From the IMG/VR virus record IMGVR_UViG_3300028549_001682: a DNA stretch of 36,910 bases, one strand, 5' to 3'. The notes under the pieces were generated by a model. The model did not search any database. It was not told where the DNA came from and saw nothing but the letters and a program-made list of their open reading frames with translations. Below are positions 1 through 36,910 of the stretch, piece after piece. Positions within the stretch are counted from its first letter, which is position 1. Each line of letters begins with the position of its first letter. Made by a program: the position numbers and the translations under genes. Source of the stretch: a virus.

Positions 1-245
1 TTAAAATAACAAAAAATGGAGGAAATGTTATAAGCTTTGTATCTACAACCGATGCAACAACACACAAAATTTATATAAACAGGCAAACTGGAACTTTCAT
101 CTACAAGATAACCAAAAAAGACAATGTTACATATGCACAAATACTAAATTTACCTCCTTACGATAATCGTTCCGATAGTTACAGATTAACTGCTGCTGGG
201 TATACAATGACGGCAGACTTTGAATTTAAACAAGTTACTACACAA
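1..245. repeat. Terminal direct repeat, copy 1 (identical to 36666..36910)
   Basis: Read base by base, 1..245 is the same string as 36666..36910. This implies a unit genome of 36,665 bp. Confidence 0.95.
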
Positions 246-884
246 ATAGGCCCAAATACTATAACACTGCCTGTAACTAGCACATTAGCGCTTGGACATT
301 CTTATCAAATATCAAACAAGGGAGGAGGAAAATTAACGATTAATAGTTCAGGATCTAATCGTGTTGGGTATGTCGAAATTGGCCAGACAATTGAAGTTAT
401 GTGCATATTGACATCTGGGACGACAGCAGCAAGCTGGCAATTATTGCCTGGCTTCCCAAATACTGTATCCGATACCATCTATTTTAATGAGCCGCTTAGT
501 TTCAAGCTAAATATGACTGCTGGTATATTATACACAGCCGTAGTTGCTACACCAGTTTCACCTTACGTTGCTGCATCTGGTGTATTTACCGCCCCTGCGG
601 ATGGTGTTTATTCATTTAATGCTATATTAGCTTTTACATCTGTTGAAATTGCTGCTACAAATCTCTATATGGCATTTGTCCATAGCACAGCTGGCAGTTT
701 TGAAAAGGATATTGATCCTAGGATATTTGCTGCATCGCCTGCAAGATATTCAATGTCATTAAGTTGGACGGTTAAAATGGCAGCAGCAGAAACTATGTCT
801 TTAAAATACAGGATTACCGGCGGTGCTTCAACTACAGATTTGAGCGGAACATTCAGTACATTCAGTGGGTGTAGGGTTATTTAA
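1..884 (+). CDS. Tail fibre protein, 3' part of the junction-spanning gene (codon phase starts at 3), with a C1q/TNF-like C-terminal head
   Basis: The frame of track ORF 207..884 is open back to base 3 and continues the ORF that starts at 36404. C-terminal motifs are GVFTAPADGVYSFNAILAF and STFSGCRVI. Confidence 0.8.
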   Translation, partial: KITKNGGNVISFVSTTDATTHKIYINRQTGTFIYKITKKDNVTYAQILNLPPYDNRSDSYRLTAAGYTMTADFEFKQVTTQIGPNTITLPVTSTLALGHSYQISNKGGGKLTINSSGSNRVGYVEIGQTIEVMCILTSGTTAASWQLLPGFPNTVSDTIYFNEPLSFKLNMTAGILYTAVVATPVSPYVAASGVFTAPADGVYSFNAILAFTSVEIAATNLYMAFVHSTAGSFEKDIDPRIFAASPARYSMSLSWTVKMAAAETMSLKYRITGGASTTDLSGTFSTFSGCRVI

Positions 885-893
885 AAACAAAAC

Positions 894-1328
894 ATGGCAG
901 CTACATTCCTTGATTCAAAAATATGCAGATATATCAGGCCAGATTCTGTAACAAATTCTTTAGCCGAACTCTATGAATATTATATAGTCTGGCTAGGTGT
1001 TGATGGAGGGGTATATTGTTGGCTTTTTGAGGATTTTACACAAGATCAGAAAATTGATGGGGATATAATAAATCAAAAAACTGATAATATATCCAAGATT
1101 TTCAAAAGTTCACAAAAAACTATTTCTGTAATTGCTGAAAATTTGACTGAAAATGAGTTTGACGTTATTTCAGATATAACAAGGGCATTGGTAATATATA
1201 GATATTTTAAGGATGGAACCAGGCAAAAAATATCTATCTTGACAGATTCGATTGAAAAACCTAAATCACAGTTCCGGTATAATTTGCAGCTTGAATTTAT
1301 GGAGCAGGAAAATAGATTAATGAAATGA
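894..1328 (+). CDS. Hypothetical protein (virion module)
   Basis: 144-aa ORF with an ATG start, packed tightly between neighbours, with an ATGA overlap to the next ORF. Confidence 0.6.
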   Translation: MAATFLDSKICRYIRPDSVTNSLAELYEYYIVWLGVDGGVYCWLFEDFTQDQKIDGDIINQKTDNISKIFKSSQKTISVIAENLTENEFDVISDITRALVIYRYFKDGTRQKISILTDSIEKPKSQFRYNLQLEFMEQENRLMK

Positions 1329-1552
1329 ACGGATTCAAAGAGAAAATAATACTTGATGTTTTTGAATTTCTTGAAACAAAAGAATTGAAGTATGCTAATT
1401 TTGCAAAAGAAAATCTCACTGAATTGGCTAAATATTATCACATCAAGATAACAAAGCAAGCACCAATTAATTTGAAAGAAGCTTTTAAACTGTTTGTAAA
1501 AAATGGATCTGGCTATCAGGTAACAATACCTAAATTATATAATTCATTATAA
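1325..1552 (+). CDS. Hypothetical protein
   Basis: 75-aa ORF whose ATG overlaps the upstream stop (ATGA). Confidence 0.5.
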   Translation: MNGFKEKIILDVFEFLETKELKYANFAKENLTELAKYYHIKITKQAPINLKEAFKLFVKNGSGYQVTIPKLYNSL

Positions 1553-1561
1553 TTCTGATAT

Positions 1562-3286
1562 ATGGCAATATTGAAAATAGACAATTATGAAGTTTCTCTT
1601 GGAAATAACAATTTGGTATTTTCAAAATCAGCATATTCATTTCAAGATTGGATAACAAAGGATATTCCCTACTCCGAAAGGATAACTTTGCCAGAAACTT
1701 CTTTGCTCAATACTATCTTTTTTAGACCGTACAGTCCAGAAATAACAGGCCAGAAATTCTCTCGAAACCACACTTTCAAGTATCTTGACAATAGTAAAAT
1801 AGTCAATTCTGGAATAGCAAGGCTATTGTCTTTTAATGACAATAATGAATATGAAGTTCAATTGATTGATTCAAGTTTCAATTTATTTTCAAATATTGAT
1901 GGTATTTTGTCAGATTTGGATTTTGAAAGCTCAGATTTTACATATAATTCTGGTTCATATGCTGATAAGAGAGTACTAAATTCAAGCGTTTGGATATGGT
2001 CTGCAAGCTCCATGCACACCGATAAAATACTTGCAAAAAATATATTGAGCGGTAATTTGGCATTTTCACGGCCTTTTTTGTCCGCAAAAAGGTTAATAGA
2101 AAAAATGTTTTCTGACAATGGATGGACATATACGCTTGATGATAATTCAAGTTTGTTTGACAAAATTATCATATCTGCAAAAAGCAATTTTGTTTTTACT
2201 TCATATGAAAAAAAATTTAATGCTACAATTTATGCAAGCGATCTAAATTTGTCGATTCCTGTTTTTTTGAAAACTGATACCTTAACAGGAACCACAGTTT
2301 TGAATTTGACATATAATTCAACATTTAGGTTTCGGGGCTATATTGATGCTACCGAAAATATGGTAATTACAATTACAGCAACGGGACCAAACCCTCAAGT
2401 GCAAAATTTACAAATCAACAAAGGATTGTTCTATTATGATTTGACAAGCAATGAGTTTCAAGCGGGATCTGCTGTTACTTTCGCTTTGTCTGGGGTTAGC
2501 TCTATTGAACTTATAGATTTTATATTGTACACAATCATAAACGAAAATGATTTCGGTGCAATGTCCGGGGCTATATTTACAGATTTTAAGGTAAAAACTT
2601 ACGATAATTTGCCAGAAATTACGCAAAAAGAATTATTCAAACATTGTCTTGTGAAAATTGGAGGGTTTTTTACAAGTGATAATTTTAGCAAAAAAATAAT
2701 TATTTCTTCATTGAAGTCATTGAACAAATTGAATGTAGTTGATTTTTCAGCAAAATATATATATAATAGCGATAATGTCTCAATGCTTGAATATTATGGC
2801 AAAAATAATTATTTCAATTATAACAATAATTCTGAAAAAAGCACGAATTTAGGTAAAGGACTATTTACAATTGACAATGAGGTTCTTGAAAATGTAAAGG
2901 ATATTTATAGCTCAATATTTGAAGCATCCAGCGAGGTTGTAATAACAAATTCTATGATCGACAATTCTATCTATGATGATACAGAAAGGATTCTTGACAC
3001 TAATGTACTTATTGCTTATTATGAAGTTATCGGTGCTTATACAGTTGCTAGGTTTGATTTGTTAAATGGCAACAATATATTATTGTCCTATTATGAAAAT
3101 TTTATAAAAGCTATACAAAGAGGTGAAATCTTTGAATCAAAATTTAATCTCAATAAATCTGATTATTTCAATTTTGATTTTACAAAGCTTATCTATATTA
3201 GTTCTAAAAAATCAATATTCTACTGCTTAGGAATTTCAGACTATTCAGAAAACGAAATGTGTACTATTCAATTATTAAAATTTTAG
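1562..3286 (+). CDS. Hypothetical large virion/tail protein
   Basis: 574-aa ORF in the late operon immediately upstream of the tape-measure gene. I recognised no family motif. Confidence 0.7.
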   Translation: MAILKIDNYEVSLGNNNLVFSKSAYSFQDWITKDIPYSERITLPETSLLNTIFFRPYSPEITGQKFSRNHTFKYLDNSKIVNSGIARLLSFNDNNEYEVQLIDSSFNLFSNIDGILSDLDFESSDFTYNSGSYADKRVLNSSVWIWSASSMHTDKILAKNILSGNLAFSRPFLSAKRLIEKMFSDNGWTYTLDDNSSLFDKIIISAKSNFVFTSYEKKFNATIYASDLNLSIPVFLKTDTLTGTTVLNLTYNSTFRFRGYIDATENMVITITATGPNPQVQNLQINKGLFYYDLTSNEFQAGSAVTFALSGVSSIELIDFILYTIINENDFGAMSGAIFTDFKVKTYDNLPEITQKELFKHCLVKIGGFFTSDNFSKKIIISSLKSLNKLNVVDFSAKYIYNSDNVSMLEYYGKNNYFNYNNNSEKSTNLGKGLFTIDNEVLENVKDIYSSIFEASSEVVITNSMIDNSIYDDTERILDTNVLIAYYEVIGAYTVARFDLLNGNNILLSYYENFIKAIQRGEIFESKFNLNKSDYFNFDFTKLIYISSKKSIFYCLGISDYSENEMCTIQLLKF

Positions 3287-3289
3287 GCT

Positions 3290-6200
3290 ATGGCAGACGA
3301 GCAAATTATTGTAGATATACGGGTAACTAAAGATGATATTGTCAATGCCAAAAATGAAATGGATAGGCTTACAATGTCAATTGACAATTTATCAAGCGAA
3401 ATAAAGGATGCGAGAGATAAGAATAAAGAATTGAACAAATCATTGAAAGAAGGCAAAATCTCAACTGAAGAATATAACAAAGCAGTTACAAAAAATAATG
3501 TTGAAATTGCACAATCATCAAATGAACTCAGAAAATTAAAGAATGAAAGGAACGCAAATATTAACGTTCTACAAAATGAGAAAAGTGCTTACGATGCTCT
3601 CTCATCAAAATTGAACCTAGCACGAAAAGAAGCAAAAGATTTGGGTGCTCAATTTGGCATTACTTCGTCTGAATTTAAGAATGCAGCAAAAACAGTCAAT
3701 CTTCTCGATAATGAACTCAAACAAATTGATGGTGCATTAGGACAACATCAGCGAAATGTCGGAAATTACGGATCTGTTTGGCAAGGTGTAGGAACCGATT
3801 TGAAAAACCTATTCCTTGGCGGTGGAATTGTTTTCGCAATCCAAAAGGGTATCGGCATACTTACAGATTTTGGCAAAGAATCTATACAGGCTGCAAGCGA
3901 TTCACAACAGGCATTTGCGAGAATAGAACAGGCAATAATAACAACGGGCGGGGCTGCTGGATATACAGCGGAACAGCTCAATGAAATGGCAGCTGGACTT
4001 CAAAAGATGACTATTTTTGAGGATGATCAGATTTTGACAGATGTTACATCTCAATTACTTACTTTCACAAATATAGCAGGGACACAATTTGAGCGTGCAC
4101 AAAAAGCGGCACTAGATATGTCAACTGTTTTAGGCAAAGATTTAAACGGTGCAATGGCGAAATTAGGACCGACTTCCATACAAATTGGAAAGGCTCTTAA
4201 TGATCCCATAAAAGGGATAACTGCACTTTCAAAAGCTGGTGTACAATTTTCAGAGGATCAAAAAGCTGTTATAAAATCATTAGTAGAGACTGGCAAGGTA
4301 GCCGAAGCACAAAACATGATACTTAACGAACTTGAAAAAGAATTTGGAGGACAGGCAAAAACAATGGCCGAATCTGGGTTGGGTCCAATCGAAAAACTTA
4401 AAAATAGCTGGGGGGACTTTAAAGAACTTATAGGAGGCGGATTAATCGGAATAATAAACCAGCTTGGAAAAATAGCAGGCGATGTTTTGGGTAAGGTTGT
4501 TGAATGGTTTCAAATTTCTTCAAAATATATAGTTGATTTCATCAATGGCTGGATTGGATTATATAACGAAAGTACTTCTTTTAGGTTGTTAATCGAAAGT
4601 ATATCTGTCACTTTTACAACACTTTATCAGACTGTTAAGCTTATAATGAATGGTTTTATTGATGTTTTCAAAGGGACTGGCAAAGTTTTGGCATATACTT
4701 TTAATCCTGCAAACTGGGGCGCTAATTTTGGCGAAGGTTTGAAAAAAATAATTCTCGAAAACAGCAAAGAAGTTATTACTGATGTCCTGGCTTATGGTTC
4801 AAATGTCGGTAATGCTTTCAATCAGGCTCTCGAAAATTCAAAGAATGGAAAAAAATCTTTGATTTCTCTGGATGATGTAAAAGCTGAAAATGTAAAAATA
4901 ATTGACGAAACAAAAAATTTTACTGATGAAATTACACAAATTAACTCCAACGCAGATTCCGAAAAAACAAAAAGAGCTGAAGAGGTTTCGAAAAAACTGA
5001 TTGAAATAAACAATAAAAAAAGACTTGCTGCTATACAAGATGAAACAATTTTAAAAGATGAAAAAATAAAAATTGAAGGAGAACTGTTGACTGCTCAACT
5101 ATTGTCACTTGAAGAGGGTTCAATAGAAAAAGAACTCTTGATTGCAGAATCCCAAGAACGGATCGCTGAAATAGAAAAAGAATACAACGAAAAACAGGAA
5201 AAGATTGCAGCCGAAAAGATGAAAAAAATAGAGGCGGCAAACGAAAAGATAGAAAAATTAAAAGACGATGCCGCAATAAAAGAAATCGAAAGACAAATAA
5301 AAGATGTTGAAAACTCAAAAGCTACAACAAAGGAAAAAAATGATAAAATTATTGAATTAGAACAACAAAAGAATGAAATATTGATTGCAATTGAGCTTGA
5401 AAAAGTCGCAAAAGCAAAAGAAAATAAATCATTAGAAGAGGCAGAGCTTCAAGCTATAATTACAGAATCGGAAATAAAGATTGCAGCCATTGAAGATGAG
5501 TTTGCGCTAAAGAAAAAAGAAAAAGAAGCAAAGGAAAAAGAGGAACAAATAATTGCACTACAAGAGGGTGTAGAAATAATTAGAAATCAATTATCACAAA
5601 TAAATGCAATAGTAGAGGAATTCGCAGGGGCACAAGCTGCAACTTTTGGAAAGGTAGCCGAATCAATGGTCGGGGCTTTTAAATCTGGAAAGATAACTGT
5701 AGAGAGCGCTATGAAAGCTTTGCAAGGTTCGTCTAATGCCATATTTGATGCTATAAGGGAAAGGGGTCAAGAAAACCTCGATGAAAATGAAATGCTCAGA
5801 CAAAAGGATCTTGAATTAGTTGGTGACAACAAAGAAGCTCAGGACAAAATAAATGTCTATTATGATGAAAGGGCAAAAGAAATGAAATTAAAGCAGTTCA
5901 AGATTGATAAAGCACAGGCTTTAGTTGAGATTGCAATTTCTACCGCCATGGCTGCCGTCAAAGCCCTTGCAAGTACATTCCCACCGTTATCATTTATTGC
6001 AGCTGGTTTGGCTGTTGCTTTCGGAGTTGCACAGGGCGCAATAGTTGCAGCCCAAAAGCCTCCTACTTTCGGAAAAGGAACATCTGATATTGTCAGTATT
6101 GGCGATTCTCATGCTTCTGGAAATGATGTTGATGTTTGGGGGTTTTCAGGTGGTAAAAGGCAATTTTTTGGAAAAGTTGAGCGAGGCGAGGCAATGCCAG

Positions 6201-6448
6201 TGATTAGAAAATCGGCCGCAAATGATTATCTTATCGCAAAAATGAACGGCCAATTTTCAGGACATAGCAAAACATTTGCAAATGGCACTCCTGATATTAC
6301 TCAATCGAATAATAATGCAGCAATAGGGCAAATGAACTCGGAACAATTGGCAAATGCTCTTAGCAAGGTTACTATTGTGGCAAAGATTGAAGATATAACA
6401 AAAGCTGCAAGCAAAAAAATACAGATAGTTGAAAATTCTAAATTTTAG
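3290..6448 (+). CDS. Tail tape measure-like protein
   Basis: 1052 aa. It has a TP901-type TMP core-like stretch (LLTFTNIAGTQFERAQKAALDMSTVLG...KGITALSKAGVQFSEDQKAVIKSL). It also has a long E/K-rich coiled coil and hydrophobic Gly/Ala segments. Confidence 0.85.
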   Translation: MADEQIIVDIRVTKDDIVNAKNEMDRLTMSIDNLSSEIKDARDKNKELNKSLKEGKISTEEYNKAVTKNNVEIAQSSNELRKLKNERNANINVLQNEKSAYDALSSKLNLARKEAKDLGAQFGITSSEFKNAAKTVNLLDNELKQIDGALGQHQRNVGNYGSVWQGVGTDLKNLFLGGGIVFAIQKGIGILTDFGKESIQAASDSQQAFARIEQAIITTGGAAGYTAEQLNEMAAGLQKMTIFEDDQILTDVTSQLLTFTNIAGTQFERAQKAALDMSTVLGKDLNGAMAKLGPTSIQIGKALNDPIKGITALSKAGVQFSEDQKAVIKSLVETGKVAEAQNMILNELEKEFGGQAKTMAESGLGPIEKLKNSWGDFKELIGGGLIGIINQLGKIAGDVLGKVVEWFQISSKYIVDFINGWIGLYNESTSFRLLIESISVTFTTLYQTVKLIMNGFIDVFKGTGKVLAYTFNPANWGANFGEGLKKIILENSKEVITDVLAYGSNVGNAFNQALENSKNGKKSLISLDDVKAENVKIIDETKNFTDEITQINSNADSEKTKRAEEVSKKLIEINNKKRLAAIQDETILKDEKIKIEGELLTAQLLSLEEGSIEKELLIAESQERIAEIEKEYNEKQEKIAAEKMKKIEAANEKIEKLKDDAAIKEIERQIKDVENSKATTKEKNDKIIELEQQKNEILIAIELEKVAKAKENKSLEEAELQAIITESEIKIAAIEDEFALKKKEKEAKEKEEQIIALQEGVEIIRNQLSQINAIVEEFAGAQAATFGKVAESMVGAFKSGKITVESAMKALQGSSNAIFDAIRERGQENLDENEMLRQKDLELVGDNKEAQDKINVYYDERAKEMKLKQFKIDKAQALVEIAISTAMAAVKALASTFPPLSFIAAGLAVAFGVAQGAIVAAQKPPTFGKGTSDIVSIGDSHASGNDVDVWGFSGGKRQFFGKVERGEAMPVIRKSAANDYLIAKMNGQFSGHSKTFANGTPDITQSNNNAAIGQMNSEQLANALSKVTIVAKIEDITKAASKKIQIVENSKF

Positions 6449-6633
6449 CACAAATATTTTTTTCTGTAATATTCCAAGTCCTCAGATTTGATCCGATATT
6501 CTGATCTCATTCCGTGCTTTACTTTTATTGCAGTAAGCTTTTCATTTTCTTTCCCAACCCCGTTTCGGACATAATTACGAATTGTCGCAGGCTCTACATT
6601 TATTATTTTTGATGCTTCTTTTATTGTGAGCAT
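6445..6633 (-). CDS. Small HTH DNA-binding protein (excisionase/AlpA-like, HTH_17-type)
   Basis: 62 aa. LTIKEASKIINVEPATIRNYVRNG fits the helix-turn-helix pattern of excisionase-family binders. Confidence 0.6.
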   Translation of the reverse strand: MLTIKEASKIINVEPATIRNYVRNGVGKENEKLTAIKVKHGMRSEYRIKSEDLEYYRKKYLC

Positions 6634-6797
6634 AATTCGTATTTTTTAAGTTTGTAATAATAAAATAATTGGTCTATAAGCCCATCGCAAGGCTTTTGTT
6701 TTGAAAAATAAACAATCATTTTCCTTGCATTTTCTAGTTGCATATAATCAATACAGCCTTCAATAGATGCTCTTATTTTTTCAAAATTTTCGTACAT
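6621..6797 (-). CDS. Possible small hypothetical protein (58 aa, below the track cutoff)
   Basis: Hand translation gives MYENFEKIRASIEGCIDYMQLENARKMIVYFSKQKPCDGLIDQLFYYYKLKKYELCSQ. Its 3' end overlaps the HTH gene start by 13 nt. Confidence 0.35.
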   Translation of the reverse strand: MYENFEKIRASIEGCIDYMQLENARKMIVYFSKQKPCDGLIDQLFYYYKLKKYELCSQ

Positions 6798-6905
6798 AAT
6801 TTATTTATTTGTAAACGTTTGTAATTGCATAAGTAAATATATCCGGTAACTGTTAATGTACTGGTTATTATTGTCTTATAAATTTTAGTGGCGAATATAC
6901 ACACG

Positions 6906-7127
6906 TTAGCCGTCATTATGAATGCGCTCAACTTCCTTAAATAATCTTGGCATGAAATCTCCAGACTTTTTAAAATTTGTACCCTCTTCAAACCACGCCA
7001 ATTCTTGTTCAGTTACTGGGAATATTAGATTAGCTCTTACAGTTAATTCAATAAATAACGAACGGCTAACATCAGCTATATTTAATTGCTGGTTATCTGC
7101 GATATTCAAGTTTTGTTCTTCGTTCAT
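6906..7127 (-). CDS. Small acidic hypothetical protein
   Basis: 73-aa ORF with an ATG start, net acidic, with an internal NLNIAD/QLNIAD repeat. Confidence 0.5.
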   Translation of the reverse strand: MNEEQNLNIADNQQLNIADVSRSLFIELTVRANLIFPVTEQELAWFEEGTNFKKSGDFMPRLFKEVERIHNDG

Positions 7128-7188
7128 ATATTTGTGTAATTTGACAGTTTAGTATTTCAAAATCAGCAACTAAACATAGCTGTAATCG

Positions 7189-7968
7189 TTAGTTGCAATA
7201 ACCAAACAATCCATTTACGATTGGATAATTGATTATTAAAATTTCGGTATTACGTTTTTTCATTGATTGACGTTCACCGATTGTAATTATTTCTAAGTTC
7301 CTTTGCTTTGCTGTTTCTAAAATAAAAGGGTGTGCAAATTCGCTCATAGCAGCTTTCATTCCCGAATTAAAAGTAACATCAAAGCAATCATTTACATCTT
7401 GCTCAGTCCATTTTTTTTGATACTTTTCAGTTTCAAAATATGGTGGGTCGGAATAAACAAAAGTTCTTTCTTTTACTTTTTCTTTGGTGAATGAAATTTT
7501 ATCAATAACATTTCTGAAATCTTCATTTAAAAACATATTGCCATTTTTAACCAAGTTCAAATATGTTTTTTCAATGTTGTCTAATAGTATTTGCTTTGAA
7601 TTTTCGCCATTTCTGAAATGTAATGAATTAGGTTTACCCATGTAACCGAAATTTGATATGACAAGAAAATAAACAGCTTTTTCAATATCATTTTCAGGTG
7701 TTCGGGTTTTACATTCGTCCCAAAAAGTAGGATGAATTGGTATCATTTCAACATAATTTTTTAACTGTTCTTTTTTTCTCATTAAAACAGTAAAGCAATT
7801 ATATACATTAATATCAATATCATTAAGAAAATTATACTTTGCTTTTGGCTTATTAAAAAACATTCCACCTGCACCAAAGAATAATTCAATATAAGTATTA
7901 TGAACAGGAAAGTATTTTACAATATCCTGAGCAATACGGCTTTTATTTCCTAATCGTCTTAATAACAT
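7189..7968 (-). CDS. DNA adenine methyltransferase, Dam/D12 class
   Basis: Motifs are RRLGNKSRIAQDI, FFGAGG (FxGxG SAM site) and a C-terminal SDPPY. The start is moved to the internal ATG at 7968 (MLLRRLGNKS); the track ORF extends to 8016. Confidence 0.85.
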   Translation of the reverse strand: MLLRRLGNKSRIAQDIVKYFPVHNTYIELFFGAGGMFFNKPKAKYNFLNDIDINVYNCFTVLMRKKEQLKNYVEMIPIHPTFWDECKTRTPENDIEKAVYFLVISNFGYMGKPNSLHFRNGENSKQILLDNIEKTYLNLVKNGNMFLNEDFRNVIDKISFTKEKVKERTFVYSDPPYFETEKYQKKWTEQDVNDCFDVTFNSGMKAAMSEFAHPFILETAKQRNLEIITIGERQSMKKRNTEILIINYPIVNGLFGYCN

Positions 7969-8132
7969 CTGATAAATGATTGAAAAAATGCAACTAACAT
8001 CACACATAGCGACCATGCCGGATCTTCGGTGGTGGTTGATACTTTTATGTTATTTAGTTTCATTTGTAGTTAATTTAAACATCTTTACTATTTAATTCCG
8101 GCACGGCGCATGTGTGTGTCCGTTATAAGCAA

Positions 8133-8465
8133 TCAGGACAAATCATGCGTAAACCAAAAACGCAACCACAAAAATCGAAATTCGATTAATAAATATTCAT
8201 TAGTTGCAATTGCATTATCAGTGGAAATCATAAATCCAACCCATTGAAATTTTTTAATAATCCCAATAAAAAATACGTTTTTACCTTTTTCGTAATATTT
8301 ATAATTGTTCTTCATTTTAAACCATTTAATTAATTTTTGAATCCAATTTTCTTTAATATTTTCTTTATCTTTTAAGCATTTTTCGCACTTGCATTCTTTT
8401 TTAGCACTTTCTCCACTTGCATATTGCAAATCGTGTAATTCAAATCTTGGAAATCCATTTTCCAT
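8133..8465 (-). CDS. Hypothetical protein
   Basis: 110-aa ORF with an ATG start and a Cys cluster (KKECKCEKC). Confidence 0.5.
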   Translation of the reverse strand: MENGFPRFELHDLQYASGESAKKECKCEKCLKDKENIKENWIQKLIKWFKMKNNYKYYEKGKNVFFIGIIKKFQWVGFMISTDNAIATNEYLLIEFRFLWLRFWFTHDLS

Positions 8466-8616
8466 ATAAGTAAAAATTAAAATTAATAATCTGCTTATAA
8501 CATTGTATATAAAACATGCCTATTCTGCTAATAACAAAAGTATTAAAACTACTTAACAGTTTTTCGATTTTGCCGAATCGTAAGGCACGTTTCTTATACA
8601 TATTCGTTATCAATAA

Positions 8617-9366
8617 CTAGAATAAACACATCTGCTGCGTTTCAACTTCAAACCTGCTTTTTGAATCTGCAAAATAATCTTTATCCTTTTCGCAAATCAC
8701 AAATTCAGCAAATTCAAAATAATAAGCCTCAATTGCGGAGCTAAAACTGCCGCCGTGAGTATCTAAAACTTTCATTTTTTTATCAGTAAATCTACTAAAT
8801 ATTCGTTTATAAAGTCGCCTTGGCTTTTGTGTCGGGTGTATTCTTTTTTCAAGTTTTTTATTGTTCCCTTCAACTATTTTACCGTCTCCATCGCTGCCCT
8901 GAAGCATTCCATTCCACAAATATTCAATTTTTCTAACTGAGCTAAATAAATTAGTCCATGCCATTTCACCGTCCGAGAAATCATTTGAGCCGTTTATTTT
9001 ATCCCAGAATATACGCCCTGTTGATGTTGCTTTTTGTTCAAATTGAATATAGTTTTCTCCAAAAATTATTTGTTTTTTTGAAACTCTAAAAAGTTCATTA
9101 AAATATAATTGGTCTGGAAAATTATCATCCCATCCACCGCTTTTATATTCATTAAAAATTAATGATTTTCTACCATTTCTTTTATCAATAGATAATCTAT
9201 GTGTCCCATCTTTTCTAAATGTTCTACCTCTAGTTTTACTTCCATCTTCACCAAGCCCGTAAGGCGGATCAACAATAGCCAAATCAAAATATTTATCTGG
9301 GTATTGCGCCATAATGTCCATGCAATCAGCGTTTATTAATTTAATGTTTCCTTTTGAGTATTCCAT
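8617..9366 (-). CDS. DNA methyltransferase, N6/N4 beta-class (N6_N4_Mtase-like)
   Basis: N-terminal IVDPPYG, then HPTQKP and a C-terminal VLDTHGGSFSS. This is the motif order of beta-group amino-methyltransferases. Confidence 0.85.
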   Translation of the reverse strand: MEYSKGNIKLINADCMDIMAQYPDKYFDLAIVDPPYGLGEDGSKTRGRTFRKDGTHRLSIDKRNGRKSLIFNEYKSGGWDDNFPDQLYFNELFRVSKKQIIFGENYIQFEQKATSTGRIFWDKINGSNDFSDGEMAWTNLFSSVRKIEYLWNGMLQGSDGDGKIVEGNNKKLEKRIHPTQKPRRLYKRIFSRFTDKKMKVLDTHGGSFSSAIEAYYFEFAEFVICEKDKDYFADSKSRFEVETQQMCLF

Positions 9367-9475
9367 GATAAGATATTGATAACACTTTATAGCCGATAAT
9401 TGGCTGGTTTAACTTTATTTCATTTTTATAACTACTTTTGCAGCCAACATACGGCTATAAGTTAGCCGTTATACG

Positions 9476-9694
9476 CTACAAGAACTGCGAATCATCAGCA
9501 GGCTTATAACCAAATTCGATTAAAACTGGTATAAGTTTTTCAAGATGTTCTAAATTCATAAGCCTTCTACTCTTCAAAAAATGGACTAAAGTTTTAGCAG
9601 GTACTTTGGCCTCTTTTTCGAGCATATTTACAGAAAGGCAGCGTTGCCGCCTTTCTGTAAAATAATTTTTTATGTTGGTTAGTTCTGAGTTCAT
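9476..9694 (-). CDS. XRE-like HTH transcriptional regulator
   Basis: 72 aa. LSVNMLEKEAKVPAKTLVHFLKSRR fits the XRE HTH pattern. There is a TAATG overlap with the upstream gene. Confidence 0.5.
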   Translation of the reverse strand: MNSELTNIKNYFTERRQRCLSVNMLEKEAKVPAKTLVHFLKSRRLMNLEHLEKLIPVLIEFGYKPADDSQFL

Positions 9695-10068
9695 TAGTTA
9701 AATCCATTTTCACCGTCATAAATTGCAACCCAATTTTTACGGTCATTAATAACATATTTTTTGCTCCTAAACTCAACTACCATTTTATCCCAGTTGCTAC
9801 CTGTTGCAGTTGCATAGCCATGCTCCAAAACTTTCATTTCTTCACGAAACAATGATGTATCATTCATTGCCTCAAATAAATCTTCGAAATTCTCAATTGA
9901 TTTAAACATTTCTGAAATAAAATGCTTATCATCATTATTATTCAGATTAATTTTTGCATATGTTCTTGATTCATAACCAAAAATAATGTTTGCGTCATAA
10001 AATTTTATGAGTTTTAATTTTTCGTTTAAAGATAATGTTTTCATTTTTATAAGTATTAAGTTTAACAT
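9694..10068 (-). CDS. Hypothetical early protein
   Basis: 124-aa ORF. An alternative ATG at 10044 would give MKTLSL.... This is the first gene after the minus-strand promoter. Confidence 0.6.
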   Translation of the reverse strand: MLNLILIKMKTLSLNEKLKLIKFYDANIIFGYESRTYAKINLNNNDDKHFISEMFKSIENFEDLFEAMNDTSLFREEMKVLEHGYATATGSNWDKMVVEFRSKKYVINDRKNWVAIYDGENGFN

Positions 10069-10088
10069 TTACTTGTTTAATTATGTAC

Positions 10089-10120
10089 CAAAGATAGTAC
10101 TATTTTGTGAATGTACCAAA
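10089..10120 (-). promoter_or_regulatory. Bacteroidota-type promoter for the minus-strand early operon
   Basis: On the minus strand: TTTG (10120..10117), 20 nt, then TATCTTTG (10096..10089). It lies 21 nt upstream of the ATG at 10068. Both boxes sit inside the direct repeat ATGTACCAAA. Confidence 0.5.
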
Positions 10121-10307
10121 CTTTATACAAGTATTTTTAGTTAATAAATGTTAAATATTAATAAATTATTGAATATAAGCGTATAACATTGTTTAACCGA
10201 CCATAAAAAAGAGAATCTTTGTTCTTTCTTTTCTACAAAAATAATAAAAATTACGTAAATTATATAATATATTTTGACGAAAATAAAAAAATGTCGTAAT
10301 TGTGCTT

Positions 10308-10315
10308 TAATTTTG
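10308..10315 (+). promoter_or_regulatory. -7 box (TAATTTTG) upstream of the head module
   Basis: Matches TAnnTTTG 18 nt upstream of the ATG at 10333. No correctly spaced -33 TTTG was seen. Confidence 0.3.
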
Positions 10316-10332
10316 AATAAAAATAGCACAAT

Positions 10333-11451
10333 ATGGCAAAGCCTATCATCCTATATGATGTAATAGATTCAGATTCAGCAAAAAAAATTACTGAAAATAT
10401 TATCGAGCATCCAGAAAATGAACCCCTCGAAATATGGATGAACAGTCCAGGGGGATCGGTTTCTGCTGGCTGGTCAATCCTTGCTGCACTTCAAAAAAAT
10501 CGAGGCAAAAAGAACATTACAGTTATGGGCGATGCTTCCAGCTTTGCTTTTTTCATGCTTCTTTTTTCAGATAAAAATATTGCTTATGACACTTCAAATT
10601 TTCTAATTCATAGGGCTGCAAGCTTTTTGGAAGAATTAATGAATGATGACGAGCTAAAGGATATTGAAGAAAGAAATAATATTTTAAGATCAAAACTAGA
10701 AAACAGAATAGACCAGCAAAAATTCATTTCTGTAACAGGAAAAACATTTGACGAAATCTTTTCAATGGAAAACAGAATTGATGTTAGGTTAAATGCAATG
10801 CAAGCAAAAGAAATCGGATTGATTGATGAGGTTATCAAATTGGATGTAAAAAAGCGTAAAGATTTAGATTTAAAATATTTCATGGACATAGCCGCTTTGG
10901 CTGGTTCTGAAAATCAAGTTAATATTAATTTAAAAAATGAGAAAATGGGAAAATTAACCGATTTAATTTTCGGAGAGAAAGAGCCTGTTTTAATTGCTAA
11001 GATTGGTGACAGCCAATTTGTATACTCAAAACTAGAAGCTGGCGCGAAAGTTAAGGCTATCGGTAGCGATGTAAAGGCAATTTCAGGGACTTTTGAATCT
11101 GAAAACAAACAAATTACGGTTGTTGAAAATGAAATCACTGCCGTTAAGGATTTGGATTTGAATGCAAAGAAAATTGAAACATTGGAAGCTTCAATAGCTG
11201 AAATGAAGAAAAATCAAGTTACAGCAGAGGACATAAAAGAAGTTTTTGAAAAATTTGCAGAAAAACAAAATGCCGAAATTTCGGCTATTAAGGATGCCTT
11301 GGCCTCTGCAAAGTTATCGGTTTCAAAACCTAAGCTGCCAGAAGGTGAATTTGTTAACGAACCTGTAAAGGATTCAATGACTGTGGCCGAGCGAATTATT
11401 GCCGCCCAACAAAAAAAATATGAAGAAAACTTAAAGAATAGGGGGATCTAA
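10333..11451 (+). CDS. Prohead protease (ClpP/S14 family) fused to a scaffold-like C-terminal domain
   Basis: Motifs are NSPGGSVSAGWSILAAL, GDASSFAF (Ser nucleophile context) and LIHRA (His). The C-terminal half is an E/K-rich coiled coil. Confidence 0.85.
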   Translation: MAKPIILYDVIDSDSAKKITENIIEHPENEPLEIWMNSPGGSVSAGWSILAALQKNRGKKNITVMGDASSFAFFMLLFSDKNIAYDTSNFLIHRAASFLEELMNDDELKDIEERNNILRSKLENRIDQQKFISVTGKTFDEIFSMENRIDVRLNAMQAKEIGLIDEVIKLDVKKRKDLDLKYFMDIAALAGSENQVNINLKNEKMGKLTDLIFGEKEPVLIAKIGDSQFVYSKLEAGAKVKAIGSDVKAISGTFESENKQITVVENEITAVKDLDLNAKKIETLEASIAEMKKNQVTAEDIKEVFEKFAEKQNAEISAIKDALASAKLSVSKPKLPEGEFVNEPVKDSMTVAERIIAAQQKKYEENLKNRGI

Positions 11452-11454
11452 AAA

Positions 11455-12405
11455 ATGGCAGATACTTTCGTAAGCACAAATTATAATGGTGAACTGGATG
11501 AATACCTGTATAAGGTATTAGGACTTGGTGCGCAAACCGCAGAAAAAGGTGGCTATCACCTTATACCAGACGTTAACATGAAACAGGAATTGGATTTCGT
11601 TGAAACTACAGAAGATCCGATGACTGATTATACAGACGACACCCCGTCAACTGGAGCGACTGCAACTACTATGAAAAAAAGGGAATTAAGCCCTTTAAAA
11701 TTCACAGTTTGGGGCCAAATTACCCCTTCAGCATGGTTGCCAATTTGGAGAAAATACCGTTCAATTGGAACATTGACACAATTGAGTGCAAATCCACAGT
11801 TTTTAAGGGATGTTTTTGAACTTGTGAAAAATGCAAGTGCAAGGCAATTGGATAAATTATTTTGGCAAGGTGATACAACAGCCGGAGCAGCATCTCCACT
11901 TAGATTTTTCGATGGTATTATCAAAAAACTTGAGGCTGATTCTGATTCAAACGTTATTTTCATAACACCCGCAGGAACTATCACGAAAAGCAATATTGTT
12001 TCAATTTTGGAAGCTTTTTACGCCGCTATTCCAAACAAGTTTTTTGATGATCCAGATTTCAGAATCCACATGAATACAGGTGATTTCAAGTTGTTGCAAT
12101 ATTTCAACAACGATGTGAAAAAAACTACATTCGGAGTTTTGGATCAGACTATCAGCCGTTTGTTTTTGGAAAAAAGAATCGAACATTTCAATAACATTCC
12201 AGCTTCTAAGATTGTTGGTGCAAAGACTTCAAGCGCAGCGAACTCTAACCTTGTGCTTGGAATGTATGCTTCTTTGGAATCTGAATTGATGGGACTGAAA
12301 ATTGAGAAAAAAGACCTTTCAAACATTACCAGATACCGTTTTGACGGAATGGCAGATACTCAATACCGATTTGGTGGCGACATTGTTTATTATAAACCAG
12401 TTTAA
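11455..12405 (+). CDS. Major capsid protein (putative HK97-fold)
   Basis: 316-aa ORF directly after the protease/scaffold gene. The call rests on position and size only. Confidence 0.7.
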   Translation: MADTFVSTNYNGELDEYLYKVLGLGAQTAEKGGYHLIPDVNMKQELDFVETTEDPMTDYTDDTPSTGATATTMKKRELSPLKFTVWGQITPSAWLPIWRKYRSIGTLTQLSANPQFLRDVFELVKNASARQLDKLFWQGDTTAGAASPLRFFDGIIKKLEADSDSNVIFITPAGTITKSNIVSILEAFYAAIPNKFFDDPDFRIHMNTGDFKLLQYFNNDVKKTTFGVLDQTISRLFLEKRIEHFNNIPASKIVGAKTSSAANSNLVLGMYASLESELMGLKIEKKDLSNITRYRFDGMADTQYRFGGDIVYYKPV

Positions 12406-12421
12406 TTAGGAGGATTTAATT

Positions 12422-12784
12422 ATGTTTAGAAATCAAAATTTCGCAGCCCAAACCCTTACAAATGCTGGTGTTATTTATCTTAATCCGATTCATAACTTAG
12501 AAAGTATTTTTGAAGGTTCTATTATTTTTACCGTAAAAGGGACAAAAGCAACTGGCACTTATTCACTTAGCGCACAATTGCAGGGCTCAAATAGTGCAGA
12601 TTTTTCAACTGGAGTTGTTGATTTAGGATCAGCCGTAACACCTGCTGACACCGTTGTCGGAGAGGTTCCATTATCAGGAAATTCTTTGAATTATGCATTT
12701 TACAGAGTTGCAATAACTGGTAGTGGTACTCAGTCTACTAGCGTCATTGGTACTTACACAGCAAAAGGAAAGGACAACGTATGA
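12422..12784 (+). CDS. Hypothetical head-associated protein
   Basis: 120-aa ORF preceded by AGGAGG (12408..12413) with an 8-nt spacer. Confidence 0.6.
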   Translation: MFRNQNFAAQTLTNAGVIYLNPIHNLESIFEGSIIFTVKGTKATGTYSLSAQLQGSNSADFSTGVVDLGSAVTPADTVVGEVPLSGNSLNYAFYRVAITGSGTQSTSVIGTYTAKGKDNV

Positions 12785-13365
12785 GCTGTATAATTAATTC
12801 AGGTTCATTGCTAACATGCGATGATCCCCCAATTGGGGGGGTACAGAATTTTGTTATTTTGTACAATTATGAAGAATGGCGTGAAATGGTAGATTCTGGA
12901 CTTAATGTAATTAGGGATTCAGATGGTACTATTTCGGACATTGTGAATTTAACTGGAATAAAAGGGTACAGATTTGATGTTCCGGACGAAACTGCTTTAA
13001 TACTTGGTTCACCTGACAGGCTTGTTGACGGTGGATTGGATGGCTACGACCACAGTGTTTCTATGTCTATTTTGCGGACAAAACAAACTCAAAAAAATAT
13101 TGTCAAAGCGATGTCTTTCGGGAAAGTTGTGGCCGTTGTTTTCAAGAAAAACGGAACTGGTGAGGTATATGGAGATGAGCAGGGCTTAAAACCGAGTTCA
13201 AACACATACAATCCAAACGATCCATCGAAAGGATCTGTTATTCCTGTAGTTTTAGTAACTTCTCCAAGAACCAGCCCAGAAAACCGTATGCCAGTTGATA
13301 TTTTCAAAACTGATATATCTACTACTAAGGCATTGATTGAAGGACTTGTAATTGTTGGAACTTAA
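12781..13365 (+). CDS. Hypothetical structural protein
   Basis: 194-aa ORF with an ATGA overlap to the upstream gene. Confidence 0.6.
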   Translation: MSCIINSGSLLTCDDPPIGGVQNFVILYNYEEWREMVDSGLNVIRDSDGTISDIVNLTGIKGYRFDVPDETALILGSPDRLVDGGLDGYDHSVSMSILRTKQTQKNIVKAMSFGKVVAVVFKKNGTGEVYGDEQGLKPSSNTYNPNDPSKGSVIPVVLVTSPRTSPENRMPVDIFKTDISTTKALIEGLVIVGT

Positions 13366-13375
13366 TATTTTTGAT

Positions 13376-13585
13376 ATGGCAAAACATAAGCAAAAAGAAG
13401 AAATTCAAGAAAATGAGTTTGACCAAAATGAAGTTTCTGGATATATCGTAAGAGATGATTTAGGATTTGAGAAAAGAAATTATTTTATTGATGGACAAAA
13501 AATCCTTCTTGAGGCTGGAAAGCCAGTTTCAAATGAAATTTACAATCTTTTTTCAGATTATTGCAAAGAAATATTTTTCAAATAG
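13376..13585 (+). CDS. Hypothetical protein
   Basis: The track ORF begins at a TTG (13352) inside the previous gene. The first ATG, at 13376, gives MAKHKQKEE... (69 aa). Confidence 0.45.
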   Translation: MAKHKQKEEIQENEFDQNEVSGYIVRDDLGFEKRNYFIDGQKILLEAGKPVSNEIYNLFSDYCKEIFFK

Positions 13586-13602
13586 TTTTTAATTTGTTGC
13601 TC

Positions 13603-13634
13603 AAAAAGCCCGTCCATCATGGGCGGGCTTTTTT
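13603..13634 (+). terminator. Rho-independent terminator
   Basis: A 9-bp stem AGCCCGTCC/GGGCGGGCT (13607..13615 / 13621..13629) has a 5-nt loop, an A-run before it and a T-run to 13634. Confidence 0.8.
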
Positions 13635-13652
13635 AATTAAAACAAAACCAAA

Positions 13653-15206
13653 ATGTCAGAATTAACAGGAAAATTCAACACGGATCAAGATTCAGGAGAC
13701 GAAAGAAAACCACAAATTCAGGTAAATAGCCTGGATTATTTGGTATCAGTCGACCGGATTTCTACATATAGGAGCGAAGCACAAGGGATATACCTATATG
13801 GAGCAGATAACAACTATCCCAGAAAAATTATGCAATCCGCTGATAGGAGTAATTCACTTGTAACCGCAAGAAACAAGCAATCACAATTTATTCAGGGTCT
13901 TGGCTTTCAGGGCGCAACTTCAATTGATGTCAAAAACGGAACAGCCATAAAAATAAACACAAAAGGACAAACTTTGTACGATCTTTTGAAATTTTGTGCA
14001 GAGCAAAAGGCAAACATCAATATAGCCATCCATGTCAATTATAATGCTTTAGGTGAGGCTGTAGAATTTACGCCAGTTCAATATGATTTTGTGAGACGAA
14101 AAATCAAAATGCAAAATGATGAGTATATAAAGTATATAATAACGAACATTTGGCATTTAGAAAATGACTATTCAAATTTTAATTACGCGTCCAAAATAAT
14201 GAAACTAAATGCATGGATGGAAAATAAGGAGAAATCAATTGATTTCGTCGCCTTAGAATGTTTTAATTATAATCCGGATCCTGCAATTGTTCGAAAACAA
14301 ATTAAGTTGAGCGGGGGCATTGAAAATTATTCTGGACAATTGTTCTACATGAAGAGAACAGAAGATATATACCAAAAGGCTGTATATGATTCGGTTGCGG
14401 ACAAATTCCAGTTTTTGTCCGAATGTGATTTGGCAAGTTTGAGCAATATCCAAAATGGCTATTCCGTATCAGGCATATTGAAATATCTAGGGTCAGCAAC
14501 TGGCACAAAGGAGCTGGAAGAAATGAAACGTAAAGTAAACCAGACAAAAGGCGCTGTAAATACTGGCCGTGTTATTACAGTCCCAATTCCCCAAAATGCT
14601 GATAACAATATACCAACGAATTTATTTGAGCCTACACAAATGCAAAATATAGATAGGCTTTATGATTTGCAGTCACAAAAAGCCGAATCTGGTATACAAC
14701 AATTGTACTCAATTCCAAACAGCTTAATTGGTAAGGATACCGAGGGAAATTTCGCTACTCAAAAAATGGAAGAGGCTTTTGATTTCTATAATTCAGTTAC
14801 TGAGCAGTTAAGACAAGAACTAGAAATCGAACTAACAACTTTGTTTACAAATTCGATTTTTGCAAATCAGATAAAATTGCCTATCGAGATTGAGCCTTTA
14901 CAGTTCAATACCTATACAAAAAAAGAAGCAGATAAGGACGAAAATGAGGCATTGAGGGCACAAAGTCAGGCACAATTAAAAGGGACTGTTGGGGGTGTGC
15001 AAGGTGTTTTAGCTATACAATCAAGCGTTTCTTCTGGAACTACTCAATATGAAGCTGGTGTTGAAATCCTTATAGATATATATGGTTACAGTGATGAACA
15101 GGCACGTAAAATTTTAGGTAAACCAATTCAGAATTTTTCAAAAGGAGATCAAAAAGTAGACGAAAAAACTAAAACAAATCAAGATGATACTGATAACAAT
15201 CAATGA
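13653..15206 (+). CDS. Putative portal protein
   Basis: 517 aa, located in the head block. This is a size and position argument only; I recognised no diagnostic motif. Confidence 0.5.
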   Translation: MSELTGKFNTDQDSGDERKPQIQVNSLDYLVSVDRISTYRSEAQGIYLYGADNNYPRKIMQSADRSNSLVTARNKQSQFIQGLGFQGATSIDVKNGTAIKINTKGQTLYDLLKFCAEQKANINIAIHVNYNALGEAVEFTPVQYDFVRRKIKMQNDEYIKYIITNIWHLENDYSNFNYASKIMKLNAWMENKEKSIDFVALECFNYNPDPAIVRKQIKLSGGIENYSGQLFYMKRTEDIYQKAVYDSVADKFQFLSECDLASLSNIQNGYSVSGILKYLGSATGTKELEEMKRKVNQTKGAVNTGRVITVPIPQNADNNIPTNLFEPTQMQNIDRLYDLQSQKAESGIQQLYSIPNSLIGKDTEGNFATQKMEEAFDFYNSVTEQLRQELEIELTTLFTNSIFANQIKLPIEIEPLQFNTYTKKEADKDENEALRAQSQAQLKGTVGGVQGVLAIQSSVSSGTTQYEAGVEILIDIYGYSDEQARKILGKPIQNFSKGDQKVDEKTKTNQDDTDNNQ

Positions 15207-15909
15207 TGTAAGAAAATATAGGCAACTTGGGAAGCAATTGAATGATGAGAATTTTTCTGGCCGTGTTTTGGAAATTCAAGAAAATGAATTGACAGAATTA
15301 TTGGGAAAACCGCTATCTTATGATTTATTCAATTATCTTGAAACTGGATGGAATGCACAAGCAGGAACTTTTACCCGGATTTCAGATACACAATTTAGGG
15401 CGGAATCGATTGATCTGACAGCGTGGTTAGATTACGCAATACGTATTAATGAAGATACCTTTGTGGTTGTAAAAGATGCTGTACTTGATACAACGGATAC
15501 TATCCTAACAATAGAAGGATATGTTTTGCCGACATTGTTAACTACTATTGAATTTAAGGTTGTTAATAATTATGTGAAGCTCTTAAACGGAACTGATTAT
15601 ATACTTGATTCAAAAACTATCCGTTTCAATGGATTGAGAGGTTTCATAATTTGGAAGTTTCTGGCCGTTTTTCTGGCGGACGGGAATGTTAAACAATCAG
15701 ATGTTGGTAATTTTTCAATAGCAAGCCCAAATTTTAGGGAACCTCAAGGCGGCTCAATAACAGCTGCAAAGTCAATCTATCTGCAAAATTCGATAAGGGA
15801 AGAAAACAATATTTGTGAATTTTTGAACGATAATAATACATTATACCCACTTTGGGAGCAAAAAATTGATAATCAGAATATAATGAATTACGATTTCATT
15901 GTGATTTGA
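15184..15909 (+). CDS. Hypothetical head/connector-associated protein
   Basis: 241-aa ORF that overlaps the end of the portal ORF by 23 nt. Confidence 0.55.
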   Translation: MILITINDVRKYRQLGKQLNDENFSGRVLEIQENELTELLGKPLSYDLFNYLETGWNAQAGTFTRISDTQFRAESIDLTAWLDYAIRINEDTFVVVKDAVLDTTDTILTIEGYVLPTLLTTIEFKVVNNYVKLLNGTDYILDSKTIRFNGLRGFIIWKFLAVFLADGNVKQSDVGNFSIASPNFREPQGGSITAAKSIYLQNSIREENNICEFLNDNNTLYPLWEQKIDNQNIMNYDFIVI

Positions 15910-15950
15910 GTTTTGGTTTGTAATTTGTTTTATTAGTCTTTTTTGGTTTT

Positions 15951-15977
15951 AGCCCGGATTAGTTCCGGGCTTTTTTT
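15951..15977 (+). terminator. Rho-independent terminator
   Basis: A 7-bp stem AGCCCGG/CCGGGCT (15951..15957 / 15965..15971) has a 7-nt loop and is followed by T7. Confidence 0.8.
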
Positions 15978-16046
15978 GTTTATAGTGGTTAAACATGATA
16001 AAAGTCATATTATAATATAGTAAATAAATACAAACACAATAAAACA

Positions 16047-16463
16047 TCAATCCATTTGCAGTGCTTTTTTAATCCCAAAATAGTAACTTTTTTGGGCTAT
16101 TTTCATAAGGTTAATTCTTTTTGATTTCGGGCAATATCTTTTGCACAAATCTATGTGTTTATTATAGCTTATCCTTAGAATCGAATCAGCTTGCATTTCG
16201 GAAAGTGGAACAGGTATTTTGCCGTTAAAAAATTTCAATCTTTGGCCGTATCCTATGCATTCATATCCGAAATCATCATAAATATTTGCACGGTATCCTT
16301 CGCGAATTTTTATTTCTGCAATTATTTTCTCGAAATTATCAGTATAGATTTTATCAATTCTTTCTATTTTATTGATCCTGTTTATTTTCTTTGCTGGTGT
16401 TATTATCTTTGCGCTATCAAAATGAATAAATAAAATCAGGATTAAAAATATTGTTTTTTTCAT
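16047..16463 (-). CDS. Secreted GH24 (T4-type) lysozyme-like endolysin
   Basis: It has an N-terminal hydrophobic signal (MKKTIFLILILFIHF). The catalytic region EGYRANIYDDFGYECIGYGQ matches the T4 lysozyme E-x8-D-x5-T region pattern, with Cys in the Thr position. Confidence 0.7.
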   Translation of the reverse strand: MKKTIFLILILFIHFDSAKIITPAKKINRINKIERIDKIYTDNFEKIIAEIKIREGYRANIYDDFGYECIGYGQRLKFFNGKIPVPLSEMQADSILRISYNKHIDLCKRYCPKSKRINLMKIAQKSYYFGIKKALQMD

Positions 16464-16486
16464 TTTAAAAAATTAAAATCCAAAAT

Positions 16487-16819
16487 ATGAACAAATTTAA
16501 GGCAAAAAAAGTAATAATTGACGGGATTACATTTGACTCAATCAAAGAAGGCAATTATTATACTCAATTGAAAATACAGAAAAATGCAACAAAACCACAA
16601 AAAAAGGTTATTGAAATCAATTTACACCCAAGATTTGATATAATTATCAACAAAAAAAAGATAGGCTTTTATAAGGCAGATTTTGAGGTTTTATTTGAGG
16701 ACGGGCATAAAGAAGTAATTGATGTAAAAGGATGCAGAAAAGGATGCGCATATCAATTGTTTGCGCTTAAAAAGAAATTAGTTGAAGCCTTGTATAATAT
16801 TGAGATAATTGAGAAATAA
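16487..16819 (+). CDS. DUF1064-family protein
   Basis: NKFKAKKVIIDGITFDSIKEGNYY...LHPRF...YKADFEVLFEDGHKEVIDVKG fits the DUF1064 pattern as I recall it. Confidence 0.65.
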   Translation: MNKFKAKKVIIDGITFDSIKEGNYYTQLKIQKNATKPQKKVIEINLHPRFDIIINKKKIGFYKADFEVLFEDGHKEVIDVKGCRKGCAYQLFALKKKLVEALYNIEIIEK

Positions 16820-16905
16820 AAAAACAGGCTGCAAATCGGTAAAAACAGCATGTTTAGTATATAATTAAAGCATTATTGATAAAGTCAGATCCGATTTATT
16901 TTTCT

Positions 16906-17043
16906 TTACATGAAACTGCCGTTTGTTTCATCAGCATCATCAATTTCACGTTTTTTCTCAATTACCACAAGCCCGGCGAATAGCAATATAAAGCTTATCA
17001 AACCTGCTATATAAAGTACTGTATCAAATGTTTCTTTTTCCAT
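16906..17043 (-). CDS. Possible small single-pass membrane protein (45 aa)
   Basis: Hand translation gives MEKETFDTVLYIAGLISFILLFAGLVVIEKKREIDDADETNGSFM. It starts 2 nt after the stop of the upstream gene. Confidence 0.4.
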   Translation of the reverse strand: MEKETFDTVLYIAGLISFILLFAGLVVIEKKREIDDADETNGSFM

Positions 17044-17044
17044 G

Positions 17045-17779
17045 TTATTGTTCGATTATTGCTATTTCAGGACAAATCGCAGTAATTTCAACAAGCTCGT
17101 CATTGATTGCTTGGTCCCTAATATCCTCAACCAATGCCTGTGCTCCAGGAGATAGAAGCGTGAACGAAACTTCCTTGCCGTTGATCTGTGCAAAGGTTTC
17201 AACCTCGATAATCTGGGCGGGGAACCCCTTGAAAATTTGCAGCTTCAGGTTGATAGATTTTGGAAGGTTAGAGTTGACAGTTTGCTCAAAATTGTCAGTC
17301 CTGTCACCGCTTTCTTTGGCCGAACGCTGGATGCTGTTGTTGACCGTGGCTGTGAAGTTCATCAGCTCGCTCACAAGCTTCATGTTTTCCTCTCTGGAAG
17401 TGAAAAAAGCACGGTTCATTTTGAAGAACATTCCAAGGCTGGAAGGTGTCCAAACCTTCCCAGAATTGATTCCGAACTCTTTGAATTTTGGATGCGATTC
17501 AAGCTTTCCCGAAACAGAACCCTTAAGGTATTCGTCGTGTTCGTTAGTAACGAGGCAGATAAGCATCTGCTCACGGTCAACGATTACATGGCTTCGTTTT
17601 GGTGGTATTTGGTCTATCCTTTTTGCCAAAAACTCCGCAGGGGCACCAATTGTGCCAATGATAGCAATCCTTATAGGCGGTTTAATTTCCAGTTCGTTAA
17701 CTGTTGAAACCTCGCGGATAACGATTTCAGCTGTCTTTTGGCCATCGGCCATTACAATTTTAAAATTCTCGTTTTTCAT
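17045..17779 (-). CDS. Hypothetical protein (GC-elevated block)
   Basis: 244-aa ORF with an ATG start. Local GC is about 47% on hand-counted lines. The long plus-strand ORFs over it are mirror artefacts. Confidence 0.7.
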   Translation of the reverse strand: MKNENFKIVMADGQKTAEIVIREVSTVNELEIKPPIRIAIIGTIGAPAEFLAKRIDQIPPKRSHVIVDREQMLICLVTNEHDEYLKGSVSGKLESHPKFKEFGINSGKVWTPSSLGMFFKMNRAFFTSREENMKLVSELMNFTATVNNSIQRSAKESGDRTDNFEQTVNSNLPKSINLKLQIFKGFPAQIIEVETFAQINGKEVSFTLLSPGAQALVEDIRDQAINDELVEITAICPEIAIIEQ

Positions 17780-17799
17780 TTTTATAAATTTAAAATTTA

Positions 17800-18102
17800 T
17801 TAGTTTTCAGTCCCAGTGCGCTTCATCTGGAATATAGTGCCTTGCAGTTCGTCTGCATATGCCGGACGGCTCTCTATAAGTTCTCCCTCCTCGTTGTAAT
17901 ATCCCACCTCCCTTGCATCCATGTCAACAAATTTGTAGCAGTTCTCTACTTTATGTTCTGCCTTGTTTTTAAGTCCCGTTAGCAGCCTTTTCTTTTCATC
18001 GTTCAAAGGTTCAAGCCTGAACTTGAACTCTGACATAACCGCTTTTTTGTCCTCCTCTATATCGTTGATCTGAATAGCCGTTTCTGAAAGGTGCTCCTTC
18101 AT
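17800..18102 (-). CDS. Hypothetical protein
   Basis: The track ORF starts at TTG 18108. The first ATG, at 18102, gives MKEHLSETAIQ.... Confidence 0.55.
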   Translation of the reverse strand: MKEHLSETAIQINDIEEDKKAVMSEFKFRLEPLNDEKKRLLTGLKNKAEHKVENCYKFVDMDAREVGYYNEEGELIESRPAYADELQGTIFQMKRTGTEN

Positions 18103-18117
18103 TTCCAAAAGTTGATC

Positions 18118-18225
18118 CTAAGAAAACCTTTTCATATAGCCTTTCTCCTCGATTTTGTCGCAGTTGTCTTTAAGGAATCTAATCCTTGATTCGCCTTGGT
18201 AATCTTTTCCTAGTTCTCTTTCCAT
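18118..18225 (-). CDS. Possible 35-aa ORF
   Basis: Hand translation gives MERELGKDYQGESRIRFLKDNCDKIEEKGYMKRFS. It fills the gap between two minus-strand genes. Confidence 0.25.
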   Translation of the reverse strand: MERELGKDYQGESRIRFLKDNCDKIEEKGYMKRFS

Positions 18226-18238
18226 AATTTTTTATTAA

Positions 18239-18430
18239 TTAATTAATTAATTTTCGTGGTTTCTTTATTGTTTTATCCATCTTAGGATTGATTAATCTAA
18301 TCGGAGTTTCAACATATTTTACAATTTTAAATGTATATGCAAGGCGGCCCCGTTCAATCCTTTTCAAAATTGCCTTTTCAGATACGCCTTCCATTAAGGC
18401 ATATTCTGAAATTGTAAGTAATTTTCCCAT
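18239..18430 (-). CDS. Small HTH DNA-binding protein
   Basis: 63 aa. LTISEYALMEGVSEKAILKRIERGRL is HTH_17-like. Its start overlaps the recT stop by 1 nt. Confidence 0.5.
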   Translation of the reverse strand: MGKLLTISEYALMEGVSEKAILKRIERGRLAYTFKIVKYVETPIRLINPKMDKTIKKPRKLIN

Positions 18431-19509
18431 TATTTTTGTTTGTTTATTTCTTGGTCAATCATTGCGTTTTTAGCGATCTCAAATTGTTCTTTATTCAAGT
18501 AAAACTCGAAATAAGCAAGTGGTTTGACATCTGAAATAATCATTTCTATTATTTCAGTCAGTCGCATATCATCAATTGTGCCAGCTTCTTTTATTTTTTC
18601 AATTTGTTGGCTGGAAAATTTGAAAGCCTTGTACTTTTGTTGGGATGCCTTCAATGAAATATCATAAGCTTTCAAATCTGAAATAAGCTTATCAAATTCA
18701 GGGCTTGATATTTCTTTTTTTTCGGGCTTTTTTGTTGTTTCTTCAATTTCTTTTTGATTTGAAACATCAACATAATCGACATCATTTGTGTTCAAATCGT
18801 TAAGCAGTTGGGTAGTATCGGAGTTTACCCCGATTTTGGGGATAACTGAATCCGCTGCATTTACAAGACATTTCAAACACATTTGATCGTACCATTCACG
18901 CCATGCCGGGGAAGTTTTACCACCCATTTTATTTTCAGATTGCTTTTTGCAACGCTCAAAATATTCGCGGCCTTTAACTACATATTGAGGTTCGCCAGAA
19001 TTTAAGGTAATAATTGCATAACCACCTACTATTTTAGCAGGATTTTCACGGTTAAATGAATCAGGCTTGTGGGTAATTGTATGGATTCCATTGATGATAT
19101 TTTCGTCAAAAAATTCACCATCGTAAACCAGCTCGGTAGTAATATTCTTTACTATTTCTTTTGAGATTAGCAGTTTTTTTTTGCCCCGATACATAGGAGA
19201 AAATATAACAGTTGGGACGTCTTTGCCGTCAATTTTCATATTATAAGGCACAAAATAGCCCTCTTGCCATTGAGGATTTAAACTCAATCCAGACTCAGCC
19301 GCCTGTAATATAGATAGATAAAGGCTCTCTGGATTTACCTTTGCGGCCCTTGTCAGAGCAGGGTCCGCATTTATTTTTAATTGAATGAACTGCAATTCCA
19401 GTTCCGTATGCAGCCCGTTCTTTTTATACACAGTATCCACTAAGGATACTATGTCATTGACATCTTTACCGGCCAATTCTGTACTTGTTACTTTTTTAAT
19501 ATTGCTCAT
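18430..19509 (-). CDS. recT: RecT-family single-strand annealing recombinase
   Basis: LSILQAAESGLSLNPQWQEGYFVPY...MYRGKKKLL...ELVYDGEFF...GGYAIITL parallels the RecT core (QCSQLGLEP...AYLLPF...GYRG...V.EGDEF). Confidence 0.8.
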   Translation of the reverse strand: MSNIKKVTSTELAGKDVNDIVSLVDTVYKKNGLHTELELQFIQLKINADPALTRAAKVNPESLYLSILQAAESGLSLNPQWQEGYFVPYNMKIDGKDVPTVIFSPMYRGKKKLLISKEIVKNITTELVYDGEFFDENIINGIHTITHKPDSFNRENPAKIVGGYAIITLNSGEPQYVVKGREYFERCKKQSENKMGGKTSPAWREWYDQMCLKCLVNAADSVIPKIGVNSDTTQLLNDLNTNDVDYVDVSNQKEIEETTKKPEKKEISSPEFDKLISDLKAYDISLKASQQKYKAFKFSSQQIEKIKEAGTIDDMRLTEIIEMIISDVKPLAYFEFYLNKEQFEIAKNAMIDQEINKQK

Positions 19510-19533
19510 ATTATTCTATTTAGTTTATTGTTG

Positions 19534-19566
19534 CAAATATACGACAACATAATTAAAAAAAACAAA
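19534..19566 (-). promoter_or_regulatory. Bacteroidota-type promoter driving the recT operon
   Basis: On the minus strand: TTTG (19566..19563), 21 nt, then TATATTTG (19541..19534). It lies 24 nt upstream of the ATG at 19509. Confidence 0.55.
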
Positions 19567-19643
19567 TTTATTTTTATTATTTATTGTAACTAATTGAATA
19601 CAATATGATTAATTTTTTATTATGTAGTATACATTAATCGTTA

Positions 19644-19676
19644 TTTGCAAAAATGAAATTATCATTGTTACATTTG
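19644..19676 (+). promoter_or_regulatory. Bacteroidota-type promoter driving the plus-strand recombination/replication operon
   Basis: TTTG (19644..19647), 21 nt, then TACATTTG (19669..19676). It lies 30 nt upstream of the ATG at 19707. Confidence 0.55.
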
Positions 19677-19706
19677 TACGACAATAAAAATTAAAAACTA
19701 TAAATT

Positions 19707-21269
19707 ATGAATCAAGTTAAGATTAAAAAAATTAATGTCAAAAATTTAAAAGCAGTATCTGAATTTACTGCATTTTTTGACGGGAAAAGTGCCCATGTTA
19801 CGGGTGCGAACGGAATAGGCAAAAGTACTGTTATTCGTGCAATGGTTGACAGGTTGAGAGGCTTGTCACCTTCAATAATTACAAAGATTGGGGAGAAACA
19901 AGGCAAAACAGTTATGGAATTAACAGACGGCTGCCGATTTGAATGGCAATATAATGAGGAGGGTAAAGATCAGCTTGATTATTTTACGCCTGCAAGCTTT
20001 AAGCCTGTTAAGAGGGAAGTATTCAAGCATATTTGTATGCTTTATTTTCCTAACCAATTCGATATCAACAAATTTTTAACCACTACCGAACCCCGCAAAA
20101 GGCTTCAAATGATTTCGGAACTTGTTAATGTTGACTTGACAGAAATCCAATCCCGGTATAAAGAAGCCTTTGAAATTCGCAGAGATGCAAAAAGGGAGTT
20201 GAAAGTTTTGGAATCTCAAATAAGGCCAAAACCAGAATTTGACCAAAAAGAAAACGGCAAAAATTCAGATGTTGAGCAAAATAATGTATTAGATTTCGAG
20301 GCCAAAATTAAGGCCAAAAAGGAACAAATTGAAACAGAAAGAAGCCATTTGAATGGCCAATATCTATATAACAAGTCAGTTAATGAAAAAGCCGAAAATG
20401 AACACAAAGAGGCTTATAAAATAGCTCTCGATAATTGGATTGAATCAGAAAAATTAATTGAAGATTCAATAATTCAATTCAATGATGAACAAAATGAAAA
20501 AAATCAAATCATTTTGGAAAATCAAGCAAGATTAGATTTTTTGGTGAAAAATTATCAAGATATTGAGATTGGAAAATTCATTGATTTTTTTGGAATTGGT
20601 AAATTTATTGATGAATTACCAAAAACAGAAATATTAAAAGTTTATATTCAAAGCCAAAAACCCGAATTAACAGCTTTGAATTTAGCCGATCCGATGCCAA
20701 CACCGGACAATTTAAATATTTTGAAAGCCGAATTAAACGAATTAGAATCTTCATTATTCAATGCTCAAAATGAATTAGAGCAAAAAAAAGCCGAATTAAG
20801 CGAATTAAACAACGCTAAACAGGTATATGATATTCAGTTAAGGCAATGGAACGATTTTAAATTGCAGATTGATGAAAAATTAAAAGAGGTGCAGGATTTA
20901 GAGGAAAATGTTTCGATAATTTTACAGGAAATAAAAGCAATGGTTTCTGGTACAAAATTACCAGCAGAGTTCTCAATTGACTTAACAGACAAAAATGATA
21001 TTCTTTTCCGTTCAAATACTGAGAGTGAATTTTTGCCGATAACCAATGAAACGTTGGCAAGCTCGGCTATTTTCATTGCAGCGTTCAAATTACAGGCTAA
21101 TTATTTAGATTCCTTTAGGGTTGCACATTTTGACGTTTCTTATCTTGATTTTGAGAATAGGCAAAAAGTATTAATTGAAGCAATTTCAATGAACATTCAA
21201 TTGCTTACTGAAAGTCCTGCATACGAAGAAAGTCAAAAAGAACTTCAATATAAAATTACAGAATTATGA
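19707..21269 (+). CDS. SMC/RecN/SbcC-like coiled-coil ATPase
   Basis: It has an N-terminal Walker A (VTGANGIGKST), a roughly 250-aa E/K/Q/L-rich coiled-coil middle, and a C-terminal Walker-B-like VAHFDVSYLD. Confidence 0.7.
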   Translation: MNQVKIKKINVKNLKAVSEFTAFFDGKSAHVTGANGIGKSTVIRAMVDRLRGLSPSIITKIGEKQGKTVMELTDGCRFEWQYNEEGKDQLDYFTPASFKPVKREVFKHICMLYFPNQFDINKFLTTTEPRKRLQMISELVNVDLTEIQSRYKEAFEIRRDAKRELKVLESQIRPKPEFDQKENGKNSDVEQNNVLDFEAKIKAKKEQIETERSHLNGQYLYNKSVNEKAENEHKEAYKIALDNWIESEKLIEDSIIQFNDEQNEKNQIILENQARLDFLVKNYQDIEIGKFIDFFGIGKFIDELPKTEILKVYIQSQKPELTALNLADPMPTPDNLNILKAELNELESSLFNAQNELEQKKAELSELNNAKQVYDIQLRQWNDFKLQIDEKLKEVQDLEENVSIILQEIKAMVSGTKLPAEFSIDLTDKNDILFRSNTESEFLPITNETLASSAIFIAAFKLQANYLDSFRVAHFDVSYLDFENRQKVLIEAISMNIQLLTESPAYEESQKELQYKITEL

Positions 21270-22177
21270 AAATAACACAAGTTCTTAACCTATCCAATGA
21301 TGACTATCATAATTCAGAGGAATATAAGGATTATTGGAGTTCATCAAATTTGAAAAACTATATAGTGTCTCCACGTGAGGCACTATATCAAAAGACAAAA
21401 GAAAAAGATGCTCCATCGCCTCAAATGGTTTTCGGCTCTCAGATTCATGATTTTCTTGCATCAAAACACATAAGAGGCCAAAAATTTGAATGGAATGTTT
21501 TTGAACCTCCTATTAATCCAACGACAAAAGAGCCTTATGGAAAAATATCCAAGGCTTACCAGGATGCTATTTTAAGGGTAAATAATCCAATTTCATCAAA
21601 TGATATGGAACTTATACATGATATTTGGGATATGATAAGAAATTCTGGATATGGCTGGTATTTCGAGCAAAATATTATTTCAAAAGGTATTGCAGAAGCT
21701 TCTTATTTTGTCGATGCTGGAATTCATAAGTTTAAGTATAGACCTGATGTGTTGACAGAAAATATTATTTTTGATTATAAAACTATCAACAAATCACAGT
21801 TCAATGAACATGGAATAGCATATGTTATCAAAGATAGGGGCTACGATATTAGTGCATCCATGTATCAAGATTTCGAGCATGAAAGAACTGGTATTTGGAA
21901 GCCATTCTATATTGTTTGGATTATGAAAGAACCTCCTTTTGATGTCTTAATTCACGATATATCTGATCGCTGTTTTGAAACTTTCGGAAAAAATGAAGTA
22001 ATAGTCAATAACGGTGCAATGACTTGGAGAAAAATAAGGGATCAACACGAACTTTGTCAAACTTCAAATCAATGGCCCGGCTATGCAAATAAATTTGACT
22101 GCTTCAATGGTGCCAGGATTAAGCAATCGAGTTTAGGATTTGATAATTATTTTGATAATTTTGAAATTGATGATTAG
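21266..22177 (+). CDS. PD-(D/E)XK (RecE/DUF3799-like) exonuclease
   Basis: Motifs are GSQIHDFL, then YRPD and IFDYK (a D...D-x-K nuclease motif). It has an ATGA overlap with the ATPase gene. Confidence 0.65.
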   Translation: MKITQVLNLSNDDYHNSEEYKDYWSSSNLKNYIVSPREALYQKTKEKDAPSPQMVFGSQIHDFLASKHIRGQKFEWNVFEPPINPTTKEPYGKISKAYQDAILRVNNPISSNDMELIHDIWDMIRNSGYGWYFEQNIISKGIAEASYFVDAGIHKFKYRPDVLTENIIFDYKTINKSQFNEHGIAYVIKDRGYDISASMYQDFEHERTGIWKPFYIVWIMKEPPFDVLIHDISDRCFETFGKNEVIVNNGAMTWRKIRDQHELCQTSNQWPGYANKFDCFNGARIKQSSLGFDNYFDNFEIDD

Positions 22178-22198
22178 CAACCAATTAATTTTAAATAT

Positions 22199-22357
22199 AT
22201 GCAAAACTATCGTATTATTCTGCAAAGCTTTCAATTGAAAGCAAAATCGGTCAAACAGTTACATGAACGAATAAAACATAACGAAGATGAAAAGAAAAAA
22301 ACAAATGCAGCGACACATGATATGTGTACGTTTTGCAAAGATGGAAAGAAGAAATAG
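22199..22357 (+). CDS. Possible 52-aa ORF
   Basis: Hand translation gives MQNYRIILQSFQLKAKSVKQLHERIKHNEDEKKKTNAATHDMCTFCKDGKKK. It is followed by a hairpin. Confidence 0.3.
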   Translation: MQNYRIILQSFQLKAKSVKQLHERIKHNEDEKKKTNAATHDMCTFCKDGKKK

Positions 22358-22380
22358 TTTTTAGTTTTTTTGTTAGGAGA

Positions 22381-22418
22381 GGGATAGCATTAACGGGGGT
22401 TATTTAGCTATCCCTTTT
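22381..22418 (+). terminator. Putative terminator hairpin
   Basis: An 8-bp stem GGGATAGC/GCTATCCC (22381..22388 / 22407..22414) is followed by TTTT. The 18-nt loop is long for a terminator. Confidence 0.45.
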
Positions 22419-22480
22419 ACAAAATCATTAATCATAGCCAATTGTCGTATATAAATTGTTTAATTCTTAAATATAAAAAT

Positions 22481-22672
22481 ATGGAATATAAAAATAGATT
22501 GATAGATAAAGAAAATTTAATAGTTCTAATGAAATATTTGACATTAAACAAGCCTGAATTAGATGAATTTAATAGAGAATGGGGATGGTATCCCGGACTT
22601 TATCATCCCAGAATTGAGTGGCTTGAAGATCAAATCAATCAATTGAAAGCAATCATTCTCCTCTGCAAATGA
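22481..22672 (+). CDS. Hypothetical protein
   Basis: The track ORF starts at TTG 22442. The first in-frame ATG, at 22481, gives MEYKNRLIDKEN.... Confidence 0.45.
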   Translation: MEYKNRLIDKENLIVLMKYLTLNKPELDEFNREWGWYPGLYHPRIEWLEDQINQLKAIILLCK

Positions 22673-22716
22673 TTGCATACAGTGTGTTATAAGCATTTTA
22701 TTTAATATCAAAAAAT

Positions 22717-22998
22717 ATGTTCGTAAATTTTAAAGAATCGGCAGGAAGTTTAAAACTATACTTAAACATGTTTGGTTTGAGTGCAAAATATAATGATTAT
22801 CATGAAAATACATTTTATTACAAAATTCTTAACAGTAAATTTAAATCGACAATAAACGCCGATTCCGAATTACAGGCACAAATAAAATTAAAGGAATCTT
22901 TAATTATTCTCAAAACCACTCAGGAAATTGAGAAAGATCCTAATGTTGAAAGACTGAAAAATATTTTAGGGATGAATAAAACATCATTTAAAAGTTAA
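22717..22998 (+). CDS. Hypothetical protein
   Basis: 93-aa ORF with an ATG start. Confidence 0.5.
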   Translation: MFVNFKESAGSLKLYLNMFGLSAKYNDYHENTFYYKILNSKFKSTINADSELQAQIKLKESLIILKTTQEIEKDPNVERLKNILGMNKTSFKS

Positions 22999-23065
22999 AT
23001 AGCTGCCAGAATTGTACTTATTTTACAAAATATGAATTATGAAACGATTAATCGATAATATTTGT

Positions 23066-23073
23066 TATATTTG
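23066..23073 (+). promoter_or_regulatory. -7 box (TATATTTG) ahead of a structured leader
   Basis: Matches TAnnTTTG about 145 nt upstream of the ATG at 23218. No well-spaced -33 box was found. Confidence 0.3.
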
Positions 23074-23217
23074 TAATTCATTTAATAGTCTGCCAACATG
23101 AAATTAGAATTTACATATTTTAACATATACCCTACAAGGGCAAAATTGCAATTAAGGTTTTCTTGGCAGACTTCCTTTCTTGCATTTTGTTTTTTGTAGG
23201 GTTAATATTTTATAGAT

Positions 23218-23748
23218 ATGGCAATAACTAAAAAAATAAGATTTGAAGTATTTAAAAGAGATTATTTTAAATGTCAATATTGCGGGAAAACACCCCCTGA
23301 TGTAACTTTAGAAGTAGATCATATTAAACCTAAAAGTAAAAAGGTGACTGATGATATAAACAATTTAGTTACTGCTTGTTTTGACTGTAATAGAGGTAAA
23401 AAACATATCGAATTAAACAAATTGCCAAATACAATTATATTAAATTCTGAAATATTAAAAGAGAAAGAATCTCAGTATTTAGAATACCAAAAATTATTAA
23501 CTAAAATAAATAAACGAATTGATTCAGATATACTCAGAGTAGAAAATATCTATAATGAAATGTTCCTAAAATACTGTTTTACTGAATCGTTTAAAAGGGT
23601 AAGTGTAAAAAATTTCGTTTCAAAATTAGGATTAAATGATGTAATGGATTCAATGAGTTTAGCATGCTCAAAAATAAATGATCCTAGTGATGCCTTAAAA
23701 TATTTTTGTGGGATTTGTTGGAATAAAATAAAGAACAATGTCATATAG
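23218..23748 (+). CDS. HNH endonuclease
   Basis: FKCQYCGKTPPDVTLEVDHIKPKS...NNLVTACFDCNRGKKH contains the HNH motif with flanking CxxC pairs. Confidence 0.85.
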   Translation: MAITKKIRFEVFKRDYFKCQYCGKTPPDVTLEVDHIKPKSKKVTDDINNLVTACFDCNRGKKHIELNKLPNTIILNSEILKEKESQYLEYQKLLTKINKRIDSDILRVENIYNEMFLKYCFTESFKRVSVKNFVSKLGLNDVMDSMSLACSKINDPSDALKYFCGICWNKIKNNVI

Positions 23749-24493
23749 ATTTACAAATACCGACAAATGGAATGATTCATGGTTTTGTGAATTAACTCAA
23801 ATTCAAAAACTATTATTCATTTATTTATGTGATAATTGCGACATAGCTGGATTTATAGAAATAAATTATAGAAGGTGGGCAAATGATTTGAATAGTTCAA
23901 ATGAAACAATTGAAGGGGCTTGCAAGGGGCTTGCAAGGGGCTTAATTATATCAAAATCAAATGATTGTATTTTTATAAAAAATTATTTGAAACATCAAAA
24001 AAACCTTCCTATAAACGAAATGAATAAGGCTCATATTGGGATACTGAAAAGATTTGAATTATATAAGCATAAATTTGAAGTTCAAACACTTAATGAATTA
24101 TTTGAAAGGGGCTTAGAAGGGGCTTGCAAGGGGCTTCAAAGCCCCACAGGTATAGGTAATGGTATAGGTAATGGTATAGGTAATGGTATAGGTAAAATGG
24201 CAAATCATTTATTTAAAAATTCTCCTTATTTCGATTTTGAGTTATTTAAAAAAGAAATTGGAGAAAAGTATAATGATTATGATTTAAAATATTACTATGA
24301 CACTCTTAAAAATTATTCAGAATCAAAAGGTAAAATGTATATGGATTGGTTAGCAGCTGGAAGGAATTTTATACTTAAAGATGTAAAAGATAATAAGGCA
24401 AAGCTAAAACCAAACGGTTCACCAGTCCAAACAAAACCATTATCATCAATAGAAAAATTAAAACTTACTAATCCTGGAATGAAATTCTTATGA
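23738..24493 (+). CDS. Putative replication initiator / replisome organiser (contains ori-like iterons)
   Basis: 251-aa ORF translationally coupled (ATGA) to dnaB. The N-terminus DKWNDSWFCELTQIQKLLFIYLCDNCDIAGFIE resembles phage replisome-organiser N-domains. Internal DNA repeats encode EGACKGL and GIGN repeats. Confidence 0.5.
   Translation: MSYRFTNTDKWNDSWFCELTQIQKLLFIYLCDNCDIAGFIEINYRRWANDLNSSNETIEGACKGLARGLIISKSNDCIFIKNYLKHQKNLPINEMNKAHIGILKRFELYKHKFEVQTLNELFERGLEGACKGLQSPTGIGNGIGNGIGNGIGKMANHLFKNSPYFDFELFKKEIGEKYNDYDLKYYYDTLKNYSESKGKMYMDWLAAGRNFILKDVKDNKAKLKPNGSPVQTKPLSSIEKLKLTNPGMKFL
23913..23943. repeat. Iteron cluster 1: 3 x AAGGGGCTT at 11-bp spacing
   Basis: Copies lie at 23913, 23924 and 23935. 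Confidence 0.9.
24106..24145. repeat. Iteron cluster 2: 3 x AAGGGGCTT at 11-bp spacing, ending in the palindrome GGGGCTTCAAAGCCCC
   Basis: Copies lie at 24106, 24117 and 24128. The inverted repeat spans 24130..24145. Confidence 0.9.
24149..24196. repeat. Tandem repeat: 4 x 12 bp (GGTATAGGTAAT)
   Basis: Units start at 24149, 24161, 24173 and 24185. The last unit ends AAA. The repeat encodes GIGNGIGNGIGNGIGK. Confidence 0.95.
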
Positions 24494-25878
24494 ATGGAAA
24501 ACTACCACCCCAAGACAACAACTTAGAGATGTCGGTATTAGGCACAATAATAGCCTATAAGGATTCAATATACCAAGCTTCACAAATATTGAAGCCAGGA
24601 ACATTTTACAATCCAATGCACAATTTTATATATGATGCAATACTTGATTTGTGCGGTCAAAGAAAACAGATAGATATACTTTCAGTCACAAATTATTTGC
24701 GTGAAAAAAATCATCTCGATTATTGCGGAGGTGCTTATTATATTTCGCAACTTACCTCAAATATAAGTTCCGGCTCTGGGCTAGAAGATCATTGCAAGAT
24801 TCTTTATGAAATATTTCTTAAAAGAACAATGATTGAATTATTGATGAAATCAGTCCAAAAACTTGATAGCAATTATGAAGATGATATTTTTGAAGCTTAT
24901 AATAATTTGAGTGCCGAAATGAGTCAATTATTTGAACTATCTTTAAGTTCTGATTATCACAACATGATTGATGTTATAAGCTCAAGATTGAATGAAATAT
25001 CTGAAATAAAACCAGATCAAAATAATATAATAGGAATTGATTCAGGATTTTCAAAGCTTAATAATTTTGCAAATGGATTCCAACAATCGGATTATATTAT
25101 TATTGGCGCTCGCCCTTCAATGGGCAAAACTATAATAGCTATTTTGATAGCAAAAGCAGCGATATTTAACTCAAAAAAGAAAGTATTGTTCTTTAGCCTT
25201 GAAATGGACAAAAAAAGAATTGCAGACCGTATTTTAGCTATTGAAAATAATATTGATTCAAAAAGAATATCATCAAACCGGTTGACCGATATTGAATGGA
25301 AAGAACTTGATAATTCCATGGATTTATACAAAAACAAAAATTTCTTTATTATTGACAGCTCAAATTTGAGCATTGAGGATATTAAAGCTCGGGCAATAAC
25401 ACTTCATAGAAAATTTGGTATTGATGAAATAATTATTGATTATATTGGATTAATTAAACATTCATTCCCTAAAAAAAATACGGTCGAAAATGTTACACAC
25501 ATTAGCAAAAATATCAAATCTTTGGCAAAGGAAATTAAATGCCCTGTTATTGCACTTTCTCAACTTAACAGAGCCGGAAATGATATGCCAGTCATGAAGG
25601 ATTTAAGAGATTGTGGGAGCCTGGAGCAAGATGCCGATATAGTTTGGTTATTACACCGCGAAGATTACGAGGGCAAAGAATGTGATAGTGATTCAAAAAA
25701 TGTGATTATCAATATAATTGCAAAAAACAGGAATGGAGAAATAGGATCATTTTACACTTATAGGAATGATAATTGGAGCTATATTGGAGAAACTCAGTAT
25801 GATGATTTTAAGAGTTTAGCAACTTCAATGCCATTCAATTATTCAAACGGAATAGAACAAAGTGACGATGTGTTTTAA
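24490..25878 (+). CDS. dnaB: Replicative DNA helicase DnaB
   Basis: It has a DnaB N-domain pattern (PPQDNNLEMSVLGTII...FYNPMHNFIYDAI), Walker A (GARPSMGKT) and LSQLNR. Confidence 0.9.
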   Translation: MNGKLPPQDNNLEMSVLGTIIAYKDSIYQASQILKPGTFYNPMHNFIYDAILDLCGQRKQIDILSVTNYLREKNHLDYCGGAYYISQLTSNISSGSGLEDHCKILYEIFLKRTMIELLMKSVQKLDSNYEDDIFEAYNNLSAEMSQLFELSLSSDYHNMIDVISSRLNEISEIKPDQNNIIGIDSGFSKLNNFANGFQQSDYIIIGARPSMGKTIIAILIAKAAIFNSKKKVLFFSLEMDKKRIADRILAIENNIDSKRISSNRLTDIEWKELDNSMDLYKNKNFFIIDSSNLSIEDIKARAITLHRKFGIDEIIIDYIGLIKHSFPKKNTVENVTHISKNIKSLAKEIKCPVIALSQLNRAGNDMPVMKDLRDCGSLEQDADIVWLLHREDYEGKECDSDSKNVIINIIAKNRNGEIGSFYTYRNDNWSYIGETQYDDFKSLATSMPFNYSNGIEQSDDVF

Positions 25879-25972
25879 TTATGAATATTCAAACGAATTT
25901 CAAGAAATAGAACAAATACCATTTTAATACCAAATTTCAAAATAAACCTTAACTGACCTGCATTGAAAGAAT

Positions 25973-26218
25973 ATGAAAAATAAACAAAGCAACTCGGATT
26001 ATGCCTCAAATGTCGAAAAGTGCATAAAGCAAATTATCAAAGATGAAGAAAAAATAAAATATAAATCAAATTCAGAAAGACAAGCATATCAAAAACAATT
26101 ATCTTTGACTATAAAAAAAGCTTGTAAAGATTACAATTTAAGCGAAAGAAATATTATTACAATTTATTACGGATATTTCAATACTAACTTAATAAAAACA
26201 AACTATGAAAAAAACTAA
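25973..26218 (+). CDS. Hypothetical protein
   Basis: 81-aa ORF with an ATG start. Confidence 0.5.
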   Translation: MKNKQSNSDYASNVEKCIKQIIKDEEKIKYKSNSERQAYQKQLSLTIKKACKDYNLSERNIITIYYGYFNTNLIKTNYEKN

Positions 26219-26354
26219 AAGATGTGTTCTTACTGGATGGTATAGAAGATCCTTTTGGATCTCCTATTATGGAAAAAAAAGCGAAGGCTGGAAAGAAGTA
26301 GTATATCCATATCAAAATTTATTTGGGCGGTGGAAATGTGTTCTTGAAAAATAA
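26205..26354 (+). CDS. Possible 49-aa basic, Trp-rich ORF
   Basis: Hand translation gives MKKTKRCVLTGWYRRSFWISYYGKKSEGWKEVVYPYQNLFGRWKCVLEK. It overlaps the previous ORF by 14 nt. Confidence 0.3.
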   Translation: MKKTKRCVLTGWYRRSFWISYYGKKSEGWKEVVYPYQNLFGRWKCVLEK

Positions 26355-26356
26355 AA

Positions 26357-26406
26357 TAAGGTTATAGCCTTAAAATATAACAAATTTTTAAGGTTATAGC
26401 CTTAAA
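26357..26406. repeat. Two copies of the 18-mer TAAGGTTATAGCCTTAAA (near-palindromic core AAGGTTATAGCCTT), 32 bp apart
   Basis: Copies lie at 26357..26374 and 26389..26406. They are followed by 2 x AACAATTTAG (26410..26419 and 26421..26430). Confidence 0.9.
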
Positions 26407-26434
26407 TTGAACAATTTAGTAACAATTTAGCAAA

Positions 26435-26836
26435 ATGGATAGAGACCCAAAAATATACGAAAAAGCAAGAGGACATAATTTTAAAAATCATCCTGAAAAT
26501 ATAAACAGGAAAGGACGTAAGAAAAAGATTTATACAATCCTTAAAGAGAAAGGTTTTGGCGGTGAAGATATTAAAATCGCATTTGGAGAACTTGCTTTCT
26601 ATTCAATGAAGGAACTTGAATCGGTTAAAAATGATGAATCAAAGCCTATAATTGCCAGAATTATTGCAAAGCAATTTTACGAGGCACTGAATAAGTCAGA
26701 CTGGTATAAAATAAAAGAAATTTTGGAACATGTGATTGGCAAGCCTCAACAAAATGTAGACATCAAAACCGATGGTGAAAAACTTAATCAGCAAGAAACA
26801 AAGGTTGTTTTTGTAAATGCCAGAAAAAATAAATAA
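26435..26836 (+). CDS. Putative terminase small subunit
   Basis: 133-aa basic protein (NINRKGRKKK) immediately upstream of terL. The call is positional. Confidence 0.5.
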   Translation: MDRDPKIYEKARGHNFKNHPENINRKGRKKKIYTILKEKGFGGEDIKIAFGELAFYSMKELESVKNDESKPIIARIIAKQFYEALNKSDWYKIKEILEHVIGKPQQNVDIKTDGEKLNQQETKVVFVNARKNK

Positions 26837-26838
26837 TA

Positions 26839-28248
26839 ATGGAATTTAAGCCTCTTGATGTATATGAACCATTATATTTTACTCCAAAAAATGTAAGGTA
26901 TATATCATGTTGCGGTGGCCGTGGGGCTGGAAGGTCTCACAATTCGTCTGAATATTTGATTTTCAAGATAACAAGAAAAGTATACTTTCGTGCTTTAATT
27001 GCAAGAGCTTATTATTCAGACCTTAAAAAAACAACATGGCTGGAATTTTTGGATAGGATAAATTCAACTGAAGGACTTGATATTGAAAATTTTGAAATAA
27101 ACAACACCGAAAAAATAATAAAATACAAACCCACTGGCAACACAATAACCGGAATAGGATTCCATAAAGCAGCAGGTAATAGAAAAGCAAGCCTTAAAGC
27201 CTTTGCAAATGTTACAGATTTACTGATTGAAGAGGCTCAGGAACTGACAGAGACGGAACTTAATCAAATTGATGATAGCCTCCGAACAACCAAAAGCCCA
27301 ATAAAGATAATTTTTGCTTACAATATGCCTGAAAAAAGCCATATTCTCATGAAAAGGTTTTTTGATTTGCAACCTGTTAATCTGGTTTGTGGAAATGGAA
27401 TCAAGCACGAAGGATATTGCAAGGCTATTCCAAAATCGGAGCGTGATGACCATATAATGATTTTTTCTACTTACCACGATAATTATGAAAATCTTGATAA
27501 GCATACTATTGAAAATTACGAACGTTACAATTTTGAAAACCCGGAACATTATTTTACCGAAATTTTGGGGCTTGTTTCAGGCGGTGCGAAAGGTGTAATT
27601 TTTAAATATGAAATAAACTGGTTCATATATACCGAACTCCCAGATATTGATTTTTATGAAACATACGGATTGGATTTTGGCGGTGGAGGTGTCAATGGAA
27701 ATAGGAACTGTTATCCTGATATGTTCCAATTTGATGAATCTGACGGGAGTTCTACAACAGTATTGGTCAGGCTGTTAATTAACAAATCTTCAATGAGTTG
27801 CTATGTTAAATTATTACTATACAAGGCTTACATTTCACCTGATGAACTTAGTAAAGCTTGCCAGCATTTCACAATTGAGCCAGACGGCAATTTCTTTAAG
27901 AAAAAAAATATTCTCGCAGATAATGCCAGGGCTGACAAAATTCGGGACTTGATAAATGATGGACTTAACGTTATTGGTGCAAAGACAAAAGAAGGTGGCT
28001 CTAACAAGGTAGTAACTGGAATAGACATCATGAAAAAATACAAGATTTTTTTTCTTGAAACTGATATTCCATGCCACATGGATGCAAACAATTATAAATG
28101 GGAGGTATCTAATATAACAGGAGAATTAACAGGTAATCATGTCAAGAAATTTGAAAATGTTATTGATGCTATCAGGTATCCTTTAGTTAATTTTGATTTA
28201 TATCACTGGTCTGTTATTGGAATTTTTTTTTATATTTGTAGTGCCTAA
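26839..28248 (+). CDS. terL: Terminase large subunit (Terminase_3/PBSX-like)
   Basis: Walker A-like CCGGRGAGRSH, Walker B LLIEEAQE, and a C-terminal nuclease motif VIDAIRY. Confidence 0.9.
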   Translation: MEFKPLDVYEPLYFTPKNVRYISCCGGRGAGRSHNSSEYLIFKITRKVYFRALIARAYYSDLKKTTWLEFLDRINSTEGLDIENFEINNTEKIIKYKPTGNTITGIGFHKAAGNRKASLKAFANVTDLLIEEAQELTETELNQIDDSLRTTKSPIKIIFAYNMPEKSHILMKRFFDLQPVNLVCGNGIKHEGYCKAIPKSERDDHIMIFSTYHDNYENLDKHTIENYERYNFENPEHYFTEILGLVSGGAKGVIFKYEINWFIYTELPDIDFYETYGLDFGGGGVNGNRNCYPDMFQFDESDGSSTTVLVRLLINKSSMSCYVKLLLYKAYISPDELSKACQHFTIEPDGNFFKKKNILADNARADKIRDLINDGLNVIGAKTKEGGSNKVVTGIDIMKKYKIFFLETDIPCHMDANNYKWEVSNITGELTGNHVKKFENVIDAIRYPLVNFDLYHWSVIGIFFYICSA

Positions 28249-28330
28249 CTCGGAGTAATTAACTGAGGAAAATCGGAAGCGATAACCGACGGCATTACTT
28301 CTTTTATCGCATTATTAAATTATCGCAAAT

Positions 28331-28618
28331 ATGCAAACAGAAACATGGATAGATATACCTAGATATTTTGGATATAAAGTATCAAATTTTGGTAATGTAA
28401 GAACTTTAAAAAAGAAAAGAGATTTAATATTAAAACCATTTAAAAGCAATAGTGGATATTTATTTGTAAGATTATTTGTTAATAGAAAATTTTATAATAG
28501 ATACTTGCATTCCTTAGTTGCAATAGCATTTCTTGATCACGATCGTATATTGTCAGAATTGATTATTGATCATATTGATGGCAATAGATCGATTATTCAG
28601 GCTTTGTTTTTTAAATAA
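28331..28618 (+). pseudogene. NUMOD4/HNH_3-type homing endonuclease remnant (truncated)
   Basis: It has WIDIPRYFGYKVSNFGNVRTL (NUMOD4-like) and HSLVAIAFL...DHIDGNRS. The ORF then ends before the distal Asn/His of the HNH motif. Confidence 0.5.
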
Positions 28619-28624
28619 CAAATT

Positions 28625-29002
28625 ATGGAAATAAAGAAATTTGAAAGTATTGATTTTGTCAAGGAAAATATGACAAGTATGGATTTTGCAAATGCAGTGG
28701 GCAAAATGCACAAGAATATTCTTAGGGATTTGCGTGAAATGTCTGTAGCATGGGAAAAAGTAACTGGGCTCAAATTTGAGCTCAATGAGTATAAAGATAG
28801 TATTGGACGTACTTTGCCAGCCTATAACTTATCAAAACCAGAAATATTATTTATTGCTTCTAAGTATGATGACGAATTAAGGGCAAAAATCATAATAAGG
28901 TTAATGGAATTAGAATTAACTCAAAAAAGAATGATGCAAGCTCAATTGGATTACTTTTGGGGTAAGTCAGATCAAAACGATATTTATAATAAGCAATTAT
29001 GA
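28625..29002 (+). CDS. Rha-family (Phage_pRha-like) regulatory protein domain
   Basis: MTSMDFANAVGKMHKNILRDLREM...GRTLPAYNLSKPEILFIASKY fits the pRha pattern. It is in the same frame as the upstream remnant, separated from it by one TAA. Confidence 0.65.
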   Translation: MEIKKFESIDFVKENMTSMDFANAVGKMHKNILRDLREMSVAWEKVTGLKFELNEYKDSIGRTLPAYNLSKPEILFIASKYDDELRAKIIIRLMELELTQKRMMQAQLDYFWGKSDQNDIYNKQL

Positions 29003-29586
29003 AAATAAGAATAAACAACAAACAGACAAAAATAAAACCAGCTTCGGAGCTTACTGTAAAAGAGTATATTGAATTGTTTGACCGGCTCAATGAAAAGAGT
29101 ACTGAAATTGACATTTTTACGAACTATGTTTCAATAGTAACTGGCTATCAGGTTTATACTATTTTGAAGCTTAATTTTGATACTCATTCTTTCAGAAGAC
29201 TTACGGCTTACATAGGTGAAATCTATGCACCGAAATCATTTCCCGAACTGAAAACTTTCACATATCTAAAAACTGGAGAAATTTTCTTTCAAAAGAAAAT
29301 CGAATGGCGAACGCTTGGAATTAGAAAACTTTTGGAAGCAAAAAAAAGCGATAACCAGCTCGAATTAGTTGTTTATCTTTTATCGATAATTGTTTCAAAA
29401 GATTATGATTCTGATACTATTGAGGAAATATACAGTGAATTGATGGATTATAGGGCTACAGATATGTACGGTTTTGCTGTTTTTTTTTTCAAAAAATTAA
29501 TGAGTGGTTCAAAACACGAGACGAACTTTTTAAGATTGCTACTGAAAAAAGTTTCAACAAACATTCAGAAATTATCAAACAAATAA
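28999..29586 (+). CDS. Hypothetical late protein, zero-frame product of a possible frameshift gene (tail-assembly-chaperone-like organisation)
   Basis: 195-aa ORF that contains a T10-C-A6 run 32 codons before its stop. Confidence 0.6.
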   Translation: MKIRINNKQTKIKPASELTVKEYIELFDRLNEKSTEIDIFTNYVSIVTGYQVYTILKLNFDTHSFRRLTAYIGEIYAPKSFPELKTFTYLKTGEIFFQKKIEWRTLGIRKLLEAKKSDNQLELVVYLLSIIVSKDYDSDTIEEIYSELMDYRATDMYGFAVFFFKKLMSGSKHETNFLRLLLKKVSTNIQKLSNK

Positions 29587-29771
29587 CTGGCAAAAGACTA
29601 TACAGATATAGCATTATAAGCGAGATTGAATTTGTATTGGAAAAAAGATTTGCAAATAATATCCATGATGCTTTGAAAATAGATGATGCTTACTTAACTT
29701 TGTCACAATGCTCCGAAATTGAAAAACAGGATATTGAGATGAAAATTAATGAACAACTCACAGCAAAATGA
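29490..29771 (+). CDS. -1 frame extension (93 codons) reachable from the T10 slippery run
   Basis: The -1 frame is open from 29454 to the TGA at 29769..29771, and that TGA overlaps the next ATG. Translation gives QKINEWFKTRDELFKIATEKSFNKHSEIIKQITGKRLYRYSIISEIEFVLEKRFANNIHDALKIDDAYLTLSQCSEIEKQDIEMKINEQLTAK. Confidence 0.45.
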   Translation, partial: QKINEWFKTRDELFKIATEKSFNKHSEIIKQITGKRLYRYSIISEIEFVLEKRFANNIHDALKIDDAYLTLSQCSEIEKQDIEMKINEQLTAK

Positions 29772-30247
29772 ACCTATTCGCAATAATTCAAAGCACACTT
29801 GATACGCTTAACAATGATTCTGAATTGTTTATTTTAGAACGTGCAAGGGCTGAAAATGCAGAATTGGAACACACGAAAAGCGTTATAGTCATATATCCTG
29901 AATGGAAGACTGATAACAAGTTAAGCGAAGGCAATGAACTAATCAAAACAAGAACTTATCAAATTGATTTCAAAACTCCTGATGAATTTGACAATTCCGA
30001 TAACAATCTTTCAACTTCTTACAATAGCATTACTTCAGTAGACAGAATTGAATCTATGGAAATATTAGCTGATTCGATTTTTTCAAAAATTAATGCAAAC
30101 AATGGCCTATGGCCTGAAATTACTAAGAAGCTTCAATGGAAGGTTCTTAATCCAATTTTGAGGGCAAACAATGGCACCATGTCCGGGGTTTCAATTCAAT
30201 TAACAGTAACATTTTCAGGAACAATAATATGCAATTATGGCACTTGA
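29768..30247 (+). CDS. Hypothetical virion protein
   Basis: 159-aa ORF with an ATG start. Confidence 0.6.
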   Translation: MNLFAIIQSTLDTLNNDSELFILERARAENAELEHTKSVIVIYPEWKTDNKLSEGNELIKTRTYQIDFKTPDEFDNSDNNLSTSYNSITSVDRIESMEILADSIFSKINANNGLWPEITKKLQWKVLNPILRANNGTMSGVSIQLTVTFSGTIICNYGT

Positions 30248-30692
30248 TACGGAAATAGTAGGATTAAAATCAATAGTCTTGTATGTCAATGAAGGAATAG
30301 TTATACACCGTCCAGACATTACGAAAAAAGACCGCGTAGAATTTACAGGCAATTCTCTTGGATCTGTTACTGTTTCTGAAATAAATCAATATCCAAAATG
30401 GCAAAGGGAATTAGATTATTCAGGAAATTATAGAATACAGTTTGATGACAGTTTTTCTTTTTTTTTGCATGGAATAAATAATGAAATTCCAGAAATATTG
30501 CAAGAAATTAGAAACAATAGGCTTGGATATATAGCTGTAATTACTACAATTGACAATTATTGTTATGTATTCCCAACACCTGTTTTCATTGACAAAAAAA
30601 ATACAAAAAAGGAAAATTCAAATAGTTCTGAAGTTGTACTCTCATATAGAGTTCCAACTTTTGAAAATAAACTAATAATTTCAGGCATATAA
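30237..30692 (+). CDS. Hypothetical virion protein
   Basis: 151-aa ORF that overlaps the upstream gene by 11 nt. Confidence 0.6.
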   Translation: MALDTEIVGLKSIVLYVNEGIVIHRPDITKKDRVEFTGNSLGSVTVSEINQYPKWQRELDYSGNYRIQFDDSFSFFLHGINNEIPEILQEIRNNRLGYIAVITTIDNYCYVFPTPVFIDKKNTKKENSNSSEVVLSYRVPTFENKLIISGI

Positions 30693-30716
30693 ATAAATAA
30701 TAATGGAGGCGAAACA

Positions 30717-31337
30717 ATGACAGAAGTAGATCCTATTTTTACAACGTGGCTAAATTCAACTCCGCCCGCTTATCCTAGTGATATTCCTAGTATAACAGGA
30801 TTAGAAGCAACTGAAAATAAGGATGCTTCAAACGGATATGTAGGGCTAACATTATACGCACATAATTTCTGGAATGCAGCAAAAACATTCCTAACAACGG
30901 TTATTGGAACAGCAACAGAAACAAGAACTATTCTACTGCCAAATGCGAGCGGAACACTAGCATTAACAACTGATATAGTAAACAGCCGCTTACAATCCTA
31001 TACAACAACAGCAACCGCAACAGGAACGACTACCTTAACCGCTGCATCCAATTTCATGCAGTATTTTACTGGCACATTGGGACAAATTATTGTAATGCCT
31101 GATGTTACGACTTTAGTTTTAGGTTTTCAATTCAAGATAATCAATAACAGTACACAAGCTTTGACATTAAATTCAAGCGGTGGAAATTTGATTATTTCTT
31201 TGGCAGCTGGTAGCGAAATAACATTGACCTGCATATTGATAACAGGTACAACCGCTGCAAGCTGGTCAAAATTGGCCGAAGCTGTCAATATTCCAGCAAG
31301 TGAGAAAGCCGTAACAATCGGAACTACTGGATTATAG
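30717..31337 (+). CDS. Tail fibre-like protein B
   Basis: It has the fibre-type motif LLPNASGTLALTTD and Thr-rich repeats. It shares a 63-aa module with the junction-spanning fibre. GGAGG lies 7 nt upstream of its start. Confidence 0.7.
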   Translation: MTEVDPIFTTWLNSTPPAYPSDIPSITGLEATENKDASNGYVGLTLYAHNFWNAAKTFLTTVIGTATETRTILLPNASGTLALTTDIVNSRLQSYTTTATATGTTTLTAASNFMQYFTGTLGQIIVMPDVTTLVLGFQFKIINNSTQALTLNSSGGNLIISLAAGSEITLTCILITGTTAASWSKLAEAVNIPASEKAVTIGTTGL

Positions 31338-31349
31338 ACTAGCTATGAT

Positions 31350-31670
31350 TTGCAAGCTCATATAATTGCAGTTGGGACATTGGCATCTCAAAGCTGGGTA
31401 ACTGGTCAAGCAACTTACACAGGATTGCAGGGACAATGGACGGCGGATGCAAATTACAAATATGATTGTATTGCTACAAACATTTGGATAAGGACACCAA
31501 TCAATGAAGCAAGGTATGATAGCAAATTGAACGATGTTCATTACGTAATTGACAGAGAAACAAGCAATTCTTACATATACGTAGTATACATATACCCTTC
31601 ACATCAAGGATTATTTGATATGATTAATGCCGCTTACGGATACGAAATTATTAAAATTGAAACAAGATGA
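31350..31670 (+). CDS. In-frame continuation of fibre B, or a separate TTG-initiated ORF
   Basis: It is in the same frame as 30717..31337, and only the TAG at 31335..31337 intervenes. There is no ATG until codon 91 of 106. The N-terminus AVGTLASQSWVTGQ is fibre-like. Confidence 0.5.
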   Translation: MQAHIIAVGTLASQSWVTGQATYTGLQGQWTADANYKYDCIATNIWIRTPINEARYDSKLNDVHYVIDRETSNSYIYVVYIYPSHQGLFDMINAAYGYEIIKIETR

Positions 31671-31807
31671 ACACTTTAAGGGTAAAAGTAGTGAGGGATT
31701 CAACAGGTGTAGGGGCAGATACATATAATGATGACCTAGGAATAGATTATATCGATGTTCATTATATAACAAATAGAAATGGCAGTTTAAACGAAGCAAG
31801 CGATTAA
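31667..31807 (+). CDS. Possible 46-aa ORF
   Basis: ATGA overlap with the upstream stop. Hand translation gives MNTLRVKVVRDSTGVGADTYNDDLGIDYIDVHYITNRNGSLNEASD. Confidence 0.3.
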   Translation: MNTLRVKVVRDSTGVGADTYNDDLGIDYIDVHYITNRNGSLNEASD

Positions 31808-31859
31808 CATGGAAACAATAATCAAAATAAAGGATAAAAAATTAATTAAATAAGAAAGG

Positions 31860-32612
31860 ATGAGCGACACAATTCTAGTGACTTTTATAGTGCAAATCTT
31901 TGGTATTATAGGCTTTTTCGCCAAATCGTGGAGCGACAAAAGAGCAAACCAAAAAGAAACAACTACCAGGGATAAAAATTTCCAACTGAAGGTATTAGAA
32001 ATCCAATCTGAAAATACTAATATCAACATGGAATTGATAGAAATTAAGGATATGCTGAAAACCCATATAGTAGATAATGATTTCCAGTTAAAATATAAAA
32101 ACGCTCTGCAAAACAGAGCTACTCATGAACTTTACAAGCTTCAAAACCTTTCAACGCAGCATCAATTGATATTGTCTGCATGGAATGAAATAATAGAAAA
32201 ATTCGGGATTAAGTGGTATTATTCAGATTTGAGAAAAGATCAAAAGGACAAAAAAGCGAATGGAGAAAAAATTCAAACTGTAAAAAAAGATATACAAGAT
32301 ACATTAACTCATGAAATAAATCTAAAAATTGAGTTCATGGACAAAATAATCCGGCAAAATATTACATGCCCAAAAATAGTCCAGGCATCAAAGATGTATT
32401 TCGATGAGTTCATCAATGGCAAAAGAGAAAATCTAATGCCTATCCACTCACGAACCGAACTTTTAATTTTAGCCTTGGCCGAAAATGGACTATCAAATGA
32501 TGGGTATATTGATTTATTTGAAAATTATCTGATTGAATTCTATACAAATTATAAAAGAAAATTGGACATTTGGCAATCAATCCCATGTCCTGAATATCAA
32601 GATATAGACTAA
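31860..32612 (+). CDS. Membrane-anchored hypothetical protein (N-terminal TM helix)
   Basis: 250 aa. ILVTFIVQIFGIIGFFA is a TM segment, followed by a helical soluble domain. TAATG coupling to the next gene. Confidence 0.6.
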   Translation: MSDTILVTFIVQIFGIIGFFAKSWSDKRANQKETTTRDKNFQLKVLEIQSENTNINMELIEIKDMLKTHIVDNDFQLKYKNALQNRATHELYKLQNLSTQHQLILSAWNEIIEKFGIKWYYSDLRKDQKDKKANGEKIQTVKKDIQDTLTHEINLKIEFMDKIIRQNITCPKIVQASKMYFDEFINGKRENLMPIHSRTELLILALAENGLSNDGYIDLFENYLIEFYTNYKRKLDIWQSIPCPEYQDID

Positions 32613-32980
32613 TGTTTACGAGAAAGAACTATAATCAAATGCCTGAAATTGTAATTGATGAAACTTTAAATATCATTACAGTATCAGGTAATTCGATACC
32701 TGAAGATTCGAAAGAATGTTGGTACCCTTTTATTAATGAATTTGAATTTCTATTCGAGAAATGGCCTAAAATAACGTTTAATTGGAAATTCGATATATAC
32801 AATACTGCAACAACTTCACATATTGCGAAAATTTTCGATATGCTTTTTAAAGTTTCACAAAAAAAAGAAGTTGTAATTAATTGGTATTATTTGTTGGCAG
32901 ATGAAGACATGATGGAAGCAGGAGAAACTTATAAGGATTTATATAATTTTAATAAATTTAACCTAATTGTAAGGAAATGA
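32612..32980 (+). CDS. SiaC-like / DUF1987-family protein (partner-switch phosphoprotein fold)
   Basis: Full-length pattern match to DUF1987 as recalled. The three matching segments are SGNSIPEDSKECWYPFINEF, FDIYNTATTSHIAKIFDML and VVINWYYLLADEDMMEAGETYKDL. Confidence 0.7.
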   Translation: MFTRKNYNQMPEIVIDETLNIITVSGNSIPEDSKECWYPFINEFEFLFEKWPKITFNWKFDIYNTATTSHIAKIFDMLFKVSQKKEVVINWYYLLADEDMMEAGETYKDLYNFNKFNLIVRK

Positions 32981-33075
32981 TAACAAATGTATTAATTTTA
33001 ACAGCCTTTGCAGTTTTAATAATTGTTGGGTTTTTGGCTATATTGGCTTATTTGGAAAAAAAATATAAAGATTAA
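32977..33075 (+). CDS. Small single-pass membrane protein (32 aa)
   Basis: Hand translation gives MITNVLILTAFAVLIIVGFLAILAYLEKKYKD. ATGA overlap with the upstream gene. Confidence 0.45.
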   Translation: MITNVLILTAFAVLIIVGFLAILAYLEKKYKD

Positions 33076-33078
33076 ATT

Positions 33079-33189
33079 ATGATAGTATTAAAGATAGTTA
33101 TTTTGTCCCTAATAGCTATTGTTGCCGCAATGGTTATTATAATGATTCAGGATAAGCGAAGTTGGAATAAGAAAAAAGGCTCAAATTAG
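33079..33189 (+). CDS. Small single-pass membrane protein (36 aa)
   Basis: Hand translation gives MIVLKIVILSLIAIVAAMVIIMIQDKRSWNKKKGSN. It starts 3 nt after the previous stop. Confidence 0.45.
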   Translation: MIVLKIVILSLIAIVAAMVIIMIQDKRSWNKKKGSN

Positions 33190-33193
33190 ATAC

Positions 33194-33658
33194 ATGACAA
33201 TAATTGAAGGCATAATAAAAGAAGTTGAAAAATTCAATGATTCAATTCGTGATGCCTTGGATTTAAAGAACATTTCAAATACAAGGGAGGCCTCCAATTC
33301 ATTAAGGATTGATTATGGAGAAGATTTTGTGAGTTCGATTGGTATTTTTTATCTTGAATTTTTGGATACTGGCAGGGGTACAGGTAAAATGCCTCCAATT
33401 TCTCCGATAAAGGATTGGGCAAAAAATAAATTCGGTGTTGATGATAAAGAAGCTTTAAGTATTGCGTTTGCAGTTGCTCACAAAATAGCTGTTTTGGGTA
33501 CTGAAATTTTCATAAATAATTCAAAAGGGATTGAACTTGAAAAAAAAGTATTAAATTTGAAAGAAAATATAAATGCAAATGTTGGACAATATGCAGTATC
33601 TGAAATAAAACAAGTTCTTGACAAATATAAAAAATTATATAACTTAACACTAAATTAA
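33194..33658 (+). CDS. Hypothetical virion protein
   Basis: 154-aa ORF with an ATG start. Confidence 0.6.
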   Translation: MTIIEGIIKEVEKFNDSIRDALDLKNISNTREASNSLRIDYGEDFVSSIGIFYLEFLDTGRGTGKMPPISPIKDWAKNKFGVDDKEALSIAFAVAHKIAVLGTEIFINNSKGIELEKKVLNLKENINANVGQYAVSEIKQVLDKYKKLYNLTLN

Positions 33659-33659
33659 A

Positions 33660-35006
33660 ATGGCTGTAAAAATCTATCTTTCAGGTGGGGCAATCAATAT
33701 TGAAGGCCTTTTTGCAGATGTAACTTCAATAAATCAATCTGCTTTTGATTGGAAAAAATCAGGAAATAATTTTTCTGTTAGGGACAAAATAGAAAATCAA
33801 TCCTATGAATTAGGTGTTATTGCTGATATTCAGGATAAAAACGGTGTTGCTTTTACTACAAATGATTTATTTATTGAGTATCTGAACCGGTTAGCCTATC
33901 CAGTTGGCGGTAATTTTGATTTAGATGTTTCACGTGGATTAATCCAAGGCGTTTCAGCTGTTAACAAATTCGGAGCTGCTCCATCAGGCATACAAATAAC
34001 CCCAACAGATATATGGGATCGTGCAGATGCAACGCCAACTCAACAAATTTGGTTAGCTCCAACGGCTGCAAGGATTCATAGTTTTGTTTCATCTGCTGCT
34101 GCTGATAGTGCTGGTTCTGGAACATTAACCTTAACTGGACAACCTCTAAATACTGAAACAGTTACAATTGGGACAAAGGTTTACACCTTCCAAACTACAT
34201 TAACAAATGTAGATGGAAATGTGTTAATAGGCGCATCAGCAAGCGATTCGCTTGATAACCTTATTGCAGCTATTAATTTGGACGCTGGTGCTGGGACTCT
34301 ATATGCCGAATCTACAACTGCCGGAGCAAATGTTATTGCAGTTGCAGGAGCTGGTGATACAATGATTATTTATGACGAAGATAGTCAGGCATTAGCAACA
34401 ACAGAAACGTTGACCAATGGTAGTTGGGGTGCGGTTATTACAGTTGTTGGCAATGGTGCAAGAAAAATAAGCATAACAGGTCTTAAAACATGGGATGCAG
34501 CGGAGACAAGCGAGACTATAACACTTCACGGGACTGTGGCCGTTAATTCTGTTAATTCTTATGTGATTATTCATAGAATGAAAGTGTTAACATCAGGCAC
34601 ATCGGGTCCAAATGTTGGCGCAATAACCGCAACAGCTGCAACCAATATAACCGTAACTGCTGCAATTTTGGCTGGCAATGGTCAAACAGAAATGGCAATT
34701 TATGGCGTTCCTTCGACTAAGAAATTTTTTATCAAAAAATGGAGATGTAATATCGATAAAGCTTCTGTAACGGGTGCTTCTTGTGATTTTCAAATAAAAG
34801 TAAACGAAAATCCAGCTGTGCAACCGACTGTATTTTTAAGGAAACATGATATTTCTCTGCAATCGACTGGCGCAAATATGTTTGAATCTACTTTTGATCC
34901 TCCATTTGTTTATTCGGGTCCTTGTATTGTGAAAATTCAAGGAACTGCAAGTGCAGCTGATTTGGACGCTGAAAGTTCATTTGATGGATATTTAATTGAC
35001 AATTAA
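33660..35006 (+). CDS. Large Ala/Thr/Gly-rich structural protein (possible receptor-binding or tail component)
   Basis: 448-aa ORF in the late operon. The call rests on composition and position only. Confidence 0.6.
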   Translation: MAVKIYLSGGAINIEGLFADVTSINQSAFDWKKSGNNFSVRDKIENQSYELGVIADIQDKNGVAFTTNDLFIEYLNRLAYPVGGNFDLDVSRGLIQGVSAVNKFGAAPSGIQITPTDIWDRADATPTQQIWLAPTAARIHSFVSSAAADSAGSGTLTLTGQPLNTETVTIGTKVYTFQTTLTNVDGNVLIGASASDSLDNLIAAINLDAGAGTLYAESTTAGANVIAVAGAGDTMIIYDEDSQALATTETLTNGSWGAVITVVGNGARKISITGLKTWDAAETSETITLHGTVAVNSVNSYVIIHRMKVLTSGTSGPNVGAITATAATNITVTAAILAGNGQTEMAIYGVPSTKKFFIKKWRCNIDKASVTGASCDFQIKVNENPAVQPTVFLRKHDISLQSTGANMFESTFDPPFVYSGPCIVKIQGTASAADLDAESSFDGYLIDN

Positions 35007-35047
35007 GATTTTATGTATACATATTTATTAATTTAACACTTTTAAAA

Positions 35048-35434
35048 ATGGCTTTAGATGCACAATTGACAAAAATTTCGGTTCATGCAAGCAAGAAACC
35101 TTCAGGATTTACTGATCCCGGTGGCTCGAACCTTACCGCCTCAAGTCCAACTTATCAGGATTTGGCTTTAAGTGTAGCAAAATCTGTAGTGGCACTTTCA
35201 ACAGTAAAAGCAACGACTTTTGACAAAATTAGAACTGATGTTGCTGTGGGTATCGAGAAACAAATTGCGGACAAACTGGCCGCTGAATTTGACGATACAG
35301 CAAATACTATCACTTATAACATTGACTGGAAAGATGTAAACCTTAATCAAAGTATTGCATCAGGATTCTATACAAATGCAGCAGCAGCATATGTCTGTAT
35401 AGTAGATGTTTATGTAAATGTAGCAGCTGTATAA
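35048..35434 (+). CDS. Hypothetical virion protein
   Basis: 128-aa ORF. TAATG overlap with the next gene. Confidence 0.6.
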   Translation: MALDAQLTKISVHASKKPSGFTDPGGSNLTASSPTYQDLALSVAKSVVALSTVKATTFDKIRTDVAVGIEKQIADKLAAEFDDTANTITYNIDWKDVNLNQSIASGFYTNAAAAYVCIVDVYVNVAAV

Positions 35435-36402
35435 TGGCAGTAACATTGTCTTCATATCCTGTAACGGTTGAATCCGGCATAGTTAATAATATCTTTGCCG
35501 GATTTTCATCATGCAATATCGTGCTTAATAGGCAAGATTTGCAAATTATAAGCATTGCGCAGGGTGTTGATGACAAAATTAAAATTACAGTTTTAGGGGA
35601 TCTTAGATCTTCATTGATAGTCAATGAATGGATTTATCTACAATCACAGGGCAGTTCATTTTTGTATATTGGACTTTACAAAATTTCAACCGTTGTTTTT
35701 GTAACGCCAAATACCGAAATCACGGTAATTGGTGATTATATCGAAAGTACAATATCAGGATACATCAATTATAAGCAAAATTGGTATCTTGAAGCAAAAA
35801 TAGTTAATCCAGAAAACACATTAATACAGATATATCCACAAATTTTACAGAATGATGGAAGTCCAGAGGGAATTATTGATATTGATATTACAATGCTTGT
35901 CGACTATCTTTTAAATGAAATAAAAGATACCAGTCAAGAGATACTAAATGCAAGGGTACAGGCTCAAATGATGTATCGGGAAGTATATAGAGAAAATTCA
36001 ACAGATCCATTTATTTTGCTTAACGAAACGCCAATAATAATAATTTTTGCGGCTGAAAATTCCGAAATAGAAAATATTGTAAATGGATTTGACGAACCGA
36101 GAATTTATGATGGGTATCCATTTTTTATAAATATATTGCATTCAAACCAAAACAATATTGGAGAAATTCCCGTATTACAATTTGATGAACTTGATATAAA
36201 CAAAGGAAATTTAACGACTAATAATCATATATATGCCTTTAATTCATATGATTATGGGATATTGCAAGGAAATTTTAATAATAATATTTTGCCAATTTCG
36301 GCAAATACAGAATATATTAAATTTGTAGGATTAATTGGTTTCGCTGATTATGCAACCTATGATTATGATGATGATGATTATTTAACAATTAACACACCTT
36401 AA
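35434..36402 (+). CDS. Hypothetical virion protein (acidic C-terminus YDYDDDDY)
   Basis: 322-aa ORF with an ATG start. Confidence 0.6.
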   Translation: MAVTLSSYPVTVESGIVNNIFAGFSSCNIVLNRQDLQIISIAQGVDDKIKITVLGDLRSSLIVNEWIYLQSQGSSFLYIGLYKISTVVFVTPNTEITVIGDYIESTISGYINYKQNWYLEAKIVNPENTLIQIYPQILQNDGSPEGIIDIDITMLVDYLLNEIKDTSQEILNARVQAQMMYREVYRENSTDPFILLNETPIIIIFAAENSEIENIVNGFDEPRIYDGYPFFINILHSNQNNIGEIPVLQFDELDINKGNLTTNNHIYAFNSYDYGILQGNFNNNILPISANTEYIKFVGLIGFADYATYDYDDDDYLTINTP

Positions 36403-36403
36403 A

Positions 36404-36910
36404 ATGGCTATCAAAAATAGAACAGAGGCAATTGCGGAAGTAAATGCAAAGCTAGTTCCAACAATTACTGCTGCAATTCATAGAGATAATCTAAATAATG
36501 ACATTCTTAACAGTGTAAAATTCGATAAAGATGTTATAGGAACGGAAACGCCTGTTGCTGGAGCTGTTACGGTTGATTTTTCCACAAAGGATCTTGCAAC
36601 GCTTACTACTATTGTTAACTTGTCTGTAACAATCACAGGTCTGGAAAATGGTGCTGAAAAATATATTAAAATAACAAAAAATGGAGGAAATGTTATAAGC
36701 TTTGTATCTACAACCGATGCAACAACACACAAAATTTATATAAACAGGCAAACTGGAACTTTCATCTACAAGATAACCAAAAAAGACAATGTTACATATG
36801 CACAAATACTAAATTTACCTCCTTACGATAATCGTTCCGATAGTTACAGATTAACTGCTGCTGGGTATACAATGACGGCAGACTTTGAATTTAAACAAGT
36901 TACTACACAA
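36404..36910 (+). CDS. Tail fibre protein, 5' part of the junction-spanning gene (runs off the window end and continues at 3..884)
   Basis: Hand translation from the ATG at 36404 (MAIKNRTEAIAEVNAKLVPT...) meets no stop before the window end. It is in frame with 207..884 via the terminal repeat (36872-36404 = 468). Confidence 0.75.
   Translation, partial: MAIKNRTEAIAEVNAKLVPTITAAIHRDNLNNDILNSVKFDKDVIGTETPVAGAVTVDFSTKDLATLTTIVNLSVTITGLENGAEKYIKITKNGGNVISFVSTTDATTHKIYINRQTGTFIYKITKKDNVTYAQILNLPPYDNRSDSYRLTAAGYTMTADFEFKQVTTQ
36666..36910. repeat. Terminal direct repeat, copy 2 (identical to 1..245)
   Basis: Same string as 1..245. Confidence 0.95.

Follow-up and report, generated by a model that had tools for sequence, protein, structure and literature searches.

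A probable young amber mutation in a degenerate, partly deleted tail-fibre gene of a complete phage genome

The split fibre-B frame and its genome

The window in this study, that is, the whole stretch of DNA that was analysed, is the 36,910-nt IMG/VR virus record IMGVR_UViG_3300028549_001682. It is a complete, circularly permuted phage genome in which positions 1..245 are repeated at 36666..36910, leaving 36,665 unique bases. The terminase gene lies at 26839..28248 (PF04466), and the genome also encodes a portal, a ClpP-type protease, a capsid-like protein, RecT and a tape-measure protein. Fibre A (381 aa) is encoded by 36404..36910 continuing at 246..884, and because this gene crosses the artificial ends of the record, the listed ORF 207..884 covers no more than the 3' portion of it. 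Apart from the 106-aa ORF described below, all ~40 genes start with ATG, and Shine-Dalgarno motifs are almost absent, which is typical of hosts such as Bacteroidota. Among 39 genes, the stop codon is TAA in 21, TGA in 11 and TAG in 7.

Fibre B is read from the ATG at 30717 and ends with ...GGA TTA TAG, where the TAG occupies 31335-31337 and the C-terminus of the 206-aa product is ...AVTIGTTGL. Past the TAG, the same frame reads TSYDLQAHIIAVGTLASQSWVTGQ... and stays open for 110 codons until the TGA at 31668-31670; from the base composition (stop probability 0.080 per codon), the chance of such an open run is ~1e-4. The earliest start-like codon in this run is the TTG at 31350, which sits 12 nt downstream of the TAG and from which a 106-aa ORF is called, with its first Met at residue 91. 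This confirmed the original prediction of an in-frame TAG between fibre B and an ORF that lacks an ATG before codon 91. Same-frame neighbours are common in this genome (five other gene pairs, with the next ATG within 1-8 codons of the stop), and the oddity of the locus lies in the absent ATG together with the continuous sequence; the shared frame is not unusual. The features of the locus are as follows.

30717..31337, + strand: truncated fibre-B ORF of 206 aa with an ATG start and a premature TAG stop.
30981..31274, + strand: widespread beta-sandwich module, residues 89-186, common to fibre A.
31335..31337, + strand: amber codon TAG, a C-to-T change from CAG (Gln) by comparison with the related contigs L008 and L012.
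31338..31521, + strand: stranded fibre continuation, 61 codons long and equivalent to the first half of a conserved distal module, 86% identical to L008.
31350..31352, + strand: TTG called as the start of the 106-aa ORF, probably no real start; it encodes Leu in a conserved ...YDLQ... motif.
31522..31529, + strand: putative deletion or recombination junction; the fibre match ends at 31521, the match to a 130-aa gene begins at 31530, and the fusion is in frame.
31530..31670, + strand: 3' remnant of this separate 130-aa gene, comprising its last 47 codons and TGA, in frame with the fibre fragment.

The exact 206-aa product was found on 15 contigs in addition to contig L011, from JGI, Logan/SRA and ENA assemblies. 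We read seven of these contigs, of which six (L001-L006) came from four JGI samples, one SRA run and one ENA assembly, and the seventh (L011) from another SRA run. They are 99.98-100% identical to the window and show zero differences to it over 30717..31670. The sole polymorphism among them is a synonymous T/C at 33475 in the 154-aa gene, and the TAG is present on both alleles. The assemblies carrying the TAG may in part share one project. Several samples and assemblers gave the same TAG, which is therefore a true genotype and no assembly artefact. A sequencing error had been among the options of the original prediction, and a single-base change at 31335 with C as the true base is what such an error would require; the contigs, which represent four JGI samples, two SRA runs and one ENA assembly and come from different assemblers, agree throughout 30717..31670, and this excludes it for all practical purposes and leaves an assembly or sequencing error with virtually no chance. 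The population is essentially clonal, and therefore no test of selection is possible.

Homologues at the amber position

Profile searches with phrog_4209 ('tail fiber protein') matched fibre A with E = 3.5e-5 and fibre B weakly with E = 0.058, while the stretch downstream of the TAG matched phrog_17312 ('tail protein') with E = 9.4e-5. No fibre match was found in Pfam, PDB sequences or INPHARED, and blastn and tblastn searches of INPHARED gave no match. A module shared by fibre A and fibre B had been described as 63 aa long; the module does exist, with 40% identity to window 162..446 by tblastn, but it extends over about 98 aa.

A search with the fibre-B protein gave 259 matches that passed the E-value cut-off, and the best 120 of these 259 were considered. 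Most of the 120 cover the shared module alone, and 14 of them span the site of the TAG with a sense residue, with no stop there. P0002 (465 aa) has 66% identity to fibre B, which matches internal parts of both P0002 and P0128 (744 aa). Where P0002 reads ...ASEKALSVGTTGVKQDYDIIEQII..., its counterpart in the window is ...ASEKAVTIGTTGL*TSYDLQAHII..., and the tblastn alignment of P0002 forms one segment, 30723..31541, across the TAG. The same holds for P0004, P0007 and P0011, whose alignments also cross the TAG in one piece.

Searched exhaustively with HMMER, the 110 downstream residues matched 62 cluster representatives (E up to 0.001). In the fibre-type matches the segment is always internal, for example at residues 424-498 of 744, 242-315 of 465 and 1091-1165 of 1205, and none of them begins at the segment; apart from the gene called in the window itself, no protein starts there. 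The arrangement that would have spoken against a single gene, homologues encoding the two parts as separate genes, was thus not found. When 22 homologues were aligned, the TAG column contained Q in 12, H in 4, K in 3, N in 2 and L in 1, and a stop in none. The column lies within the conserved motif [AS]GEK..T....G[VI]Q..YD.

At the DNA level, an intact 744-aa fibre is encoded on contigs L008 (ENA) and L012 (JGI), two sequences with 99.8% mutual identity. Window 30951..31521 has an ungapped counterpart in L008 (1360..1930), which spans the TAG at 86% nucleotide identity. Both contigs read GGA TTA CAG ACT where the window reads GGA TTA TAG ACT, and the more distant L009 has AAA at this codon. 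Because the closest relative, L008 (86%), has CAG, the TAG in the window arose by a single C-to-T transition in a Gln codon. A sense codon in relatives, proposed earlier as a check, is thus present in L008 and L012 and in 22/22 aligned homologues, and CAG in an 86% identical relative agrees with a recent nonsense mutation, one of the options listed at the outset. As the homologues are contiguous across the site, the sequence from 31338 onwards is the continuation of fibre B and no independent gene. Continuous homologues, a stop that is one substitution from sense and a TAG that is no assembly artefact are what a nonsense-disrupted gene shows, and all three were found here.

The chimeric extension and its variable cassette

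Of the 61 residues in the stranded continuation, 54 match residues 424-484 of P0128. The fibre part of the frame ends with ...WIRTPINEARYD and is followed by the C-terminal third of an unrelated small protein, and the long frame carries the chimeric peptide ...INEARYDSKLNDVHY... A search with the 110 residues alone found three proteins of 130-131 aa (P0122-P0124, MNYIRSN...PSHQGLFDMIN.AYGYEIIKIETR), whose C-termini (...GYEIIKIETR) share 77-81% aa identity with the last 47 residues of the window ORF; the match lies within residues 62-110 of the downstream stretch. In L008 the 130-aa gene lies at 3063..3455, downstream of the fibre and a 110-aa NHL-repeat gene, and L008 3315..3456 shares 78% nucleotide identity with window 31530..31671. 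No function for the 130-aa family was obtained from Pfam or PHROGs. The ATGA overlap with the next ORF is retained at the end of the chimera, as in L008, and the stop is inherited.

The junction comprises 8 nt in the window, against 1384 nt (1931..3314) in L008. Relative to L008, the window lacks ~1.38 kb, namely the second half of the conserved module, the head domain, the NHL-repeat gene and, from the 130-aa gene, 84 codons. Because no parent of this very phage was found in which the locus is intact, the deletion is deduced from another phage with which it has the fibre segment in common. No clear microhomology was seen at the junction against L008, itself not the true parent. After ...RYD, the homologues P0002, P0004, P0007, P0128 and P0129 and the short P0158, P0160 and P0162 continue with (D)LYL.D.DDS...K.T...L..AYP.A..GQ.V.G....Y.K....W..., and of the ten residues that are invariant in the module alignment, four fall in the deleted half.

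The AlphaFold model of the fused 317-aa protein has a mean pLDDT of 50.5 and is confident only in the shared module (residues 95-190, pLDDT 73-86); its quality is low around the TAG and along the chimeric tail, it cannot place the TAG structurally, and it gave weak Foldseek matches. The model of P0002 contains a folded module at residues 250-355 (pLDDT 86-94) followed by a head at 361-465 (pLDDT 87-93). The breakpoint, at about residue 308 of P0002, lies inside the folded module, and the head is absent from the window. The best Foldseek match of P0002 was the baseplate chain 8gtc_T of siphophage R4C (E = 2.3e-4, with a TM score of only 0.21/0.41), and its other weak matches were jelly-roll or carbohydrate-binding-module folds. 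The original prediction took 31350..31670 for the distal tip of fibre B. This held for the fibre continuation up to 31521, but 31530..31670 corresponds to the 3' end of the 130-aa gene and the true distal domains are lost; the extension is not the distal tip.

The 5' end of fibre B was also compared with P0002. Homology begins at P0002 residue 76, and GGAGGCGA, just upstream of the ATG at 30717, aligns with Gly-Gly-Asp codons of P0002, with the TAA of the previous gene eight codons further up. This is suggestive of a cut at the 5' end of fibre B as well, in which case the apparent ribosome-binding site may be left-over coding sequence. The segment 30693..30716 holds the only strong GGAGG before any gene of the genome, aligned with the Gly-Gly-Asp hinge codons. 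At the other end, a 46-aa ORF (31667..31807) overlaps the stop of the chimeric frame by ATGA, at a position where L008 has a 251-aa BNR-like gene. A search of 5.8 billion proteins found no homologue of it but itself, and it may be a further remnant or a spurious ORF.

Re-initiation at the TTG at 31350 could in principle split the gene and give a separate 106-aa protein, such as an adaptor or assembly factor. The stop and the TTG are close together, and the 106-aa ORF is called in all assemblies. However, ATG starts all of the ~40 other genes, the TTG encodes a Leu within a conserved motif, and in no homologue does the fibre segment form the beginning of a protein. The product would join one half of a domain to 47 residues from an unrelated protein. 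A Shine-Dalgarno check of the TTG was uninformative, because the genome hardly uses such motifs. A split gene is thus very improbable. The 106-aa ORF called in every assembly is no gene, and the proper annotation is the stranded 3' portion of a disrupted fibre gene, fused to the remnant of another gene.

The surroundings of fibre B were compared with L010 (JBAZTV010000004.1, a 38.9-kb contig), whose terminase is 76% aa identical and which is collinear around the fibre-B locus. Its slot between the homologues of the 151-aa and 154-aa genes contains an intact but unrelated fibre-like protein of 682 aa together with a GH43-like protein, and L008 has only the fibre segment in common with the window. 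The fibre-B locus is a mosaic, fast-changing receptor-binding cassette, and broken copies are therefore to be expected there. IMG/VR scans with the downstream ORF and with the terminase found nothing, and a scan with the upstream 151-aa gene gave one weak match of 17 residues (L007). Degenerate DNA patterns across the TAG site and the conserved tail had no match in the viral and genome collections. The metagenome scan returned L012 alone, the second copy of L008, from a collection that seemingly lacks the window's own samples.

Some further observations concern the cassette and its relative. L010 (1..11652) is the only relative of the phage in the genome collection and is binned in a 'Candidatus Shapirobacteria' MAG. 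Its size and gene order suggest a whole phage genome that was either mis-binned or points to a host in the candidate phyla radiation. In its 344-aa ORF (6041..7075), the 151-aa gene of the window is present twice, as fused tandem copies. Within the fibre cassette of the window, 32612..32980 encodes a SiaC-family regulatory phosphoprotein (PF09345, E = 1.3e-21) that looks like cargo.

Read-through, recoding and gene disruption

The finding of a TAG where relatives have Gln, in a late structural gene, resembles phages with genetic code 15. If the whole phage read TAG as Gln, as certain crAss-like and other gut phages do, the codon would again give exactly the ancestral residue, and one pipeline called the gene in this way. 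According to reports on code-15 phages, these genomes have many in-frame TAGs, a gain in coding density on recoding and usually suppressor tRNAs (PMC9523058; PMC10607447, PMC10879173), whereas none of these was seen in the window genome. The split in fibre B is the single such site. ARAGORN found no tRNA gene in the whole genome, and thus no suppressor tRNA (anticodon CUA), and TAG terminates 7 of 39 genes, including the tape-measure gene. When TAG was read as sense, the summed length of ORFs of at least 100 aa rose from 12441 to 13667 aa, only through the joining of two pairs of same-frame neighbours. Genome-wide recoding was therefore rejected, having a negligible probability, and a lone in-frame TAG at an ancestral Gln should not be taken as recoding without genome-wide support.

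Two related calls deserve mention. A 574-aa ORF (1562..3286, no family match) ends with TAG, and one codon on, in the same frame, lies the ATG of the 1052-aa tape-measure gene (3290..6448); the two would give ~1630 aa if TAG were sense, and this is probably ordinary adjacency. P0125 (317 aa, Gln at position 207) was considered as a sense-codon variant and rejected, as its contig L011 (SRR10915309) is 100% identical to the window and has the TAG. Because the DNA of L011 still carries the TAG, P0125 is an artefact of alternative-code calling on a short contig, and the 317-aa 'fused' protein in public collections is thus a product of gene calling.

We also considered functional read-through or suppression, with Gln or another residue placed at the UAG at 31335 and both the 206-aa and 317-aa isoforms in the virion. 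The frame is open for 110 codons and the genotype is fixed in all contigs. Near-cognate decoding of UAG or a supE-type suppressor would insert Gln, which is also the ancestral residue. The base after the TAG is A, and TAG-A is a relatively weak termination context in E. coli. Substitutions assigned to the window lineage by polarisation with L009 were 20 synonymous to 1 non-synonymous upstream of the TAG and 14 to 2 downstream. On the other hand, no homologue has a stop here or nearby, and the stop is conserved in none of the 22 aligned homologues. The genome lacks a tRNA gene and ends seven genes with TAG. No stimulatory structure was detected 3' of the TAG, where the RNA fold had z = -1.07, 30 of 200 shuffles folded as well, and no Rfam match was obtained. 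The extension itself is a truncated module joined to a fragment of a foreign gene, with no head domain, and the only 317-aa protein in the databases, P0125, was called with TAG as Gln on TAG-bearing DNA. Hence the programmed read-through or tRNA suppression of the original prediction was not supported, and read-through of this kind is quite improbable. If true, it would be a rare stop-leakage source of fibre isoforms in a dsDNA phage.

For the 47-codon tail, the comparison with the 130-aa gene of L008 gave an omega of ~0.03, with dS saturated. The stranded sequence therefore shows no decay yet, which would be expected if the TAG is young and equally if the frame is still translated. We gave little weight to the points that keep read-through alive, because the low dN/dS was mostly accrued in intact genes and the extension has no tip domains. 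A leaky amber in the host, yielding a minor fibre-B isoform whose 111-residue chimeric extension is kept by selection for assembly or as a new tip, is distinctly improbable. It would mean that a new fibre end came from a deletion fusion and is expressed through a single unprogrammed stop. A fixed TAG, an open chimeric frame and the lack of decay fit a very recent mutation equally well.

The probable explanation is that a fibre gene which is degenerate and has lost part of its sequence acquired an amber mutation recently. Fibre B would belong to the modular tail-fibre (receptor-binding) genes and be a degenerate copy within a variable cassette. A single C-to-T transition converted a conserved Gln codon from CAG to TAG. 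Translation from the ATG at 30717 should therefore end after 206 residues. The 110 following codons are left-over coding sequence, the first 61 from the fibre and the last 47 from the 130-aa gene, and the two pieces were apparently put in frame by a deletion or an illegitimate recombination in which ~1.38 kb was lost. The TAG is probably evolutionarily young, because the stranded sequence has not yet decayed. We infer that the downstream stretch is not made in useful amounts and would arise at most in traces, by leakage at the UAG or by re-initiation at the TTG at 31350. The TAG genotype is fixed in every contig seen, and the phage is therefore evidently viable with it; it would get by with other fibre-like proteins, such as fibre A. 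The loss of the distal part may have been neutral or selected. Read in this way, the locus indicates that the receptor-binding cassettes of uncultured phages erode by point mutation and deletion while the phage persists.

The closest known analogue of this gene disruption is the side tail fibre gene stf of lambda PaPa, the laboratory lambda, which is split into orf401 and orf314. The split of lambda PaPa stf was reportedly first described by Hendrix and Duda in 1992. In both cases an accessory fibre gene would be broken by a point-type mutation into two adjacent, separately annotated ORFs, and the phage is viable. Loss-of-function mutations in stf are readily selected under some conditions (PMC2762979). 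The lesion of lambda PaPa stf is a frameshift, whereas that of fibre B is an amber with both parts in one frame; in addition, the distal part of fibre B is apparently deleted and fused to a neighbouring gene, and an intact wild version of it was not seen.

The coat/A1 system of Q-beta (UGA) resembles fibre B in that a structural ORF, a single stop and an in-frame extension are present. The stop and the extension of Q-beta are conserved and the long form is essential, while the stop of fibre B occurs in no relative and its extension looks like a deletion chimera. As in the mosaic tail-fibre and receptor-binding cassettes of other phages, modules at this locus are common to unrelated phages (L008) and a different gene occupies the slot in L010; unlike those cassettes, the copy in the window appears to be cut at its 5' end, in the middle by the TAG and at its 3' end. 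Elsewhere in the genome, two ORFs of 269 and 244 aa (17028..17837 on the + strand and 17045..17779 on the - strand) overlap almost completely on opposite strands.

Follow-up and report, generated by a model that had tools for sequence, protein, structure and literature searches.

A mobile phage cassette couples a SiaC-family gene to the gene of a predicted membrane protein from an orphan family

To our knowledge, a single system with SiaC (DUF1987) proteins has been studied, SiaABCD of Pseudomonas, where they activate a diguanylate cyclase. What, then, does a SiaC-family gene do in a phage? We addressed this question with an IMG/VR virus record (IMGVR_UViG_3300028549_001682; 36,910 nt, the whole of which we call the window), which holds a complete phage genome of ~36.7 kb carrying a small, swappable gene cassette, here called A–SiaC. 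A sequence-only reading of this DNA had described a 122-aa SiaC-like gene coupled by TAATG to the gene of a 250-aa protein (A) and followed by two tiny membrane ORFs. All four cassette ORFs (4/4) are present where that reading had placed them, the stop/start overlap at 32612 is seen, and a transmembrane (TM) segment is predicted in both tiny products. The features of the region are as follows (L numbers are our handles for other lineages).

31350..31807, + strand: upstream flank with 106-aa and 46-aa ORFs, outside the cassette; no homology in L001, L003 or L004
31833..31859, + strand: conserved cassette leader, the 27 nt before the start codon of A; here the mobile unit has its 5' boundary
31860..32612, + strand: gene A, 250 aa; ORF with a predicted N-terminal TM helix, founding member of an orphan family as judged by sequence
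32612..32980, + strand: SiaC-family (DUF1987, predicted STAS-like) gene, 122 aa; PF09345 match, start overlapping the A stop (TAATG)
32804..32806, + strand: T65 codon ACT, aligning with T68, the P. aeruginosa SiaC phospho-acceptor; motif Y-N-T-A-T-T
32977..33075, + strand: tiny TM peptide 1, 32 aa, N-out/C-in with a basic C-tail; start overlapping the SiaC stop (ATGA)
33079..33189, + strand: tiny TM peptide 2, 36 aa, N-out/C-in with a basic C-tail; from ORF and topology
33194..33658, + strand: downstream flank g154, 154 aa, a backbone gene (phrog_21534) and anchor of the presence/absence survey

The 122-aa protein had been assigned to DUF1987/SiaC along its whole length, with a PF09345 profile search proposed as the check. 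That search matched the Pfam SiaC profile at E=1.3e-21 and 76.9 bits (gathering cut-off 24.5 bits), with residues 7–119 on profile positions 4–118 of 120; given this score and full-length coverage, the match is not due to chance. The protein is a stand-alone single domain close in length to its cellular relatives (~126 aa), and its full-length profile match predicts a STAS-like alpha/beta fold, SiaC being structurally related to STAS (PMC7647112, PMC8457831). In alignments to P. aeruginosa SiaC (PaSiaC; chains 6KKO, 6KKP, 7E6G and 6K4F), GNSIPEDS falls over GDSYPENS, YNTATT over LNTSS, and INWYY..DEDMMEAGE over LRWHY..NERVAELAE. Identity is 33–38% to Bacteroidota SiaC proteins and 25% to PaSiaC, and the NCBIfam equivalog for the Pseudomonas SiaC orthologue (NF038265) gave 42.6 bits, below its 150-bit cut-off, so that the phage protein is a member of the family rather than an orthologue.

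The region that carries the regulatory phospho-threonine is conserved, as had been proposed: phage T65 corresponds to PaSiaC T68, and the phospho-acceptor column is Thr or Ser in 123/123 SiaC proteins compared, including 10 T and 2 S among the SiaCs linked to A (n=12). In P. aeruginosa, SiaB phosphorylates T68 and SiaA removes the phosphate (PMC7647112). PaSiaC residues N67, T68 and S69 insert between the stalk helices of the adjacent SiaD, phosphorylated T68 blocks this binding, and PaSiaC alters both the oligomeric and the active state of its partner SiaD; the authors of that work proposed a role for DUF1987 proteins in modulating the proteins next to them (PMC8457831). Retention of Thr or Ser may alternatively reflect a binding role rather than phosphorylation, as T68 hydrogen-bonds SiaD. 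The alpha-2 face of the A-linked SiaCs departs from the near-invariant cellular motif NTSSSKCILD. These proteins are mostly nearest one another in a crude neighbor-joining tree that is not cleanly monophyletic, and we make no claim of a separate clade.

The sequence-only reading had treated the phage SiaC as an orphan in need of a host partner, and the comparative data speak against this. In every lineage whose sequence after A was readable (n=14: the window, L003, L001, L004, L015, L018, L020, L021, L147, L149, L151, L165, the P0036 contig and L170), a co-oriented SiaC gene comes directly next; in most of them the stop codon of A overlaps the SiaC start, and the pairing holds among lineages whose A-protein identity to the window copy goes down to ~21–25%. 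At Bacteroidota SiaC loci an A neighbour was found in 0 of 120 among the matches listed, and a SiaB-family kinase gene lies directly upstream of SiaC at 88 of these 120 (NF038262, 161.6 bits); the cellular loci come from a genome scan whose listed matches are almost only Bacteroidota, a taxonomically biased sample. SiaC loci in both the genomes and IMG/VR were located with a hand-made motif pattern. One of the cellular loci, L053, additionally has a SiaA-type PP2C domain (6K4E, E=1e-29). The SiaB gene is absent from every viral locus examined. On L154 and L161 an A-like gene is convergent to SiaC. Since 9 of the 13 IMG/VR SiaC genes are solitary, lacking an A gene, viral SiaCs cannot all work through A; one such solitary gene, on L157, is ~78% similar to the cellular type.

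We found the A–SiaC module in viral or phage-like sequence only. Pattern scans of IMG/VR for A, built from the single sequence and from an alignment, gave no match, and megablast and tblastn searches of the 50,697 deposited phage genomes in INPHARED returned no match to A or SiaC (queries: the 9-kb region, the window SiaC and A, two other viral SiaCs and one divergent A). Neither family is in PHROGs v4, and we found no literature description of either in phages. Taken with the conserved gene order, these distributions suggest that A is the cognate partner of the phage SiaC.

What kind of protein is A? It had been described as having one N-terminal TM helix and no recognisable domain, and both points agree with our results. 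No significant match to A was found in Pfam, PHROG, NCBIfam or PADLOC, and its relatives amount to 61 cluster representatives among 1.84 billion proteins; by these searches, A founds an orphan, previously undescribed family. The predicted layout comprises a single-pass N-out/C-in TM helix at residues ~4–21, a basic juxtamembrane stretch, a long helix that runs to residue 93 and includes a segment of variable length, and a compact all-helical head at residues ~99–240. The AlphaFold (AF2) model reached a pLDDT of 92.9 and a pTM of 0.74 when built on a 46-row alignment (a 2-row alignment gave a pLDDT of 40). This model had no fold match in the PDB or BFVD beyond noise (E>=1), and a profile search against PDB sequences returned coiled-coil noise only. 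A map of conservation and indels revealed no conserved catalytic-looking polar set in the head, which, together with the lack of a fold match, means that the head gives no clue to the output. We do not claim a coiled-coil stalk for A: a crude heptad test over residues 25–95 gave no clear 3.5-residue periodicity, which makes the parallel to the SiaD stalk a loose one.

The SiaC gene is commonly trailed by further small membrane-protein genes, with 1–4 peptides of ~30–40 aa in 9 of the 12 lineages with readable downstream DNA. Homology of peptide 1 with L001 runs to 33058, and there this TM segment forms the start of a 150-aa protein. All 13 peptides (13/13) have basic residues after the TM segment and share the N-out/C-in topology of A; likewise, Lys and Arg follow the TM segment in 46/46 A-family members (mean 4.65 after versus 0.24 before). 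These basic residues place the soluble domain of A in the cytoplasm, on the same side of the membrane as SiaC.

We next consider the enzymes that would act with such a switch. That the phage encodes no kinase, phosphatase or cyclase partner was borne out within the window: a six-frame search with the SiaB HMM found no SiaB-type kinase (E<=10), phmmer with the L053 PP2C domain found no PP2C phosphatase (E<=10; no Pfam or PHROG match either), and a six-frame search for GGDEF domains was negative. The earlier suggestion of a c-di-GMP, biofilm or motility role found no support. A small 136-aa GGDEF gene lies convergent to the cassette in L021, the sole such lineage of ~15, and we reject a c-di-GMP link as a general feature. 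The host is probably a member of the Bacteroidota, to judge from the scarcity of SD-like motifs (4/32 phage genes) and the higher identity of SiaC to Bacteroidota than to Pseudomonas homologues. Among the matches listed, the SiaC genes of Bacteroidota commonly have SiaB, and sometimes SiaA, beside them. In Pseudomonas, enzymes of the SiaB/SiaA type relay information on envelope or carbon status. As the phage SiaC retains the Thr/Ser position and SiaB commonly lies beside SiaC in Bacteroidota, regulation by a host SiaA/SiaB partner switch is plausible; the lack of a phage kinase and phosphatase, and the occurrence of both enzymes in likely hosts, further suggest that the switch is probably set by the host.

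The cassette sits in the late region, between TerL (26839–28248) and the tape-measure gene (3290–6448 after the circular wrap). Its earlier placement inside a tail-gene cluster is only roughly correct: the tail or fibre similarity of its neighbours is weak (phrog_17312, E=9e-5, 37 residues of a tail-protein C-terminus in the 106-aa ORF of the upstream flank; phrog_4209, E=0.058). A terminator scan found no + strand terminator flanking the cassette or between the upstream genes and the cassette. Sigma-70 promoter-like sites were not enriched (22 versus 18.5 expected, in a scan blind to promoters of the Bacteroidota type). Neither tRNAs nor Rfam families were detected in the window. An integrase or repressor was not found either, and lysogeny is accordingly not evident.

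Comparison with other phages showed that the cassette moves as a unit. Homology between the window and L003 is limited to 31833..32978 (84% nucleotide identity) and that with L001 to 31848..33058 (70%); the flanks are unrelated in both cases, and upstream of the leader start (31833 and 31848, respectively) the sequences have nothing in common. TerL and the 448-aa gene, used as synteny anchors in IMG/VR, yielded no usable sister phages, and sisters were found in metagenomes with g154 as the anchor. In the sister phages L176 and L178 the order g159-g151...g154-g448-g128-g322 is kept and the cassette is absent, as it is from nine further, shorter relatives. At the same site L170 carries a divergent A–SiaC pair (30% and 37% identity) adjoining a g154 that is 64% identical, the only one of 14 g154 relatives (49–67% identity) with an upstream A–SiaC pair, and L177 has an unrelated protein with an N-terminal TM segment there. 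Elsewhere the cassette occurs in unrelated contexts, for example beside VRR_NUC, SNF2/methylase or DnaN-like genes. The shared core with unrelated flanks, the absence from sisters and the divergent L170 copy together establish the cassette as an accessory, mobile, moron-like module rather than a part of the virion. The sequence-only reading had anticipated such a moron, and had held that presence as conserved stoichiometric virion components in all relatives would instead point to a structural role; our synteny survey found sisters without the block.

How might the cassette work? We think it somewhat probable that it is a self-contained, mobile, membrane-anchored output module of a partner switch, in which SiaC binds and gates A. 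SiaC would reside in the cytoplasm and A in the inner membrane, its long helix and helical head facing the cytoplasm. By analogy with PaSiaC and SiaD, SiaC may dock on the cytoplasmic helix or the head of A and thereby switch its state, and the trailing 30–40-aa peptides, sharing its topology, may associate with the TM helix of A in the membrane. Host SiaB/SiaA-type enzymes would probably set the switch. Our best guess for the output, suggested by likely late-operon expression, the membrane location and the accessory hotspot by fibre genes, is control of a membrane event in infection, for example superinfection exclusion or the timing of lysis. In a more elaborate form, which we put forward tentatively as a possibility with perhaps less than an even chance by some distance, the cassette eavesdrops on a host Ser/Thr partner switch: host SiaB/SiaA-type enzymes would phosphorylate and dephosphorylate the phage SiaC, which would engage or release A and the micro-peptides, and the membrane event would then follow the state of the host.

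These readings have to be weighed against others. It is unlikely, in our estimate, that the phage SiaC is instead a hijacker or decoy that titrates host SiaB/SiaA as a pseudo-substrate or binds host SiaC targets, with A as a tether and the physiology under SiaABC control (aggregation, c-di-GMP levels) rewired. Such a role is consistent with the retained phospho-site and neighbouring motif, with an inferred host phylum that commonly has SiaB-SiaC, with or without SiaA, while the phage encodes none of these enzymes, and with the solitary SiaC genes on other viral contigs, among them the near-cellular copy of L157. However, co-inheritance and translational coupling with A down to such low identity argue that A is a dedicated partner and more than a tether, the A-linked SiaCs are distant from cellular ones in identity and differ from them on the alpha-2 face, and the GGDEF gene of L021, which would fit c-di-GMP rewiring, has its like near none of the other lineages. 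Morons encode many of the proteins for superinfection exclusion (Sie), which are often small and sit in the inner membrane. A reading in which A and the peptides shut out competing phages, by blocking either the entry of their DNA or receptor function, with SiaC as the on/off regulator, fits the predicted inner-membrane products, the exchange of the cassette between unrelated phages, the hypervariable accessory hotspot beside host-range (fibre) genes and the unrelated N-terminal TM protein of L177 at the same site. We nevertheless regard it, as a specific account, as quite unlikely, ranking it next: no cassette protein matched a PADLOC model (E<=0.1) or resembles a known Sie or defence family, the lysogeny in which the benefit of Sie is clearest would call for an integrase or repressor, neither of which was found, and the large domain of A faces the cytoplasm rather than the periplasm, where incoming DNA and tail proteins are met.

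Ranked just after it, and likewise improbable, is a role in lysis timing, in which A and the tiny TM peptides form a holin/antiholin-like assembly whose oligomerisation SiaC gates from the cytoplasm, much as RIII and RI act on holin T of T4. The whole window contains no recognisable endolysin, holin or spanin, and in several lineages the cassette follows fibre-like genes, the classic position of a lysis cassette; two genes past the L015 cassette there is an Rz-like spanin candidate (phrog_739, E=9.5e-5), in L004 a 73-aa two-TM protein comes directly after the peptides, and the effect of PaSiaC on the oligomeric state of its partner (PMC8457831) would offer a mechanism. Yet L176 and L178 have nothing similar at the site, and an essential lysis function is not dispensable unless replaced. 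Moreover, A, SiaC and the peptides gave no match to lysis families in Pfam or PHROG, holins included, the peptides are smaller than known holins, and the spanin link is one weak match. That the products are structural or morphogenetic tail or fibre parts is very improbable and already largely refuted. The cassette is co-oriented with the late genes and lies among them with no + strand terminator upstream and no enrichment of promoter-like sites, as a virion gene might, but sisters with the same backbone do without it, it recurs beside genes such as those of VRR_NUC, SNF2/methylase and DnaN-like proteins, and one product belongs to a regulatory family and another is TM-anchored.

Our preferred reading, in which SiaC binds and gates A, implies that phages have recruited a SiaC switch protein and tied it to a different partner, one found only in viral or phage-like sequence. 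This lends support to the proposal that a DUF1987 protein regulates the product of the adjoining gene, whatever that is, and it points to a host Ser/Thr phospho-signalling route that phages may exploit. It also provides a new membrane protein family lacking a structural match with a testable candidate binding partner, in a compact three-part system (~1.3 kb) amenable to expression and dissection, from a probably Bacteroidota-infecting phage group whose accessory genes are almost wholly uncharacterised. If the eavesdropping form is true, the cassette would be a portable viral output module for a bacterial partner switch, with a fold not seen before.

Among known systems, SiaABCD of P. aeruginosa (6KKO, 6KKP, 7E6G, 6K4F) shares with the cassette a PF09345 switch subunit, an N-T-S-type phospho-site at the start of alpha-2, and a switch gene beside the gene of its presumed target, a partner that begins with a long helix. 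It differs in that the phage partner is a novel, predicted membrane-anchored helical protein rather than a GGDEF cyclase, SiaA and SiaB are lacking, the partner gene comes first and its stop overlaps the SiaC start, tiny TM peptides follow in addition, and the element is viral and mobile, its SiaC having diverged to one quarter identity. The SiaB-SiaC loci of Bacteroidota (with or without SiaA), probably from the host phylum of the phage, hold the closest cellular SiaC relatives among the matches listed and have the C-terminal motif W-x-Y-x3-DEDM-x3-GE in common with the phage protein; there, the listed loci commonly have SiaB upstream and never A, whereas the phage arrangement is the reverse. 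STAS anti-sigma-antagonist switches that regulate enzymes (HsbA-HsbD and BgrV-BgrR, with SpoIIAA and RsbV as archetypes) likewise use a small phosphorylatable alpha/beta protein that changes partners, but the phage element has no anti-sigma kinase and its output protein would be membrane-anchored. Phage morons and hotspots near tail-fibre genes resemble the cassette in being variably present at a fixed site, in passing between unrelated phages and in encoding small membrane proteins. Finally, holin T, RI and RIII of T4, a lysis-inhibition system, also combine a single-pass membrane protein with a small cytoplasmic binding protein; neither these nor the known morons have sequence or fold similarity to the cassette, and the topology of A is opposite to that of holin T, with its large domain in the cytoplasm.

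All four ORFs that a sequence-only reading had proposed for the cassette, which consists of gene A, a SiaC gene and trailing tiny transmembrane (TM) peptides, were found in the window:

31860..32612, + strand, gene A, an ORF of 250 aa
32612..32980, + strand, SiaC gene, 122 aa; start ATG overlaps the TAA stop of gene A (TAATG)
32977..33075, + strand, tiny peptide 1, 32 aa; ATGA overlap
33079..33189, + strand, tiny peptide 2, 36 aa

The TAATG coupling that it had read between the 250-aa and 122-aa genes is present in the sequence. PF09345 is the SiaC family regulatory phosphoprotein, formerly DUF1987, and the proposed assignment of the 122-aa protein to this family held along its whole length when checked against the Pfam profile (E=1.3e-21, 76.9 bits, end-to-end; gathering score 24.5). 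A phmmer search of PDB sequences with the 122-aa protein retrieved the Pseudomonas aeruginosa SiaC (PaSiaC) chains 6KKO, 6KKP, 7E6G and 6K4F, and each of the three SiaC motifs picked out earlier aligned over its Pseudomonas counterpart. T65 of the phage protein aligned on T68, the phospho-acceptor of PaSiaC (PMC7647112, PMC8457831), and Thr or Ser occupies the equivalent site in 12/12 A-linked SiaCs. The NCBIfam SiaC equivalog model scored phage SiaC at 42.6 bits against a cut-off of 150, so that by sequence it is a SiaC-family member but no orthologue of Pseudomonas SiaC; its identity is 33–38% with Bacteroidota SiaC and 25% with PaSiaC. On a crude NJ tree most A-linked SiaCs group nearest one another, though not as a clean monophyletic clade.

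Protein A had no significant match in Pfam, PHROGs, NCBIfam or PADLOC. When 1.84 billion representative proteins were searched exhaustively with HMMER, 61 relatives emerged at E<=1e-3, nearly all of them full-length (220–280 aa), and A is the founder of an orphan protein family. Across an alignment of 46 sequences the plan is shared: the TM helix comes first, at the N-terminus, a basic juxtamembrane stretch and a helical segment whose length varies follow it, and the conserved motifs come last; indels are concentrated at residues 31–53, and F75, L105, W108, R125, L149, F181, L202, L206, N209, G210, F220 and W238 are conserved family-wide, with no conserved polar residue set in the alignment that hints at catalysis. 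AlphaFold2 with this alignment gave a confident model (pLDDT 92.9, pTM 0.74) in which a single helix (residues 2–93) leads into a compact, helical domain that includes a small hairpin; a crude periodicity test gave no clear coiled-coil signal in the stalk. Foldseek with the model found no match at E<1 in PDB or BFVD, and the family profile found no sequence relative in PDB. Basic residues lie C-terminal to the TM segment in 46/46 members (mean K+R 4.65 in the next 15 residues vs 0.24 before), and this predicts an N-out/C-in topology in which the soluble domain of A shares the cytoplasm with SiaC.

A PF09345 gene directly follows A, in the same orientation, in all 14 lineages with readable downstream DNA, and the A stop and SiaC start codons overlap in most pairs. 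After SiaC come 1–4 ORFs of 29–41 aa in 9/12 lineages with readable downstream DNA, each encoding one hydrophobic helix followed by a basic C-tail; their start often overlaps the stop before it.

A-SiaC pairs, with identities to the window's copy and peptides after SiaC
window: reference copy; 2 peptides
L003: 90% (A) / 89% (SiaC); 1 peptide
L001: 68% (A) / 69% (SiaC); 1 peptide, as N-terminus of a 150-aa protein
L004: A 42%; 3 peptides
L015: pair
L018: pair; 1 peptide
L020: pair; 4 peptides
L021: pair, IMG/VR contig; 1 peptide
L147: pair
L149: pair, from P0059, family edge (E=1e-4)
L151: pair, IMG/VR contig
L165: pair; 1 peptide
P0036 contig: pair
L170: pair; 1 peptide

There were no counter-examples among these sequences, the SiaC-less contigs all ending just after A. 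A and SiaC form an obligate pair whose occurrences found here are all in viral or phage-like sequence, and the tiny peptides are part of the module; an N-out/C-in charge bias matching A's anchor was seen in 13/13 peptides tested. At L154/L161 an A-like gene is convergent to the SiaC gene. In L015 (2934–3603) the pair is directly followed by two further genes. The product of the first, 106 aa long, matches phrog_15610 (annotated 'protease', E=1e-20); that of the second is a TM protein of 133 aa that weakly resembles an Rz-like spanin (phrog_739, E=9.5e-5).

Nucleotide homology between the window and L003 is restricted to 31833..32978 (84% identity), a stretch that begins 27 nt before the A start codon and ends at the SiaC stop, and that with L001 to 31848..33058 (70%); the flanking genes are unrelated in both comparisons. 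We surveyed presence and absence from g154, the 154-aa backbone gene downstream of the cassette (33194..33658, +), in 14 sister loci at 49–67% identity. L176 and L178 keep the backbone (g159-g151...g154-g448-g128-g322), with fibre-like and small unrelated genes replacing the cassette, and nine shorter relatives (>=600 nt upstream of g154 readable) lack it. In L170 the site is occupied by a divergent A-SiaC-peptide trio, whose A and SiaC are 30% and 37% identical to the window's, beside a g154 that is 64% identical. Because the cassette is absent, divergent or replaced in g154 relatives, the site is a hypervariable accessory hotspot. The cassette is mobile and accessory. The synteny survey suggested by the sequence-only reading therefore bears out its accessory interpretation, the sisters that lack the block arguing against a virion component conserved in all relatives. 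At the cassette site L177 (46–684) encodes a protein of 212 aa with a TM helix at its N-terminus. It is unrelated, its similarity to the A family being negligible (E=0.046, -0.6 bits), and membrane-anchored products may be favoured among the accessory genes of this hotspot.

A 245-bp exact terminal direct repeat (1–245 and 36666–36910) indicates a circular genome of about 36,665 bp (~36.67 kb); the window is a complete phage genome, and the same phage was assembled in several metagenomes as contigs of 36.6–36.9 kb. ORF 207..884 covers only the C-terminal portion of a gene of 381 aa that runs across the circular junction. Part of the 381-aa protein (261–446) shares 45% identity over 62 aa with a 206-aa fibre-like protein (30717–31337), suggestive of a fibre module that was duplicated or is shared. 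Recognisable genes encode TerL, portal, protease, capsid-like protein, tape measure, RecT/exonuclease, DnaB, two methyltransferases and Rha/Ant-like proteins; no integrase or repressor was found in the window, though Rha/Ant-like and RecT/exonuclease genes are present, and searches of the whole window gave 0 tRNAs and 0 Rfam matches. The cassette sits in the late region, with TerL on one side and the tape-measure gene on the other, among neighbours with weak tail/fibre similarity. Module order is unusual, running from TerL (26839) through fibre-like/unknown virion genes, tape measure (3290–6448), two minus-strand DNA methyltransferases and protease/capsid (10333–12405) to portal (13653). HNH endonuclease and NUMOD4-domain genes (23218–23748 and 28331–28618), probably homing endonucleases, flank the replication and terminase region. 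A local GC peak (17028–17837; 42% vs about 32% genome-wide) holds two long ORFs that overlap on opposite strands, 269 aa (+) and 244 aa (-), neither with a family match. An SD-like motif precedes only 4/32 genes and upstream regions are A-rich, a pattern typical of Bacteroidota translation initiation; together with a SiaC closer to Bacteroidota than to PaSiaC, this leads us to infer a Bacteroidota host.

In the reverse direction, a genome scan with the SiaC-family C-terminal motif returned at least 120 loci, nearly all Bacteroidota and taxonomically skewed. Among the 120 listed, 118 encode true SiaC proteins (about 126 aa), in 88 the gene immediately upstream encodes a SiaB-family kinase (NF038262, 161.6 bits vs cut-off 85), and an A-family neighbour occurs in none; L053 additionally has a SiaA-type PP2C domain (6K4E, E=1e-29). 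The same motif found 13 SiaC loci in IMG/VR, four with an A-family neighbour, nine solitary and none with a SiaB gene. One solitary gene, at 1026–1397 of the 166-kb contig L157 (IMGVR_UViG_3300022890_000011), encodes a SiaC with about 78% similarity to the cellular type that is linked to SiaB in Bacteroidota. A TnpB-like gene and ClpP lie beside it, suggesting that it was captured recently from a host. Seven other IMG/VR contigs of up to 349 kb (L152, L153, L158, L159, L160, L162 and L163) carry a near-identical, solitary 129-aa SiaC-family gene amid HNH-like genes, with no A-family or SiaB neighbour; near that of L163 lies a divergent 138-aa C-terminally TM-anchored coiled-coil protein.

We favour an output of A that acts at the membrane while the phage infects, exclusion or lysis timing for example, options that the evidence does not tell apart. 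Pfam and PHROGs reveal no recognisable endolysin, holin or spanin gene in the window, and the pair in L015 has a weak Rz-like neighbour; both would suit a role in lysis. Such a role could hardly be essential, however, as sister phages dispense with the cassette. The c-di-GMP role entertained earlier is unsupported, a GGDEF gene lying near the cassette in L021 only. In that contig (IMGVR_UViG_3300042991_000644) a 136-aa minimal GGDEF protein (6252–6662, -; AGDEF motif, PF00990 40 bits) and a radical-SAM protein (6650–7636, -) are convergent to the A-SiaC-peptide cassette. As had been noted, the window encodes no kinase, phosphatase or cyclase partner: a six-frame search of its whole length found no SiaB-type kinase, PP2C domain or GGDEF domain.

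Neither A nor SiaC is represented by a family in PHROGs v4, tblastn of four SiaC-family and two A-family proteins against 50,697 deposited phage genomes gave no match, and we found no public source naming the cassette proteins and, within incomplete full-text coverage, no literature linking DUF1987/SiaC or partner switching with phage-encoded modules. What is new is a partner-switch protein of known family wired to a new, structurally unmatched membrane partner, in viral or phage-like sequence only.

PaSiaC docks via N67/T68/S69, at the start of helix alpha-2, between the stalk helices of the adjacently encoded diguanylate cyclase SiaD and turns SiaD from an inactive pentamer into an active dimer; phosphorylation of T68 by the kinase SiaB blocks binding, and the phosphatase SiaA reverses this (PMC8457831, PMC7647112). 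Host SiaB/SiaA might likewise set the phosphorylation state of phage SiaC, a putative control that the retained Thr/Ser, the lack of a viral kinase and the frequency of SiaB beside Bacteroidota SiaC make plausible, if rather short of probable. It has been proposed that DUF1987 proteins generally modulate the product of an adjacent gene (PMC8457831, PMC7647112). Given their strict linkage, translational coupling and shared cytoplasmic location, A is, by analogy, probably the cognate partner of phage SiaC, which would target the product of its adjacent gene as PaSiaC targets the adjacent SiaD.
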